Source of the DNA: Candidatus Latescibacterota bacterium
GTDB lineage: Bacteria; Latescibacterota; UBA2968
Direction: 5' to 3'
Length of the DNA stretch: 64,000 bases
Assembly (NCBI GenBank): GCA_965116885.1
Contig: OZ220741.1
Location: 2,464,001-2,528,000, forward strand
Shown: positions 1 to 64,000 of the stretch, in pieces
How positions within the stretch are numbered: the first letter of the stretch is position 1
Layout: the number at the start of each line of letters is the position of its first letter
Translations under genes and position numbers: made by a program
The notes under the pieces: model-generated
What the model was told of the DNA's origin: nothing
What the model saw: only the letters and a program-made list of their open reading frames with translations
Databases searched by the model: none

Positions 1-367
1 GGTGCAAGAGCCTTTGATTTTGTTTCACACGGATTCCATATCGCGCAAAATTGTGGATGAGCGATTTGGGGAAGCAGGTGTGTCTCCCGGCGTGGTGATG
101 GAGATGCGAAGTCCGGAGGCGATGCGAAAGCTGGTGGAGGTCGGTGTGGGGATTTCGTTTTTGCCTATGCTGACTGTGCAGGAGTCCCTAAGTGCCGGGG
201 CGTTAAAGGTGGTGGATGTGGAGGGCGTGGCATTTAGCCGCGAGGTCGGTGTGGCGTGGCGGCAAGGACGCTATTTTAGCGCGGCGATTCGGTATCTGAT
301 TGAGGCGATTTTTGGAGCATATCAAGGGCTGGAGATCTGGCACAAGAAGGTGGGGATTGCAAAATGA
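1..367 (+). CDS. LysR-family regulator, C-terminal substrate-binding domain (5' partial)
   Basis: EMRSPEAMRKLVEVGVGISFLP...REVGVAWRQGRYFSAA resembles the LysR effector domain; runs off the window edge. Confidence 0.85.
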   Translation, partial: VQEPLILFHTDSISRKIVDERFGEAGVSPGVVMEMRSPEAMRKLVEVGVGISFLPMLTVQESLSAGALKVVDVEGVAFSREVGVAWRQGRYFSAAIRYLIEAIFGAYQGLEIWHKKVGIAK

Positions 368-372
368 GTACG

Positions 373-1542
373 CTAAAACTTGAATATTTTGCGTTCGGTT
401 TGTTCAAGGGTTTGTTCGATGAGGGGGGCGAGGTCGAGCGTGGATTCGATTTCGCGGACTTTTTCCAAATTGGCGCGCGTTTCGGGGTGTTTGGGGACAA
501 AGACAGAACAACAATCTTCGTAGGGTTCAATGGAGATTTGATATGTGCCAATGCGCCGGGCCTCGTTGATGATTTCTTCTTTGTTGTCACCGGCTAATGG
601 TCGCAAGATAGGCAGCGGGATAACATCTTCGATGACGCGCATGTTCGACAGGGTTTGCGAGGCGACCTGTCCGACGTTTTCGCCTGTGACGAGTGCCTGG
701 GCATTGACTTTTTGGGCTATGGCTTCTGCAATGAGAAGCATGGCGCGGCGGTAGAGAATGACGCGGTAGCTCGCAGGTGCTCGCATCATTATATGGCGTT
801 GAATTTCGACGAATGGCACCAGGTACAGGTCCGACACGTATTGATGCCGGGTGAGGAGTTGCACGAGGTCTTCGGTGTTGCGCTGGGAGTTGCGATTGGT
901 ATAGGGCTGGCTGTGAAAATGCACATAAGTCAATTTGACGCCGCGTTTCATAATTTTGTAAGAAGCTACGGGTGAGTCAATGCCCGAGGAGATGAGGCTT
1001 ACTGCGCGTTCATTGGATCCGACGGGCAAACCCCCTGGTGCCGAAATTTTTTCGGCGTAGATAAATATGCGTTGTGGGGCAATTTCAATAAAGCAGGTGA
1101 GGTCTGGATTGTCCATCAGGACGCGGGCACCCGACAGGGTTTGAATATGCTTGCCCACATCCCGATTGATCTGGTCCGAATTGAGGGGAAAGGTTTTGTC
1201 GCCGCGTCTGGTGACAATTTTGAAGGATTGAAAGTCGGTTTTTTGTGCAAGTGCCCAGGCTGTTTCTCGAATGGCTTCGATATTGCGTTTGGCGACCACT
1301 GCTTCGGAAAAGTTGGCGATGCCAAAGACTGTTGAGAGTCGTTCTCGGATTACATCTATCGGCGATTCTGAGGTGAGTGCGAGCATCATGCGGCCCGATA
1401 GACGTTCGAGCTTTCCGCAGGGTACGTCTTTGAGTGCGCGGTTGATGTTGGTCATCAGACGCCGTTCAAATTTGCCCCGATTTTTGCCTTTGAGGCCAAT
1501 TTCGTGATAGTGTATGAGTATGAAGCGGTCGTTGGTCGTCAT
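373..1542 (-). CDS. thiI: tRNA 4-thiouridine synthase ThiI
   Basis: HYHEIGLKGKNR N-terminus, THUMP domain, PP-loop SSGIDSPVA, SQTLSN, ILRPL, EDCC. Confidence 0.95.
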   Translation of the reverse strand: MTTNDRFILIHYHEIGLKGKNRGKFERRLMTNINRALKDVPCGKLERLSGRMMLALTSESPIDVIRERLSTVFGIANFSEAVVAKRNIEAIRETAWALAQKTDFQSFKIVTRRGDKTFPLNSDQINRDVGKHIQTLSGARVLMDNPDLTCFIEIAPQRIFIYAEKISAPGGLPVGSNERAVSLISSGIDSPVASYKIMKRGVKLTYVHFHSQPYTNRNSQRNTEDLVQLLTRHQYVSDLYLVPFVEIQRHIMMRAPASYRVILYRRAMLLIAEAIAQKVNAQALVTGENVGQVASQTLSNMRVIEDVIPLPILRPLAGDNKEEIINEARRIGTYQISIEPYEDCCSVFVPKHPETRANLEKVREIESTLDLAPLIEQTLEQTERKIFKF

Positions 1543-3122
1543 GAGATGGGTTGGGGATTAAGGGATAAATCGCGCTGGAGTATAACGAGGGTTATATCGT
1601 CGGTGCGCCGCGCGTTGCCAATAAAGGCTTTGATATTGGCGACGAGGTCGGCAATCAGGTCTGTGGGTGTCCGATCTATGGATGCGCGTTCGAGACAACG
1701 GACAAATCGGTCGTCGTCAAAGAAGTTGCGTTTGGCATTTTGGGCTTCGACAACACCGTCGGAGTAGAGCACAAGGCGATCACCGGGTGCGAGTGTTAAA
1801 TGTTCAACGCGATAGGGCGTTTGGGGGCGTACAAGTGCCGGAATGCCAAGGGGATATCCCGCGAGGTCGATAAATTGAGATCGGTTGGAAAGATGGATCG
1901 GTGGACAGTGTCCTGCACTTGCAAGCGTGACTTCGCCGGTGGGTACGTCGAGCACAGCGATGCAGCATGTGATAAATGTAGTCTGGTCAATCTGACCTTC
2001 CAGTGAGTCATTAAGACCGTCGAGAATATCGGCTGGCGCAACGCGATTTTGACATTCATAGCGGAGCATTTCATTGAAACGCACGGCGGTCACGGCTGCT
2101 TCCATGGCTTTGCCAGAGACATCGGCAACGACGATGCCGAGTTTTGTTTTGTCTTCATCCAACCAGCGGTACGTATAGTAATCCCCGCCGACGCTGTTGG
2201 CGGGAATACAGGTTCCGTCGATTGCAAAACCAGGCAGGTCGGGACTGGATTGTGGCAATAGACCCATTTGCATGTCGTGCGCTGTTTGCAATTCGTCGCG
2301 CATTTCCGAAAATTGTTGTTTGTAGCTCTCCCACTGTCGCGCTTCTTCGCAAAGGGTCTGGTTGTAGGCCGATGCAAAAATTCCGAGGGCGAGGGGTTGA
2401 AAGAGGACGAAGACACAGAGTTGGGCTAAGGCATTGTCGGTGATGCTGTCGGTGAGAGCGACTGAGCCTGCAAGAATTCCGAGCGCGGTGAGTATAAGCG
2501 CGCAGTGGCGAAAAAAGCCGTAGCGTTCTACAGCTTTGCGACTTTCGACATAGGCTTCATCGATGTGTACCCCCCGGTCTGCTGCCAGAAGATAGATATA
2601 GAAGCATTTGACAACAAAAATGAGGCCGGGTAAAAATAAGAGGCAAGCTGCCGGAATGACGGCATAATAAATAATATTTTTGTCTTCTAAGAATCTTCCA
2701 ATGTTTTCTGGTGCAGTGGGGATATCCCAGGTCGTTTCCCGAGCGACGACCTGTTTGAATGCATTGAGCAGGAATGCAAAGAAATCACTGTTCACAAAAA
2801 CCAGCGCCACAATGAGGGCGAAGCCGAGAATAAAAAACAGGAAGATAAAAATGTTCATCGAAAAAAAACGGACGAAACGAATGATCTGCCCAAATAGATC
2901 TCGCATATGGGGTTTTGCTCCTTGCTGCGCGCGCAAGATCATGATGGCAAAGCCAGCATATAAGCTGCCCAGGAGCAAAGTGCCCGATACCGCACTCAGG
3001 AGTATTGCCAAGAATGAAGCGAGGAACAAAAGGGGCAGGTGACTTGCCCAGGAAGATATGCTGTCGTTGAGACAGCGAAGGTATTGGAGATTTGCCCGAA
3101 CGGGGATATCGAGAGGAGCCAT
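1539..3122 (-). CDS. Membrane-bound PP2C/SpoIIE (RsbU-like) phosphatase
   Basis: Multi-TM N-terminus, coiled coil, VGGDYY, ADVSGK, YSDGVVEA, DDITLV motifs. Confidence 0.9.
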   Translation of the reverse strand: MAPLDIPVRANLQYLRCLNDSISSWASHLPLLFLASFLAILLSAVSGTLLLGSLYAGFAIMILRAQQGAKPHMRDLFGQIIRFVRFFSMNIFIFLFFILGFALIVALVFVNSDFFAFLLNAFKQVVARETTWDIPTAPENIGRFLEDKNIIYYAVIPAACLLFLPGLIFVVKCFYIYLLAADRGVHIDEAYVESRKAVERYGFFRHCALILTALGILAGSVALTDSITDNALAQLCVFVLFQPLALGIFASAYNQTLCEEARQWESYKQQFSEMRDELQTAHDMQMGLLPQSSPDLPGFAIDGTCIPANSVGGDYYTYRWLDEDKTKLGIVVADVSGKAMEAAVTAVRFNEMLRYECQNRVAPADILDGLNDSLEGQIDQTTFITCCIAVLDVPTGEVTLASAGHCPPIHLSNRSQFIDLAGYPLGIPALVRPQTPYRVEHLTLAPGDRLVLYSDGVVEAQNAKRNFFDDDRFVRCLERASIDRTPTDLIADLVANIKAFIGNARRTDDITLVILQRDLSLNPQPIS

Positions 3123-3127
3123 AGCAA

Positions 3128-4537
3128 TCAGGGTTTTTCTTTGTTGAGTTTGTATTTGCGGTACAGGTGGCGAAATTGGTCGTAGCTGAGTTTGAGTTGT
3201 TTGGCGGCTTCGCGCTGGTTCCAGGAGACTTTATCGAGAATGCGCCGCAATAGACTCAGTTCAAAGGATTGCACTTGTGATTCAAAGCCGTCGTTTAATT
3301 CGGGTGATTGGGGCACCTGTTGAGAAACTTCGGGTGGCAGATCGCCGGATTCAATCTCAGTTCCACGGGCGACACAGGCTGCGCGTTCGGCTGCAAATTT
3401 GAGTTCGCGCACGTTGCCCGGCCAGCGATATGTCATCAGGCGTTCTGTTGCCGCATCGGAAAAATCGCGTTTTTGAAGGCCCGGTACTTCCTCGACGATT
3501 TGCGCGACAAAATAATCGGCTAATGCGGGAATGTCTTCTCGGCGTTCGCGCAATGGGGGCATGTGCAAGACTTCAAAACGCAATCTGTCGTAGAGGTCCT
3601 GGCGGAATCGGCCTTCGGCAATTTCCGTTTCGAGATTGGTATTCGTGGCGGCAATAACGCGCACGTCGATAAAGATGGGTGTCGCGCTGCCCACGCGCTG
3701 GATTTCGCTATATTCTATGGCGCGCAATACGTTTTGTTGAAATTCGGGGGTGGTGTTGCCGATTTCATCGAGAAACAGGGTGCCGCCACTCGCGGCTTCA
3801 AATTTGCCCGTGCGGGCTTCTGTCGCGCCCGTATATGCCCCTTTTTCGTGTCCAAAGAGTTCACTTTCGAGCAATTGGTCGGCAATGGCGGCGCAATTGA
3901 CTTTGACAAAAGGACGGTCTTTGCGGTCACTGCCATAGTGGATGGCAGCGGCGACGAGTTCTTTGCCCGTTCCGGGTTCGCCCGTGATGAGCGCGGGCCG
4001 GGGGATGGGGGCTACGGTTTGCGCTCGCTGGAGAATTTGCTGGAGTTTGGGGCTGGAGCCGATGATTTGATAACGCTTGCCAAATTCGTCTCGGTAGAAT
4101 TGGTTTTCGCGCCCCAGGTCCTGAACTTCGGCTCGCAGTTGGGCGTTTTCTCTGAGTGCTTGATACACGCGGTCGAGTTTTTCAAGGCTGAGTTCGATCT
4201 TGTCTTCGATATAAAAGTCTTTTTCAATAAAGTCTGTTGCGCCCAATCGCAATGCAGCCACGGCAGTATCTATTGTGCCCTGGCCGGTGAGCATAATGAC
4301 GGGCAGGGCGGGGACCGCTTCGAGCATTTGCGGTAAAATTTCGAGGCCGTCGGGTTCATTGGGGCCGTAATCGAGGTCGAGAATGGCCAGACTAATCTGA
4401 TCGGGATACTGTTTGAGATGTGCCAGAGCTTCGCGCCCGGTCGAAAAGGCATGGACAGTGCGCGTGTCGTCTCGCAGGCTTCGAATTAGCATGTCGAGGA
4501 CTTCTATCTGGTCGTCAGCAACGATAATTTCGGTCAT
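3128..4537 (-). CDS. Sigma-54 enhancer-binding response regulator (REC-AAA+-HTH), PspF-like
   Basis: REC (ADD, LDLD, MLTG, DFIEK); [54 protein letters not shown] resembles the PspF C-terminus. Confidence 0.92.
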
Positions 4538-4559
4538 GGGAGCAATATTGAAAAGGGTC

Positions 4560-5822
4560 TTATTGAATAAATTCTTCTGCTATAGGATCGCGTGAGGTGT
4601 CGGGAACGCTGTGTTGCAGACCAATGCTGTCTTGTTGTGTTGAGACTTCAAAATCGACGGGCAGGTCAATGCGGAAAACCGCACCTGCGCCCGGGCGGCT
4701 GATTACGCGCAGTGTGCCGCGGTGTGCCGCTGCAATGCGAGAGCAGATACTCAGCCCATATCCATTGCCCCTTTCCCGCGTTGAAAATCCGGGGTCAAAT
4801 ATACGGGTTTGCAAATTTTCGGGAATGCCGGGACCATTGTCTTCTACTTCAATATATACCGAACTGCGCTCTGTATCAGCGCCGACCTGTACTGTTACCA
4901 CGCCATTGTCTTCAACGGCTTCGATGGCGTTGAGGGTCAGGTTTGTGACGGCTTCAGATAGCATGCCTGCATCCGCTTTTACCTGAGGTACATGAGGTTC
5001 GGCTGCAAATGTGAGCTCTTTTTGCCCTGCTCGTGCAGAGAGTTTGTGGGTCATTTTTTCAATGAGTTGGGGCACATCGACCAGCGCGGGGTTCATGGTG
5101 TCTTGTTTCATAGATCGCAAATAGGCAACCCACTGGTTGTAGATGTGTTCTTGTTCGTGCGCGATGTCTTTAAGATCATCCAGGCCGTGTGTATCTGGCG
5201 GTACATTGCGTATGGCGCGGCGCATTCGGCTGCCGGAGAGGCCCATCAGATTTTTGATGCGGTGGCCGTGCGTGTAGAGGCTTTCATAGACCTGGGCGCG
5301 GCCCAGGTCTATGAGTTCGAGAGAGAGCCGCGCGAGAATACCCGGTGCTCTAACACCAAATTCTTCGGTGATGCTTTCGTATTCGCGTTCCATTTGCGTT
5401 GAACTCATGTGGTGAAAGAGCAATCGAGCGAGATTACCATAGGGCAGCATGTAATCGGGTTCGAGGTGTATGGCGATTTTAAACTCGCCAAGTGCCGATA
5501 AAATTTGCCCATTTTGCATGAGCAAAACGCCCAGGTTGTTGTGCCCGGGCGCGAAGAGTGGATCGGCTTCTAAACCCCGGCGATAAATGGGAATCGCGCG
5601 AGATGCGTTTTCCGGAAAGTCATCGAGCAGGCTACCCAATAAAAAACAGACGCGGTCAATGAGGGCTTGTTCACCACCCCGGTTATCGACAGACAAAATG
5701 TATTCGAGGTGTTCAACCGCTTTTTTGTAGTCGTCTGAACCCGGTGTTGCCCCGCGAGCGTGTTGTAGGGCCGTTTGGAAACGGGATTCTATGTCCGGGG
5801 CTATGTTCAGGGTGTTGGTCAT
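4560..5822 (-). CDS. Soluble TPR-containing sensor histidine kinase
   Basis: TPRs (HNNLGVLLMQNGQ, YGNLARL); H-box HRIKNLM; NLTLNAIEA, EDNGPGIP, IFDPGFST, GNGYGL. Start moved to MTNTLN to avoid overlap with flotillin. Confidence 0.88.
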   Translation of the reverse strand: MTNTLNIAPDIESRFQTALQHARGATPGSDDYKKAVEHLEYILSVDNRGGEQALIDRVCFLLGSLLDDFPENASRAIPIYRRGLEADPLFAPGHNNLGVLLMQNGQILSALGEFKIAIHLEPDYMLPYGNLARLLFHHMSSTQMEREYESITEEFGVRAPGILARLSLELIDLGRAQVYESLYTHGHRIKNLMGLSGSRMRRAIRNVPPDTHGLDDLKDIAHEQEHIYNQWVAYLRSMKQDTMNPALVDVPQLIEKMTHKLSARAGQKELTFAAEPHVPQVKADAGMLSEAVTNLTLNAIEAVEDNGVVTVQVGADTERSSVYIEVEDNGPGIPENLQTRIFDPGFSTRERGNGYGLSICSRIAAAHRGTLRVISRPGAGAVFRIDLPVDFEVSTQQDSIGLQHSVPDTSRDPIAEEFIQ

Positions 5823-5844
5823 AGCAGTACTTGTGCGTTGTCGC

Positions 5845-7365
5845 CTACGCCTCTGCGTCTTCTGTGGTATCGGGTTTGTCATTTTCCCCGGACGTTTGTT
5901 CGCCGTTCATTTTGCCCAAAAATTCGGGTAATTCAAGCCCTGCCAGACGCGCCAGATCGTGCATGGGCGGTATGGCACCCATGAGGCGTTGTCCCAGGTT
6001 GGACATGCCACTGTCGCCATTGCCGCTATCCCAGACCATTACTTTGTCGATGGGCAGGTTGCTAATGGCCTCTGCCTGGATGTTGGCGACTTCGGTGAGG
6101 CGTTCGATGATCAGGAAGGCCGCTGCAGCTTGATCGTTGCTGCCACAGGCTTCAACGAGTTGTCTGTATCCTTCGGCTTTCGCGTTGAGAATGGCCTGAG
6201 TCCCCTCAGCTTCTGCCTGTTTTTGTGCGAGAATGGCTGCGGCTTCACCTTCGGCAATAAGCCGTCGCTGTTCTTTTTCGGCTTCTGCTTGAACGACCTG
6301 GCGCTGTTTTTCGGCTTCTGCCTGAACGACGATTTCTGCCCGCAAACGCGCTTCTTCGCGCAGTGCTCGGGCTTCTTCGGCTGCTTTTTCCGCGGTTTCC
6401 TGGGCGACGCGAATGGCACCGTCGGCACCTTTGGCCGCTTCTTCTGCTTTTCGGCGCGCTTCTTCTTCTGCAACGCGTTGCTGTGCGCGATAGCCCGCTG
6501 TTTTTGCTTCGGCTTCTGTTTCTGACTGTACGGCTTCTGCTTCGAGAGCGGCGACATTTTGGCGTTTGTCTCGCCCTGCCTCGGCTTCGCCAATTTCTGC
6601 TTCTGATTCGAGTGCGGCGACCTGTCGTCGTCTGTTTCGCGCGGCTTCGGCTTCGCCCACTTCGGCTTCTGATTCGGCTGCGGCGACGTCCCGACGGCGG
6701 TCGCGTGCGCGTTCGGCCACGCCGACCTGTCCGTGTCGCTCTTGCTCGGCCACGTCGATAGATGCCTGGTTCACGGCTTCAGCGGCAGCTTTTTGGCCGA
6801 TGGCTTTGATGTAGCCGCTTTCGTCGTCGAGGTCTTTGATGTTGACATTGATAACGGCCAGACCAATTTTTTCCATTTCAGTGGAGACGGCATCATTAAC
6901 TTTGGTCATGAATGCCTGTCGGTCCTGATTGATTTCTTCAATTTTCATGGTTGCAATGACTGCGCGCATCTGGCCGAGGATGATGTCCTGTGCCTGGCTC
7001 TGAATTTGATCGCGGGACAGGCCCAGGAGGCGGATGGCTGCGTTTTGCATGACGCCGGGCTGATTGGAGATGGCTGCTGTGACTGTGGTGGGCACGGATA
7101 CGCGGATGTTTTCCTGTGATAGCGCGTTGTCCAGGTCGATGGGTACGACAAAGGGTTCGAGGTCGAGGTACTCGTAATCCTGCAAAAGGGGCAGGACAAA
7201 TGCTGCGCCGCCGTGTACACATTTTGCGGCTGTGCCACCTCCTGTTTTGCCGTAGATGACGAGAATTTTGTTGGATGGACAGCGCTTGTAACGCGAGATA
7301 AATGTGAGGAACAGCAATAATACAACGGCTGATAGGAGTACGGTGAGAATGAATTCGGTGGGCAT
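5845..7365 (-). CDS. Flotillin / SPFH-domain protein (YqiK/FloT-like)
   Basis: N-terminal TM, RYKRCPSNKILVIYG, SPFH domain, long AE-rich coiled coil with 22-aa repeats. Confidence 0.93.
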   Translation of the reverse strand: MPTEFILTVLLSAVVLLLFLTFISRYKRCPSNKILVIYGKTGGGTAAKCVHGGAAFVLPLLQDYEYLDLEPFVVPIDLDNALSQENIRVSVPTTVTAAISNQPGVMQNAAIRLLGLSRDQIQSQAQDIILGQMRAVIATMKIEEINQDRQAFMTKVNDAVSTEMEKIGLAVINVNIKDLDDESGYIKAIGQKAAAEAVNQASIDVAEQERHGQVGVAERARDRRRDVAAAESEAEVGEAEAARNRRRQVAALESEAEIGEAEAGRDKRQNVAALEAEAVQSETEAEAKTAGYRAQQRVAEEEARRKAEEAAKGADGAIRVAQETAEKAAEEARALREEARLRAEIVVQAEAEKQRQVVQAEAEKEQRRLIAEGEAAAILAQKQAEAEGTQAILNAKAEGYRQLVEACGSNDQAAAAFLIIERLTEVANIQAEAISNLPIDKVMVWDSGNGDSGMSNLGQRLMGAIPPMHDLARLAGLELPEFLGKMNGEQTSGENDKPDTTEDAEA

Positions 7366-7386
7366 AGGACCTCCCTTGGTTCAGGA

Positions 7387-7986
7387 TTAAATGGGTTCGA
7401 CTTCAACAGTGGTTATGTCGAGTGTTCGCAATACGCGCACCGGCGTTTTGTTCTGGATGGGCAGCCCGTCTTTGCTGCGCGCAGAGATGTAGTTGACAGC
7501 CCCGCTTTCCATTACGCGGATTTGACCAGCGCCATTTTCGGGGATGTCGATATAGACTTCGCCTTCATTGCCGATGCAGGATGATAGGTTTCGGTTATGC
7601 GATTCGGAGAGTTGTTGCACTTTGTAGAAGAAGTACGCAACCAGGACCATCCCCGCGCCGCCCCATACGAGGCCGCGTAGAACCGACTCTTCGATTGAGA
7701 GGCCCAGGTCGAGGTAGAGTGCGCCTGCCCATCCAAAGAGCATGCCAAAGGCGATCACAGAGCGCAGTGAGAGCAGTTGAAAGGTTGCGACACCGTGATC
7801 ATAAGGACTATTATCGACATCTGGTCCTGCATCGTTGGCATTGAAGTCGTCGGCAAGGCCATCTGCGGAATCGCCCAGGCCGATGAGTGTTGTGATAAAT
7901 TGCCAGAGAAACAAAAGGGTGAAGAAGACAGCGCAGCCATAGAATGCCTGATTGAGAGGCGCGAGTTCTGACCACCATGCCTGCAT
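7387..7986 (-). CDS. NfeD-like membrane protein (YqiJ/YuaF-like), flotillin partner
   Basis: TM helices, LLSLRSVIAF, C-terminal OB fold (IGNEGEVYIDIP...GQIRV); GGAGG RBS before MQAWW. Confidence 0.88.
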   Translation of the reverse strand: MQAWWSELAPLNQAFYGCAVFFTLLFLWQFITTLIGLGDSADGLADDFNANDAGPDVDNSPYDHGVATFQLLSLRSVIAFGMLFGWAGALYLDLGLSIEESVLRGLVWGGAGMVLVAYFFYKVQQLSESHNRNLSSCIGNEGEVYIDIPENGAGQIRVMESGAVNYISARSKDGLPIQNKTPVRVLRTLDITTVEVEPI

Positions 7987-8121
7987 AATTAACCTCCAGA
8001 AATCGATTGCGCGTTTTATCAACTACTTTGGGCAGAGAAGTAGGAAACTGCGACGCGTGAACCTGTTATTCCTAAATTTGTCCATGAGAGAGGCGAAAAG
8101 CAAGGGTTATTTCTTATCCGG

Positions 8122-8712
8122 TCATCCGGGTTGTAAACCGAGTTTGCGAAATTCGCTTTTGAGTTGGCGACGGGCGCGGCACAGCCATGTTTTGACGGTT
8201 CCAAGTGGAACGCGAAGCGCCTGTGTGATTTCTTCGTAAGACCAGTCCATGACGTAGCGCAACCACATGGCTTTGCGATAGCGTTCGGGTAAGTTTTGAA
8301 TGCTTTTGTGGACCAATTGTATGCGTTCGCGTTTTTCGACTATTTGGTCTGGTAGCGCGCCGGGTATGAGGTCGCGGATGACGTTGCGAACGACTTCGGG
8401 GTCTTCGGTTTGATAGACCCAGTTTTGCCGAACTTGTTGCGAGCGCAGGTGCGAGCGATAGACGTTGAGGGCAATTTGCGTGAGCCAGGTCGAAAATGCT
8501 GCCTGGCCTTTGAATGTGTGAAGCGAGCGATAGGCGCGGAAAAATGTGTCTTGCATCAGGTCGTCAATGGTATCGCGGTCCGAAATGCGCTGTGCGAGGG
8601 TGCCGTAGATCTGGTTCTGGTATTTGTGGTAGAGTTTTTCAAAGGCTCGGCTGTCGCCCGAGAGGGATGCGCGAATCAGATTTTGATCCTGTGTTTTCAC
8701 TTTTTTCTCCAT
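8122..8712 (-). CDS. ECF sigma-70 factor (SigW/RpoE-like)
   Basis: GDSRAFEKLY, DLMQDTFFRAY, AFSTWLTQIALN, SYEEI..LGTVKTWLCRAR. Confidence 0.93.
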   Translation of the reverse strand: MEKKVKTQDQNLIRASLSGDSRAFEKLYHKYQNQIYGTLAQRISDRDTIDDLMQDTFFRAYRSLHTFKGQAAFSTWLTQIALNVYRSHLRSQQVRQNWVYQTEDPEVVRNVIRDLIPGALPDQIVEKRERIQLVHKSIQNLPERYRKAMWLRYVMDWSYEEITQALRVPLGTVKTWLCRARRQLKSEFRKLGLQPG

Positions 8713-8770
8713 TCGTTAAGATAATTCGTTTATTACTATTCTCTTGTTTGTAACAAGACGGATTTTTCCG

Positions 8771-8941
8771 TCAGTCTCTTTTGATCAAGCGATAACCGAT
8801 CATAATACATATAACGGCGATGGCGAGTTTGAGCAGGAGAAAGAGTAGCCCAAATAGAGAGCCGATGAGCGGGAAGAGAACCTGGATGGCGATAATGCCA
8901 CCGATGATGATGAGTACGATGCCGATGAGTTTTGCCAACAT
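8771..8941 (-). CDS. 56-aa two-TM small membrane protein (absent from ORF track)
   Basis: Hand translation MLAKLIGIVLIIIGGIIAIQVLFPLIGSLFGLLFLLLKLAIAVICIMIGYRLIKRD*; AAAGGA RBS; fills the operon gap. Confidence 0.8.
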   Translation of the reverse strand: MLAKLIGIVLIIIGGIIAIQVLFPLIGSLFGLLFLLLKLAIAVICIMIGYRLIKRD

Positions 8942-8972
8942 GAGGTGTCCTTTTTATTTGTGAGGTTGTCCG

Positions 8973-9332
8973 TCATTCCGAGATGGTTTGCGGAGGTGAA
9001 AGTGACTTAACGGGCGAGCGGCTTTCGAGACGCTCGAGTTTGTCGTCGTTGGTGATGACGATATCTTGAAGGTCGATGAGGCGTTTTTCAAGTTCTTTCA
9101 CGCGTTTTGATAGTTTTTCAGACAGGTTGTTGTTTTTTGTCGATTTGTTTCTTTTTTTATTTTCTGACTCAAATGCGAATACGAGGGCGACAATGGTAAT
9201 GATAGCCATGGCAACCCAGGCCGCCGCCAGGATGAGGCCACCTCCAAATGTTGGGTTTTCAATATAGGCAATTGTACCGCCTGCAAGAATAATTAGACTG
9301 ATACCAACCGTGAGTGAGAGAAAGATGCGCAT
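8973..9332 (-). CDS. PspB-like membrane protein with cytoplasmic coiled coil (paralogue 3)
   Basis: Two TM segments plus RVKELEKRLIDLQDIVITNDDKL; GGGAGG RBS. Confidence 0.7.
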   Translation of the reverse strand: MRIFLSLTVGISLIILAGGTIAYIENPTFGGGLILAAAWVAMAIITIVALVFAFESENKKRNKSTKNNNLSEKLSKRVKELEKRLIDLQDIVITNDDKLERLESRSPVKSLSPPQTISE

Positions 9333-9355
9333 GGTGCCCTCCCTGTTAGTTTAAG

Positions 9356-9589
9356 TTAGCGAGAAATAGGCGATCGCTCGAATTTTTCGTCAATGGTGAT
9401 GAGGATGTCCTGAATGTCCGTGAGTCTGCGGTCGAGTTCGTCCATTCTCTCATTCAAGCGTTTTTCCGCATCGCTGGGGATAGATCCTTTTGTGCGGCGG
9501 TCAATGTATTTGTGTACTGCTGATGCAATGGCTCCTACAATGATGATCAGCAATATGCCACCCATAGTGACACCAATAACATTAGTCAT
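9356..9589 (-). CDS. PspB-like single-TM coiled-coil protein (paralogue 2)
   Basis: TM plus RMDELDRRLTDIQDILITIDEK; AGGAGG RBS. Confidence 0.72.
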   Translation of the reverse strand: MTNVIGVTMGGILLIIIVGAIASAVHKYIDRRTKGSIPSDAEKRLNERMDELDRRLTDIQDILITIDEKFERSPISR

Positions 9590-9600
9590 GTTACCCCTCC

Positions 9601-9801
9601 TTATTTTCTGCTGAGTTTTTCGTCAATGGTGATCATGACGTCCTGAATGTCTGTGAGCCTGCGGTCGAGTTCGTCCATTCGTTCATTCAAGCGTTCTTCT
9701 GCATCGCTGGGGATTGAGCCTTTGGTGCGGCGATCGACGTATTTGTGTACCGCTGATGCGAGAATGATTATCGCTACCATGATTCCAATTTCAAACATCA
9801 T
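9601..9801 (-). CDS. PspB-like single-TM coiled-coil protein (paralogue 1)
   Basis: TM plus RMDELDRRLTDIQDVMITIDEK; near-duplicate of 9356..9589; GGGAGG RBS. Confidence 0.72.
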   Translation of the reverse strand: MMFEIGIMVAIIILASAVHKYVDRRTKGSIPSDAEERLNERMDELDRRLTDIQDVMITIDEKLSRK

Positions 9802-9822
9802 TTGTTTGCCCTCCCATACACA

Positions 9823-10494
9823 TTAGAGTTCATCCACGGGTCTCGCGCGGTGTTTTTCATCCCAGTGTTCGATTTCCGGAAAATGGTAAACGACGAGTCC
9901 CGAATCTGAGATTCGCATTTCCGCATGACCACTTATGGTTAATTCTCGCAGGATTTCTTCGGTTTTTTCAACTGTTATTCTGGTGTCCATAGCAGTTTCT
10001 GTCACGGTGAGGCTGCCCCCTTTATCCCGGGCGAGACGGAGTATGCGGTGCTGGTTTTTGGCATGTGCTTTTTTGTCTCCCGATCTTTTGACCTTGCGAC
10101 CTGCCCACCATATAATCTGAGAGATGATGATTAGCACGAGGCCGCCACTGAGTTCTTCGTGCATGAATGGGTTTGTGCCATCGACCCAGGGAGGATATTG
10201 TATCACTACCATGAGTACGAGCATGAGGCCGCTAAATCCCATAAGTGCAGCCATTCCTATTAAACCATAAGCGAAGAGATAACGCATGGCACAACTCCCA
10301 TCGGTGGCGAGGTCAGAGAGGCGGTCGGGCACGCGCTTGAATGAATTGGTTGCACTTTGGAAATCACTGCTCGCAGTGTGAACGCGCGCCTCCCAGTTTC
10401 CCCTCCATTTCTTTTTTATTTTTCGCTCCGCATCGTTGACCGCGCGGTCAATTTTGCTGGCGATTTCATCGGCGAGTTTTTCCAGGTCACGCAT
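9823..10494 (-). CDS. Membrane protein: N-terminal coiled coil, 2 TM, C-terminal winged-helix-like domain
   Basis: Overlaps pspA stop; C-terminal ILRLARDKGGSLTVTE..TEEILREL..GHAEMRISDSGLVVYHFP. Confidence 0.75.
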   Translation of the reverse strand: MRDLEKLADEIASKIDRAVNDAERKIKKKWRGNWEARVHTASSDFQSATNSFKRVPDRLSDLATDGSCAMRYLFAYGLIGMAALMGFSGLMLVLMVVIQYPPWVDGTNPFMHEELSGGLVLIIISQIIWWAGRKVKRSGDKKAHAKNQHRILRLARDKGGSLTVTETAMDTRITVEKTEEILRELTISGHAEMRISDSGLVVYHFPEIEHWDEKHRARPVDEL

Positions 10495-11164
10495 CTTTTT
10501 GTCCCATTTTCTTTTTTAGTGCACTGAGTTCGTCTTCTACTGTGCTTTTGCGCTCGAGTTTGGAGAATTCTTCTTCCAGAGAGGGGTCAGCACTCGCCAT
10601 TTCTTGATGGGCTTCGGCTTCGGCTTCTTCGGTTTCGATGCGCTGGCGGAATCGTTCAAAGCTCGAAAATGCGTCTTCACCCACTCCCGAGAGGCCCCTG
10701 GCGATTTGCTTGCGGGCTTCGGCTGCACGACGTCGGGCAATTAGAGTGCCCTGGCGGGTGCGGGCTTCGTCGAGTTTGGCTTTGAGTTGGGTGAGTTGTT
10801 GTTTGAGTTGGGACGAGGTTTTACGGCTTTCTTCGAGGGCGACTTCGAGGTCGTGTGTGGCTTCCTGATTTGCAGCTTTGCGTTCGAGGGCGCGGCGGGC
10901 AAGGTCGTCTTCGCCGGCTTCAACGGCTAATTCGGCTTTTTTTTGCCAGGCTTCTATTTGATCTTGTTTTTCGAGATATTGTCTTTCCAGGCGTTTTTCG
11001 TTGGCTACAGCCGTGCCAACCGAAGCAGTGGCTTTATTGACGGCTTCTTCCATTTCCAGAATCATCTGGCGGATCATTTTTTCCGGGTCTTCTGCGCGGG
11101 TAATCAGGTCGTTGACGTTGGCTTTGACGATGTCGGCCATTCTGTAAAAAATTCCGCGTGCCAT
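10487..11164 (-). CDS. pspA: PspA/IM30 (bacterial ESCRT-III) family protein
   Basis: GIFYRMADIVKANVNDLITRAEDPEKMIRQMILEM, GEDDLARRALERK, SLEEEFSKLE, VEDELSALKKKM. Confidence 0.96.
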   Translation of the reverse strand: MARGIFYRMADIVKANVNDLITRAEDPEKMIRQMILEMEEAVNKATASVGTAVANEKRLERQYLEKQDQIEAWQKKAELAVEAGEDDLARRALERKAANQEATHDLEVALEESRKTSSQLKQQLTQLKAKLDEARTRQGTLIARRRAAEARKQIARGLSGVGEDAFSSFERFRQRIETEEAEAEAHQEMASADPSLEEEFSKLERKSTVEDELSALKKKMGQKDA

Positions 11165-11232
11165 GATCTGCTCCTTTCACAGGGTGATACATTTATGGGA
11201 TTCTGATGTTTTTTGTTGTCGCACTCTTTTTA

Positions 11233-11248
11233 TGCAAAGTCTATGCCA
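11233..11248 (-). promoter_or_regulatory. Sigma-54 -24/-12 promoter of pspA operon
   Basis: Minus strand TGGCATAGACTTTGCA = GG-N10-GC, ~70 nt upstream of pspA ATG. Confidence 0.88.
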
Positions 11249-11322
11249 GGAGTGCGATGAGGTGTTAAGTGTTGTTTTTCATACACATAGATATTTTTTG
11301 AAATAGGATAGGTCGATAAAGT

Positions 11323-11359
11323 TGGTGAAAATTGCCATGTGTTCTGGCGAAAGAGACCA
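11323..11359. promoter_or_regulatory. Two PspF-type upstream activator boxes
   Basis: TGGTGAAAATTGCCA (11323-37) and TGGCGAAAGAGACCA (11345-59): TGG-N9-CCA, 22 bp apart, about -100 to -136. Confidence 0.65.
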
Positions 11360-11492
11360 AATTTTCCATTTTTGATCGGATATTTTTAGAGGGTCACATC
11401 TTGTCTTTTTTTTCTAAAAGGTCTATTATCTATCGGTTTGTCGCAAGTTGGTCTCAAATACCATCACTTTCACTCTATACACTGAATTTTTT

Positions 11493-12944
11493 ATGTTTCG
11501 ATATATCCGACTGTTTTTGTTTGCCTGGTTATTTTTATCTTGTGCGGCACATGCGCCTGCTTTAACAGAGACTTATGTGGTGCAAAGAGGGGATTCTCTG
11601 TGGGAAATTGCCGATCAATTTTCCATGAGTGTGACTGAACTTAAGCGGAGCAATGGGTTGAGATCGCATCACATTTATCCGGGACAAAGACTGCTCATTC
11701 GCTCACAAAGGCTTCCCACGCGCTCTTCCAGTGGGGTAGAATACGTGGTGAGAAGGGGAGATTCGCTTTCTAAAATCGCCGCGCGATATTCTATGAGTGT
11801 GACCGAACTGAAGCGGCTTAATGGGTTGAGGTCGAATAATATTTATCCCGGACAAAGGCTTCGCACCCGCTCTGCAGTGCAACCGTCTCGCTTCCGCCCA
11901 TCTTCTGGCTACGTAGAAATGGACTATGTGGTGAGAAGGGGGGATACGCTTTCTAAAATTGCCGCACAATATTCTATGGGCCTGACCGAACTGAAGCGGA
12001 GCAATGGTATCCGATCAGATCGCATTCATGTGGGCCAGAGGTTAAAGATACGGACTCGGTTAACAAAGATCGCGATGGATAATGGGCCGTATTATTTTTC
12101 TCGTCCCAAAGCTGCTGTGCAACGCAGTCGGAGATATCGAGAAGTGCCCCCCAAAAAGCCGATTGAAGATTATAGGAGTGCCCGAAATTTGATGGGTGTG
12201 TTCAATGCAAGTATTAATTCTGATATGCGTCGAGATGGCAGATCATTGAATGGCTGGCGCATTGTGCTCGACCCGGGGCACGGTGGACGCGATCCGGGTG
12301 CTATTGTTTCCAATTTAGATGGCAATAATCGTTCGGTTTATGTGGTCGAAGACGAATTTGTTTACGATATCGCGTTGCGTTTGTACCAAAAACTGAGGCT
12401 TGCAGGTGCCGAGGTGGAGATGACGGTGATTAGTCCAAATCATCTCATTCGAGAAAATAATCCGCCTTCGAGGACGTTTGTACACGAACAAAACGAAGTC
12501 TATAACGATGCAAGCGCCAACAGAAGAAATAGTTTTTCAGTGCGTCCGGGGCTTGATAATATTGTACAAAGAGTAAAAATAGCCAACCGTTTCTTTGCAA
12601 GGCGCGGGAAGACTCTGTTTATATCGCTGCATGCAGACAACACACCCAATCGTCCAAAGGGTCCGCTGGTTATTTATTGGAGCAGGCGCGGGAAGATCGA
12701 TTCGCGGTCCCGGGCATTTGCGCGGATTATGGAAAGGGCACTCGATCTGCCAGATGTGCCCGCTCAAATTGGGGGGCGCAATCTGGCGGTGTTGCGAGGC
12801 AATCTGGCGCAGGCAGAAATTTTGGTGGAGATACGCAATGTACATCATAAGGGCGAAGCATGGGCATTGCGGTCCCACAAGATGCGCGACTCCGATGCGG
12901 ATCGCATTTTTCGCGGGATCTTAAATTACGCGAAGAGGTATTAG
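11493..12944 (+). CDS. LysM (x3) N-acetylmuramoyl-L-alanine amidase (Amidase_3), possible lipoprotein
   Basis: Three YVV(Q/R)RGD LysM repeats; IVLDPGHGGRDPGA, FISLHAD, ILVEI; FLSC lipobox-like. Confidence 0.9.
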   Translation: MFRYIRLFLFAWLFLSCAAHAPALTETYVVQRGDSLWEIADQFSMSVTELKRSNGLRSHHIYPGQRLLIRSQRLPTRSSSGVEYVVRRGDSLSKIAARYSMSVTELKRLNGLRSNNIYPGQRLRTRSAVQPSRFRPSSGYVEMDYVVRRGDTLSKIAAQYSMGLTELKRSNGIRSDRIHVGQRLKIRTRLTKIAMDNGPYYFSRPKAAVQRSRRYREVPPKKPIEDYRSARNLMGVFNASINSDMRRDGRSLNGWRIVLDPGHGGRDPGAIVSNLDGNNRSVYVVEDEFVYDIALRLYQKLRLAGAEVEMTVISPNHLIRENNPPSRTFVHEQNEVYNDASANRRNSFSVRPGLDNIVQRVKIANRFFARRGKTLFISLHADNTPNRPKGPLVIYWSRRGKIDSRSRAFARIMERALDLPDVPAQIGGRNLAVLRGNLAQAEILVEIRNVHHKGEAWALRSHKMRDSDADRIFRGILNYAKRY

Positions 12945-12947
12945 GTA

Positions 12948-15134
12948 TTACGGACAAAATCGCTTTAAGCGCAGGGCATTGGTGACAACGGAGACAGAAG
13001 AGAGGGCCATAGCAGCGGCAGCGAGCATGGGACCGCCCAGGGGATTGAGCAGGCCCAGGGCAGCAATGGGAATGAGAAGGGTGTTGTAGGCAAATGCCCA
13101 GAAGAGATTTTGGCGAATGATGCGCATGGTTTGCCGCGATAGCCGAATAGATGTGGCTATGGCCGATAGGTTGCCCGACATGAGGATCATGCCCGCGCTT
13201 TCTATGGCAATGTCTGTGCCCGAACTCAGGGCGATGCCGACGTCGGCCTGGGCGAGTGCGGGTGCGTCGTTGATGCCGTCGCCAACCATGCCCACGTTTA
13301 TATTTTTGTTTTGGAGTTGCGCGATTTTTTTGGCTTTGTCCTGGGGCAGAACTTCGGCAATGACCTGATCGATGTTGAGCTGTTGTCCAATGGCTTTGGC
13401 CGTGCGTGCGTTGTCGCCTGTCACGAGGGAGATTTCAAGGTCCAGATGCTGGAGGTCACGAACGGCTTGGGCGGCGTCGGCTTTCAGGTTGTCTGAAATG
13501 GCGATGAGGCCCGCAGGCTGATCATTGACGGTGATGAATACGGCGGTTTTGCCCTCGGCTTCGAGTTTTTCAACCGGATATTTTGCGCGGTCAGATATGG
13601 TGCGTGGGTTGCCGAGCACGATGCGCTGTCCGTCAATTGTAGCGGCGACGCCAACGCCGGGTATGGCTTCAAAATCTGTGGTTGGGTGCAGGGAGAGGCT
13701 GGCTTCTTGTGCGGCGCGAACAATGGCTTCGCCAAGGGGGTGTTCCGATCCTTTTTCTGCAGAGGCTGCGAGTTTGAGTATGTGGTCGGGATGGTAATTT
13801 TCTGCGGGGATAATATCGGTGACAGTGGGTTTACCTTCTGTTAGCGTGCCTGTTTTGTCCAGGACAATGGCATTGAGGCGGTGTGCATTTTCGAGCACAT
13901 CGCCTCCTTTTATGAGGATGCCGAGTTGCGCGCCCCGTCCTGTGCCGACTGCGATGGCAGTGGGTGTGGCCAATCCCATTGCACAAGGGCATGCGATGAT
14001 GAGGACGACTACGGCATTGATGAGGGCGGTTTCGATCCCAGAGCCAAAAATCCACCACAGGGTACAGGTCAGCAGGGCGATAACGAAGATTATCGGGACA
14101 AAGATGCTGGCGACGCGGTCGGCGAGGTGTTGTATGGGTGCTTTGGACCCCTGCGCTTGTCGCACGAGATCGATGATTTGAGACAAGACGGTATCGGCGC
14201 CGATCTGTGTTGCTATGAAGATAAAACTGCCGGTTGTGTTGCGCGTGCCGCCTATGACTTTGTCGCCTTGTTGTTTGTCAACGGGTAGGGCTTCACCTGT
14301 GAGCATGGATTCGTCAATTGTAGATTGCCCATTTTGTATGAGGCCATCGACCGGGATATTTTCGCCGGGACGTACGCGAATGTGGTCGCCGACCTGGATA
14401 TGTTCAATGGGCGTTTCAACATCCCGACCGTTGCGGACGATGTGGGCGGTTTTCGGGCGCAAGTCGAGGAGTTTTCGGATGGCGGAGGATGTTTGGCCTC
14501 TGGCGCGCGTTTCGAGCAGGCGACCGAGCAAGACAAGGGTAATGATCATGGCTGAGGTGTCGAAGTAGGTCTGGATATTCTGCGTGCCGAGTGGGATAAA
14601 GGTTACCGCGGCGCTGTAAAAGTAAGCGGCGAGGGTTCCCGCAGCTATCAGGCTGTTCATGTCGGCTGAGCGATGGCGCAGTGCAGCCCAGGCCCCTTTG
14701 AGAAAACGCCAGCCACAGAAGAATTGTACCGGTGTGGTCAATGCAAAGAGCAATATGTGAATGTGATGTGGGGGGATGTTCGCGCCCCACAGAGTGCGGG
14801 TCATGCCGGTTGCCATGATGAGTGCAGAGAGGATCGCGGCGACTGTGAATAGAGATCGCAACTTGCCATATTCGATTGTGCGTCCGGTCTGTTCGGCGTC
14901 TTCGGAAATGTGAGGAGAGGCTTCGTAGCCGGCATTGGAGACGGCATTTACAAGTGTGTCTATCAGGACGGCTTTGTGGTGAACCGTGGCCTGATGGGTG
15001 GCAAAGTTGACCTGGGCATCTGCGACGCCGGGGATGGTTTTGAGGGCATCTTCAACCCGCGCCACACATGCGGCACAACTCATGCCTTCGATGGAGAGGG
15101 TCTGGGTTTGCATGGGGTGTTCGGTTTTTGTCAT
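12948..15134 (-). CDS. copA: Copper-translocating P1B-type ATPase
   Basis: [37 protein letters not shown]. Confidence 0.95.
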
Positions 15135-15154
15135 GGGTAGTGGTGAATGCTATT

Positions 15155-16273
15155 TTATTTGAGGTTTTCGGGGTTTAGTCCTTTGAGGTCCTCTACGACA
15201 AAACGCCCGTTTTTGCGAATGCACTCGTCGTCGAAGTAGATTTTTCCACCGCCGTATTCGGGGGTTTGGATGAAGACCATGTCCCAGTGTACGGCAGAGC
15301 GGTTGCCGTTGTCGGCGTCATCGGGATAGGCATTTCCGGGTGTAAAGTGGAATGATCCCGATATTTTTTCGTCGAAGAGAATATCGAGCATAGGCGATGT
15401 GATGTAGGGGTTGAATGCGATGGCAAATTCGCCAATATAACGCGCGCCTTCATCGGTGTTGAGAATGTCGTTGAGTTTGGCAGTATTGTTCGAGGTCGCG
15501 TCGATGATTTTGCCCGCTTGAAAGGTCAGTTTGATATCTGAGAATGTCGTACCGCGATAGATGGTGGGGACGTTGAAATGGATGTGACCGTTTACAGAGT
15601 CTTTAACCGGCGCGGTGAAACACTCGCCATCGGGGATGTTGCGAAGTCCCGTACACGGTCTGACGGGTATGTCTTTGATGCTAAAGGATAGATCGGTATC
15701 GATTCCTGTGATGCGTACGCGGTCGGTTTGTTCCATGCGTTTTTTAAGGGGGGCGACCGCTTCGGCCATTTTGCCATAGTCGAGCGTGCAGACGTCAAAA
15801 TAAAAATCTTCAAATGCTTCAGTACTTTGTTGCGCCTGTTGTGCCATAGAAGGCGTGGGCCATCGCAAGACCACCCATTTTGTGTGCGGTACGCGGATGG
15901 CAAAGTGCACGGGTTTGAGCCAGTGTTTTTCGTAGATATCCATCGCGGTGCTGGATACATCTGATAATTCTGAGATGTTGCGGCTGCCGCGCAGACCGAT
16001 GTAGGCCTGTACGCGCTTCATTCGGTAGGCTTCATAATCGCCTGCTTGTTGCATGGTGGCGATATCGCCTGCATGGATGAGTTCGCGTTGGATGCGATTG
16101 TTTTTTATGGATATTAGGGGAATACCGCCAACTTCGCGCACTTTGCGAATGAGTGCAATGATCATGTCTTCGGGCATGTCATAGCCTTGGATGAGGACGG
16201 TTTCGCCCGCTTGTAATTTTGTGGAATGGCGAATTAGGACATCGGCGAGTTTTTCAAGGCGAGGGTCTTGCAT
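15155..16273 (-). CDS. Aminopeptidase M29 (AmpS/AmpT family)
   Basis: MQDPRLEKLADVL after GAGGAGA RBS; NIPDGECFTAP, GEFAI, LFDEKI, SAVHWDMV. Confidence 0.92.
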   Translation of the reverse strand: MQDPRLEKLADVLIRHSTKLQAGETVLIQGYDMPEDMIIALIRKVREVGGIPLISIKNNRIQRELIHAGDIATMQQAGDYEAYRMKRVQAYIGLRGSRNISELSDVSSTAMDIYEKHWLKPVHFAIRVPHTKWVVLRWPTPSMAQQAQQSTEAFEDFYFDVCTLDYGKMAEAVAPLKKRMEQTDRVRITGIDTDLSFSIKDIPVRPCTGLRNIPDGECFTAPVKDSVNGHIHFNVPTIYRGTTFSDIKLTFQAGKIIDATSNNTAKLNDILNTDEGARYIGEFAIAFNPYITSPMLDILFDEKISGSFHFTPGNAYPDDADNGNRSAVHWDMVFIQTPEYGGGKIYFDDECIRKNGRFVVEDLKGLNPENLK

Positions 16274-16366
16274 GAGGTCTCCTCGGGATGATTGCGGTTG
16301 ATGTTGATATAAAAATAACATATGATGTGTTTGTAAGCCATTATTAAAATACAACAGGTAGATCAC

Positions 16367-17140
16367 ATGAAATTCAGACCGTGTATTGATTTGAAAGATG
16401 GCCGGGTTGTTCAAATCGTGGGGGGTACGTTGCGCGATGGGGATGTCCAGCGCGCGGTGACCAATTTTGAGACCGAGCGTTCTCCTGCGGATTATGCCCG
16501 GCTGTATCGCGAGGACGGATTTTGGGGCGGCCATGTGATTGCGCTTGGGCCGGGCAATGAAGCGGCGGCGTTGGAGGCTCTGGCGGCGTTTCCCGGGGGT
16601 CTGCATCTGGGTGGGGGTATCACGCCGCACAATGCGGAAAAATTTTTGCGCGCGGGCGCGAGCCATGTGATTGTGACGTCTTATGTTTTCCGCGATGGGC
16701 AAATCGATATGACGCGATTGGATGAGATGATACGGGCTGTGGGTAGGGAGCGTTTGGTTCTGGATTTGAGTTGTCGAAAGCGCGGTGATGATTATGTTGT
16801 TGTAACGGATCGCTGGCAAAGATTTACGGATGTGACTGTCGGCGAGGAGATATTGGGCGCGTTGGCCGGTTATTGTGCTGAGTTTTTGGTGCACGGGGTT
16901 GATGTAGAGGGCAAACGCGCAGGTGTAGAAGAACCTCTGGTGGAAATGCTGGGCAGGTGGTCACCCGTGCCGGTAACTTATGCAGGTGGGGTGCGAGAGC
17001 TATCGGATTTGCACCGCGTCAATGTGCTGGGTCAGGGACGGGTGGATCTGACTATTGGCAGTGCGCTGGATATTTTTGGGGGCGATGTGGCATATCGAGA
17101 TGTTGTAGCCTGGATGAGAAGTGTGAAGGAAGAAGTGTGA
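16367..17140 (+). CDS. hisA: ProFAR isomerase, eukaryotic (His6)-type HisA
   Basis: FRPCIDL..G.V.QIVGGTL, GGHVIALG, LVLDLSCR, EFLVHGVDVEG, DLTIGSALDIFGG. Confidence 0.9.
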   Translation: MKFRPCIDLKDGRVVQIVGGTLRDGDVQRAVTNFETERSPADYARLYREDGFWGGHVIALGPGNEAAALEALAAFPGGLHLGGGITPHNAEKFLRAGASHVIVTSYVFRDGQIDMTRLDEMIRAVGRERLVLDLSCRKRGDDYVVVTDRWQRFTDVTVGEEILGALAGYCAEFLVHGVDVEGKRAGVEEPLVEMLGRWSPVPVTYAGGVRELSDLHRVNVLGQGRVDLTIGSALDIFGGDVAYRDVVAWMRSVKEEV

Positions 17141-17149
17141 AGTGTGAAT

Positions 17150-17205
17150 GTAGGGGCGAAAAATCTTTCGCCCGTTGTTGTAGGGGCAATCCCTCGTGGT
17201 TGCCT
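17150..17205 (+). repeat. Two GTAG-type REP-like palindromes
   Basis: GTAG-GGGCGAAA-AATC-TTTCGCCC and GTAG-GGGCAATCCCTCGTGGTTGCC in the hisA-thiL spacer. Confidence 0.7.
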
Positions 17206-17233
17206 GCTTTTGTAAGATACAGGAAGAAGTGCG

Positions 17234-18226
17234 ATGGATCGGTTTAAGGATATCGGAGAGTTCGGTTTTATTGATCGCATTGCCGCGCACGCACAGCGCA
17301 GTCGGGTTCTGTGTGGGATTGGGGATGATTGCGCTGTTATGGCTGCCGGGCAGGCGCGCGTGCGATTGGTGACGGTTGATGCGATGGTTGAGGGTGTACA
17401 CTTTGTACCACAGGCACCGCCAGAAGGCGTGGGGTACAAATTACTGGCTGCGAGTTTGTCCGATGTGGCTGCTATGGGCGGGAAACCAACGGATGCGGTT
17501 GTGGCGGTTAGCGCGTCGGGTGATTGTGATGCGGGATATGTCGAGCGAATTTACAACGGGCTTTTTGCCTGTGCCGATCGGTTTGGTGTGGCTGTTGTGG
17601 GTGGTGATACAACGCGCACGTCTGGTGCGCTGGTTTTGAGTTTGACGCTTACGGGTGAGATGGTGCGAGATCAGGTGTGTTATCGGTCTGGCGCACAAGT
17701 GGGTGATGTGGTCTATGTATCGGGGACGCTGGGCGATGCTGCAGGTGGTTTGGGGGTGGTATTGGGTGACGTGGATCTGTCGGGTAAGGTGCAGACAGCG
17801 TTGTTACAAAGGCATTATCGACCCGAGCCGCGGTTGGATTTGGGACAGGCGTTGGCGGAAACAGGTGCGGTGACCGCGATGATCGATGTGTCGGATGGGT
17901 TGGCTTCGGATTTGAGCCATATTTGCCGGCAAAGTGGCGTGTCGGCTGTGATTCGAGCCGCGGCGATTCCCTTGTCGCGGGCGGTTGTAAAATTTTGTGA
18001 AGTGAGTGGTGAAGAGAAATTGGATCTCGCACTCACTGGCGGGGAAGATTTCGAGTTGCTATTTTCTGTGTCACACACACAGGTCGATAAGGTCGAGGCA
18101 TTGGGGTATTCGATTTGTCGCATTGGCGAGATTGTGGCTGGCGATGGCTATGTGATGATAGAAGATGAGAATGGAAAGCGCGTGCCATTAGAACAACTGG
18201 GTTATGATCATTTTGGAGGGGAGTAG
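17234..18226 (+). CDS. thiL: Thiamine-monophosphate kinase
   Basis: GEFGFID, GIGDDCA, SLSDVAAMGG, GGDT, MIDVSDGL, GGEDFELLF. Confidence 0.95.
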   Translation: MDRFKDIGEFGFIDRIAAHAQRSRVLCGIGDDCAVMAAGQARVRLVTVDAMVEGVHFVPQAPPEGVGYKLLAASLSDVAAMGGKPTDAVVAVSASGDCDAGYVERIYNGLFACADRFGVAVVGGDTTRTSGALVLSLTLTGEMVRDQVCYRSGAQVGDVVYVSGTLGDAAGGLGVVLGDVDLSGKVQTALLQRHYRPEPRLDLGQALAETGAVTAMIDVSDGLASDLSHICRQSGVSAVIRAAAIPLSRAVVKFCEVSGEEKLDLALTGGEDFELLFSVSHTQVDKVEALGYSICRIGEIVAGDGYVMIEDENGKRVPLEQLGYDHFGGE

Positions 18227-18241
18227 CCAGGAAGGTGACCG

Positions 18242-18586
18242 CTAATTGTTGACCGCTACACGTTGTCGCTGGCGTTTTTTTTCTGAGCGCTGGCGTTTTT
18301 TTTCAAGGCGTTTTTCGATTGAAGATCGGTTGGGGCGGGTTTTAATACGCGGTTTGCGCTTTTTGTTGCGCTCGTTCAGGCGGTTTTGTAAACGCTCGAG
18401 GGCGAGTTGTTTGTTGCGGTGTTGTGAGCGGTGTTCTGTGGCGATGGCAGTAATACCTGTGGGTATGTGGATTGCGCGCACGGCGGTTTCAACTTTGTTG
18501 CGATGTTGGCCGCCGGGGCCAGACCCGCGCATGGTTTGAAATCGAACATCCTTCAGGAGCGCGTTGTTGTCGGTGTTTTTAGACAT
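18242..18586 (-). CDS. Small GGQ peptidyl-tRNA hydrolase (RF-1 domain, ArfB-like basic tail)
   Basis: RGSGPGGQHRNK, HIPTG, RSQHRNK, basic tail RLEKKRQRSEKK. Confidence 0.85.
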   Translation of the reverse strand: MSKNTDNNALLKDVRFQTMRGSGPGGQHRNKVETAVRAIHIPTGITAIATEHRSQHRNKQLALERLQNRLNERNKKRKPRIKTRPNRSSIEKRLEKKRQRSEKKRQRQRVAVNN

Positions 18587-18604
18587 TTTGAATTATAAAA
18601 AAAT

Positions 18605-18659
18605 AGCGGTCAGTTTTTAATGATCACCCATGAGACGCGATGGCACAAAACTGACCGCT
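18605..18659. terminator. 13-bp inverted repeat, probable terminator downstream of S1 gene
   Basis: AGCGGTCAGTTTT...AAAACTGACCGCT with a long loop. Confidence 0.5.
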
Positions 18660-18672
18660 GAATTTTAATAGC

Positions 18673-19950
18673 TCAGGCCAGTCCTGCACGACGAAGGGCG
18701 TCGGCCATGGCATTGTCGCTTTGAGACTCTTGCGTTTGCTTGGATTTGAATGCGGCCATGTCCTCAATTTCGGCCGTTTGTCTATCTTGTTCTTCAATGG
18801 CGCGCATCGAAAGTGAGATGCGTTTTTTATCCGAATCGATTTCGCGGATCAAGGCTTTGACTTTTTGACCACTCGAAACGACTTCGTTGGGGTTTGAGAT
18901 GCGTTTCCCCGAAACGAACTGCGAGATGTGGATCAGCCCCTCAATACCGGGTTCAATTTCGACAAAGGCACCAAAATTTTGGATTGAAACGACTTTGCCG
19001 GTGATGATGCTGCCCGATTGGTAGCGCTCTGCTACCGTATCCCAGGGATCTTTTTCCAGTGCTTTGATGGAGAGCGATATGCGCTCATTTTTTTTTCCCA
19101 GATTTTTGAGGCCGATTATTTTGACGCGCACTTCTTCGCCTTTTTTTAAGACACTGCGCGGATTTTCTACGCGGGTGTGGCTGATTTCCGAGACGTGTAC
19201 CAGGCCTTCAACGCCTCCGAGGTCAACAAAAGAGCCGAAGCGTTCTATGCGTGTAATGGTTCCCGTTCTTTCTTCACCTTCCGAGAGTTGCTGGCGCATC
19301 TCGTCGGCTTTTTTGCGGTTTTCTTCTTCCAGATAAGCGCGGCGTGAAACGACGACATTGTTGCGTCCCCGCAGTTCAACAATTTTGAAGTTGTGGGTTT
19401 GGCCTGCATACGAAGCCGGGTCGTCGCAATATCCCGTGTCGATTTGCGACATGGGGCAGAATGCGCGAAGGCCGCCGATATTTACCACAAGGCCTCCGGT
19501 GTTGAAGCCAGTGACTTTGCCGGCGATGGGCATGTCGTTTTGATGTGCTTGACGCAGGAGTTGACGGCTGGAAACGCGCAGCGAAAATGCCAGGCGTATT
19601 TCGCCATCGGTGTTGGCGACGAAGGCTTCGATGGTATCGCCAGTTTTATATTTTAATTCGCCCGATTCGTCGCGCAGTTCTTGAATGTCTATTGATCCTT
19701 CACTGCGTCCTCCAAAGTCGATAAATGCTGTGGAGTCACCGATTTCGCGGATGGTTCCGGTGATTTTATCGCCAGTAGAGACTTCGCGGTAATTTTGCTT
19801 ATCGCTTTCTTCGAGCAGTGTGGCAAATTCGGTATCAGGTGTGTCTTCAGCGTATTTTTTGTCGAGTTCTTCGACAGTGGGCGCGTCGTCTGAAGGGGCA
19901 TTGGCTGGTGTATCGCCAGCCGTTTCGCGTGTTGTTTCGGGGGTGCTCAT
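18673..19950 (-). CDS. S1 RNA-binding protein (four S1 domains, short RpsA-like)
   Basis: AFIDFGGRSEG, RAFCPMSQID, FGSFVDLGGVEGLVHVSEIS, FGAFVEIEPGIEGLIHIS; tail NAMADALRRA. Confidence 0.88.
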   Translation of the reverse strand: MSTPETTRETAGDTPANAPSDDAPTVEELDKKYAEDTPDTEFATLLEESDKQNYREVSTGDKITGTIREIGDSTAFIDFGGRSEGSIDIQELRDESGELKYKTGDTIEAFVANTDGEIRLAFSLRVSSRQLLRQAHQNDMPIAGKVTGFNTGGLVVNIGGLRAFCPMSQIDTGYCDDPASYAGQTHNFKIVELRGRNNVVVSRRAYLEEENRKKADEMRQQLSEGEERTGTITRIERFGSFVDLGGVEGLVHVSEISHTRVENPRSVLKKGEEVRVKIIGLKNLGKKNERISLSIKALEKDPWDTVAERYQSGSIITGKVVSIQNFGAFVEIEPGIEGLIHISQFVSGKRISNPNEVVSSGQKVKALIREIDSDKKRISLSMRAIEEQDRQTAEIEDMAAFKSKQTQESQSDNAMADALRRAGLA

Positions 19951-20148
19951 AGTTTGTGACCTGTGGAATTGTTTTTGAGGGACGGGGGTTATTAGGCAGA
20001 ACAAATAATCTATAAAGGATACTGAAAATAAGCAACCAAATTTTCCTCCTCAGGCGGGCGTTTAAATTCACCCCGGTCTTATATCTGCCTTAAAAAAGTG
20101 ACATTTTGATCTGTGTGATGTGTTAAAAAATAAAGCGATGGATTGTTT

Positions 20149-20616
20149 ATGAATGTCGAATTGTTATATCAAAAATACGGTCCCATGGTGTTGCGGCGAT
20201 GCCGGCGGTTGTTGCGAGATGAAGATTGCGCCATGGATGCGATGCAGGATGTGTTTGTGCGGGTATTGCAACGCGGAGATCGTTTGAAAGCGATCTATCC
20301 GTCGAGTTTGCTGTATCGCATTGCGACCAATGTGTGTTTGAATCGCATTCGTGACCAGCGGCTCGATCTGCCGGGCGATGAGGTGTTGATGCATATTGCG
20401 GGGATGGAAGATCCAGAACCTCGATTGGATGCCCGGGCGATGCTGGACCGGCTTTTTGCGCGACATAGAGATTCGACGCGAACAATTGCGGTTTTGCATT
20501 TTGTGGATGGGTTAACATTGGCGGAAGTTGCTCAAGAAGTGGGGATGTCGGTTTCTGGGGTGCGAAAGCGGTTGCGGGGGTTGCGAGAATCGCTGGAGAA
20601 GTTGGAGGAGCTATGA
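20149..20616 (+). CDS. ECF sigma-70 factor
   Basis: LYQKYGPMVLRRCRRLL, DAMQDVF, LYRIATNVCLN, GLTLAEVAQEVGMS. Confidence 0.92.
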   Translation: MNVELLYQKYGPMVLRRCRRLLRDEDCAMDAMQDVFVRVLQRGDRLKAIYPSSLLYRIATNVCLNRIRDQRLDLPGDEVLMHIAGMEDPEPRLDARAMLDRLFARHRDSTRTIAVLHFVDGLTLAEVAQEVGMSVSGVRKRLRGLRESLEKLEEL

Positions 20617-21371
20617 CGAGACAATGCGGTGATTGGGAACTGGAGCGTTTTCGACTGGGTGAATTGCCAGAAGAAGAAATGGAAGCTATTCAAAGGGCGC
20701 TGGATGCGGATCCAGATTTGAGGACGCGTTTGGAGGCATTGGAAGGGTCAGATCGGGAAATTCACATGTCCTATCCGGCTGATTGGGTGGCGCAGCAGGT
20801 GGCGCGGCGTTTGCAGAGACGAGAGGTGCCGAGTATATCGCGGTTCGATCCGCGTTTTGCATTGGTCGCTGTGATTTTGCTGGCCGCTGTTTTTGCGATC
20901 TATTTGCCGGGGCCTGAAGTGCCGCCGACCTGGGATCGAAAAGGTGTGGATGGCATTCGGTTAAAAGGCGTAAAGCCGGATTTGTTGTTGTATCGAAAAA
21001 GGGCGTCTGAGGTTGAACAATTGGCGGATAGCAGTGTGGCTTATGCGGGTGATTTAATTCAGATTTTTTATCGCGCAGCGGGCAAGCCTTTTGGGGTGAT
21101 TGTGTCTGTGGATGGGCGCGGTACTGTGACGCGGCATTTGCCCGCTTCGGGAACAAGTGCCGTGCGGTTGATACAGGGCGATCCCGTGCCGCTGGATTAT
21201 TCTTATGAACTGGATGATGCCCCGAAGTGGGAACGGTTTTATTTTTTGACAGCAGATGCGTCTTTTGATGTGCGCGATGTGACACAAGCGGCAAAGGAAG
21301 GGCTCGATTCATTGCGGGTGGGAAGAGAATTTGAGCAGTTTGCCATTACGCTTTACAAAGGGGGCAGGTGA
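20613..21371 (+). CDS. Single-TM anti-sigma factor with extracytoplasmic DUF4384-like domain
   Basis: ATGA overlap with sigma; LERFRLGELP anti-sigma-type N-terminus, TM, RLKG, GDLIQIFY, VSVDGRG, YELDDAP. Confidence 0.8.
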   Translation: MTRQCGDWELERFRLGELPEEEMEAIQRALDADPDLRTRLEALEGSDREIHMSYPADWVAQQVARRLQRREVPSISRFDPRFALVAVILLAAVFAIYLPGPEVPPTWDRKGVDGIRLKGVKPDLLLYRKRASEVEQLADSSVAYAGDLIQIFYRAAGKPFGVIVSVDGRGTVTRHLPASGTSAVRLIQGDPVPLDYSYELDDAPKWERFYFLTADASFDVRDVTQAAKEGLDSLRVGREFEQFAITLYKGGR

Positions 21372-22933
21372 TGTTGCGCCGATGGACAGTACTGTTGGGG
21401 ATCGGTCTGCTGTTATGTGCTCAGGGAATTGAGGCATCACAAGTTGTGCGGCGTTTTGTGTTGGCGGCTGGTGCAAATTTTGGTGGGGAGAAACGCACGC
21501 CTCTGCGTTATGCCGTATCGGATGCAAAACATTTTGCTCGTGTTTTAAAGATGATGGGTGGGGTTGAATCTGAGGATCAATTTTTGTTGGCCGAGCCGAG
21601 TTTGGAAAATTTTAAACGGGTTTTGGTGGATTTGCAAACCCGGGTCATAAAAGCATCCCAATCGTCGAGTCGCATCGAAGTTGTCCTGTATTATTCCGGG
21701 CATGCCGATGAAAATGGGTTGCTGTTGGGAGAAGATCGGTTGACCTATCGCGCTTTGCGAGATGCAATGAATAGCGTTCAGGCGGATGTGCATATTACTG
21801 TGCTCGATGCGTGTGCTTCGGGTGCTATTACGCGCCTGAAAGGCGGGCAAAGGCAAAAAGCCTTTATGGTCGATACGTCGTCGGATATGCGGGGGTATGC
21901 GTTTTTGACTTCGAGTTCCGAAAATGAGGCTGCACAAGAATCGGATCGCATTCGCGGGTCGTTTTTCACGCATTATCTGGTGTCTGGCTTGCGGGGGGCA
22001 GCAGATGTGACTGGTGATGGTAAGGTGACACTCAGCGAAGCGTATGCGTTTGCATTTCGCAATACGCTGAAGCGAACGGAAAAAACTCAGGGAGGGGCAC
22101 AGCATCCGGCTTATGATATTAAGATGACGGGTACAGGTGATGTGGTGATGACCGATGTGCGAGAGACGTCGGCGAGTTTGATTTTGTCAGATGAGTTGAA
22201 TGGCCGATTTTTTGTGCGTAATTCGCAGGAGCAACTGGTGGCAGAGTTGGACAAGTCCGCCGGGCAAACGCTCGAGTTGGGATTAGAACCCGAGGTTTAT
22301 GACGTTCATTTTGAACAGCGAACGCAATTGTTGCATTCAAAGGTCGCTTTAAAAAGGGGTGAGCGGTTTTTGCTTGAGAATCGGCATTTTCGCTCTCAAG
22401 TGCGCGAAAAAACCACGAGCCGAGGGCCTGCGTTGAGGAAGCCAGCGACCGGGACATCTGCCCGCTATCCACACAGACTATCCGGCAGATGGCGTCTTGA
22501 ACGCAGTAGGGGTGCCTGGCAACTGGGGGATGATAGCAAAGCCTGGATTTTTGGATTCTGGCCCACGGAACATGTTTCGATCAACTATTCTCGTTCGGGA
22601 TTTTCGGTTGCTGACGATACAAAAACGGGTGTGTCATCGGAACTGGTCAGTCTGCGTATTTATATGCCTTTGAATATGTGGCGTTCACCTTTGCGCCCTT
22701 ATGCCGAAGGAGGCGTCGGTCGATACACGGGTAAAGTATTGGATGAGAATGTCGATGAAGTGAATGGGTTGTATTGGGGTGGTGGACTGGATGTGCCGTT
22801 TATGAAGTTTTTTGTTCTGGGTGGACGCATAGGCTATAACCGGTTTGTCGAGCCTTTTGCTGTGCCGGTGGATGGGCAAACGGATTATAGTGGAATGGAG
22901 TACAGCGTGGGGTTGGGGTTGTTGTTATTCTGA
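21368..22933 (+). CDS. Exported caspase-family (C14) protease with C-terminal outer-membrane beta-barrel
   Basis: Signal peptide; LRYAVSDA, YYSGHA (His), LDACASG (Cys), GSFFTHYL; amphipathic strands ending ...GLGLLLF. Confidence 0.85.
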   Translation: MMLRRWTVLLGIGLLLCAQGIEASQVVRRFVLAAGANFGGEKRTPLRYAVSDAKHFARVLKMMGGVESEDQFLLAEPSLENFKRVLVDLQTRVIKASQSSSRIEVVLYYSGHADENGLLLGEDRLTYRALRDAMNSVQADVHITVLDACASGAITRLKGGQRQKAFMVDTSSDMRGYAFLTSSSENEAAQESDRIRGSFFTHYLVSGLRGAADVTGDGKVTLSEAYAFAFRNTLKRTEKTQGGAQHPAYDIKMTGTGDVVMTDVRETSASLILSDELNGRFFVRNSQEQLVAELDKSAGQTLELGLEPEVYDVHFEQRTQLLHSKVALKRGERFLLENRHFRSQVREKTTSRGPALRKPATGTSARYPHRLSGRWRLERSRGAWQLGDDSKAWIFGFWPTEHVSINYSRSGFSVADDTKTGVSSELVSLRIYMPLNMWRSPLRPYAEGGVGRYTGKVLDENVDEVNGLYWGGGLDVPFMKFFVLGGRIGYNRFVEPFAVPVDGQTDYSGMEYSVGLGLLLF

Positions 22934-22945
22934 TTGGAGGGGAAT

Positions 22946-24625
22946 ATGTGCCGAATGATTTTGTACGCGATTGTCATTTGTTTTTTCATTTCTGAAATTG
23001 CGAATGCACAAGAAGATATGTCCAGTCATTTGGGTTATGTAGAGGTTGAATCACTGGATGTGTTCGAGGCCAGGAATGTCACTGTGGATGTGTCTATTGG
23101 ACAGTTGATGTTGAAGCAGGTCGCTGAAAAGGTCAGGAGTAAAAATGAAAAAGTCTGCGAAGCCTTATCAGATCTGAAGCTGGTGCGCGTGCATACTCTG
23201 TCGGTTGGTGAGATTGCAATGCGTATGGACAAAATTGTGCGATATTTAGATGCGATGGGTTGGGAGATAACCGTTCAGTCGTGGAAGAAACACGAGCGCG
23301 TATCGATATATTTCCAGAAGGAAGCGGATGATATTATTGGCCTGTTTGCAATGGTCCATGATCGCAAGGCTGGCACTTTAACGCTGGTCAATGTGGTTGG
23401 CGTTATTCAAGTTGATGAAATGGGAACTGTTGGTCGAGAATTAGAGGTGGAGGCGTTTGGTCGCATTGCTCGTTTATTGCCCGGATATAAACCGCCTGTC
23501 TCCCACATAGCACACCACCGCCTGGGTTCCTGGAAGGCGCATATTCCCCCATTTTCGAATATTTGGCGCGTTGATCACGAAGATTTTTTGGTGCGTTACA
23601 ATCGCGTGGATGGCGTTTTTATTGGCTGGCGCTTGCCATTGAAATATCGCTCCTCGCGCGGGGTGGCACACTATGGCGAAGTGGGGTATGGGTTTGGGAG
23701 TGATCGATGGGATTATCAGGCGGGTGCGGAGTTTTTTTCTTTTTCTGGTGCGTCAAAGGACAACATCGCTGGGCTGGGTTTTGAACTTCACGGGTTGACA
23801 AATACGCAAGATAATTGGCGAATTGATGAGATAGAAAATTCGATTTTTGCCTTTTTGTTGCGGCGCGATTTTAGAGACTATTATCGTCGGGAGGGTGCCA
23901 GTACTTATATTTTTCGGGATTTTGACCGGATGGTAGAGGTTCGGGCACAAGTGGGTGTAGATGTTTTTGAATCGATGCCCAATAGCATTTCCTGGAATCT
24001 ATTTGGCGATCGATGGGGCAGTCGAATGAATTTTCGGCCCAATCCAGAGATTGAGGCCGGGCAAATGCGGGGTGTAATGGGTACACTACAGTTAGATAGT
24101 CGTGCGAGCCGAAGGTCTCGACAGGGATGGCGTTTAATGGCACAGGCTGAGAAGGCAGGTGGTATTTTGGGTGGCGATTTTGATTTTGAACGCTATATCC
24201 TGGATGTGCGCCGCTATCAGTATGCGGGACGTGGAACCCAATTGAATTTGCGCGTTCGCGCGGGTACCGGACGAGGACATGTGCCCGTGCAATTTCTCTA
24301 TCGTCTCGGGGGTCCTTCTTCGCTTAGGGGTTATGGATTGAATGCTTATGAGGGAGATCGCATGGTGTTGTTTAATGCGATTTATTGGGTTGATGGCGAA
24401 GCGCATTTTAGGGATGATTGGCCTCTGGATGATGTTGGCATCGGTGTGTTTTTTGATGCGGGTAAGGCGTGGTTTTCAGATTGGGAGCCTGTTGGTACAC
24501 GGGTTGTGACGAGCGCGGGGTTTGGATTAAAGACCGATAATTTGCGCGTGTTTTTTGCCCGTCCGCTGGATGCGAATGATCCGGTTGATTGGCGGGTTTG
24601 GGTACGGTTTCGGCGGGCTTTTTAG
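22946..24625 (+). CDS. DUF4252-like domain fused to Omp85/BamA-like beta-barrel
   Basis: Signal peptide; LKLVRV..GWE..TLVNVVG; RYNRVDG, LGGPSSLRGY, FFDAGKAW; C-terminal Phe. Confidence 0.72.
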   Translation: MCRMILYAIVICFFISEIANAQEDMSSHLGYVEVESLDVFEARNVTVDVSIGQLMLKQVAEKVRSKNEKVCEALSDLKLVRVHTLSVGEIAMRMDKIVRYLDAMGWEITVQSWKKHERVSIYFQKEADDIIGLFAMVHDRKAGTLTLVNVVGVIQVDEMGTVGRELEVEAFGRIARLLPGYKPPVSHIAHHRLGSWKAHIPPFSNIWRVDHEDFLVRYNRVDGVFIGWRLPLKYRSSRGVAHYGEVGYGFGSDRWDYQAGAEFFSFSGASKDNIAGLGFELHGLTNTQDNWRIDEIENSIFAFLLRRDFRDYYRREGASTYIFRDFDRMVEVRAQVGVDVFESMPNSISWNLFGDRWGSRMNFRPNPEIEAGQMRGVMGTLQLDSRASRRSRQGWRLMAQAEKAGGILGGDFDFERYILDVRRYQYAGRGTQLNLRVRAGTGRGHVPVQFLYRLGGPSSLRGYGLNAYEGDRMVLFNAIYWVDGEAHFRDDWPLDDVGIGVFFDAGKAWFSDWEPVGTRVVTSAGFGLKTDNLRVFFARPLDANDPVDWRVWVRFRRAF

Positions 24626-24669
24626 ATTATAGCACCAATGATGAGAGAAGTCCAAAGGAGGAAGACGCA

Positions 24670-24887
24670 ATGTTTGGTCGCGTTTTGGCTCTTATGATGG
24701 TACTCAGATTGCGTTTGTTTCTGAGCGTGGAGATAATGATGTGATCTATGTGATGAATGCCGATGGCAGCAATCCTATCCAATTGACGCAGAATTATCGC
24801 GATATTGACTATCTCGCCTGGTCCTCTGATGGCTCTGAGATTATCATTTTTTTAGATCGCGATGATGATGACTATGATGACGATTGA
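24670..24887 (+). pseudogene. Remnant of TolB/PD40 beta-propeller gene
   Basis: GGAGG RBS + ATG (MFGRVL...) out of frame with YDGTQIAFVSERGDNDVIYVMNADGSNPIQLT..LAWSSDGSEII*. Confidence 0.7.
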
Positions 24888-25132
24888 TGCCTCATTGGTG
24901 GATACCGGCCAAAGTAAGGTATGAGATGTAGGGGCGCGCTTTTGGAAAGTGGAACGGATCGCATTTTTGAGACAGCGATTGAGATTTTGGTAAAAAAATG
25001 AAAGGAGGAATCAGCTCTCTCTGAAATTCTTCTTCATTCTCGTTGCATCCGCAGTTAAATGTTATTACAATTTGTTGAATTTTCAGATCGTTAAAATATT
25101 TTACTGCACCGCGACAAGAGGGGAAGGAAAAC

Positions 25133-25555
25133 ATGTCACAAAATAATTCTGCTATTGCACCAGAACTCGTCAACCAATTTGTCCAGGATGCCCACGGTGA
25201 CTTCGACAGTGTAAAAAAGCTGCTTGAGAAAGAACCGGCACTCGTCAATTCTTCCTGGGATTGGGGCGGCGGCGACTGGGAAACAGGACTGGGCGCGGCA
25301 GCACACATGGGTCGCAAGGACATTGCCGAGTTTTTGCTGAACAAGGGCGTGCGTATCGATTTGTTTGCGGCGGCCATGCTGGGCAAGCTCGAAATCGTAC
25401 AGGCGGTGGTGAACGACAATCCAGCGGTTGTAAATGAAAAGGGACCACACGGGATCCCGCTGATGATCCATGCCAAAAAGGGAGGCAAGGAAGCCGCAGA
25501 AGTTGTGAAGTTTCTGCAGTCTGTTGGCAATTCGGTCAAGAAAATGAATCGTTAA
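25133..25555 (+). CDS. Small ankyrin-repeat protein
   Basis: AHGDFDSVKKLLE, DWETGLGAAAHMGRKDIAEFLL, AAAMLGKLEIV, GPHGIPL. Confidence 0.85.
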   Translation: MSQNNSAIAPELVNQFVQDAHGDFDSVKKLLEKEPALVNSSWDWGGGDWETGLGAAAHMGRKDIAEFLLNKGVRIDLFAAAMLGKLEIVQAVVNDNPAVVNEKGPHGIPLMIHAKKGGKEAAEVVKFLQSVGNSVKKMNR

Positions 25556-26651
25556 TCAGGCGGCGGACGACTTCGGCGGGGTCGCCAGTGAGGGCGAGGA
25601 GGTCCATTTGTCGTTGTGCCCAGGTGGGTTGGTGAGCCATGTCGAGGACGTGTTTGAGATAGGATACGCAATTGAGTTGTTCGGCCATGGGGAGCAGTTT
25701 TTCGACGAGTTCCTCGGTTATTTGTGGGACTGATTTGAGGTCGTGAGAGGTGGAATCGACCAGTTGTGCATCAATGCCGTATCGGGAGGCGTGCCATTTG
25801 TTTTGACGGATGAGCATGGGGTGGCTGTCGTGTTGATAGATCCCCTGATCGATTTCGTCGGACAGATTGCAAATTAAACACTGTACGAGTGCGACCAATC
25901 CCAATGTGTCTTCAAGAGTGCCGGGGATGTCGCAAATGCGGACTTCAACGGTGCCAAATGCGTGGTGCGGACGCACGTCCCACCAGATTTCTCGGATGGA
26001 TTCGATATAGCCAGTGTCGATGAGGTGGTTGATTAGCCAGACATATTCACTCCAGTTGCGCATTAAGGGGGGTAGCCCAGCAGTGGGGAGGCCCTCCATT
26101 ACTTTTGATCGCCAGGAGTGCAAGCCCGTGACCCGCCCCTCCCAGAATGGGCTGTTACAAGAAAGTGCCAGCAAGACGGGCAAATAGCGCAGTATTCGGT
26201 CGCAGATCATTATGGCTTTGTCACCGCTGTTGACGCCTACGTGTACGTGGAGGCCAAATGTGACCAGTTGTCGGGCGGTGTCCTGGAGCAGGTTGACGAG
26301 GCCCATATATCGATCATTGGGTGTGATTTTTTGTTCGCGCCAGGTGGAAAATGGGTGCGTGCCGGACCAGTAGAGTTGGACATTCTCGGCGGCCGCTACG
26401 CTGGATAGTGTCTGGAGTTTGGGCTTGAGATCGGCTTCTACATGGCTGACACTTTCACATATATCGGTGTTGATTTCGACATAACACTGCATTAGTTCGG
26501 GCTTGATTTTGTCGGCATATTCGTCGGGAATGCGATTGAGTATCGCGGCGTTTTTGCTGCACAAAGCCATGGTGTTGGCATCGACCAGAGCCAGTTCTAT
26601 TTCCACGCCGAGGGTGGGTTGAATACTGGGATTAAATTCAAGTCGGGTCAT
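25536..26651 (-). CDS. YbdK-family carboxylate-amine ligase (GCS2)
   Basis: TLGVEIEL, ELMQCYVEINT, GTHPF, FGLHVHVG, WWDVRP, GTVEVRICD. Confidence 0.92.
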   Translation of the reverse strand: MTRLEFNPSIQPTLGVEIELALVDANTMALCSKNAAILNRIPDEYADKIKPELMQCYVEINTDICESVSHVEADLKPKLQTLSSVAAAENVQLYWSGTHPFSTWREQKITPNDRYMGLVNLLQDTARQLVTFGLHVHVGVNSGDKAIMICDRILRYLPVLLALSCNSPFWEGRVTGLHSWRSKVMEGLPTAGLPPLMRNWSEYVWLINHLIDTGYIESIREIWWDVRPHHAFGTVEVRICDIPGTLEDTLGLVALVQCLICNLSDEIDQGIYQHDSHPMLIRQNKWHASRYGIDAQLVDSTSHDLKSVPQITEELVEKLLPMAEQLNCVSYLKHVLDMAHQPTWAQRQMDLLALTGDPAEVVRRLINDSFS

Positions 26652-27858
26652 GGCAGTCTCCGTTCTTTTTTCGCGAGGGATCGAAATAGTTGACGACGCT
26701 GCGCGCGAGTATTTTGGCACCTATGACCAGGGCGCGTTCATCAATGTCGAAGTCGGGTGCATGCAAGGGCGGGGCACTTCCCCGGGGGGGCATGCACCCC
26801 AGGCGAAACAGGCTGCCGGGCACATGGTCGAGATAATTGGCAAAGTCTTCGCCTCCCATGCTCGGTCTGGCGATGGTTTGAACGTGTGTTTGGCCCAATA
26901 GATCAATGGCATTTTGGCGGATCAGTTCGGTGAGTGCGGGGTCGTTATTGACCGATGAGGGGCCGGTGAGAAAGCGGACATCGATTTCTGTGTCGGTGAG
27001 ATTGGCCATGCCATTGGCAATCTTGAGAATGTGGTCCATGGCATGGGCTTGAGAACTGCCACTGAGGGTGCGAAGGGTGCCTCGAAGCAGAGCCTGGGCG
27101 GGTATGACGTTGGGATTTTCGCCCGCAGAGATATGCCCAATTGATATGACAATCGGGTCGTAGGTATCTACATTGCGAGGCAATGATTGATAAAGTGCTG
27201 TGATGACCTGAGCGGCAGCGACGATGGGGTCTCGCGTTTCCAGGGGGCGAGCGGCATGTCCGCCCCGGCCCTGGATGCAAATTTCTATTTCGGCACAATT
27301 GGCTGTGAGCACGCCCTTGCGTATGCCCACAGTGCCTGCTGGACGCGAGGGATCGAGGTGAAGGCTGAGCAGGCCACAGACGTTTTTGAGAGCACCAAAG
27401 GCGATCATGTCTTTGGCGCCCTGGTTGGTTTCTTCAGCAGGTTGAAAGATGGCGCGCCAGTGTACAGGCCAGGGCAATACCCGGTCGCATTCCAGAAGGC
27501 CCAGAACAGCACCGAGTACTGTGGCTGTATGACCATCGTGTCCGCAGGCGTGCATCACGCCCGGTACGCGACTGCGGTAGGGCGCATTTTTGGCATCTTG
27601 TATGCGAAGTGCGTCAATGTCGGCTCGCAGGCCTATACGCGTGTTTTTCGATGTATTGTCGGCTATGACGCCACAGCCTCTGGGACCCGTCTTTACATGG
27701 CATCCGGTTTGTTGTAACAATTTGACGAGATAGTGCGTGGTTTCCACTTCGCGACCGCTGGGTTCGGGATACATGTGCAGATCGCGGCGGACGCGTACAA
27801 TTTTTTTGCGTTGTGCGTCAATGGCACGGTCGAGTTTTTGTGTCCAGGTGTTGGGCAT
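26638..27858 (-). CDS. M20D amidohydrolase
   Basis: RRDLHMYPE, LRADIDAL, MHACGHDGH, FQPAEE, GGHAARP, MGGEDF. Confidence 0.93.
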   Translation of the reverse strand: MPNTWTQKLDRAIDAQRKKIVRVRRDLHMYPEPSGREVETTHYLVKLLQQTGCHVKTGPRGCGVIADNTSKNTRIGLRADIDALRIQDAKNAPYRSRVPGVMHACGHDGHTATVLGAVLGLLECDRVLPWPVHWRAIFQPAEETNQGAKDMIAFGALKNVCGLLSLHLDPSRPAGTVGIRKGVLTANCAEIEICIQGRGGHAARPLETRDPIVAAAQVITALYQSLPRNVDTYDPIVISIGHISAGENPNVIPAQALLRGTLRTLSGSSQAHAMDHILKIANGMANLTDTEIDVRFLTGPSSVNNDPALTELIRQNAIDLLGQTHVQTIARPSMGGEDFANYLDHVPGSLFRLGCMPPRGSAPPLHAPDFDIDERALVIGAKILARSVVNYFDPSRKKNGDCHDPT

Positions 27859-28023
27859 GCTCCTAAAAATACTGATAATTTTTTTTTGCGCTATAAATTG
27901 TTTTAAGTGGTTAACAGGCTCCTGGATACCTGTTTTCTCTTGACTTCCTGTTGTGTATGGTTGAAATTAGGTCGTCATTTTTGTAGTAATAGATAACCGT
28001 AGATTATTTCTAAGGAGCGTGTT

Positions 28024-28257
28024 ATGTGGCGACGACAAGAAGCAAATCGCGATTTTTTTTGGATTGGAGTCGTAGTTGGCCTTGCTGCTGTTGGCCTCGC
28101 CGTTGTGGGATTTTTGCTGGGAACGGAAATGGGGCGAAATACGCGCACGAGATTGGGACAGACCGTTCAGCGCGTGCGTAGCCGTATCAATGGTTCGGCA
28201 GAATCCAATGGCTCAACAGAATCCAAGGAGTCACCTGCTGAAGAATATATAGATTAA
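28024..28257 (+). CDS. Small membrane-anchored protein (YtxH-like)
   Basis: AAGGAG RBS; FWIGVVVG TM then GRNTRTRL. Confidence 0.65.
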   Translation: MWRRQEANRDFFWIGVVVGLAAVGLAVVGFLLGTEMGRNTRTRLGQTVQRVRSRINGSAESNGSTESKESPAEEYID

Positions 28258-28318
28258 AAAGAATCCCGGGTGTGTTTCTGGATTGAACTGCCCGAGTGGT
28301 TAACCGATAAGAGGTGAG

Positions 28319-28362
28319 ACGCAAGAAGTAAAACGCGAGGGCGTTTTACTTCTTGCGTTTTT
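28319..28362 (+). terminator. Intrinsic terminator
   Basis: ACGCAAGAAGTAAAACGC-GAGG-GCGTTTTACTTCTTGCGT followed by TTTT. Confidence 0.8.
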
Positions 28363-28366
28363 ATAT

Positions 28367-28870
28367 GTGATGAATTTGCTTTATAAACCCGATGGATATC
28401 CCATTTATGCCGTTGTGGAAAATGTTCGTTCACTGTTTAATGTGGGCGCGATTTTTCGCTCGGCAGATGGGGTTAATGCATCGGGGGTTTATTTAACGGG
28501 ATTTACAGGATGTCCCCCGCGCAAGGAGATCAGTCGCGTGGCGTTGGGCGCAGAAGAGACGGTGCCCTGGTATTATGAACGGGATACGGCAAAGCTGATC
28601 GGCGATTTGCGCTCGCAAGGTGTACAGGTGGTTGCATTAGAGCAAACGCCAGATAGTGTCGATTTTCGAACTTTTTGCTATCGCTGGCCGGTGGCTGTGG
28701 TCTTGGGCCATGAAGTGACGGGTGTGCGTCCTGAGACACTGTGTTTGTGCGATAGCGTTGTTCACATTCCGATGTTGGGAACAAAAGTGTCTCTAAATGT
28801 GTCTGTAGCTACAGGGGTTATGCTTTATGAATTGTTGTCCGTTTTTGAGAGACAACGAGATAGGGTGTGA
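28367..28870 (+). CDS. SpoU/TrmH RNA methyltransferase
   Basis: NVRSLFNVGAIFRSAD, VLGHEVTGV, IPMLGTKVSLNVSVA. Confidence 0.92.
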   Translation: MMNLLYKPDGYPIYAVVENVRSLFNVGAIFRSADGVNASGVYLTGFTGCPPRKEISRVALGAEETVPWYYERDTAKLIGDLRSQGVQVVALEQTPDSVDFRTFCYRWPVAVVLGHEVTGVRPETLCLCDSVVHIPMLGTKVSLNVSVATGVMLYELLSVFERQRDRV

Positions 28871-28953
28871 TATACTTGGTTTGGCCGGGACTGGGCGGCG
28901 GGCTGACAACGTGGTATAACTGGCTGCTGACTACTGAGAAAGGACGTATCCCG

Positions 28954-30156
28954 ATGAGTTTACGCTTTTGCGCTGTGCTTTGTATACTTGTGGTCTTGAA
29001 CGGGGAAGAGCTGCGGGCTGAAACGAGCGTGTTTTGGGTGGCCAATGGTCCTATGGCATCGGATTTTGATGGCGATAGCGAGGTGACGTTTTCCGATTTT
29101 TTGCATTTTATCAATAATTTTAATGTGAATTCAGAGGATGAGAGCTATGATCCTCGCACGGATTTGAATGAGGACGGGGTCACGAATTTTAACGATTTTT
29201 TGGTATTTAGTTCTTCTTATGGTCAAGCGCAGACGCCTGCAGAATTGAGCGGAGATCGATATATTATTTATGTGGCGGATGTAGATGATAGTTCGGTTAT
29301 AGCACTGGATTCCGATTCACACCTGATACTCGATTATATGCCCTACCGCGGTCCGGGTGGGGTGATAGTATCTGAGGATCAGCAGTCGATTTATGTGGCG
29401 GAGGTGTTTGGGTTTTTCAAGATGGACACGCGCCATGAGGTGGAGTTTAGCGTGCCTGTTGAATCTCGGGGTAAAGCGGTGCTGAGCCTTGATCAGACGC
29501 GGGCGTATGTGGCTGATCAGGTACAGGACCTGGTTCGGGTGGTGGATGTGGTGAATGGCGTTACCACAGATTCTATCCTGGTGGGAAATCGACCAATTGA
29601 CGTCGCGCTCTCGCCCGATGGCACAAAGTTGTATGTGGTAAATCAAACCGATCGAAATGTGGAGGTCGTTGATTTGGAAACGATGACGGTTACGGCGAGG
29701 ATGGTTATCGGTGATATTCCTTTAGAGATTTCGATTACGCAGGATGGCGCGCGCGCTTATGTGACAAATTGGAGTCGCGGTGTGATTTCTGTTTTAGATC
29801 TCAATACCAATCAGGTGGTGGGTGCGATTCAGATTGATCAGGAGGGTTCGTTTGGCGCAGAGTTTTCTCCCGATAAAAAATTATTATATGTGAGCGCAGT
29901 GGGCGTGTTATTGGAAATTGATGTAGAGCACAATTTGATTGTTCGCACATTGCGATTGGGGAATGATTCGACGGTGCTCGGGGTTTCGCCCGATGGCTCT
30001 CGGGCTTATGTTGCAACGCTTGTGCAACAGGCTGGGGGACCGGGACTTACGGTGGTGGATTTGGATGAATGGAGGATTCTCGGACGGATACGGGGGTTCT
30101 TTTTCCCGAGGCAGATCGCGTTTCGGACTGTGCCGAGGAGCATGGGCTCTCAGTGA
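28954..30156 (+). CDS. Exported dockerin/EF-hand-like + YVTN beta-propeller protein
   Basis: DFDGDSEVTFSDFL and DLNEDGVTNFNDFL; SPDGTKLYVVN, AYVTN repeats. Confidence 0.85.
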   Translation: MSLRFCAVLCILVVLNGEELRAETSVFWVANGPMASDFDGDSEVTFSDFLHFINNFNVNSEDESYDPRTDLNEDGVTNFNDFLVFSSSYGQAQTPAELSGDRYIIYVADVDDSSVIALDSDSHLILDYMPYRGPGGVIVSEDQQSIYVAEVFGFFKMDTRHEVEFSVPVESRGKAVLSLDQTRAYVADQVQDLVRVVDVVNGVTTDSILVGNRPIDVALSPDGTKLYVVNQTDRNVEVVDLETMTVTARMVIGDIPLEISITQDGARAYVTNWSRGVISVLDLNTNQVVGAIQIDQEGSFGAEFSPDKKLLYVSAVGVLLEIDVEHNLIVRTLRLGNDSTVLGVSPDGSRAYVATLVQQAGGPGLTVVDLDEWRILGRIRGFFFPRQIAFRTVPRSMGSQ

Positions 30157-30184
30157 GGTGAGCCTGCAGTTTGATCTATTGGAG

Positions 30185-30211
30185 AAAGCGGCCTTAATGG
30201 TCGCTTTTTTT
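30185..30211 (+). terminator. Intrinsic terminator
   Basis: AAAGCGGCC-TTAAT-GGTCGCTTT followed by T-run. Confidence 0.6.
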
Positions 30212-30901
30212 ATTTGGTAGCAATAGGTCGAGACATTCTGTCATGAGGATATTGATGCGTTCAAACTCGCGTTGATTTTTGAGTATTTCGCAGGCGGGCT
30301 GAATATAGGGCGCATCGACGATTTCGTGCCCACAGTGATCGATCAATGCCCGGGCAGCGTCGGGCGTTGTTTCCAAATGGAATTGCAATGCGAGGATCTG
30401 ATCGCCTACCGAGAATGCCTGATGCTTACAGGCATGGCTTTTGGCGAGATGGGTCGCGCCAGCGGGGAGGTCATAAGTATCGCCATGCCAGTGAAAGACT
30501 TTGCCAGCATTGGAGAGTACCTTTCCTATTGAACCGCTGGGCACCGTTCGTACGCCCTCAATGGGAAACCAGCCGATTTCTTTGTGGTCATTGGGATAGA
30601 CTTTTGCACCGAGTACTTCGGCTATGAGTTGGGCACCCAGGCAGACGCCGAGTATATGTGTACCGGCGTCTATTGCCTGTTTCAAAAATTCCTTCTCTCG
30701 TATGAGCCAGGGATAGTCGCGTTCGTCATAGACGCCCATGGGTCCCCCCAGGACGGCCAATAGGTCAATTTCATCGGCTGATGGCAATGCCTCGTCGGCA
30801 AAGAGGCGCGTGCGCGAAATTTGAATGCGATGCGTTTTTGCCCAGGAAGCAATGCTGCCGAGGCCCTCGAATGGCACATGCTGGAGATAGTGTAATTTCA
30901 T
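30194..30901 (-). CDS. Class I glutamine amidotransferase-like protein
   Basis: LQHVPFEGLG, LGGPMGVYD, GVCLGAQL, WHGDT, LQFHLE. Confidence 0.92.
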   Translation of the reverse strand: MKLHYLQHVPFEGLGSIASWAKTHRIQISRTRLFADEALPSADEIDLLAVLGGPMGVYDERDYPWLIREKEFLKQAIDAGTHILGVCLGAQLIAEVLGAKVYPNDHKEIGWFPIEGVRTVPSGSIGKVLSNAGKVFHWHGDTYDLPAGATHLAKSHACKHQAFSVGDQILALQFHLETTPDAARALIDHCGHEIVDAPYIQPACEILKNQREFERINILMTECLDLLLPNKKSDH

Positions 30902-30905
30902 GATT

Positions 30906-31904
30906 TTAAGAAATGTCAACGGGTTGTTGCGTTCTGATGGACTCGTAGATGGCGTCCATTGTTTTCATATTGCCAATGCTGTTTTCGGGCGGGATGCGGT
31001 GCGGTTGCCCGGTTTCGAGGCAATCGCACAGATGGTGGAGTTGGTTCAGGAATTGAAAGACGGGTTCAAATTCATGGGTTTCAACGCCATCGCGGGTGTG
31101 AACTTCAAGGGTCGTGGGCTGGTTTTCGTTGTTCCAGGCGCGTTCTGTTCGCAACATGCCATCGGTGCCCGAGATTTCAAAATATTGTGAGGAGGCCATT
31201 TTGAAGCTAAAGGTGAGTTGTGCGGTGATATGATTGGGAAATTCGTAGATGGCGATAATTGTTTCATCCACTTCTCGACCAAATTCTCCCGTGGCATAGA
31301 CGCGGATGGGGTCGGCGTTGGCTATGAAGCGGGCGTGATGGGTGTTGTAACACCCCAGGTCATAGACTGCGCCACCGCCTTTTTCTTTGTTGAAACGCCA
31401 GTTGAGTTCGGGTTTTCGGCGGTCGTCTGAAACGCCCGTGCAAAAGGTGCTGCGAATATTGCTCAGGGTTCCGATTTGTCCACTGTCGAGAATTTCTTTG
31501 GTTTTGAGATGTAAGGGGTGATGGCGAAATTTGAAGGCTTCGGCGAGGAGGATATTGTTGGCTTTGGCGCAGGCGACCATTTCCCGGCATTCTGCAGCGG
31601 TTTGTGTGATGGGTTTTTCACAAAGGATGGCGCGGACTTTTTGCGATTTTGCGATTTGATTGCTCAGGCTGGCGTGATAGCGGCCCCAGGTGCAGATGAT
31701 GGCGATGTCGAGGTTTTCATTGTCGAGCATCAGGTCGAGATCGGTATAACCTTTGCGGACGTCAAATTCGCCGCGGTATCTCTCAACTGCTTCGGGCAAG
31801 ACATCGCAGACGGCGACGATTTCTGCGCGGTCAGATTGTGCAGCCGCCCGGCCATGAGCACGCGAGATACCGCCAGCACCGACAATTCCAATGCGATAGG
31901 ACAT
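30906..31904 (-). CDS. Gfo/Idh/MocA oxidoreductase
   Basis: GIVGAGGIS, LCEKP, GGGAVYDLGCY. Confidence 0.92.
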   Translation of the reverse strand: MSYRIGIVGAGGISRAHGRAAAQSDRAEIVAVCDVLPEAVERYRGEFDVRKGYTDLDLMLDNENLDIAIICTWGRYHASLSNQIAKSQKVRAILCEKPITQTAAECREMVACAKANNILLAEAFKFRHHPLHLKTKEILDSGQIGTLSNIRSTFCTGVSDDRRKPELNWRFNKEKGGGAVYDLGCYNTHHARFIANADPIRVYATGEFGREVDETIIAIYEFPNHITAQLTFSFKMASSQYFEISGTDGMLRTERAWNNENQPTTLEVHTRDGVETHEFEPVFQFLNQLHHLCDCLETGQPHRIPPENSIGNMKTMDAIYESIRTQQPVDIS

Positions 31905-31930
31905 GTAAAACTCCTGAAAAATAAAATACC

Positions 31931-32545
31931 TCAGGCCAGTGCATCCAATATATGTCGCGCAACAGATTCAGCCAGTTCAGCAGAGCCTTCTTTTGAAAAG
32001 TGTACATTGGCGGGGAGTTGTATATCGTCAAGGCGTTCCATAGCATAGGTATAGAGGTCATGTGTGGGAATGCCGTGTGCAGCCATGACTTTTTGTGCGA
32101 TGGCGTTGTATTCAACTTCGTCGCCGGGTTTGCGGATGGACGCGCCTTCGGGAACCGGTGTGGTGGCGCACCAGATCAGTTTGGCACCGGTTTGTGCGAG
32201 GCGTTTGACCAGGGTGTCGAGGTTTTGTTCGTATTGGTCGGCAGGCACCTGGTGTTGGCCCTGTGGGGGATCGACGCGCTCACCCTGTTCTGTCATATAG
32301 ACGATGTCGTGTAAGCCCCAGTTGAAGTGGATGGCATCCCAGGAATCGTCACCGAGCCAGTTTTCGATTTCTTCTATGCCGCGCTTTGTCGGGCCGCAGT
32401 TGGTGAGCGGGCGGTGGAGATTGGCTTTGCCTTTGAGCAGTTCGCGCACGGGCACGGTATAGCCAATGGAGATGGAGTCCCCAATGATCAATACGCGAGG
32501 AAGTCCGGGGTCGTCTTCAATGGGTTCGAATGCTGGGTTATTCAC
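31931..32545 (-). CDS. SGNH/GDSL hydrolase
   Basis: IIGDSIS, FNWGLHD, NVHF. Confidence 0.9.
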
Positions 32546-33280
32546 GTGGTTCTCCTTTGAGTGACGTCGAATAGTGATCGAGGATCATGTCAAGGGCGAG
32601 GAGGTGTACTTTAGCTCGTCTATCCATAGGCCAGTTGGATGATGTTTCAGTGATCATGACGTGGTCGGCATGATGGATATAGACATAAGAAGTAAAACCG
32701 CTTTCACCCCAGGCGGGATCGACTTGCAAGACGCCCTCTGCGAGTGGGATATCGGTTTCACCGGTATCCGCATCCAGGGGGCCAATTTTTTTGCCCGGTG
32801 CGCGATGGCTGGCGCCAACCACGCGCTATCGCGTTTGCCTTCGTAAAAATAAGTACCTGTTGCGTCGTAATCTTCGTGCATGTCGAGGAAGACGTCAAAA
32901 CGATATCCCGCAATCTGCTGTTTGACAAGGGTGGATTCGGGAACTTCGTTTTTGAAAGCGCGATTGATGTCTTCACCCTGGATATTTTCTCGCTGGTTGT
33001 TGATGTATCCAGAAGGGTTGACACAGGGTAGAACGATGACGTGAAAGCGCTGGATTATATCTTCGATATCGCGTTCGAAAAATTGAAGGATGGCTTCGAC
33101 CCCCGCGGGTTCATCGCCGTGTACACCTGCCGAGAGGAGAATATTCGGTTTTGATGGCGCAGGTTTGCCAATTGTGAGACAATGAAAAGCATAACCGTGA
33201 ACATGGCCAATGATGCGATGGGCAATGTCGGGGTGCGCGATATTTTTTAAACGGTTTTCAAAAGTGGTGTAGTCTGGCAT
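32538..33280 (-). pseudogene. M14/AstE-like metallopeptidase split by a -1 frameshift
   Basis: AGVHGDEPAG, NPSG, RENIQGEDINR, DMHED in 32654..33280; C-terminal part (ITETSS..RAKVHLLAL) in frame 32538..32822; junction at A7 run 32786-32792. Confidence 0.75.
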
Positions 33281-33323
33281 GGGATTAATCGGACTATCTC
33301 ATATGAATGGGTTTTTTCAGTGC

Positions 33324-34982
33324 TTATGCGTTGTGCCATGCGTCTTCCCAGGGTGTACCTTCGAGCGATTCTGCGGCGATATCCTGGGGATCGCGTTTGA
33401 GCACTTGTTCTTTATATTTTTTGATGCTCAATTTGTCGGGTGATAAGGAGGTTTCTTTGCTGATGGCGCGGGTAAAGGCTTCGGCAAAGGTTTCGATGCT
33501 GTCTTTTTCATCATCGGGCAAGCGTTTGGGCCAGGGGCCGTCGTTGAGGATGACCGTGCGGCATTCTTCTTCTGTGGGAATGCGGGCTGGACCGGGATAC
33601 GAGCGCAGCCTGTCGCTGTCAAGCGGATCACTCAGGCCGTGTTGTCGTTCCCAGGCGGTGATTTGATTGCGAAATTTTGATGCCAGTGCGGGGTGTTCGG
33701 CGATGAGGTTGTGCTGTTCGTGTGGATCGTTTTCAAGGTCGTAGAGTTCTTCGATTCCGCCGTGGGCAAAGAAGGCGTATTTGTGTTTCTGGTTGCGCGC
33801 TGAAATCCAGCGTCTTTTGCCCTTGCTGTAGTCTATAATCGCGGATTCTCGAGGCAGGGACAGGCCTCCACCTGTTGCGCCCAGGAGATTTGCCCCCGGC
33901 AATGGACCGCGTTCTTCTGGATACTGGAGGTCGAGTTCTTCAATGAGGGTGGGAAAGAAGTCGAGCAGGCTGACGAGGTCATCGCATTGTTGTCCTGCTC
34001 GCGTTTTGCCGGGCCAGCGGAGGAGATATGGAATGCGCACGGAGGATTCATAAGGGCAGTTTTTTTGCGAAAGGCCGTGTTCGCCCATCATTTCACCGTG
34101 GTCTGAGACAAAGAGGATGACAGTGTTATCGGATAGGCCGAGGGTTTCGAGTTCATTCAAAATGCGACCGATGCCGTCGTCAACATGGGAGATGAGGCCA
34201 TAGTAGAGGGCGCGCAGGCGGCGCAGGCGGTCGGGGTCGCGGTGAGCACCGTCCAGACGTCCTCGGCTGCCGTAAAAATTGGGGGGCAGGGTTTCGATAG
34301 GGCGGTCGGCAAAGGATGGGAGGGGCATATCGGCGGGGTCGTACATGTCGTCGTACGGTTCGCAGGGTGCAAAGGGCGGATGCGGCGATATCCAGGAACT
34401 CCACAGGAAAAAGGGTTGATTGGTGCGGTAGCGCGTGTGTTCGCGGAGAAAGTCAATGGACCGGTCGGCGACCCAGGTATTTTTGTGGTGTTCAACGGGT
34501 ATGCCGCAGGTTTGGGGCTGGAAGAAGAGCAGATCGCGGATGCCTTTGGGAAAACGGGTGCGGACGCCGTTTTCTCGCAGATAGCGGAGGTAGTCGTCAT
34601 CGACCCGGTGATCGATGCATTCTTCCATTGTGAGGAGATTTCGGAAGCCGTAGTGCCGACCGCGAAAGTGCATCTTTCCAATGCCCTGCGTCCAGTACCC
34701 GGCGCGCAGAAGAAGCGTCATGATGGTGGGGAGTTCGGGTAAGGGCCCAGGTAGCGCGCTGTTGTCTGTCCAGTGGTGTCGGGACATTCTGTGACCGGTG
34801 ATAAAACTCATGCGCGCGGCAACGCAGACGGGAGTAGGTGTGACTGCCTGCGCAAAGCGAATACCTGAACTGGCGAGTGCATCGAGGTTGGGCGTGCGGA
34901 TTGTTGTATTTCCAGCGCAGCCCATGGCATCTGCGCGCTGCTGGTCGGTCATGAGGACGAGAATATTGGGGCGATCTGGCAT
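33324..34982 (-). CDS. Cys-type sulfatase
   Basis: PNILVLMTDQQR, TPNLD, CVAAR, GKMH, SDHGE. Confidence 0.92.
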   Translation of the reverse strand: MPDRPNILVLMTDQQRADAMGCAGNTTIRTPNLDALASSGIRFAQAVTPTPVCVAARMSFITGHRMSRHHWTDNSALPGPLPELPTIMTLLLRAGYWTQGIGKMHFRGRHYGFRNLLTMEECIDHRVDDDYLRYLRENGVRTRFPKGIRDLLFFQPQTCGIPVEHHKNTWVADRSIDFLREHTRYRTNQPFFLWSSWISPHPPFAPCEPYDDMYDPADMPLPSFADRPIETLPPNFYGSRGRLDGAHRDPDRLRRLRALYYGLISHVDDGIGRILNELETLGLSDNTVILFVSDHGEMMGEHGLSQKNCPYESSVRIPYLLRWPGKTRAGQQCDDLVSLLDFFPTLIEELDLQYPEERGPLPGANLLGATGGGLSLPRESAIIDYSKGKRRWISARNQKHKYAFFAHGGIEELYDLENDPHEQHNLIAEHPALASKFRNQITAWERQHGLSDPLDSDRLRSYPGPARIPTEEECRTVILNDGPWPKRLPDDEKDSIETFAEAFTRAISKETSLSPDKLSIKKYKEQVLKRDPQDIAAESLEGTPWEDAWHNA

Positions 34983-34993
34983 GGTGTTTGATA

Positions 34994-36490
<1,497 letters not shown>

Positions 36491-36546
36491 CTATAGTAAA
36501 GTCGAGAAAGTCGATGAGGATTATTTTTCCCCTTCAGATAGAATAC

Positions 36547-36581
36547 AAAAATCCCCTTGACGCAGACACATCAAGGGGATT
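36547..36581 (-). terminator. Intrinsic terminator within guaB leader
   Basis: Minus strand AATCCCCTTGA-N10-TCAAGGGGATT followed by TTT. Confidence 0.8.
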
Positions 36582-36679
36582 CAAGCGGTAGGCACAGTTA
36601 CACACTCCGCTCCGAGGCCTGGCGGAGGTGTAAACCGCCGTTTTTTTAGGCAACAATAAGTGTAAAGCCTCTGGTACAT
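36581..36679 (-). CDS. 32-aa leader peptide / small ORF upstream of guaB
   Basis: GGAGA RBS, ATG; MYQRLYTYCCLKKRRFTPPPGLGAECVTVPTA*; stop abuts terminator stem. Confidence 0.55.
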   Translation of the reverse strand: MYQRLYTYCCLKKRRFTPPPGLGAECVTVPTA

Positions 36680-36710
36680 GATCTTCTCCAAAACGCGACT
36701 ATATTTGTCA

Positions 36711-36739
36711 AATATACCGCTTCTCTTTTATTCTGTCAA
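36711..36739 (-). promoter_or_regulatory. Sigma-70 promoter for guaB leader
   Basis: Minus strand TTGACA-N17-TATATT. Confidence 0.8.
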
Positions 36740-36978
36740 TATGTGTGAAATAGATTTTGTTCACAAGGGTCTCTGGAAAAGGGGTTGACACCGGTCTTTA
36801 CGGCTTATATTTTTTATTTTTATTCACTCGCACTTCTAAATATTGCCGTTGATTGATTAGTTGTTTTTACTTTTTGAGACCGGGATAATTAACACTTCTC
36901 ATAACGCATTGTTGCAGTGTTGGATATACCGGGAACTATACTGATTTATATTTCGTTTAATTTGAAGCGGATTTTGGC

Positions 36979-37007
36979 TTGACAGGGTTTTTTTCATTCA
37001 TTAGATT
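36979..37007 (+). promoter_or_regulatory. Sigma-70 promoter for TPR-exbBD-tonB operon
   Basis: TTGACA-N17-TAGATT. Confidence 0.6.
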
Positions 37008-37126
37008 CTTCAGCCCTGCTACCTGTAATCGCATTATTTTGTGGTGTGGGTTATATATTGTTATTAACATGGAAGCGGCTTGTCTAAACTAAGTGTCGTT
37101 TTCTGCCGAATTTTTACCACAATATT

Positions 37127-38338
37127 ATGGAGATTGGGATCATGATTTTAGATTTGAAATTCCGATCTGGTTTTTTGGCTGTGCTGTGCGGTTTTTTTGT
37201 TTTGAGTACTGCGTCTCTTTGTTTTGCCGAAGAAGGCGAGACCGAGATGACACAGGCGGATTCTATCAAGAGGGCCGGTCAACATTTGGGTTGGGGTGAT
37301 CGGTATCTCAAGAGTGGGCAATACGAAGACGCCGAAACACAGTTGTTCAAATCCTGGGGGTTTAATCCCAGAAGAGGAGCAACGGCTCGACGCCTGGGCA
37401 AATTGTATAATGAAACAGAAAAATATGAGGATGCTATTCAGTGGTATCAAAAAGCCATTGAACTTGAACCCAAGAGCAAGTTCACCAAGGGGGCACATTT
37501 TGCCTTGGCTGGTATCTATATTATACAGGAACAGCCCGAGAACGCTATTGGGCATTATGAAGCGTTGCTGGCATTTAACCTCGAGTCAGAGGAAAAAATT
37601 AAATACTATCATGCGCTGGTCAGTTTGAATGTTGAAACTGGAGAATATGAAAAAGCATTGGATTATGCCAAAAAGTGGGGTGAATTGGCTCCTGATGATC
37701 CCGAAGTGCGGGATATGATTGGTAAATTGCATCTGCGAACAGGTGGCGAGGACGAAGCTCTGGCCGAAATGGAGAAAGTTCTGGAGATAAATCCCGATGA
37801 TTACGCTACACTGGAAAAATTGGCGGGTATGTATGAGCGAAGAGGCGATGATGATAAAGCCTTTGATGCCTTTGAAAAATTATATCAAAATGATGATTCG
37901 AGTGTTTTCTTTTTGGAAGAGACCATTAAATTGGGCAAGATGGTGGGAAAACCCAGAAGTTGGGTTGTCAACCGGCTTGAAAAATTACATGCCCTGCGGC
38001 CCGACAATCCGGGGGTGATCGAAGAACTGGCCGAGTTGACCGGGAGCCTCAAGTGGGTCAATAAAGGACTGAAACAAGATCCCCAAAATGGCAGGTACCC
38101 CTATATGATGGGGAATCATTATTCTAACAGGTGGGAAAATTCAAGTGCAAAACAGGATTCGATCAATGCCTTGATATGGTATAGAAGGGCGTTGAAAGAT
38201 CCGATGTGGAAAGGCAATGCCAACGCAATGATCCAAACACTTGATCCACCCCTGACCGAAGAAGAGAAGAAGCGTCGAGAATTTTTTGAAGATAGTAAAA
38301 AGAAAAAGGAGGAGGTGGAAACAGAAGGTAAGAAGTAG
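37127..38338 (+). CDS. Exported TPR-repeat protein
   Basis: Signal peptide; multiple TPRs (LGKLY..AIQWYQKAIELEP). Confidence 0.85.
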   Translation: MEIGIMILDLKFRSGFLAVLCGFFVLSTASLCFAEEGETEMTQADSIKRAGQHLGWGDRYLKSGQYEDAETQLFKSWGFNPRRGATARRLGKLYNETEKYEDAIQWYQKAIELEPKSKFTKGAHFALAGIYIIQEQPENAIGHYEALLAFNLESEEKIKYYHALVSLNVETGEYEKALDYAKKWGELAPDDPEVRDMIGKLHLRTGGEDEALAEMEKVLEINPDDYATLEKLAGMYERRGDDDKAFDAFEKLYQNDDSSVFFLEETIKLGKMVGKPRSWVVNRLEKLHALRPDNPGVIEELAELTGSLKWVNKGLKQDPQNGRYPYMMGNHYSNRWENSSAKQDSINALIWYRRALKDPMWKGNANAMIQTLDPPLTEEEKKRREFFEDSKKKKEEVETEGKK

Positions 38339-38408
38339 AAGGTTCTATGTTGTTAATCCATTTTTTTTAATTCACACGCAATTCATAACCTAACCTGGGA
38401 GATGTGGC

Positions 38409-39029
38409 ATGGTTGATCTTTTTATTAAAGGCGGAAACTTTATGTATCCGTTGCTGGTGATGTTATTTTTTGGTGTTGTGGTGATGATTGAGCGCTTTTA
38501 TACGCTTTTTAAGGCACATATCAATGCCAAAGAGTTTATGGTAGAGCTTCAGGATGCCCTCAAGCAAAATGGGCCAGAAGGTGCTGCCGAGTTGTGTTCC
38601 AATACGCGCGGCCCGGTCGCCACGGTGCTGCATGCAGGGCTGTTGCGTTTAGATCGCGGTATTGAGCATGTGGAAAAATCGATTGAGGAATCTGGCGCTA
38701 TCGAAATGGCTTTCCTCGAGCGTGGTCTCGTGTGGCTTTCCACTGTCGCAAACCTCGCACCTCTTGTCGGTTTCCTGGGTACCGTGTCGGGTATGATCCG
38801 GGCGTTTAACGATATTGCCGCTGCTGGCGATGTTGATCCCAGTGTTGTGGCTGGCGGTATTTCTGAAGCGTTGATTACAACAGCTTCGGGCCTGGTGGTT
38901 GCTATTCCGGTACAGGCTGCATACAACTTCTTCCTGTCAAAAATTGACAAGATCATCATCGATCTCCAGGAAAGTTCCAATCAATTTGTCGATGACCTGA
39001 TTCAATTGGGCTACGGCAAGGAGGACTAA
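38409..39029 (+). CDS. exbB: MotA/TolQ/ExbB proton channel
   Basis: LAPLVGFLGTVSGMIRAF, GISEALITTASGL. Confidence 0.92.
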   Translation: MVDLFIKGGNFMYPLLVMLFFGVVVMIERFYTLFKAHINAKEFMVELQDALKQNGPEGAAELCSNTRGPVATVLHAGLLRLDRGIEHVEKSIEESGAIEMAFLERGLVWLSTVANLAPLVGFLGTVSGMIRAFNDIAAAGDVDPSVVAGGISEALITTASGLVVAIPVQAAYNFFLSKIDKIIIDLQESSNQFVDDLIQLGYGKED

Positions 39030-39032
39030 GAC

Positions 39033-39437
39033 ATGGCCCTTCAGCGACGCGAAAAATCTTCACCTGAAATCCCCACCGGATCTATGGCAGATATCGTGTT
39101 TTTGTTGCTGGTATTTTTCCTGGTGACAACCACGATGAACCAGGATAAGGGTATTGGTATGCATTTGCCCCCGGCTGGCGAGTCCAAGAAAATCCAGAAG
39201 AAAAATATTTGCAACGTCTGGGTCAATGTCAATGGGGATATTCTCATCAATTTGGAACAAGGTGTACCGCTGAATATGCTTCGAGCAGATATTGAGCAGC
39301 GATTGGCGCAAAATGAGAAGCTGATCGTTTCATTAAAGGCCGACGAAGAAACGCCCTATGAGAAATTTATCGATGTGCTCGACGAGATTAAATTGTCAGG
39401 GGCAGATAAAATTTCGCTCGCCTCGCCCAGTGAGTGA
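39033..39437 (+). CDS. exbD: ExbD/TolR protein
   Basis: SMADIVFLLLVFFLVTT, LKADEETPY. Confidence 0.9.
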   Translation: MALQRREKSSPEIPTGSMADIVFLLLVFFLVTTTMNQDKGIGMHLPPAGESKKIQKKNICNVWVNVNGDILINLEQGVPLNMLRADIEQRLAQNEKLIVSLKADEETPYEKFIDVLDEIKLSGADKISLASPSE

Positions 39438-39452
39438 GTTCAGGAGGTTTTC

Positions 39453-39860
39453 ATGAATTTTAAGAAAAAGGGTGGTGTCTCGCACAGCATTCCTACCGGG
39501 TCTATGGCCGACATTACTTTTTTGCTGCTCATTTTCTTTATGGTTTCTACGGTTTTTGTCCGCTACCGCGTGACGGGCATTATTATGCCCAAGGCCGAAA
39601 AAATCGAAGAACTCAAGAAGCGTCGTCACATCAACTATTTATGGGTTTCTGCTGATCGCAAAATCTATATTGACGACAAGTTGGCGAATCTCGATCAAGT
39701 AGCCGGGATTTTTTACGATCGCCGCGTCAGAGATCCCCGTATGGTTGTGTCACTCAAATGTGACTATCGCGCGCCTTATGGATTGATCAGCAGAGTGATG
39801 GAAGAATTGCGCGAGGCCGATGCGCTGCGCATTAACTTTGCGACTAACCGAGAGGGGTAA
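39453..39860 (+). CDS. exbD: ExbD/TolR protein (second copy)
   Basis: SMADITFLLLIFFMVST. Confidence 0.9.
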   Translation: MNFKKKGGVSHSIPTGSMADITFLLLIFFMVSTVFVRYRVTGIIMPKAEKIEELKKRRHINYLWVSADRKIYIDDKLANLDQVAGIFYDRRVRDPRMVVSLKCDYRAPYGLISRVMEELREADALRINFATNREG

Positions 39861-39863
39861 GCT

Positions 39864-40511
39864 ATGGCAATGATTCGGGGAAAAGCACCAGAAGCCGATT
39901 TGCGACGAAGGTATAATAAGGTTTTTGGATATTGCACGTTGATCACGTTTGTCCTGCATACCGCCGTGGCTGTGATTTTTCCAACTTTTGACGCCTCTGC
40001 GAGTGATCGCAAGAAGAAACAGATTATCATTGAAAATGTGGATATTCCAGAAACCCGGCAGATAAAACGTCCGCCACCGCCACCGCGGCCTGCTGTGCCA
40101 ATTGAGACAGAGAGCGACGATGTGCCCGACGATGTGACTATTGAGAGCACAGATCTCGATTTTGACGATGCAATGGTCGATATGCCACCGCCACCGCCGC
40201 CAGGTTCACAAGAGGAAGAAGAAGAAATTTTCGAGTTTTTCATGGTTGAACAAAAACCAAAAGTCATAAAGCAGGTAAACCCGAAATATCCGGAAATCGC
40301 CCGCAAAGCCGGGTTGACTGGAAAAGTGTTTTTGAAGTTTTTGGTTGATAAGAGCGGGCGGGTAAGCAATGTGTCCGTACTTAGAGGTCAAGAAATTTTC
40401 CGGCAAGCAGCGATTGATGCCGTTTTGCAATTCAGGTTTGAACCAGCCCAGCAAAATGACAAGCCGGTTTCTGTATGGATGACACAGCCGATGTCTTTCC
40501 GTCTGAATTGA
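39864..40511 (+). CDS. tonB: TonB energy transducer
   Basis: TM with His, Pro-rich linker, PKYPEIARKAG..GKV..FEPA TonB-C domain. Confidence 0.9.
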   Translation: MAMIRGKAPEADLRRRYNKVFGYCTLITFVLHTAVAVIFPTFDASASDRKKKQIIIENVDIPETRQIKRPPPPPRPAVPIETESDDVPDDVTIESTDLDFDDAMVDMPPPPPPGSQEEEEEIFEFFMVEQKPKVIKQVNPKYPEIARKAGLTGKVFLKFLVDKSGRVSNVSVLRGQEIFRQAAIDAVLQFRFEPAQQNDKPVSVWMTQPMSFRLN

Positions 40512-40529
40512 GGTAGTAATTTTATGATT

Positions 40530-40566
40530 AAAAGGCCATTGTACAGGATGTACAATGGCCTTTTTT
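40530..40566 (+). terminator. Intrinsic terminator
   Basis: AAAGGCCATTGTACA-GGA-TGTACAATGGCCTTTTTT. Confidence 0.85.
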
Positions 40567-40674
40567 GTGTAAATATGTAAACAATACTTGACATATACGC
40601 CGAAATTTTACAATATATATTGCCTAATCCGAATTTTAAGTCTTTGTAAAGGTTCAAAATAGAGGAGATTTTCC

Positions 40675-41871
40675 ATGTACATGCGTTCCTTCTTTGCGAT
40701 GCTTTCATTGTCTGTGCTGATGGCTGGTTCTGCCCTCGCACAGGGAGTGAGCCCCGAATCGGCTGAAAAGTACAATGCCGGACAGGAATTATTCAAGAAA
40801 CGACAGTTTCAAAGAGCACTCGCATCCTTTGAAGAGGCTGTAAAGCTCGATGCCAAAAACGCGCAGGCATATCGCGCGATGGGCACGACGTACAAAAAGC
40901 TGCGCAATTATTCAAAGGCCATCGAAGCTTATCAAATGGCGACTTCAGTTAAGTCTGATTACGCAGCTGCTTATTTTGAAATGGGCGAATTGCAATTTCA
41001 GACCAAAGACTATAAAGGCGCCCAGGCCAGCATACAAAAGGTGCTGGCTACGGATCCCAGCTTTGAAGCAGATAAAACACGGAAGATATTGAAGAACGCC
41101 TATCTTCAAGAGGGCACCACATTGTTCAGGCGGCGCAATTACAAGGATGCTGCGGCTCAATATGAAAATGCCACGCAAATCGACCCTTCGGATGCGACCG
41201 TATTTTACTATTTGGGATTGGCACATAAAAGTGCGCGCAGTGTGAATGCCGCACGCGAAGCGCTTGAGACTGCTATTGAACTGAATCCGAACTATGGCAA
41301 AGCACATCGCGTCTTGGGCGATATCTTCAGGGCGACAGGAAAAAATAGCAGTGCAGCAAGGGCGTACTTAAATGCGATTAAGGCCGATGCAAAAGATACG
41401 AGGTCTCGTCTGAATTTAGCAATAGTCTATCAGGCGATGAAGCAAAATAGCAAAGCGATTTCCGTGCTTTCAAAAGCGGCACAGGTTGACCCCAAAAGTG
41501 CAACGGTTCACACAGCACTTGGCAAAGCCTATTCAGATTCCAGACAATACACAAATGCTGTTGCTTCCTACAAAAGGGCACTGGGCATTAAGAGTACTCC
41601 CGAGGTGAATTATCGGATAGCTGAACCCTATTTTGGACTCAAGCAATACCAAAATGCGATCAGGCACGCCAATAAAGCCGTGTCTTCGTCTAAATGGAGA
41701 GTGCCTGCCAATGTCATTCTGGGCGATTGTTATCGCGAGCTTGGCCAAAAAGAAAGAGCAATATCGCACTACAAAAAAGGGGCCACTGATCGCCGATACA
41801 AGAAATACGCCGAAGACCAGATTGATCGCATTCTCAATCCAATGGGCGGTGGAGAAGAAGAGGCACAGTAA
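40675..41871 (+). CDS. Exported TPR-repeat protein
   Basis: Signal peptide (..ALAQ), tandem TPRs across the protein. Confidence 0.9.
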   Translation: MYMRSFFAMLSLSVLMAGSALAQGVSPESAEKYNAGQELFKKRQFQRALASFEEAVKLDAKNAQAYRAMGTTYKKLRNYSKAIEAYQMATSVKSDYAAAYFEMGELQFQTKDYKGAQASIQKVLATDPSFEADKTRKILKNAYLQEGTTLFRRRNYKDAAAQYENATQIDPSDATVFYYLGLAHKSARSVNAAREALETAIELNPNYGKAHRVLGDIFRATGKNSSAARAYLNAIKADAKDTRSRLNLAIVYQAMKQNSKAISVLSKAAQVDPKSATVHTALGKAYSDSRQYTNAVASYKRALGIKSTPEVNYRIAEPYFGLKQYQNAIRHANKAVSSSKWRVPANVILGDCYRELGQKERAISHYKKGATDRRYKKYAEDQIDRILNPMGGGEEEAQ

Positions 41872-41897
41872 GCAGTGCAGTGATTTGTGTTAAGAAT

Positions 41898-41928
41898 AAA
41901 AAGGGACTCTTTGTGAGTCCCTTTTTTT
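41898..41928 (+). terminator. Intrinsic terminator
   Basis: AAAAAGGGACTC-TTTGT-GAGTCCCTTTTTTT. Confidence 0.85.
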
Positions 41929-41947
41929 GTAGGAGATATCTCCTTTT

Positions 41948-43099
41948 GTGAAAAAAGATACTTTTTTGTATGTCAGTGCCTTTTTAATGGATGGCTGTTT
42001 TTCTCTTGTGGGCATTTGCGTTCCATTATACGCCCTGCAATTCGGTGCGACTTATGACGATCTCGGGCACATCAATGCCTGGGGTGCACTGGCTTATACT
42101 CTGACCAGTCTTGTGTCGGGACGTCTTGCAGATCGCCTGGGTTATCGCCAGATTATGAGAATTGGAAGTTTTTGTCTTTTTCTGACATTTGTGGGATATA
42201 TCGGTGTCAATCGCATCTGGCATTTTATTTTGCTTTCCGTGCTTTCTGCTGTTGCTATTGCACATTATTGGCCTCCGATGCAAGCCTATCTTGGGCGTGG
42301 AAAATCGCGAGACAGGCTGTTACCCGCGTTGGGGCGATTCAATGTGGCATGGACACTGGGTGTGTTTGTTGGACCAGCCGCAGGTGGTGTGTTGTTCGCA
42401 TTCCACCCTTTTAGCGGATTTATTCTGGGTGGTTTTTTGGTCGTTTTGTTATTTGCCGGTTTGCTCGTTGTTCCGATTGTGGAATCGGAGCCTGATGTTG
42501 TAAATAGACGGTCGGTTGCCGCAACGTCGGGACATTTTTTACCGCTTGCATTGCTGGCTAATTTTGCAACGTTTTTTGTGATTGGGCTTATACGTGCGCT
42601 CTTTCCAAAGTTGGCGACGGATCTCGGCATTTCACCGGATTTGCTGGGGTTTTTGCTCGCGCTGATCGCTTTGACCCAACTTGCGGTTTTTTATTTTATG
42701 TCGCGGACAGATCGATGGCAATTTCGCCTGTCACCCATTATTTTTGCTCAGCTTTTGGCCGCTTTTGGCCTCGGTTTGATCGGGATAGGTACAAGGCCGA
42801 TTGCTTTTGCATGTGGTTTTTTGCTGTTGGGTGTGCTGATTGGGGTGACGTTTACAGCGAGTATTTTTTACAGTTTGTACGCCGAAGGGCCTGGAGGCCG
42901 TCGCACGGGTATTCACGAAGCGATTGTGGGGAGTGGATTTTTATTTGGTCCGCTTCTCGGCGGTCTTGTTGCCGAGCATTTTAATGCGCGATTGCCCTAT
43001 TTGATGGGTAGTATGGTTATTCTGGTGACGATAGGTATTCAGTTGTTTGTCCATAAAATGAAAGCTCCCCGCAGCTTTGCGCCACAGGCGGGCGACTAA
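41948..43099 (+). CDS. MFS transporter
   Basis: Multi-TM; motif A GRLADRLGYR; GPLLGG. Confidence 0.9.
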   Translation: MKKDTFLYVSAFLMDGCFSLVGICVPLYALQFGATYDDLGHINAWGALAYTLTSLVSGRLADRLGYRQIMRIGSFCLFLTFVGYIGVNRIWHFILLSVLSAVAIAHYWPPMQAYLGRGKSRDRLLPALGRFNVAWTLGVFVGPAAGGVLFAFHPFSGFILGGFLVVLLFAGLLVVPIVESEPDVVNRRSVAATSGHFLPLALLANFATFFVIGLIRALFPKLATDLGISPDLLGFLLALIALTQLAVFYFMSRTDRWQFRLSPIIFAQLLAAFGLGLIGIGTRPIAFACGFLLLGVLIGVTFTASIFYSLYAEGPGGRRTGIHEAIVGSGFLFGPLLGGLVAEHFNARLPYLMGSMVILVTIGIQLFVHKMKAPRSFAPQAGD

Positions 43100-43118
43100 T
43101 TTTCAATTTGTGTGGAGG

Positions 43119-43769
43119 ATGAATTTGAAAAAGCGTTTTAGTAAAGCCGAGAAAGCCGAAAGAATTGCCGAGATTTTGGATGAGTTATATCCCGATCCCG
43201 AAGGGTCGCTGAGACACGGGAGTGCTTATACTCTGCTGGTTGCGGTGTTGTTGTCGGCGCAGTGTACCGATGTGCGGGTCAATCAGGTGACGCCGGTTTT
43301 ATTTGCCAGGGCAGATACGCCAGAGAAGATGGTTGCGCTGTCGGTTGAAGAAATTGAGAGTATTATCCGTCCGTGCGGATTGGCACCTCGAAAAGCGCAG
43401 GCGATTTTTGATTTGTCTTGCATTTTACTGGATAAACACGATGGCGAGGTGCCCCAATCTTATGAAGATTTGGAAGCATTGCCCGGCGTGGGACACAAGA
43501 CGGCGTCGGTGGTGATGGCTCAGGCTTTTGGCGTGCCGGCATTTCCCGTGGATACGCATATTCACCGTCTCGCCTATCGATGGGGATTGTCCAGTGGCAA
43601 AAATGTGGTGCAGACCGAACGCGATTTGAAACGCATTTTTCCCGCGGAAATTTGGAATAAGCTGCATTTGCAGATTATTTTTTTTGGACGAGAATATTGC
43701 CCGGCGAGAGGCCATGATCTCCATCAATGTCGCATTTGTAGTGTGTATGGACGCAGGAGTTTATTGTGA
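43119..43769 (+). CDS. nth: Endonuclease III
   Basis: LLVAVLLSAQCTD, LPGVGHKTA (HhH), VDTHIHR. Confidence 0.93.
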   Translation: MNLKKRFSKAEKAERIAEILDELYPDPEGSLRHGSAYTLLVAVLLSAQCTDVRVNQVTPVLFARADTPEKMVALSVEEIESIIRPCGLAPRKAQAIFDLSCILLDKHDGEVPQSYEDLEALPGVGHKTASVVMAQAFGVPAFPVDTHIHRLAYRWGLSSGKNVVQTERDLKRIFPAEIWNKLHLQIIFFGREYCPARGHDLHQCRICSVYGRRSLL

Positions 43770-43785
43770 AAGATTGGAGGTGGAA

Positions 43786-44925
43786 GTGAAGATTCGAGCG
43801 ATTTCGATTTCGATTTTTGAGTTGCCTGCCAATACGGGTCGGTTTCGGATGGAACAAACCGGTCAGGGTGCCCGCAAGCGATGGGCAAAGCGGGGTACGG
43901 GTAAGTCGGCAGAGCATATACACGTTTTGCATGTGAAGACCGACGAAGACATCGAAGGGGTGTGTACGGTAGGGGATGCGCGGTACACGACGATGCGTTC
44001 TGAAGATCTGGAGCAATTGCGGTTGCTGGCGATTGGCGAAGATCCATTTGATCGCGAGCGGCTCGCTCAAAAATTACACAAAGCAACGCGCGGCATGTTC
44101 ACGCGCCCTGGATGGTTTGGTGCTTTTGACAATTGTTTGTGGGATATTGCCGGCAAGGTTGCGGAGCTGCCTGTTCACAGTTTGATTGGTCGGGCGCGGT
44201 CTTGTTGTGCGGCTTATTACAATTTTAGAAGTGGGTCACAAGAGGAGGCTGTAGCCGATGCAAAAAAGGCAGTGGATATGGGATTTTTGGCTGTAAAGGA
44301 TCACTTTGGGGGTACGGCAGATGAAAATATCGCGTGTTTTCACGCTGTGCGCGATGCGGTTGGAGATGATGTCGATATTTTGCACGATGCCGCAGGATGT
44401 GATTATACGTTGCAAGATGCGATTCGGGTGGGTAAGACTCTGGAGGCGTTGCGGTTTGGTTGGTTTGAAGAGCCTTTGGCAGATCGAGATCAAAAGAGCT
44501 TGCAGCGTTTGTGCGATGCGCTGGATATTCCCATTTTGGCTCCTGAGACTTTGATGCACGATGTGGATTTGAGCGCGCAATGGATTATTTCTGGGGCAAC
44601 CGATGCCCTGCGCGCCAATGCGCGGCTGGGGACAACTCCGACGTTGAAGTTGGCACATTTGGTGGAGATGCACGGTGCAAATATTGAATTTAATGGACCG
44701 GGTGGGTTGTTTGGGCTGGTGCATGCACATCTGGTTTGTGCCATATCGAATACGAGTTATTACGAGTTTTTCCCCGGGGGATCCCGGGATGTGCGCGGTC
44801 GGGAGATTGGGTTGCTCAATCCACCATTGCCCGAGAATGGCCATATTACACCGCCCAATGATCCCGGATGGGGTGCCGAATGGGATTGGGAATTTTTTGA
44901 GAAGAAGCGGATTGGAGAGTTGTAA
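43786..44925 (+). CDS. Mandelate racemase/enolase-superfamily enzyme
   Basis: DNCLWDIAGK, VKDH, LHDA, WFEEP, APE. Confidence 0.85.
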   Translation: MKIRAISISIFELPANTGRFRMEQTGQGARKRWAKRGTGKSAEHIHVLHVKTDEDIEGVCTVGDARYTTMRSEDLEQLRLLAIGEDPFDRERLAQKLHKATRGMFTRPGWFGAFDNCLWDIAGKVAELPVHSLIGRARSCCAAYYNFRSGSQEEAVADAKKAVDMGFLAVKDHFGGTADENIACFHAVRDAVGDDVDILHDAAGCDYTLQDAIRVGKTLEALRFGWFEEPLADRDQKSLQRLCDALDIPILAPETLMHDVDLSAQWIISGATDALRANARLGTTPTLKLAHLVEMHGANIEFNGPGGLFGLVHAHLVCAISNTSYYEFFPGGSRDVRGREIGLLNPPLPENGHITPPNDPGWGAEWDWEFFEKKRIGEL

Positions 44926-44950
44926 AAAGCGACAACTGAAAGGAGATTTT

Positions 44951-46195
44951 ATGGCTTCTGATAAACCAAATATTATTCTGATTTTATCCGATGATTTGGG
45001 ATATGAATGCCTGGGGTGTTATGGGGGGGAATCGTATCAGACTCCCGTGCTGGATGGTTTGAGCAAGGAGGGGATGCGTTTTGACCATGCGTATGTCCTG
45101 CCGTTGTGTACGCCAACGCGGTTACAGTTGATGACGGGTAAATACAATTTTCGCAATTGGCGAGCTTTTGGGGTGATGGATCCGCAGGAGCGCACTTTTG
45201 GACATTTGATGAAAGCGGCTGGCTATAAGACGTGTATTTCGGGCAAATGGCAAATGTATAGCTATAATCCGCCGGATTTTGAACCCGAGTGGCGCGGCAA
45301 GGGGCAATTGGCGGAAGATTCGGGTTTTGACGAGTATTGTTTGTGGCATACGGAACACACGGAGGATAAGGGGTCGCGATATGCCGATCCGGTGATTCAA
45401 CAAAATGGGGCGTATTTGGAGGATACAGAGGGTAAGTACGGTCCGGATATTTATACGGCTTATATTTGCGATTATATCGAGCGACATAAGGACGATCCGT
45501 TTTTTGTTTATTATCCCATGGCGCTGACACACGGTCCGTTTGAACCCACGCCCCATAGCCAAATATGGTCTGAAAACCGACACGATAGCGGGGTGAAGTA
45601 TTTTAAAGATATGGTTGAGTATATGGATGTGGTGATTGGGCGAATTGTGGATAAATTGGATGAGCTTGGGCTTAGAGAGAATACTTTGCTTTTGTTTATT
45701 GGCGATAATGGGTCGCCCCGTCAGGTGACTTCTATGATCAATGGTCGCGAGTTCCAGGGGGGAAAAGGTCTTTCGACGGATGCGGGTACACGGGTGCCAT
45801 TTGTTGCGAGTTGGCCGGGTGCGATTCCACCGGGGTCTGTTTGTGATGATTTGATCGATTGTAGCGATTTTGTGCCCACTATGATGGATATGGCTGGTAT
45901 TTCTTTGCCCGAGGACGATGTGTTTGATGGGGTATCATTTTTGCCGCAGTTAAAGGGTGAGACGGGAACGCCGCGCGAGTGGATTTTTGCCCATCACGAT
46001 CCTTTGCCCGGATGGGGTAAGGAGGGTTACTATTTAAAGCGATGGGCACAGGATAAACGCTGGAAACTCTACGATACAGGCGATTTGTACGATGTGGTAG
46101 CAGATGAGTTGGAAGAGCATCCGGTCGTCGATGGCGGTGCAGACGCAGAGGCAGCGCGACGAAAATTGCAGCCCGTGCTGGATCGGATGAAGTAG
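44951..46195 (+). CDS. Cys-type sulfatase (arylsulfatase-like)
   Basis: AGGAG RBS; PNIILILSDDLG, CTPTR, GKW, GDNG. Confidence 0.92.
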   Translation: MASDKPNIILILSDDLGYECLGCYGGESYQTPVLDGLSKEGMRFDHAYVLPLCTPTRLQLMTGKYNFRNWRAFGVMDPQERTFGHLMKAAGYKTCISGKWQMYSYNPPDFEPEWRGKGQLAEDSGFDEYCLWHTEHTEDKGSRYADPVIQQNGAYLEDTEGKYGPDIYTAYICDYIERHKDDPFFVYYPMALTHGPFEPTPHSQIWSENRHDSGVKYFKDMVEYMDVVIGRIVDKLDELGLRENTLLLFIGDNGSPRQVTSMINGREFQGGKGLSTDAGTRVPFVASWPGAIPPGSVCDDLIDCSDFVPTMMDMAGISLPEDDVFDGVSFLPQLKGETGTPREWIFAHHDPLPGWGKEGYYLKRWAQDKRWKLYDTGDLYDVVADELEEHPVVDGGADAEAARRKLQPVLDRMK

Positions 46196-46287
46196 CAGGT
46201 GTGTTGCACATTTTGTTCTGTGGAATAAGGCTATTGTGAACATATCGTTCAACACCCGCCTGCTCTGATATAGTATAAGTTTTTTTA

Positions 46288-46331
46288 TAACAATAAGTTA
46301 TTGCTCCAAGCGGTTCTGGCACGCTCCTTGC
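46288..46331 (+). promoter_or_regulatory. Sigma-54 promoter with IHF-like site upstream of comM/yifB
   Basis: TGGCACGCTCCTTGC (46317-31, GG-N10-GC); TAACAATAAGTTA (46288-300), one mismatch to WATCAANNNNTTR. Confidence 0.75.
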
Positions 46332-46381
46332 CTGATTCTATTGCTTCTTTTAGTGGGTTCCTTTCAGGCAAGGAGGTTTTG

Positions 46382-47920
46382 ATGACTGCGCGTGTGTTGA
46401 GTTGTGCAATACTGGGTATTGATGCGTATATCGTGCATATTGAGGCGGATATTTCGCGTCGGCTTCCCTCATTTTCAGTGGTGGGTTTGCCCGATAGTGC
46501 TGTGAAGGAGAGCCGGGATCGGGTGATGGCTGCGATTAAAAATGCCGGGCGAACATTTCCAACTAACCGGATTACGGTGAATTTGGCACCGGCAGATATC
46601 CGAAAGGAAGGCTCGGCATTCGATTTGCCGATTGCGATAGGCATTATTGCCGCGATGGGCGATTCAATTTCACCCGAGAAGCTGTCGCAATATCTCATTT
46701 TGGGTGAGTTGGCTTTAGATGGCACGGTGCGACCCGTGCGCGGGGTGCTGTCAATGGCTGTGGAAGCCAAAAAGGCGGGCTTAAAAGGGTTGCTCGTTCC
46801 TGTGGAGAATGCGCGAGAGGCGGCGATTACAGGCGGGTTAGATGTTTTGCCGGTATGCGATTTGAGTGAGGCACTGGATTTTTTCGAGGGGTATTGCGAT
46901 ATCATGCCCTTTGAAATCGATAGTAAGGCGATTTTTCGGCGGGCGCGGATGCATCGGGTGGATTTTAAGGATGTGCGCGGGCAAGAGCATGCAAAGCGCG
47001 CGCTGGAGGTGGCGGCGGCAGGCGCGCATAACGCAATTCTCATGGGGCCTCCCGGATCGGGTAAGACGATGCTCGCCAGGAGATTGCCGACTATTTTACC
47101 CGATCTGACGCTGGATGAGGCTCTGCAGACGACAAAAATTCACTCGGTGGCGGGGTTGTTGACGCCCGATACGGCACTCGTGGCAGTAAGGCCGTTTCGC
47201 TCGCCGCATCACACGATTTCAGATGCGGGGTTGATCGGTGGCGGTCCCTATCCCCGACCAGGAGAGGTGTCGCTGGCACATCACGGGGTGCTGTTTTTGG
47301 ATGAGCTTCCCGAGTTTAAGAAACAGGTTTTGGAATCTCTTCGACAACCTGTTGAGGACAGTTTTGTGACGATTGCCCGCGCGGCGATGTCGCTTTCGTA
47401 TCCCGCGCAGTTTATGCTCGTTTGCGCCATGAATCCGTGTCCGTGCGGGTATTTGGGCGATCCACACCACGAGTGTATTTGCTCGCCACCTGTGGTCCAG
47501 CGCTATGTCAATCGGATCTCGGGACCGCTGATGGATCGCATTGATATTCACGTAGAAGCCCCGGCCGTGCAGTATGAAGAATTGGCCAATGAACCGGCTG
47601 GCGAGTCTTCAGCAGCGGTTCGCAAGCGCGTGCAAAGCGCGCGGCAAATACAGTTGGAACGGTTTGCGGATTATAGCGATTTGTTTAGCAACGCGCACAT
47701 GGGGTCGCGAGAGATTCGGATGTTTTGTAAAATAGATGATAGGAGCGAGGAGTTGTTGCGGATGGCGATTACGCGATTGGGGCTGTCGGCGCGGGCCTAT
47801 GATCGCATTCTGAAGGCGAGCCGCACAATAGCAGACCTGGAAGGCGAAGAGGATATCCAATCGCGCCACGTTGCCGAGGCGATTCAATACCGTAGTCTGG
47901 ATAGAAGATTGTGGGAGTAA
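46382..47920 (+). CDS. comM: YifB/ComM Mg-chelatase-like AAA+ ATPase
   Basis: VGLPD, ESRDRV, NLAPAD, GPPGSGKT, PFRSPHH, LFLDELPEF, NPCPCG, SGPLMDRID. Confidence 0.95.
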   Translation: MTARVLSCAILGIDAYIVHIEADISRRLPSFSVVGLPDSAVKESRDRVMAAIKNAGRTFPTNRITVNLAPADIRKEGSAFDLPIAIGIIAAMGDSISPEKLSQYLILGELALDGTVRPVRGVLSMAVEAKKAGLKGLLVPVENAREAAITGGLDVLPVCDLSEALDFFEGYCDIMPFEIDSKAIFRRARMHRVDFKDVRGQEHAKRALEVAAAGAHNAILMGPPGSGKTMLARRLPTILPDLTLDEALQTTKIHSVAGLLTPDTALVAVRPFRSPHHTISDAGLIGGGPYPRPGEVSLAHHGVLFLDELPEFKKQVLESLRQPVEDSFVTIARAAMSLSYPAQFMLVCAMNPCPCGYLGDPHHECICSPPVVQRYVNRISGPLMDRIDIHVEAPAVQYEELANEPAGESSAAVRKRVQSARQIQLERFADYSDLFSNAHMGSREIRMFCKIDDRSEELLRMAITRLGLSARAYDRILKASRTIADLEGEEDIQSRHVAEAIQYRSLDRRLWE

Positions 47921-47928
47921 TATCACAA

Positions 47929-47957
47929 TTGTAAAACGATGTCCAGGACGGTATATT
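47929..47957 (+). promoter_or_regulatory. Sigma-70 promoter with palindromic operator (TA-type)
   Basis: TTGTAA-N17-TATATT with GTCC-A-GGAC in the spacer. Confidence 0.5.
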
Positions 47958-47999
47958 ATGACATTCCTCGAAACAGTTGAGCAGGAGTATCCAAAATGA
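47958..47999 (+). pseudogene. Internally deleted RelE/HigB-type toxin remnant
   Basis: MTFLETVEQEYPK*; stop overlaps antitoxin start (ATGA). Confidence 0.55.
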
Positions 48000-48337
48000 A
48001 AAAAGAACTGTTTGATGATTTACTCCAAAGTGTGCGTGAGGGAGGTGCTATTATGCGTGGTGAGATGACACCGAGTCGTGTATTTGATTTTACGCCATTG
48101 GATGTCAAAGCTGTTCGCGAAAAGCTCAATAAGTCTCAACATGAATTTGCACTCCTGATGGGTGTGAGTACGTCAACGCTACAAGATTGGGAAAAAGAGT
48201 GTTGCATTCCCCAGGGCTCTGCCCGTGCAGTATTAAAAATTGTGGAAAAGAATCCCAAAGAGTTTGCCGAGGTATTAGAGGTGTGCAAAAAATCTCTTGC
48301 AGGGGATCGTCAGGACTCGTCCAGTCAACAGGATTAA
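47996..48337 (+). CDS. XRE-family HTH protein (HigA/NadS-like antitoxin)
   Basis: ELFDDLLQSVREG, DVKAVREKLNKSQHEFALLMGVSTSTLQDWE, PQGSARAVL. Confidence 0.85.
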   Translation: MKKELFDDLLQSVREGGAIMRGEMTPSRVFDFTPLDVKAVREKLNKSQHEFALLMGVSTSTLQDWEKECCIPQGSARAVLKIVEKNPKEFAEVLEVCKKSLAGDRQDSSSQQD

Positions 48338-48366
48338 GTTCATCCTGAATTGGCGGATCTCAAAAC

Positions 48367-48403
48367 AAAAAGCGGAGCATTGACAAGTGCTTCGCTTTTT
48401 TTT
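48367..48403 (+). terminator. Intrinsic terminator
   Basis: AAAAAGCGGAGCAT..GTGCTTCGCTTTTTTTT. Confidence 0.7.
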
Positions 48404-48414
48404 AGGCTTGCAAT

Positions 48415-50583
48415 ATGAAACGCGATGCAAAAAAAATTGTGATACCAGGTATTAAGGGCGAGGTGTGCATTCAGCGGATGGCGCATGGGTTTCCGCATAT
48501 TTCGGCGCAGGATGAAGGGGACCGGTATTATGGTTTGGGTTATGCACATGGCCGGGATAGGCAGATGCATATGTGGTTGCTGAAGCTCATCGGGCGCGGG
48601 AATGCGTCGGTATATTTGAAAGCGGATGACGAGTTGATTGAGGTAGATCGGTTTATGCGCTGGCTCGATATAGCGGGCGATGCGGATCGGGAAGCGCGGC
48701 ATTTGTCACCTGATGTACAAGTGATTTTGGATGCGTATTGCAAGGGGGTGAATCAGGCGGTTCGCGCGACGGGAACGCCTTTTGAATTTAAGTTGATGGG
48801 GTATCGACCAGATGATTGGACGCCGGCAGATGCACTGCTGATGGTCAAGCTGATCGGGTTTGTGGGGCTTTCGCAGATGCAGGGCGATATGGAGAAGTTG
48901 ATTGTTCAGTTGATTCAAAAGGGTCTGGATACGGAGCGTTTGAAGGCGCTTTTTCCGGCGATTCGGGATGATGTATCGGAAGAGTATATAGATTTGATAA
49001 AGAAGGTGCATCTGGTGCGTCCGATGATTCCATCATCTGTTGTGTGGCGCGATTTGTTGCCCGATTTTTCCGCGAGCAATAATTGGGCTGTGCGTCCGTC
49101 AAAGACGGCATCTGGATGGGGAATGATGTGCGGGGATCCGCATCTGCAATTGCAATTGCCTTCGGTTTGGTATCTGGCAGTGCTGTCTGGCGATCAGGAC
49201 TATTTGATGGGTGCGACGCTGCCGGGGTTGCCGGTTGTGGCTATGGGACGGTCATCCCATCTGTCGTGGGCAGCGACCTATGGTACTGCCGATGTGTGTG
49301 ATTATTTTGTGGAGGAGGTGAAGGATGGGAGGTACAGATGCGGGGATAAATGGGTGCCTCTGCGCGTGCGAGAAGAGGTTATTCGGCCTAAGAAGCGGGA
49401 TCCGATAGGGTTGCGCGTTTGCGAGACAGAGCGCGGTTTGCTGGAGGGCGAGGTTGAGGAGGATGGGTATTATTTGTGTTATGCGTGGACGGGTAAGCAG
49501 CAAAAGGGGACGGGGGCGGATTCGCTGGATTGTGTTTTGAGGATTACAAGATCAAAAGGCGTTGAAGAGGCACGGAATTATTTTGCGGGGTTGACGTTTG
49601 CGCCGTTTAATTGGGTGTTTGCAGATCGGGCGGGGAATATTGGATATCAACTCGGCGGGCTGGTGCCCAAACAACCCGAAGGTTCATCGGGTTTGCTTCC
49701 GTTTTTGGGTTGGGATAAGAAACAGAATTGGGATGGGATGGTCGATCCGATATTGTATCCACGCGCGATGAATCCCGAATGCGATTTTATTGTGACGGCA
49801 AATCAGGATCTCAATTTTATGGGGCAGACTGAGCCGATGAAGTTGTCGATTTCGTCTTATCGCGCGGATCGGATCTGTGAGTTGTTGCGGGAGAAGGATG
49901 ATTTGACAGTAGAGGATATGAAGCGGATTCACTGCGATCTCTACGCGCTTCAGGCCCGGGAGTTTATGGCAGTTATACGTCCGTTGTTACGAGAAACGGA
50001 AAATGGGGAGTTATTGCGGGAATGGGATTTGTGTTATGATGCGGATTCTCTGGGTGCGACGCTTTTTGAGCGCGTTTATCGCGAACTGGTTTTGCTCGTT
50101 TTTGGGGATAATGGTTTGGGGCGCGAGATGGTGACGTTTTTGCTGGATGGTACGACGCTGTTCAGTGTCGTGCATGGATATTTTGATCGCATTCTTTTGA
50201 GCGAGGCGTCGGTCTGGTTTGGAGATGAGTCGCGCGAAGCTCTGTATCAAATGGCGATTGAGCGCGGATTAAGGGAGAAAGCCGTGCCGCACGGCGAAGT
50301 GAGTAAGGTTTATATTGAGCATCTTTTTTTCAGGGGGAAGTTGCCGCGGTTTTTGGGGTTTGATTATTCGCTTGCAAATACTGGGAGTCGGTCAACGGTT
50401 TCTCAGGCCGGTGTGTTCAAAGGTGGCGCGCTTGCACCCACTTTTCGAATGATTTGCGATTTTGGGGAGGATGTGCTACACGCAAATGTCGCGGGCGGTG
50501 CTTCAGATCGCCGTTTTTCCAAATTCTATACGTCGGGGTTGGATGCGTGGGCGCAAGGTGAGTACGAGGTGTTAGGACCATAA
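48415..50583 (+). CDS. Penicillin acylase-family Ntn hydrolase (S45)
   Basis: GFPHI, GYAHGRDR, SNNW nucleophile, DPHL, VTANQ, YRADRI; no signal peptide. Confidence 0.92.
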   Translation: MKRDAKKIVIPGIKGEVCIQRMAHGFPHISAQDEGDRYYGLGYAHGRDRQMHMWLLKLIGRGNASVYLKADDELIEVDRFMRWLDIAGDADREARHLSPDVQVILDAYCKGVNQAVRATGTPFEFKLMGYRPDDWTPADALLMVKLIGFVGLSQMQGDMEKLIVQLIQKGLDTERLKALFPAIRDDVSEEYIDLIKKVHLVRPMIPSSVVWRDLLPDFSASNNWAVRPSKTASGWGMMCGDPHLQLQLPSVWYLAVLSGDQDYLMGATLPGLPVVAMGRSSHLSWAATYGTADVCDYFVEEVKDGRYRCGDKWVPLRVREEVIRPKKRDPIGLRVCETERGLLEGEVEEDGYYLCYAWTGKQQKGTGADSLDCVLRITRSKGVEEARNYFAGLTFAPFNWVFADRAGNIGYQLGGLVPKQPEGSSGLLPFLGWDKKQNWDGMVDPILYPRAMNPECDFIVTANQDLNFMGQTEPMKLSISSYRADRICELLREKDDLTVEDMKRIHCDLYALQAREFMAVIRPLLRETENGELLREWDLCYDADSLGATLFERVYRELVLLVFGDNGLGREMVTFLLDGTTLFSVVHGYFDRILLSEASVWFGDESREALYQMAIERGLREKAVPHGEVSKVYIEHLFFRGKLPRFLGFDYSLANTGSRSTVSQAGVFKGGALAPTFRMICDFGEDVLHANVAGGASDRRFSKFYTSGLDAWAQGEYEVLGP

Positions 50584-50594
50584 AGGGCTGACCG

Positions 50595-51968
50595 CTAACG
50601 GGTTGCTCTGTTAATGCCTTTGATTTTTTGGTTTGCTTTGGCGCGCTGGTCGATTTCTTCGGGGGTGACGATGTTGTGGAGATCGGCGCGGAGGTCGGAG
50701 AGGATGTCGGCACAGGTGGGATCGCCGGCGCGATTCTCGGTTTCGTCGGGGTCGTTGGCGACATTGAATAATTGGTCCGGCAGGCCGACGTAGTGGATGT
50801 ATTTCCAGTCGCCTTTTTTGATCATGAAGCCGCCATTTAGCGCGCCCTGGGCGTGGTATTCGCTGAAGATGGGGCGGTCGGGAAAGGGATGACCGCTGAT
50901 GGCGGGCAGGAGGCTGCTGCCGGGTAAGGGCGCGGGGTCTTGTTCGGCGAGGTCGAGAAGGGTGGGGAGGATGTCGATGAGGTTGGCTCCCGCGGCGATG
51001 CGCTGGTTGCCCTCGGCGTTTGGGTGGCGAATGATCATGGGGACGCGCACGGCGTGTTCGTAGAAACATTGTTTTTGCCATATACCGTGGTGTCCGCCCA
51101 TTTCGCCGTGGTCGCTGACGTATATGACGACGGTGTTGTCGCGCAAGGGGGAGTTATCGACTATGTCGAGCAGGCGGCCGATGAGGTCGTCGGTAAAAGA
51201 GATGAGGCCGTAGTAAGACGCGGTTGCGGTGGTGGAGATGGCGTCGGGCAAGGGGTCTTCGTTGCGCAGCCAATGGCGGAGTTGCTGGATGGAAGGGTGC
51301 TGGGTGTCGCAGGGTTCGGTTCTCGTTTGTGGCAAGATGACGCGGTCGGGGTAGTAGCGGTCGAAGTATTCTTGCGGGCACAGGAGGGGAAAGTGGGGGT
51401 TCATGAAGCCGGTGTAGAGGAAGAAGGGATGGTCGGCGTATTGTGCGCGGGATTTGAGGAAGCGTTCTGAGAGATCGGCGGCTGTGCTGTCGTAGTGGAT
51501 TTGCCAGTTTTCTCCGGGACCGCATTCGGTGACGTGGCTGTTGCTGCCGCGCCGGTTTTCGGGCGTGCGCGAGGGGGCACCCATATTCCAGTGTTTCCAT
51601 TTTTCTGCGTCGTCCATGAGGCGCACGCCAAAGCCGTGCAGGCGTTCGGGACCTATGAAGTGGGTGCGGCCGCAGGCTGCGGTTTCGTAGCCCGCGGCTT
51701 CGAGGTAGCTGCCCATTGTGGGGATTGTACCCGCGAGAGGCGAGCCGTTGTCATAGGTGCCGATTTGGTGGACGTATTGTCCGGTCATAAAGGACATACG
51801 CGCCGGTACGCATATCGGGCAGGCGGTATAGGCGTTGTCAAAGGTGGTGCCTTCGGATGCGAGGCGGTCCATGTGTGGCGTTTCGATATGGGGGTGACCG
51901 TAACAGCCGGTGACTGCGGGGTCGTGTTCGTCGCTCATGATGAGCAAGATGTTGGGTCGCTGGTTCAT
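50595..51968 (-). CDS. Cys-type sulfatase (choline-sulfatase-like)
   Basis: PNILLIMSDEH, CVPAR, SDHGE, WQKQCFYE. Confidence 0.92.
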   Translation of the reverse strand: MNQRPNILLIMSDEHDPAVTGCYGHPHIETPHMDRLASEGTTFDNAYTACPICVPARMSFMTGQYVHQIGTYDNGSPLAGTIPTMGSYLEAAGYETAACGRTHFIGPERLHGFGVRLMDDAEKWKHWNMGAPSRTPENRRGSNSHVTECGPGENWQIHYDSTAADLSERFLKSRAQYADHPFFLYTGFMNPHFPLLCPQEYFDRYYPDRVILPQTRTEPCDTQHPSIQQLRHWLRNEDPLPDAISTTATASYYGLISFTDDLIGRLLDIVDNSPLRDNTVVIYVSDHGEMGGHHGIWQKQCFYEHAVRVPMIIRHPNAEGNQRIAAGANLIDILPTLLDLAEQDPAPLPGSSLLPAISGHPFPDRPIFSEYHAQGALNGGFMIKKGDWKYIHYVGLPDQLFNVANDPDETENRAGDPTCADILSDLRADLHNIVTPEEIDQRAKANQKIKGINRATR

Positions 51969-51969
51969 G

Positions 51970-52020
51970 CTAATATCTTCCTGTGCGTTTGGGGCCGGGG
52001 TCGGCGCAAATAACGGTATC
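51970..52020 (-). repeat. Degenerate duplicate of the 3' end of sulfatase 52816..54246
   Basis: Encodes DTVICADPGPKRTGRY* vs HTVVCADPGPERIGRY* at 52816-52866; 40/48 nt identical by hand alignment. Confidence 0.85.
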
Positions 52021-52025
52021 TCAAG

Positions 52026-52793
52026 TCAGGCCTGGTACAGGCTCTCTGTCGGGATGTCGGTGATCATTGCGTGGCCAGGGGTGTAGGATATCATGAATGG
52101 GAGCCTGGCCTGTTCGGCGACAATGCGGGGTGTGATGCCGCAAGCCCAATACAAGCGGTCCGTTCCTTCGGGTACTTCAAACGGGTGACCGTCCATGTTG
52201 ACGTTCAGTTCTTCAATGCCGAGTTCGTCCGCATTGTTTTTTCCGATTGGGGCGCCGTGACACGCGGGGAAGTGGCTGGTGAATTCCCATATATCGTCGA
52301 TCACGGCCGGATCGAATGAGCGGATGGTGACGGCCATGTTGCCCGAGAAGGGTCCGACTGTTTTGCACGGGAGCGATGTGAGTTGGATGGTCGGTCCGAA
52401 TGCTGCGGGGTAGCCTTTCTCGGCCAGGAGGCCGTCGAAGGAGACGCTCGATCCGATCAGGAAGGTAACGGTTCGGTCGTCGAACAGATCTACGATGTCC
52501 TGCCGGCGTTCGGTGACTTCGCCATCGCGTACGATGTCGTATGACCCCAGGTCGGTTCGGATGTCGAGGGCGCGCGCATACTCGGGGCAGTCCGTTTGGC
52601 CGGGTTCCATTTTAGCGATCAGCGGGCAGGGTTTTGGGTTGGCGCGACAGAATGCCTCGAAATCGTCGGCGTAGTCTATGTCCAGAAAGGCGACGTTGAC
52701 ACACAGGTAGCCGGGAAGGGCTCGGGATGCGAAACCTTCGAGTTCGTTGGCTCTGCAAGCGAGTCTGACGTCTAACGGTGTTTTGAATTTCAT
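52026..52793 (-). CDS. DUF1445 / D-glutamate cyclase-family protein
   Basis: FCRANPKPCPL, DIRTD, FLIGSSVSF, HGAP, WACGITP, PGHAMITD. Confidence 0.88.
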   Translation of the reverse strand: MKFKTPLDVRLACRANELEGFASRALPGYLCVNVAFLDIDYADDFEAFCRANPKPCPLIAKMEPGQTDCPEYARALDIRTDLGSYDIVRDGEVTERRQDIVDLFDDRTVTFLIGSSVSFDGLLAEKGYPAAFGPTIQLTSLPCKTVGPFSGNMAVTIRSFDPAVIDDIWEFTSHFPACHGAPIGKNNADELGIEELNVNMDGHPFEVPEGTDRLYWACGITPRIVAEQARLPFMISYTPGHAMITDIPTESLYQA

Positions 52794-52815
52794 GTTGCGA
52801 TCTCCATTGAAACGC

Positions 52816-54246
52816 TTAATACCTTCCTATGCGTTCGGGACCGGGGTCGGCGCATACCACGGTGTGGTCGAAGTTTTGTTTTATGAGTTGGTATTTCAGG
52901 TCTGTGTGGGATGGGTCTTCCCAGAGGTTGTGAAATTCATCGGGGTCTTCTTGCAGGTCGTAGAGCTCGCCGTAGTCTTCGTTGTGATAGACGACGAGTT
53001 TGTAGCGGTTGTTGCGCAACATGGTCGCCCAACAGGGTGTGTGTTTTTCAGAGGCGTGTGGGGCGAATTTATCGACGACGTCGTAGTATTCACAGCGCAC
53101 AAATTCGTGGTGCGCGTCCCCGGGATCTTCGCCCGTGAGTATGGGGGTGAGGGATTTGCCGTGTGTCCATTCGAGAGGGATGCCGGCGAGGTCGGCGAGG
53201 GTGGGCGCAATGTCTAAGAGCGCGGTGAGGCCGTCTGCGCGTTGGCCCTGGAGAAAGGTGCCGGGCCACGAGATGATGAGGGGAACCCGCACGAGGGCTT
53301 CGTAGAAACGGCAGCCTTTGCCGGTGAGGCCGTGATCGCCGAGCATTTCGCCGTGGTCGCTCGTGAAGATGACCACGGTGTTTTCGCGTTGGCCCGTGCG
53401 CTCAAGTGCATTGAGCATGCGACCGACGTTTTCGTCGATGAGTGCGATCATGCCGTAGTAAGACGCTTTGTTGTGCTGTTCGCGGTCGCCGGGTGGGTTG
53501 CCTTCTTTGTCTGCGAAAAAGCGTTTGAGCCGCGTTTGTGTTTGCAGGTCGCTTTCGCAAAATAGCGGCGGTGGCAAGTCGGCGGGATTGTATTTGTGCG
53601 TGTCGGGGGCGTCAAAAGGTCCGTGCGGGTCAAAGGGGTTGACGCTCATGAGATAGGGGCCGTCGTGGGGGGATTCGATAAATTCAATGGCGCGGTCCGC
53701 ACACCAGGTGGTCTGGTGGTGTTGGGGATTCATGTCGGGGCGATAGTTGCCGTATGTGCCGTCTTTTTTTGTTTGAAAGACGTCGCCGAGGTCTATGCCC
53801 TGTTCGGTGAGCCAGTCGGTGTACTGGTTGCCGTTTCCGATACCCTGATTGTGTGAGTGGCTATACCAGAATTTGCGATACCCGTCGTCAACGCGTTGTT
53901 CTTCGCCGTTCCAGGCAGAGGCGAGGTGGAGTTTGCCCGATAAACCGCAATCGTATCCGGCATCTGCGAGGCGTTTGGTGATGAGTTGTACGCGTTCATT
54001 TGCCGGGAAATAGGCATTGCCATTGCGATTGCCGTGTACGGTGCTGGGATAAAGCCCGGTGAGAAAGCTGGAGCGACTGGGCGTGCATATCGCGCTCTGG
54101 CAGTGGGCATGTGTGAATGCTACGCCTTCGGCGCAGAGGCGGTCGAGGTTGGGTGTCTGGATGTGTTCATTGCCGAGGGCATGGATGGTGTCATAGCGTT
54201 GTTGATCTGTGCAGATCCAGAGGATGTTGGGGCGTTTTGATGTCAA
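52816..54246 (-). CDS. Cys-type sulfatase
   Basis: TTG start after GGAGA; PNILWICTDQQR, CTPSR, GKLH, SDHGE. Confidence 0.92.
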   Translation of the reverse strand: MTSKRPNILWICTDQQRYDTIHALGNEHIQTPNLDRLCAEGVAFTHAHCQSAICTPSRSSFLTGLYPSTVHGNRNGNAYFPANERVQLITKRLADAGYDCGLSGKLHLASAWNGEEQRVDDGYRKFWYSHSHNQGIGNGNQYTDWLTEQGIDLGDVFQTKKDGTYGNYRPDMNPQHHQTTWCADRAIEFIESPHDGPYLMSVNPFDPHGPFDAPDTHKYNPADLPPPLFCESDLQTQTRLKRFFADKEGNPPGDREQHNKASYYGMIALIDENVGRMLNALERTGQRENTVVIFTSDHGEMLGDHGLTGKGCRFYEALVRVPLIISWPGTFLQGQRADGLTALLDIAPTLADLAGIPLEWTHGKSLTPILTGEDPGDAHHEFVRCEYYDVVDKFAPHASEKHTPCWATMLRNNRYKLVVYHNEDYGELYDLQEDPDEFHNLWEDPSHTDLKYQLIKQNFDHTVVCADPGPERIGRY

Positions 54247-54257
54247 TGGTGGTCTCC

Positions 54258-55679
54258 TCAATCGCGCGCGCCTCTGATAACGCGGCCGTTTTCGGTCCAG
54301 TGATCGCGGTAAAAGGTAATGGGTTCAAAGGTGTCGTTTAGTGCGTCCATGCGCGTCCGAATCTGGTCGCGGTAATGCTGGGTTGTTCTGGCATGGTCAG
54401 GGCTGCTGGCGAGGTTGTGCAATTGCAGGGGGTCTTCGCGGTGATTGTAGAGGGATTCTCCATGTTTTTCAATGGCATAGGTGTATTGTTTGTCGCGCAG
54501 AGCACGCCATTCAAAGCCATCGTCCCAATCGACACTGGGGCCCATGCCCTGTAAGAATGCGGATTCGGGTTCATCTCCATGCTGACCAAGTGCGCAATGG
54601 GAAAGGTCAAATCCATCGATACCATTGGGGATATCGACGTTTAAGAGTGAGAGTAGCGTGGGCATGATATCGGGCGTGTTGAGACAGGCATCGCTTTCGG
54701 ATTTGGGCGCGATGCGATTGGGCCAGCGCATGAGAAAGGGGACGCGAGCGGCTTCTTCATAGTAGATGTTTTTCTGAACGCGACCGTGTGCGCCAAACAT
54801 TTCGCCGTGGTCTGACGTGAAGACGACGAGGGTGTCGTGCGCGAGGTTAAATCTGTCTATCGCGTCTAATATTCGGCCCACGTTCCAGTCGAGGTTGGCA
54901 GTCATAGCGGCATAGATTCGCTGCCATTCAACGAGGTTGGGTTTGACGGATTTCATCCACCAATCGCGGTCGAACCATGCATGCCAGTATTCTCCCGATC
55001 CGTCCCGGTAATTTGGCGGCAGGTCAAAGGCCATGTCTTTGAAGTGCATACCCCATTCTTCGGGGACGTTGTCCCAGTTCCAGGGCTGATGAGGTGTGCC
55101 ATAAGAGACGAAGAGGGCGAAGGGTTCTGGATTTTCGCGCGCGTTTTCGAGATAGGAGATGGCGAGGTCGGTCATGGCATCGGGTTCATAGGCCTGGATG
55201 TCGATGCGTTCAAATTTGTCTTCGTAATAAAATCCCTTGTAATAGCTGTGGTTGAAGTTGTAGGCTGCCCAATAGTGGTCAAATCCCAGTCGGTGCGGGC
55301 CTGGGGGCACGAATTGATTGGCGGGATTCTTGTGAAAATCTCCGGCCTGTTTATAAACTTTGCCTTCGGTTGCGTAAATGTGCCATTTGCCGATGTAGGC
55401 ACAATTCGTGCCGTTCTGCGTCAATGTGCCGGCAAGCGTTGGCAGATCGGTGCGGGCGCCCAATTCGTTCATGACGTAGCCATTGGTGGTGGGATAACAG
55501 CCCGTAAAGAGGGATGCGCGATGCGGGCTGCACACGGGATAGACCGAGGTGGCGTTGACAAAGTTGATGCCTTCAGATGATAGGCGGTCGATATTGGGGG
55601 TGCGGGCGCGGTTGTCACCCATATAGCCACAGGATTGCGGGCGGAGTTGATCGGCGAAGATGTATAGAAGGTTAGACAC
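54258..55679 (-). CDS. Cys-type sulfatase
   Basis: NLLYIFADQLR, CSPHR, GKWH, SDHGE. Confidence 0.92.
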   Translation of the reverse strand: MSNLLYIFADQLRPQSCGYMGDNRARTPNIDRLSSEGINFVNATSVYPVCSPHRASLFTGCYPTTNGYVMNELGARTDLPTLAGTLTQNGTNCAYIGKWHIYATEGKVYKQAGDFHKNPANQFVPPGPHRLGFDHYWAAYNFNHSYYKGFYYEDKFERIDIQAYEPDAMTDLAISYLENARENPEPFALFVSYGTPHQPWNWDNVPEEWGMHFKDMAFDLPPNYRDGSGEYWHAWFDRDWWMKSVKPNLVEWQRIYAAMTANLDWNVGRILDAIDRFNLAHDTLVVFTSDHGEMFGAHGRVQKNIYYEEAARVPFLMRWPNRIAPKSESDACLNTPDIMPTLLSLLNVDIPNGIDGFDLSHCALGQHGDEPESAFLQGMGPSVDWDDGFEWRALRDKQYTYAIEKHGESLYNHREDPLQLHNLASSPDHARTTQHYRDQIRTRMDALNDTFEPITFYRDHWTENGRVIRGARD

Positions 55680-55682
55680 AGA

Positions 55683-56519
55683 TTACGCGCTTTCGTGTTC
55701 TGCCCGCATGGCGTTGAAGAAGCGCACATCAATGCGCGCCAGGTCAATTACGGTTTCTATGGGTTCACCGCTGTATTCGCTGTGGAAACTCACGGGGCCT
55801 TCAAAGTTTAATCGATCCAGTGTTTTTACGACTGCGGGCCAATCGCCAAATCCCTGTCCCAGTCGCATTGTTCCACCTGTGGGCGTCCCCTGTACAGTGC
55901 GTCCCAGAGGTCGCTGGCGAATCAGGTCTTTAAATGCCAGGACTGAGAGATATTCGCGCACGATATCCAGCGCCATTTCTATGGGTTCGCCACATATCGA
56001 CAGGTGTCCCGGGTCGGAAAATACGCCGATGTGTTCGGGGTTGAATCCCTTGACCACGTTCATGACGGCACACGAATTTAATCCCATCGATTTGCCCGAA
56101 TGGTTGTGTACTACGGTTTTTACACCGTGTTTTTCCGACAATTTCTCAAAGCTTTCCATCCAGCCCCGGATTTCATCCAACTGATCCCAGTAGTGTTTGG
56201 CATCCGACCAGTGCCAGTAGCCCAGTTTTACGTGCGCTACGCCGGCTTCGCCCAGCGCGCCGTAATAACGCTCGGCGTAATCGATGTCCGGGCGGCTAAA
56301 ATCGCCGGGGGCTGTTACGAGTGGAATGCACAGGCCCGCGGCTTCAAACTGTTTGGCGGCTTCGGGCAGTGCTTTGTCGATATTGTCTGGATTTACCGGA
56401 TATCCCTCTCGCACACATAAATCCGCGCCCTGTACGCCTACCGATTGGAGAGATTCGATGATTTCGGAAACGTCCAGGCCTTCGAGGTGTTTTGTGAACA
56501 TGATGTAGGTGAGCTTCAT
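55683..56519 (-). CDS. Sugar-phosphate isomerase/epimerase (AP endonuclease 2 TIM barrel)
   Basis: ADLCVR, HNHSG, DPGH, KD, SFHSEY. Confidence 0.85.
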   Translation of the reverse strand: MKLTYIMFTKHLEGLDVSEIIESLQSVGVQGADLCVREGYPVNPDNIDKALPEAAKQFEAAGLCIPLVTAPGDFSRPDIDYAERYYGALGEAGVAHVKLGYWHWSDAKHYWDQLDEIRGWMESFEKLSEKHGVKTVVHNHSGKSMGLNSCAVMNVVKGFNPEHIGVFSDPGHLSICGEPIEMALDIVREYLSVLAFKDLIRQRPLGRTVQGTPTGGTMRLGQGFGDWPAVVKTLDRLNFEGPVSFHSEYSGEPIETVIDLARIDVRFFNAMRAEHESA

Positions 56520-56734
56520 TTTTTTCCTTTCTCTGGTTTATTGTTTGCATTTGTGAGCACTTCAGGATACGCAATTATGTACCTAAAATCAATGGCGAGT
56601 TGAAAGCTCAAATCTTGACAAGCTGTGAAAAATGTATATGTTGTCGTCAAATTGTTGTGAAAAATGACGACAGGGTAGTCAAAAAACACGGTTTCGCATA
56701 TTTCAGCATCCCGGTACAGAGGTCGTAAAAGGCT

Positions 56735-59700
56735 ATGAAACTCAGTCGCTTTGCCATTTTTAAACCCATCAGTACGATTATGATCGCACTTAGTCTTGTG
56801 GTGATGGGTTTTATTTCACTGTTCAAGTTGCCGCTCGAATATTTGCCCAGCGTGACGTTTCCGGTCCTTTTTGTGTCTATCCGGTATCCCTCTTCGTCCC
56901 CAGAGGAAATCGAACGGTTTATCACGCGCCCAATTGAAGAGATATTGGGCACTATGCCCGGCATTGAAAGTATGGGATCCACATCTAATGAGTCTTCTTC
57001 GACTATTCGTCTGGAATTTGCAATGGATGCGGATATGGATCTCGTCGGTATTCATTTGCGCGATAGGCTCGATCAGGTTCGCGCAGATTTGCCCGATGAC
57101 GTGGATTATATTGGGATTAAAAGTTTTGATACCGAAGATATTCCGGCTCTCGAATATACTGTTTCGTGGCTCGGTGAAGATCCCGAAGATCTCTTCGTGG
57201 TTTATAACCAGCGCCTGTTGCCGCGATTGCAACGGCTCGATGGTGTGGCAAGTGTTGAATTAAGAGGGTTACAGCAAAAAGATCTCCTCGTCGAGGTCAA
57301 TCAGAGCGCTATGACAGCGCACAAACTGGATTTTCGCACCATCAATCGCGCGCTTCGCAGAAATAATATCAATATCTCGGCGGGTTATGTCACCGATGGC
57401 GACAGGCGATTTGCCGTGCGAAGTGTGGGCGAGTTTGAGACCGTTGACCAGATTCGCAACTTGCCCATTCGCGCCAGTCTGACGCTGGCCGATGTTGCAT
57501 CGGTTACTTACGATTATCCCCCTGCTCGTCGATTTGATCGCCTCGATGGCATACCTTCTCTTTATCTTTCTGTGCATAAGTCTTCAACGGCAAATATGGT
57601 CGATGTTTGCAAGCGTGCTCGCGAAGAACTCGTCCGCATCAACGAGGAGGTTGGCAAAGATAATCTTCGAATGCTTCTGGTTCGAGACCAGTCAACTGCT
57701 GTTATTGCCAGTATAACCAGCCTCAGCCAATCGGCGATTATGGGTGGTCTCTTGGCCGTTATTGCCATCTTTATTTTTCTTCGCAACTTCCGCAGTACGC
57801 TCATCATTGGCTCCGCCATTCCAATTAGCGCGCTCACGGTGTTTCTCATGATGTATTTTTTGCGGCAATGGGGCACTGATATCACCTTGAACTTGATTTC
57901 GATGATGGGGCTGATGGTCGCTATTGGGATGCTGGTGGATCCCGCTGTTGTGGCTCTGGAGAATATTTTTCGCAAATGTTTTGATGAAGGTCAGAGTGCA
58001 ACACAGGCAGCGCTTGAGGGCAGTGAGGAAATTGGTCTCCCGGTTCTGGCTGCTACGCTTACTACTGTGTGCGTATTTGTTCCGGTCATTTTTGTGACTG
58101 ATTCGAGTACTTCGCTCTTTATGCGGCAATTCTCTGTGACAGTAGTCGTGTCTGTTATTGCATCTTTTTGTGTCGCGCTTTCCCTGATCCCTTTGGCTGC
58201 ATCTCACGCCTTCAATGAAGGGGGAAAGACGCTTGATCGCATTCTCAAAAGTATTTTGGTGCTCGCAATAAGTGTCGGGGTGGGCGCGTATGTATATTAT
58301 ACGGATTTCAGCAAAATTGATTACGCTGGTTTGTGGGACGCAATTTCGAGTACTATCGCTGCTCTGCCTTTGTTTGCCAAAATTGGTTTTCCTACGATAA
58401 TAGCACTGACGCTTTTTTTGTATTTCCGTTACCGCGCCATTGGTGCCAGAGCACTGTACGCGAGGGTGGTTGCCAATACTTTGCACTATCGCTGGGCAAC
58501 GCTATCCGTTGCGTGCGTTCTTCTCTTTTTGGGCAATCACATCTACGGCAAAATAGAACAAGCACCCTTCCGCTATCAACCCACACGCGCGATCAGGCTG
58601 ACAGTGGAGATGCCGCGCACGTACGATTTGGAGCAGGCGAGTAATACTTTCAAAATAGCCGAAGATATACTCATTCCACTGAAAGAAGAACTCGACATAG
58701 AGGCCATTGCAACGAAGTTTAATACGGGTAATCGCCAGGGAAAGAGAAATGCACTTTTGACCATTTATCTCACGCCTGCAGAAGAGAGTAAGTTGACGAC
58801 AGACGAGGTTCAGCACAGGATCATCGCGCTTCTTCCAAAGGATATTCCCGGTGTGCGTTTCAGATCTCGCGGGGGCAAGTCAGGCGGGACTGCGGGGGTG
58901 GGCGTTGAACTCAAAGGGCGAAAGCAGGAAATTCTGGAGGTTCTGGCCGAGGATATTGAAATGAGTATGCAGGGGATGCCCGGCGTTCACGAGATCGAAA
59001 CCAGCCTTGAGACGGGTATGGAAGAGATTCGCGTGGTTGTAAATCGCGAACGGGCGCAGCGGTATGGCATTTCTCCGCGCGATATTGCCACTAATATTGC
59101 TTCGGCACTCGGGTCTCGCGGGGCTTCACACTTCAAAACACCCGAGGGGGAGATCGATATTACCGTTCAACTCCGCGAAGAAGATCGCGCTACTCTCGAG
59201 CAGATCAAAACAACGGAGTTTGAAAGCGATAAGGGCGGGATGGTCACTTTCTCGAGTCTGGCGGATTTCAATCTCATACAAGGACCCAATGCCATCTCCC
59301 GCGAGGACCGCATGCCCACGCTAACTGTTTTTGCCAATACAGAACAAAAAGCAGTGTTCAGCGTGGGGCAGATTATGAAAGCGCGTATGGAAGATGTGCC
59401 CTTGCCCAAAGGATATACCTATCAGATGGACCGCCGCTTCAAGTCTATGGATGCAGAACAGGATCAAGATTTTGAGACGATGATTTTCGCGTTGATTCTC
59501 ATTTATATTATTATGGCTTCGCTCTTTGAATCCTATGTGCATCCGCTCACCATTATGTTCTGCATTTTCTTCGCGTTCATCGGCGTGGCACTCGGTCTCT
59601 ACACTTTCAAGATCGCTATGGATAGCAATGCCAAATACGGCCTTCTCGTGCTTTTTGGTATTGTGGTGAATAATGGCATTGTTCTGGTCGATCATATCAA

Positions 59701-60004
59701 CAGATACCGAAAACAGGGACTTATTCGCCGCGATGCCATTATCCGCGGTGGGCAAGATCGCCTGCGTCCGATTATGATGACTGCCACTACTACTATCATT
59801 GGTCTGATGCCACTTGTCATTCCGATGCTTTTTGGCCATGCCGAAGGCACAGCCCGCCGCTGGGGTCCCATCGGTCTGGTCGTTGTATCGGGATTGTCTA
59901 TTTCAACCATTCTGACGCTTGTTCTCCTGCCTACGATGTATTCCCTGATGGATGACCTCTCCCAATTTGCCAGGCGCGTTGTCGCGGTGGCGCGTGCGCG
60001 ATAG
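56735..60004 (+). CDS. AcrB/AcrD/AcrF-family RND permease
   Basis: SPEEIERFITRPIEE, AIPIS, LNLISMMGL, GIVVNNGIVLVD, RLRPIMMT. Confidence 0.93.
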   Translation: MKLSRFAIFKPISTIMIALSLVVMGFISLFKLPLEYLPSVTFPVLFVSIRYPSSSPEEIERFITRPIEEILGTMPGIESMGSTSNESSSTIRLEFAMDADMDLVGIHLRDRLDQVRADLPDDVDYIGIKSFDTEDIPALEYTVSWLGEDPEDLFVVYNQRLLPRLQRLDGVASVELRGLQQKDLLVEVNQSAMTAHKLDFRTINRALRRNNINISAGYVTDGDRRFAVRSVGEFETVDQIRNLPIRASLTLADVASVTYDYPPARRFDRLDGIPSLYLSVHKSSTANMVDVCKRAREELVRINEEVGKDNLRMLLVRDQSTAVIASITSLSQSAIMGGLLAVIAIFIFLRNFRSTLIIGSAIPISALTVFLMMYFLRQWGTDITLNLISMMGLMVAIGMLVDPAVVALENIFRKCFDEGQSATQAALEGSEEIGLPVLAATLTTVCVFVPVIFVTDSSTSLFMRQFSVTVVVSVIASFCVALSLIPLAASHAFNEGGKTLDRILKSILVLAISVGVGAYVYYTDFSKIDYAGLWDAISSTIAALPLFAKIGFPTIIALTLFLYFRYRAIGARALYARVVANTLHYRWATLSVACVLLFLGNHIYGKIEQAPFRYQPTRAIRLTVEMPRTYDLEQASNTFKIAEDILIPLKEELDIEAIATKFNTGNRQGKRNALLTIYLTPAEESKLTTDEVQHRIIALLPKDIPGVRFRSRGGKSGGTAGVGVELKGRKQEILEVLAEDIEMSMQGMPGVHEIETSLETGMEEIRVVVNRERAQRYGISPRDIATNIASALGSRGASHFKTPEGEIDITVQLREEDRATLEQIKTTEFESDKGGMVTFSSLADFNLIQGPNAISREDRMPTLTVFANTEQKAVFSVGQIMKARMEDVPLPKGYTYQMDRRFKSMDAEQDQDFETMIFALILIYIIMASLFESYVHPLTIMFCIFFAFIGVALGLYTFKIAMDSNAKYGLLVLFGIVVNNGIVLVDHINRYRKQGLIRRDAIIRGGQDRLRPIMMTATTTIIGLMPLVIPMLFGHAEGTARRWGPIGLVVVSGLSISTILTLVLLPTMYSLMDDLSQFARRVVAVARAR

Positions 60005-60012
60005 GATCGCGG

Positions 60013-61992
60013 ATGATAAAAGTGACTTCGAAGAGCACTGTTCTATCAAAAGTGACGCGGCGGTCGCTTGTAATCGGTCTGGTCATGGCGGCATGGGTCA
60101 ATTTTTGGCCCGTGTACGCGAGTCTGGTGCTGCATTCCACGCGCGCTGACCACGCGCATTTGTCCGTGGCTCTGCTCATTCCGTATTTGTTTTTGCTGGT
60201 GGGCAATCTGTTTCTGGGACGGCGCAGTTTGTCGCCATCTGAGTTGCTGGTCGTGTGTTGCATAGGGATAGTGGCTGCGTGTATGCAGGGGGAGTGGTTG
60301 TCGAATTATTTTCTCGAAGCGCTTACTATGCCGCACTATTTTGCGTCGGCAGAGAATCGGTGGGGCGAGTTGTTGTTGCCTCATTTGCCGGGGTGGGCTG
60401 TGGTAAATGATCGCACGGCTGTGACGCATTTTTATGAGGGTCTCCCGCCCGGGGAAGGGTTTCCGTGGCGTTTGTGGATTGCCCCGCTGTTCTGGTGGGG
60501 CACTTTTTTGGGTGCTATACTGGGTGTTAATCTCTGTTTGAGCGTGATTTTGCGAAAGCAGTGGATGGCACACGAGCGGTTGGCTTTTCCCGTGGCACGC
60601 GCGCTTTTGGAACTGACGGGTGTTTCTGGGACGCGCGGTACGCTTTCCTCTCTGGTGCGGTCGCGTTTTTTTCTGGTGGGGTTTGCGGTCACCTTTCTGC
60701 TTATTTGCTGGTTTATGCTCACCTGGTTTTATGTGGCTGTGCCGCCGCCACCCATTTTGAGTGGAAATTTTGCGTCTAAATTGTTGCCACTTGCGCGGGG
60801 TTTTCCGCCTTTTCAGTTGCGGTTCAGTATTTTGACACTGGTGTTTGGCTATTTCACAAATCTGGAAGTGCTGTTTTCAATCTGGTTTTTTCACTTGCTG
60901 GCTATTGTGCAGGCGGGGGTGTTTAATCGCTTTGGTCTGGAAGTGGGGAGTGTGGATCCGTGGGGGTCTTTTCACGCGGCGGTGGGGTGGCAGAGTTTTG
61001 GGGGGATGATCGTCTTTGTGGGCTGGGGCATGTGGATTGCGCGGTCGCATTTGCGGGATGTTTTTCGCAAAGCGTTCTGGGGCGATGATCGCGTGGATGA
61101 TACAGGGGAATTGATGTCTTATCGAACCTCTGTGTGGATGATGCTGGGCTGTTCTGTATATCTTTTGTTGTGGTTGAAAAGCGCGGGTATGGCCTGGGGA
61201 CCCATTTTGGCATTTTATTTTGCCACGCTGGTTTTGTATTTGGGATTGGCGCGGATTATGGTGGAGAGCGGGCTTATATTTTTGCGCGGGCCGATCACGG
61301 CACAGGCTTTTACCTGGCATTTGTTCGGCGTTTTGGGCATGGGGCCGGGCAGTGCGGTGATTTTGACGCTGACCAATGCGTTTGCCTGCGATGCCAAGAC
61401 GTTTGCGATGACGCCTATGGCGCATGTGCCCAGGTTGGGGATGGCGATAAATCGCAGGTTGCGCAAAGTGCTCGCGCCGGGCGTGATGTTGGGGGCGTTG
61501 ATTGGGGCTGTGACGGCGGTGGGGTTTATTTTGTATTACGGCTATTTCGTGATGGGGAGTTACAACTTTGGGACTGTGAGTTTTCGGGGGATTGGGGCGC
61601 TGAATCTGGCGGGATTTAACCAACTCGCTGTGGGGCGCATTCAAGCCGGGACTATGGGTACGAGTTGGGATCGCATCGGTTTTTTGGGGATTGGTGCCGC
61701 ATTTACGGGTTTGTTGTTTTTCTTGCGGTATCGGTTTCCGGGTTTTCCGCTTCATCCGATTGGATTTACGATTTCAGCTTCTGCACCGCTTCGCAATACG
61801 ACACTGACGATTTTTCTTGTTTGGGCTTTGAAGACGATTGTGTTGCGGCTTGGCGGATTGGAGCGCTATCGCAAGTTGACACCGCTTTTTCTGGGGATGA
61901 TGGTTGCTTATATGGCGGGCACGGCAATCGGTGTTGTTGTGGATTGGATCTGGTTCCGCGGACAGGGGCATATGATCCATGTCGCGTGGTGA
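60013..61992 (+). CDS. DUF6785/DUF6784-like polytopic membrane protein (putative transporter)
   Basis: LSPSELLVV, RKQWMAHERLAFP, SIWFF, FPLHPIG, PLFLG. Confidence 0.75.
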   Translation: MIKVTSKSTVLSKVTRRSLVIGLVMAAWVNFWPVYASLVLHSTRADHAHLSVALLIPYLFLLVGNLFLGRRSLSPSELLVVCCIGIVAACMQGEWLSNYFLEALTMPHYFASAENRWGELLLPHLPGWAVVNDRTAVTHFYEGLPPGEGFPWRLWIAPLFWWGTFLGAILGVNLCLSVILRKQWMAHERLAFPVARALLELTGVSGTRGTLSSLVRSRFFLVGFAVTFLLICWFMLTWFYVAVPPPPILSGNFASKLLPLARGFPPFQLRFSILTLVFGYFTNLEVLFSIWFFHLLAIVQAGVFNRFGLEVGSVDPWGSFHAAVGWQSFGGMIVFVGWGMWIARSHLRDVFRKAFWGDDRVDDTGELMSYRTSVWMMLGCSVYLLLWLKSAGMAWGPILAFYFATLVLYLGLARIMVESGLIFLRGPITAQAFTWHLFGVLGMGPGSAVILTLTNAFACDAKTFAMTPMAHVPRLGMAINRRLRKVLAPGVMLGALIGAVTAVGFILYYGYFVMGSYNFGTVSFRGIGALNLAGFNQLAVGRIQAGTMGTSWDRIGFLGIGAAFTGLLFFLRYRFPGFPLHPIGFTISASAPLRNTTLTIFLVWALKTIVLRLGGLERYRKLTPLFLGMMVAYMAGTAIGVVVDWIWFRGQGHMIHVAW

Positions 61993-61998
61993 GTGGGC

Positions 61999-62958
61999 CT
62001 ACTTTGCTCTTATCTGTCGGTACAGATTGGGGATTGTCTCCCGGTGGTCACCCTGAATATAATAGCTTTCGCCGCCGTCGCGCACTGTGCGAACGAGGAT
62101 GGTTTTGAAGGGACGGTAGTAGTAGCGGGGGTCGGTTTTGGGAGCTTCGGTGTCGAGGTCGTCGCCGAGGGGGATGAGGTCGAAGACTGCTGTGGTAAAT
62201 TTGGCGATGCTGCGACTTTCCTGGCGGGCGACATTGCGGGCCATGGCGAGGGCTTTGAGATAGACTTCGGGGCCCATGATGGCCGTGCCGATGTTGAGGA
62301 GGACGCCGCCTTCGAGGTGGGAGATGGATTCTGTGAAGATTAAGAAGTCGGTGTAGGTGCTTGCGCCAATTGCGGCACCGTCGCAGTTGGGGTGTTCGTG
62401 GACGATGTCATAACCGATGCTGACGTGTGTGGTGATGGGGATGTTGAGTCGGACTGCAGCGGCAAAAATGCTGATGTCTTTGTGTGGGTAATTGCTTTCG
62501 AGGATGTCGCGTCCGACCGCTTCGCCCAGTCCAATGCCTTTTTGCGCCGCTGTTTGGGCAATGAGGTTGAGGTCGCCGGTTTCGGTCCACAGTCCAAATT
62601 CTCCGGTGCGGATATATTTGCCCACGCTTTCGGTGGTTGCGCCGATGCGGGCAAATTCGTAGTCGTGTATGGCACAGGCGCCATTGCCCGCAATATGGGT
62701 GATGAGGCCGCGTTCCATCAGGTCGATGAGATAGCGCGCGGTGCCAGCGCGAATGACGTGTGCGCCGATCATGAAGATGACCGCGCGATTGTTTTGTCTG
62801 GCGCGTACTATTCGATCAGCGACAATGGGTAGGTTGGGGTTGTCGAAAGGTGGGATCGGCGCGTTGAGGGCGGGGATTTGATCGACTGTGAGGTCGTGTT
62901 CCCGCTGGTTGAGCGGGCGGAGTTTGAGTTTGGAGCGGTCGAAGGTTTTGTAGGGCAT
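61999..62958 (-). CDS. Deoxyhypusine-synthase-like fold protein
   Basis: MIGAHVIRAG, NGACAIHDYE, IGYDIVHEHP, GTAIMGPEVYLKAL, GDHRETIP. Confidence 0.7.
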   Translation of the reverse strand: MPYKTFDRSKLKLRPLNQREHDLTVDQIPALNAPIPPFDNPNLPIVADRIVRARQNNRAVIFMIGAHVIRAGTARYLIDLMERGLITHIAGNGACAIHDYEFARIGATTESVGKYIRTGEFGLWTETGDLNLIAQTAAQKGIGLGEAVGRDILESNYPHKDISIFAAAVRLNIPITTHVSIGYDIVHEHPNCDGAAIGASTYTDFLIFTESISHLEGGVLLNIGTAIMGPEVYLKALAMARNVARQESRSIAKFTTAVFDLIPLGDDLDTEAPKTDPRYYYRPFKTILVRTVRDGGESYYIQGDHRETIPNLYRQIRAK

Positions 62959-62969
62959 GTTAGGGATTT

Positions 62970-63692
62970 TTAGATGTATTGGTATTCTTTCATCGCGGGA
63001 TGCAAAAACTCAAAGTCATGGACGCCATCATCGGTTTTCCATCTGCCCACGGAATCGGGGCGTACGATTACTTTGCCCAATGGAAATCCGAGGAATGCCT
63101 CTAACCGAGCAAATGTCTCATCCTGATTTAATATCGCATCCTCAAATCGCACGGTGATACAGTGTTTGGGCACGGGCGTGGATTTCATGATTTCGTACTG
63201 ATACAACCAGGAAATCGCCCGTCGCTCGCGTATGTCATCTGTTTGCGGATATTGAATGTCGAAGTCGCGCAGATCATCTGTTTTGTGCCCACTCAAAATA
63301 CAATCGCGCGGGTCGCGCACCCAGTGAATATATTTGGCATCGGGAAACATGCGCACGATCCACGGATAGACCAGTGTGGTTTCGGGCAATTTCCATCCGT
63401 AGTTCTCATACCGGCTTCTGGGGGGCAGCACGTCTTGCAAATAGGTTTCGACGAGGTGGATAAATTCGGGATCGATGTCCATGGTGTGCAGGTCATCAAA
63501 ATCCCACGATAGATCGCCATTCCATTTCACGTATTTTGCCATTACGCGGCACGCATCGTACAGCGCCTGGGGAGGCATTTTATCGCCCGATGCATTGATC
63601 AAGCGTCCCATGTACATACCGCTGGCATAGAGCGTGTGCGAGATCAATCGCGTGCCCGAATGCCCACGTCCGATAACCGTGACTAACGACAA
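62970..63692 (-). CDS. Sulfotransferase family protein
   Basis: GRGHSGTR (5'-PSB), GWKLP, VRDPRDCILS (3'-PB), VRFED, SVGRWK. Confidence 0.88.
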   Translation of the reverse strand: MSLVTVIGRGHSGTRLISHTLYASGMYMGRLINASGDKMPPQALYDACRVMAKYVKWNGDLSWDFDDLHTMDIDPEFIHLVETYLQDVLPPRSRYENYGWKLPETTLVYPWIVRMFPDAKYIHWVRDPRDCILSGHKTDDLRDFDIQYPQTDDIRERRAISWLYQYEIMKSTPVPKHCITVRFEDAILNQDETFARLEAFLGFPLGKVIVRPDSVGRWKTDDGVHDFEFLHPAMKEYQYI

Positions 63693-63704
63693 GGTTCTAC
63701 CTCC

Positions 63705-64000
63705 TTATAGTTTTTCTTCAAACTCGTTTTTTATGCGAATTTTGTCGGCTGCATTTCCAAAGCCCAGGCTGAACCATCCGTCATAGCCCATGGCATTTAA
63801 GCGTTTGAAAAGCGCGTCAAAGTCGATTGTTCCTTCCCCTGGTACCAGGTGTATTTCATAATCGCCATTGTTATCATTGATGCGTACCTGGCCGATGTTA
63901 TCTACGCCAAAGGTATCGAGAAATCCACCCCAGCCCTCGGGTACGAGATGTCCGTGCGCGACGTTAAAAGCCCACTTGAAGTGATCGGATTGAATGGCGT
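63705..64000 (-). CDS. Sugar-phosphate isomerase/epimerase, C-terminal part (partial)
   Basis: Hand translation FNVAHGHLV..VRINDNNGDYEIHLVPGEGTIDF..GYDGWFSL..EEKL*. Confidence 0.8.
   Translation of the reverse strand, partial: AIQSDHFKWAFNVAHGHLVPEGWGGFLDTFGVDNIGQVRINDNNGDYEIHLVPGEGTIDFDALFKRLNAMGYDGWFSLGFGNAADKIRIKNEFEEKL

Follow-up and report, generated by a model that had tools for sequence, protein, structure and literature searches.

How the ECF sigma factor encoded here is set free, and whether the caspase-fold protease encoded beside it does the cutting, is the question raised by this locus. To our knowledge, the activation route of most ECF sigma factors is unknown, and few site-1 proteases are known. 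The genes occupy 20149-24625 on the forward strand of the window, the term used here for the whole 64-kb stretch of Latescibacterota DNA that was analysed, and form a single operon coding for an ECF sigma factor, a single-pass anti-sigma factor, a secreted C14 caspase and a DUF4252/Omp85-type protein. The operon and the motif ahead of it are made up of the following parts.

20098..20124, + strand: candidate ECF-type promoter, GTGACA-N16-GTGTT, ending 25 nt upstream of the sigma ATG
20149..20616, + strand: ECF (group 4) sigma-70 factor, 155 aa (Sigma70_r2, Sigma70_r4_2, TIGR02937)
20613..21371, + strand: predicted single-pass anti-sigma factor, 252 aa (AlphaFold2 model, pLDDT 86.7)
21368..22933, + strand: secreted caspase-fold protease, 521 aa (Peptidase_C14; AlphaFold2 model, pLDDT 79.8; Foldseek)
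22946..24625, + strand: fourth operon gene, with a DUF4252 N-domain and an Omp85-superfamily barrel; ATG behind GGAGG

The sigma and anti-sigma genes overlap through ATGA and the anti-sigma and caspase genes through GTGA, as the first-pass annotation of this DNA had read them when it described three translationally coupled genes. Its three-gene operon holds as a triad that recurs elsewhere but not in gene number, as four genes are present here; both the fourth co-directional gene after the caspase and the promoter motif at 20098-20124 had been overlooked. The 75 related loci come from Latescibacterota, Gemmatimonadota, Acidobacteriota, Fibrobacterota and others, and sigma, anti-sigma and caspase genes are adjoining and co-directional in 65 of them, spanning at least five phyla. 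The sigma gene is kept upstream of the anti-sigma gene in related loci, a 4-nt overlap links the end of the anti-sigma gene to the caspase start in 59 of 69, and the genes flanking the triad vary, with no conserved flank. Because it recurs so widely, the triad is more than a chance arrangement, and the sequence comparison supports the view that the three genes are a conserved functional unit.

The sigma protein matches Sigma70_r2 at 53.4 bits (cut-off 24), Sigma70_r4_2 at 27.3 (cut-off 25.7) and TIGR02937 at 66.7 (cut-off 42.9), and none of the named ECF subgroup models attains its cut-off on it. An alternative TTG start is present at 20143. The promoter motif is the sole exact match in the window, where 0.04 would be expected, and is found in 56 of the 75 related loci in the family form GTRACA-N16-GTGTT. 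Among loci with a sigma match, it ends a median of 25 nt before the sigma start (53/71). By analogy with ECF autoregulation, the motif is probably recognised by the operon's own sigma factor, in which case 20098-24625 would be an autoregulated ECF sigma operon.

The second protein is organised as a series of segments that cross the inner membrane once.

20631-20822, + strand: cytoplasmic helices, residues 7-70 (AlphaFold2 model)
20850-20903, + strand: transmembrane helix, residues 80-97 (AlphaFold2 model)
Residues 101-117: disordered linker (AlphaFold2 model, pLDDT below 50 up to residue 117 only)
20973-21359, + strand: periplasmic beta-sandwich, residues 121-249 (AlphaFold2 model)

The modelled helices, the transmembrane segment, the extracytoplasmic domain and the position of the gene after sigma are those of a single-pass anti-sigma factor, and the protein is predicted to bind sigma. 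The NCBIfam anti-sigmaE model PRK13920 matches residues 12-83 at E 1.1e-6, with a score of 28.5 that is below the cut-off of 225. The hallmark of the zinc-binding (ZAS) anti-sigma domain is an H-x3-C-x2-C motif; it is absent from residues 1-80, which hold one Cys (C5) and one His (H51), and this assignment was rejected. The anti-sigma domain family numbers 1,505 representatives at E up to 1e-30. A search of the PDB with the periplasmic domain gave no fold match at E up to 1e-3, and a Pfam search of the window protein gave no match even at E 10, DUF4384 included. Among its relatives, DUF4384 (PF14326) is matched weakly in 12 of 33 at E up to 1 (best E 2.7e-4), and in one atlas cluster, at score 0.82, 10% of the members have DUF4384. 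This domain is described as occurring fused to orthocaspases (PMC7475262) and as the CTD of some Csx30 proteins, Csx30 being the Csx29 substrate that binds RpoE (bioRxiv 2022.08.17.504292).

The third protein has the Peptidase C14/caspase-hemoglobinase fold (clan CD) with a His-Cys dyad. Its catalytic part comprises the segments below.

Residues 1-23: signal peptide, with the signal-peptide-like N-terminus MMLRRWTVLLGIGLLLCAQGIEA/SQ
21446-22087, + strand: caspase domain, residues 27-240 (AlphaFold2 model)
21701..21703, + strand: catalytic His112 (SGHA), H in 79/79 family sequences, codon checked
21812..21814, + strand: catalytic Cys149 (DACAS) with Asp147 two residues before it, C and D in 79/79, codon checked
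22145-22399, + strand: beta-sandwich, residues 260-344 (AlphaFold2 model)

Pfam PF00656 (Peptidase_C14) is matched at 45.1 bits (cut-off 21.4), and Foldseek matches the domain to caspase-7, -6 and -3 and to MALT1 at E 1e-5 to 1e-6. The signal peptide and the intact dyad (SGHA, DACA) that had been read from the sequence earlier are both there. The gene starts at a GTG at 21368; the ATG at 21371, the Met from which close relatives are annotated, would leave a 1-nt overlap. Proteases of the metacaspase, orthocaspase and paracaspase type have an acidic S1 pocket, with one Asp two residues before the Cys and another in an 'xxDA' motif, and cut after basic residues. Both D52-A53 and D147-A-C149 are invariant in the family, and D52 aligns with the INDA Asp of metacaspase-1 7qp0 (E 0.0056); the equivalents of D52 and D147 are presumably the Asp residues that line the basic-P1 pocket of metacaspases. 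By its sequence, then, the caspase would be an Arg/Lys-type protease. Since none of the 79 sequences has lost the dyad or either pocket Asp, catalysis is under selection, and no pseudo-protease variants, such as the orthocaspase literature describes (PMC6426788), were seen among them. Relatives of the caspase number more than 3,472 at E up to 1e-3, and the best named one is an 'EACC1-associated' caspase model at 61.2 bits, below its cut-off of 140. Caspase paralogs also exist apart from any sigma/anti-sigma pair, in locus L063 and, as a second caspase behind the Omp85-type gene, in 6 of 75 loci; it follows that the family serves further purposes or acts on further substrates. A fused anti-sigma-caspase form was looked for and not found, which weighs little.

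The remainder of the caspase protein is a tether followed by a barrel.

22412-22462, + strand: flexible tether, residues 349-365 (AlphaFold2, pLDDT below 50)
22421..22426, + strand: R352-G353, invariant basic-Gly pair of the tether that joins the beta-sandwich to the barrel (R 77/77, G 76/77)
22490-22930, + strand: 8-stranded barrel, residues 375-521 (AlphaFold2 model, strands at pLDDT of about 90)

Foldseek matches this last domain to NspA (5e-7), OprF-N (9.7e-7), OmpW and OmpA-TM, and Pfam OMP_b-brl reaches just 19.2-21.8 bits, under its cut-off of 28.7. Coming after a signal peptide and closing on an aromatic residue (...GLGLLLF), the modelled barrel is of the small 8-stranded outer-membrane type (OmpA-TM/OmpX/OmpW/NspA). 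The first-pass annotation had proposed a C-terminal barrel ending in Phe, which the model bears out with eight strands and Phe as the last residue, and had pointed to an SRG in the linker, which lies at 351-353 and is conserved. Its further suggestion that the barrel senses a surface ligand finds no support: the outward loops are short in the model (3, 7, 2 and 15 residues), and 15 of 69 relatives have an unrelated repeat domain where the C-terminal module would be.

The product of the fourth gene matches DUF4252 at 33.6 bits (cut-off 23.9) and Omp85 at 41.8 (cut-off 24), and its ATG at 22946 is a likelier start than the TTG at 22934, directly after the caspase stop. A BamA/TamA insertase, which would combine POTRA domains with a 16-stranded Omp85 barrel, was rejected, as no POTRA domain was detected in the protein and the scores are 17.3 against 297 for TIGR03303 and 25.3 against 200 for Omp85_fam; it is a member of the Omp85 superfamily and not BamA. 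The gene is present in 8 of 75 related loci and limited to the clade of the window. Outer-membrane genes recur in and around related operons, with OMP barrels in loci L019 and L064 beside the Omp85-type genes (8/75). TonB-dependent receptor-like genes, with CarboxypepD_reg, Plug and barrel domains, lie near some relatives and, in loci L028 and L063, behind additional copies of the promoter; no signalling-domain model matches these genes. No Peptidase_M50/site-2 protease gene is present in the 64-kb window, which is neutral for the mechanism discussed below.

A short motif is common to the anti-sigma factor and the caspase.

20958..20969, + strand: anti-sigma R116-L-K118-G119 at the junction of linker and domain, near-invariant with variable flanks; candidate site-1 cleavage site
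21830..21847, + strand: caspase T155-R-L-K-G-G160 in the loop that follows the catalytic Cys; candidate site for autoprocessing, or candidate pseudo-substrate

Of 74 anti-sigma factors from the related loci, all keep K and G of R-x-K-G and 71 keep R, and the flanks vary; of 150 independent representatives of the family, 148 have KG and 137 have R.KG. The motif is placed by the model about 20 residues outside the transmembrane helix. At that distance from the membrane, a site-1 cut would be expected to leave a short stub. In the caspase, T, R, K and G160 of T-R-x-K-G-G are found in 79 of 79 sequences and G159 in 76 of 79, and the segment that houses the motif 7-11 residues past the Cys (150-177) has a pLDDT below 50. 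Among 50 window ORFs counted (19,034 aa), the word R[ILV]KG occurs in just these two places. The middle residue does not co-vary between anti-sigma and caspase, and K118-G119 lies right on the border of the confident fold, so its invariance could be structural. Of the two basic-Gly motifs singled out earlier in the anti-sigma factor, RLKG is the one at 116-119; DRKG is present at 108-111, yet it is not a conserved feature, since positions 110-111 are variable. The presence of RLKG in both the anti-sigma factor and the caspase loop suggests, on sequence grounds, that the caspase may be a site-1 protease.

From these features we infer a route of activation, its P1 specificity, cleavage, cleavage site, site-2 step and signal alike. 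The sigma factor would be held at the inner membrane by the single-pass anti-sigma factor, whose periplasmic part would be a flexible linker of about 20 residues followed by a DUF4384-like beta-sandwich. After export to the periplasm, the caspase would stay attached to the outer membrane through the 8-stranded barrel that it carries itself. Upon some signal it would be activated, probably via self-processing of the T-R-L-K-G-G loop after the Cys, with a predicted cut after K158. The active caspase could then cut the anti-sigma factor at the matching R-L-K|G outside the membrane, after K118, and the trimmed protein would be removed by a site-2 protease encoded elsewhere. The freed sigma factor would transcribe its own operon and other genes, including those of outer-membrane proteins in some relatives. 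We prefer this account tentatively and stop short of calling it probable. In its favour are the synteny, a protease under selection, the shared motif, the geometry, the association with DUF4384, the precedent of DdvA (discussed below) and the putative autoregulation. Against it count the middle residue of the motif, which shows no co-variation between the two proteins, the possibly structural invariance of K118-G119, the caspase paralogs that lack a sigma/anti-sigma pair, and the placement of the protease, which by its action would switch on the operon that encodes it. For the classical site-1 proteases DegS, PrsW and Prc the genes lie outside the operon, and MucD, a protease that does have its gene in the operon, regulates negatively.

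That placement is expected if the caspase is an output of the system or its negative regulator, and the beta-sandwich of the anti-sigma factor is what senses envelope stress. The induced, outer-membrane-anchored periplasmic protease would then act on other envelope proteins, degrading or processing them as the DegP/MucD-type proteases of sigmaE/AlgU operons do, and R-x-K-G would either serve the structure or be where a different protease cuts. Orphan caspase paralogs without sigma and anti-sigma, the outer-membrane protein genes that recur in and around related operons, and the position of K118-G119 at the edge of the folded domain agree with such a role, which we nevertheless consider somewhat unlikely: it leaves unexplained the invariant R[ILV]KG found in both partners and nowhere else in the counted window ORFs, an anti-sigma domain of a type otherwise fused to proteases, and the tight translational coupling of anti-sigma and caspase. 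Alternatively, the caspase domain may act as a co-receptor that binds the periplasmic domain of the anti-sigma factor and builds a bridge across the envelope, comparable to RseB on RseA or FecA on FecR, gating the access of another protease, with any catalysis aimed at the caspase itself or at other substrates. The strict co-occurrence and coupling of the triad would suit a bridge between a partner anchored in the outer membrane and one anchored in the inner, and R-L-K-G-G in the caspase could be a pseudo-substrate mimicking the anti-sigma motif. However, the conservation of the dyad and both pocket Asp residues, with no pseudo-protease variants seen in the family, points to catalysis under selection and makes this role quite improbable. 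A role in programmed cell death or in anti-phage defence, with the caspase as killing effector, is scarcely credible. Caspase-family proteases do act in CBASS and type III CRISPR defence, some coupled to ECF-like sigmas, and the 'EACC1-associated' model is the best named relative even at its sub-threshold score, but PADLOC returns 0 matches for all four proteins, the neighbours are ordinary chromosomal genes with no defence genes at the flanks, and the protease is predicted to be periplasmic and outer-membrane-tethered, not cytoplasmic.

If the caspase is indeed the site-1 protease, the barrel may be the object monitored and not a sensor of ligands, making the module a self-reporting alarm for envelope assembly. 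We regard this as a long shot. A properly inserted barrel would keep the caspase at the outer membrane, away from the R-x-K-G near the inner membrane; when outer-membrane protein assembly or envelope integrity fails, the caspase would reach the anti-sigma factor and cut it. Cutting of the tether at R352-G353, which as a release site is speculation, would have the same effect. The recurring Omp85-type, small-barrel and TonB-dependent receptor-like genes fit an alarm of this kind without showing it.

Several characterised systems share parts of this arrangement. In the sigmaE-RseA-DegS-RseP pathway of E. coli, a single-pass anti-sigma factor receives a site-1 cut in the periplasm and then a cut within the membrane, in a pathway linked to OMP status. 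DegS, a serine protease of the inner membrane, has its gene elsewhere and is activated by OMP C-termini, whereas the candidate protease in the window is an operon-encoded cysteine caspase fused to an OMP barrel. FecI-FecR-FecA joins an outer-membrane barrel protein, an inner-membrane anti-sigma factor and an ECF sigma factor in a trans-envelope chain; the window has the same three kinds of component, with an outer-membrane partner that carries a protease. FecIRA-type signalling, marked by a TonB-dependent transducer that bears an N-terminal signalling domain and by a FecR-type anti-sigma factor, was rejected, as none of the four operon proteins matches Plug, TonB_dep_Rec or FecR.

A mechanistic precedent lies in DdvS/DdvA of Myxococcus xanthus, for which a periplasmic TPR-CHAT has been proposed as the anti-sigma factor's own site-1 protease ahead of RseP (PMC11506125). 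As described there, that system has in common with the window an ECF sigma factor, a single-pass anti-sigma factor, a periplasmic caspase-family module and a flexible juxtamembrane linker. The DdvA protease, however, is a TPR-CHAT with an incomplete active site, fused to the anti-sigma factor and acting in trans within a dimer; DdvA has a zinc-binding anti-sigma domain and a CBASS/CRISPR regulon, and CHAT proteolysis is given as a proposal (PMC11506125). In the window, the protease is a separate, C14-type, outer-membrane-anchored protein and the anti-sigma factor carries a small beta-sandwich instead. A DdvA-type anti-sigma factor was rejected, the window protein having 252 aa with a 130-residue beta-sandwich and the protease being on a separate gene. 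In the type III-E craspase, the TPR-CHAT protein Csx29 cleaves Csx30, which binds RpoE (PMC10028731; bioRxiv 2022.08.17.504292), so the CRISPR precedent invoked by the first-pass annotation, a caspase-like protease cleaving a sigma inhibitor, is borne out in these sources. There too a caspase-family protease cuts the flexible linker of a sigma-binding inhibitor, and some Csx30 CTDs are of the DUF4384 type that the window domain weakly resembles, but the craspase is cytoplasmic, RNA-guided and Cas7-11-associated. Craspase identity was rejected, as CRISPR genes are absent here, neither the operon nor the window has Cas7-11, Csx29 TPR-CHAT or Csx30/Csx31 domains and PADLOC is empty. In ECF120, a DUF4252 protein is encoded just after the ECF sigma/anti-sigma pair, e.g., P. 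gingivalis PG0985 (PMC7826278). That protein stands alone at position +2 or +3, whereas the DUF4252 domain of the window is fused to an Omp85-type barrel and comes after the caspase.

The arrangement itself has been noted before. Asplund-Samuelsson et al. 2012 (PMC3501461) tabulate operons of an ECF sigma factor, a single-TM 'hypothetical' protein and a metacaspase, the identical three gene types in one predicted operon, from Fibrobacter succinogenes S85 (neighbour of Fisuc_0911), Myxococcus xanthus (neighbours of MXAN_4950, MXAN_7215 and MXAN_7455), Anaeromyxobacter, Haliangium and Sorangium, which upholds the earlier mention of myxobacterial triads. Full-triad loci from Fibrobacterota are among the 75 related loci, so the Fibrobacter case probably belongs to the same family; the myxobacterial operons are likened to the window by gene types alone, not by sequence. 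The table in PMC3501461 gives the configuration only, and its entries are without an anti-sigma assignment, mechanism, motif, promoter, barrel tether or Omp85/DUF4252 gene. The operon of the window adds to a kind noted in 2012 and uncharacterised since.

The family is large, and most of it belongs to phyla from which few members have been cultured. For the culturable Fibrobacter succinogenes and Myxococcus xanthus, operons of this sort have been listed, those of the latter being likened here by gene types. The matching R-x-K-G motifs predict exact cuts, after K118 of the anti-sigma factor and after K158 of the caspase. If the proposed mechanism is true, the caspase, as a free-standing periplasmic protein that sets a sigma factor free, would be a new class of site-1 protease, and bacterial C14 caspases would gain a defined function other than in cell death. 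Should the barrel also prove to be what is monitored, the module would be the functional counterpart of DegS/RseA or RcsF/IgaA, occurring widely among FCB-group and acidobacterial phyla that are uncultured.

Four closely packed genes on the + strand form an operon, of which the first three make up the triad of ECF sigma factor, anti-sigma factor and caspase.

Genes of the operon (window positions)
20149-20616, + strand: ECF sigma factor, 155 aa; Sigma70_r2 53.4 bits (cut-off 24), Sigma70_r4_2 27.3 bits (25.7), TIGR02937 66.7 bits (42.9)
20613-21371, + strand: second gene, putative anti-sigma factor, 252 aa; ATGA overlap with the sigma gene
21368-22933, + strand: third gene, caspase, 521 aa; Peptidase_C14 45.1 bits (cut-off 21.4)
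22934 or 22946 to 24625, + strand: fourth gene; DUF4252 33.6 bits (cut-off 23.9), Omp85-superfamily barrel 41.8 bits (24)

The first-pass annotation had described a unit of three genes joined by ATGA and GTGA overlaps; these three genes and overlaps stand, and the fourth gene was missing from its list. The caspase gene overlaps the second gene through GTGA, or by a single base if its start is the ATG at 21371. Gene 4 begins directly after the caspase stop codon, at TTG 22934 or, more likely, at ATG 22946, which is preceded by GGAGG. It has no POTRA match and scores far under the BamA model; a DUF5686-like stretch is also present, below cut-off. A scan of 19900-25200 found no terminator after gene 4 and no sigma-70 promoters beyond shuffled expectation.

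The second gene has no Pfam match even at an E value of 10, and its sole named match is a sub-threshold hit to NCBIfam anti-sigmaE (residues 12-83, E 1.1e-6). Its AlphaFold2 model, built from a 33-sequence alignment (mean pLDDT 86.7), comprises four N-terminal helices (7-70), a transmembrane helix (80-97), a linker (101-117) with pLDDT below 50, and a confident β-sandwich (121-249). Because of this layout and its position after the sigma gene, the product is, by its modelled anatomy, a single-pass anti-sigma factor. The zinc-binding H-x3-C-x2-C motif is absent, and a search of the model against PDB folds gave no match within E 1e-3, bringing up just generic Ig-like sandwiches. A profile of the C-terminal domain recovers 4,931 representatives with an E-value limit of 1e-3; tightening the limit to 1e-30 leaves 1,505. 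Among the 150 listed, proteins are 152-374 aa long and carry the domain at the C-terminal end, save for P0187 (374 aa), where it spans residues 57-198. Of 675 candidates of 442-2000 aa screened for fused forms, none carried the domain within E 1e-3, which is weak evidence. DUF4384 is weakly matched in 12 of 33 relatives (best 2.7e-4), the window protein itself having no match, and an atlas lead to the same domain is just as weak. Cyanobacterial orthocaspases carry DUF4384 as an accessory domain, according to part of PMC7475262, and it forms the C-terminal domain of one Csx30 group, according to a section of bioRxiv 2022.08.17.504292.

The caspase model (78 sequences, pLDDT 79.8) begins with a signal-peptide helix, followed by the caspase domain (27-240), a β-sandwich (260-344), a low-confidence tether (349-365) and eight long strands (375-520). 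A further low-confidence segment, 150-177, comes immediately after the catalytic Cys149. Foldseek matches the protease domain to caspase-7, -6 and -3 and MALT1 (about 1e-6 to 1e-5), and the barrel to NspA (5e-7), the OprF N-terminal barrel, OmpW and OmpA-TM. The C-terminal barrel proposed from sequence is thus borne out by the model. By sequence the nearest solved chains are remote (OmpW 0.004, metacaspase-1 0.006), and the OMP_b-brl match is weak and below cut-off. The topology usual for even-stranded barrels places the caspase on the periplasmic side.

It had been suggested that the barrel senses a surface ligand. This is not supported, because the outward-facing loops in the model have only 3, 7, 2 and 15 residues and because the C-terminal module differs among relatives. 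In 15 of 69 caspases (L010, L013, L022-L024, L035, L046-L048, L052, L053, L057, L058, L061 and L066 among the related loci retrieved with the caspase) the barrel is replaced by a region of 320-480 residues made of ~20-residue tandem repeats rich in G, Q and N. No Pfam match was found in 6 of 6 repeat-type C-termini tried, and hhalign detected no relation between the repeat and barrel types (probability 0.2). The atlas gave just clusters that had no name or were called "LA_2272 surface repeat", with recognition scores under its threshold. Most of these C-termini end in W-P-G-x-x-x-G-x-R-x-G-R.

The anti-sigma factor and the caspase share a basic motif. In the anti-sigma factor R116-x-K118-G119 is fixed, with K and G in 74/74 sequences and R in 71/74, while positions 110-115 and 120-123 vary freely. 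The pattern extends to 150 further family representatives: 148 have KG and 137 have R.KG, and twelve of those left over are gaps at the alignment edge. Of the two anti-sigma motifs pointed out in the first-pass annotation, RLKG is therefore near-invariant and DRKG, whose last two residues fall in the variable 110-115 stretch, is not conserved; the intact His-Cys dyad that it noted and the SRG of the caspase linker are both upheld by the alignments. The R-x-K-G motif sits at the junction of the disordered linker and the folded domain, ~20 residues outside the membrane. In two close relatives (L004:4579-4620 and L011:4576-4617) a local duplication has extended it to R-L-K-G-V-I-K-G-V-K.

In the caspase, H112, C149 and D147 are fixed in 79/79 sequences, as is T155-R156-x-K158-G159-G160, save G159 (76/79). 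The latter motif falls within the low-confidence loop that follows the catalytic Cys, which is where caspases and metacaspases are processed. A third basic-Gly pair, R352-G353, is found in the disordered tether before the barrel (R 77/77, G 76/77). Across the 50 window ORFs counted, 19,034 residues in all, R[ILV]KG is confined to the anti-sigma and caspase sites. The middle residue of the motif is aliphatic in both proteins, with no clear coupling across 72 pairs (71 loci and the window). D52 aligns to the INDA Asp of metacaspase-1, and D52 and D147 presumably correspond to the residues that line the pocket for a basic P1 in metacaspases. Cleavage by orthocaspases follows basic residues, as described in part of PMC6426788.

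The triad is widespread. More than 3,472 caspase relatives were found at E up to 1e-3 among 8,000 candidates scored, and a genome scan gave 371 encoding stretches, the best 80 of which were retained as 75 loci. These are labelled Latescibacterota, Gemmatimonadota, Acidobacteriota/Vicinamibacteria, Fibrobacterota, Eisenbacteria and one Planctomycetota, two loci carrying the odd bin labels "cyanobacterium" and "Bifidobacteriaceae". The three genes are adjacent and co-directional in 65/75 loci, and the anti-sigma stop overlaps a caspase start codon by 4 nt in 59/69. Elsewhere, the contig ends within the caspase gene while sigma and anti-sigma genes are present upstream (L020, L026, L038), the anti-sigma gene adjoins the caspase with the sigma gene cut off or undetected (L005, L015, L062, L074), or the triad contains a 230-nt gap (L008). 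In L019 (2858-4944, locus-internal) two genes, one of 378 aa without a Pfam match and a 183-aa OMP_b-brl protein, stand between anti-sigma and caspase, and L063 has an orphan caspase.

Outside the triad, neighbouring genes are not conserved. An Omp85/DUF4252 gene is found in only 8/75 loci, 6 of which have a second caspase paralog after it (L001-L004, L006 and L007, at locus positions ~8230-10120). This paralog, absent from the window, is ~48% identical and has acidic insertions in a barrel loop. In L009, L011 and L012 (5001-6800) a near-identical sigma/anti-sigma pair is directly followed by the second-type paralog, and therefore one anti-sigma factor can pair with either caspase type.

An alignment of the stretch preceding the sigma gene in close relatives pointed to the motif GTRACA-N16-GTGTT, which has one exact occurrence in the 64 kb, at 20098-20124 (0.04 expected; a match in 4/100 shuffles). 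It is present in 56/75 loci. Among the 71 loci with a sigma match, 53 have it upstream of the estimated sigma start, its end 19-130 nt away (median 25), and most of the remaining loci show variants of it that differ by one base. The motif fits an autoregulated ECF promoter, and we infer that it is read by the operon's own sigma factor. Allowing 1 mismatch gives 3 matches in the window against 1.35 expected; the two additional ones fall within genes, and the window thus yielded no regulon member. In other loci, extra copies precede TonB-dependent receptor-like genes with CarboxypepD_reg, Plug and barrel (L028:1242-3630 and L063:3227-5682) and a small OMP barrel (L064:89-770), which are possible regulon members.

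The evidence best supports regulated proteolysis in which the caspase is the candidate site-1 protease, a reading that we hold tentatively, at slightly under even chances. The caspase would cut the anti-sigma factor at R-L-K/G (the slash marking the cut), freeing sigma, and would process itself at R-L-K/G-G. Against this reading, K118-G119 lies at the edge of the anti-sigma domain's fold, the middle motif position shows no covariation, the protease is encoded inside the very operon that its action would induce, and orphan caspase paralogs exist. Complex prediction with caspase residues 25-345 and anti-sigma residues 100-252 scored 0.01 in both runs (alignments A3 and A2) and is uninformative either way. 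The main rival, which casts the caspase as an envelope protease that is induced or as a negative regulator, is a serious but somewhat unlikely explanation. It is improbable that the caspase acts as a co-receptor. The bolder reading that the data allow, slightly more improbable still, is that the barrel itself is monitored and reports on envelope assembly. A defence or death role for the module is very improbable; PADLOC returned 0 matches.

The remaining window is ordinary chromosome, with sulfatases, ExbB/ExbD/TonB, a sigma-54 two-component pair, PspA and a second ECF sigma factor, and among public records Latescibacterota MAG chromosomes come closest (caspase protein identity 94-97%). The second ECF sigma gene (8122-8712, - strand) has downstream of it a 211-aa protein without a Pfam match (7387-8022), and upstream two further unassigned ORFs and a PspA/IM30 gene (10487-11164); the stretch 7387-11164 (- strand) may be another envelope-stress unit. 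The longest ORF of an M29 peptidase (15155-16894, - strand) overlaps His_biosynth (16367-17140, + strand) by ~530 nt, and its real start is probably further in because the M29 match begins only at residue 210. Five sulfatase genes (33324-34982, 44675-46195 and 50595-55679), with another adjoining the triad in L010, suggest a way of life based on breaking down sulfated glycans.

Metacaspase operons sharing sigma-70 factors are reported for M. xanthus, Anaeromyxobacter, Haliangium, Sorangium, Ralstonia and Fibrobacter in part of Asplund-Samuelsson et al. 2012 (PMC3501461), and a portion of its Table S2 lists an ECF sigma, a hypothetical protein (often with a single transmembrane helix) and a metacaspase, for example in Fibrobacter succinogenes S85 (around Fisuc_0911) and in M. 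xanthus (around MXAN_4950). This kind of configuration is therefore already on record, and an earlier remark on similar triads in myxobacteria was right. No functional study of the triad was found in the literature searched. The main text of the ECF re-classification (PMC7826278) does not mention caspase, C14 or CHAT, nor do the first ~357,000 characters of its supplement mention caspase or Peptidase_C14; a part of that supplement ranks DUF4252, the N-domain of gene 4 here, first in conservation among the neighbours of ECF120 sigma/anti-sigma pairs, beside which it is typically found in Bacteroidota. In mechanism the nearest relatives are DdvA, whose fused periplasmic TPR-CHAT is proposed as its own site-1 protease in a section of PMC11506125, type III-E craspase and CalpL/CalpT/CalpS, all of them unproven or of different architecture. 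Not found in print were the middle gene as an anti-sigma factor with a DUF4384-like domain, the outer-membrane tether of the caspase, the GTRACA-N16-GTGTT promoter, the R-x-K-G motif common to anti-sigma factor and caspase, and how widely the family extends through uncultured phyla. The triad belongs to a gene configuration that is noted but unexplained, and the shared motif yields an exact, testable prediction of where cleavage would occur.
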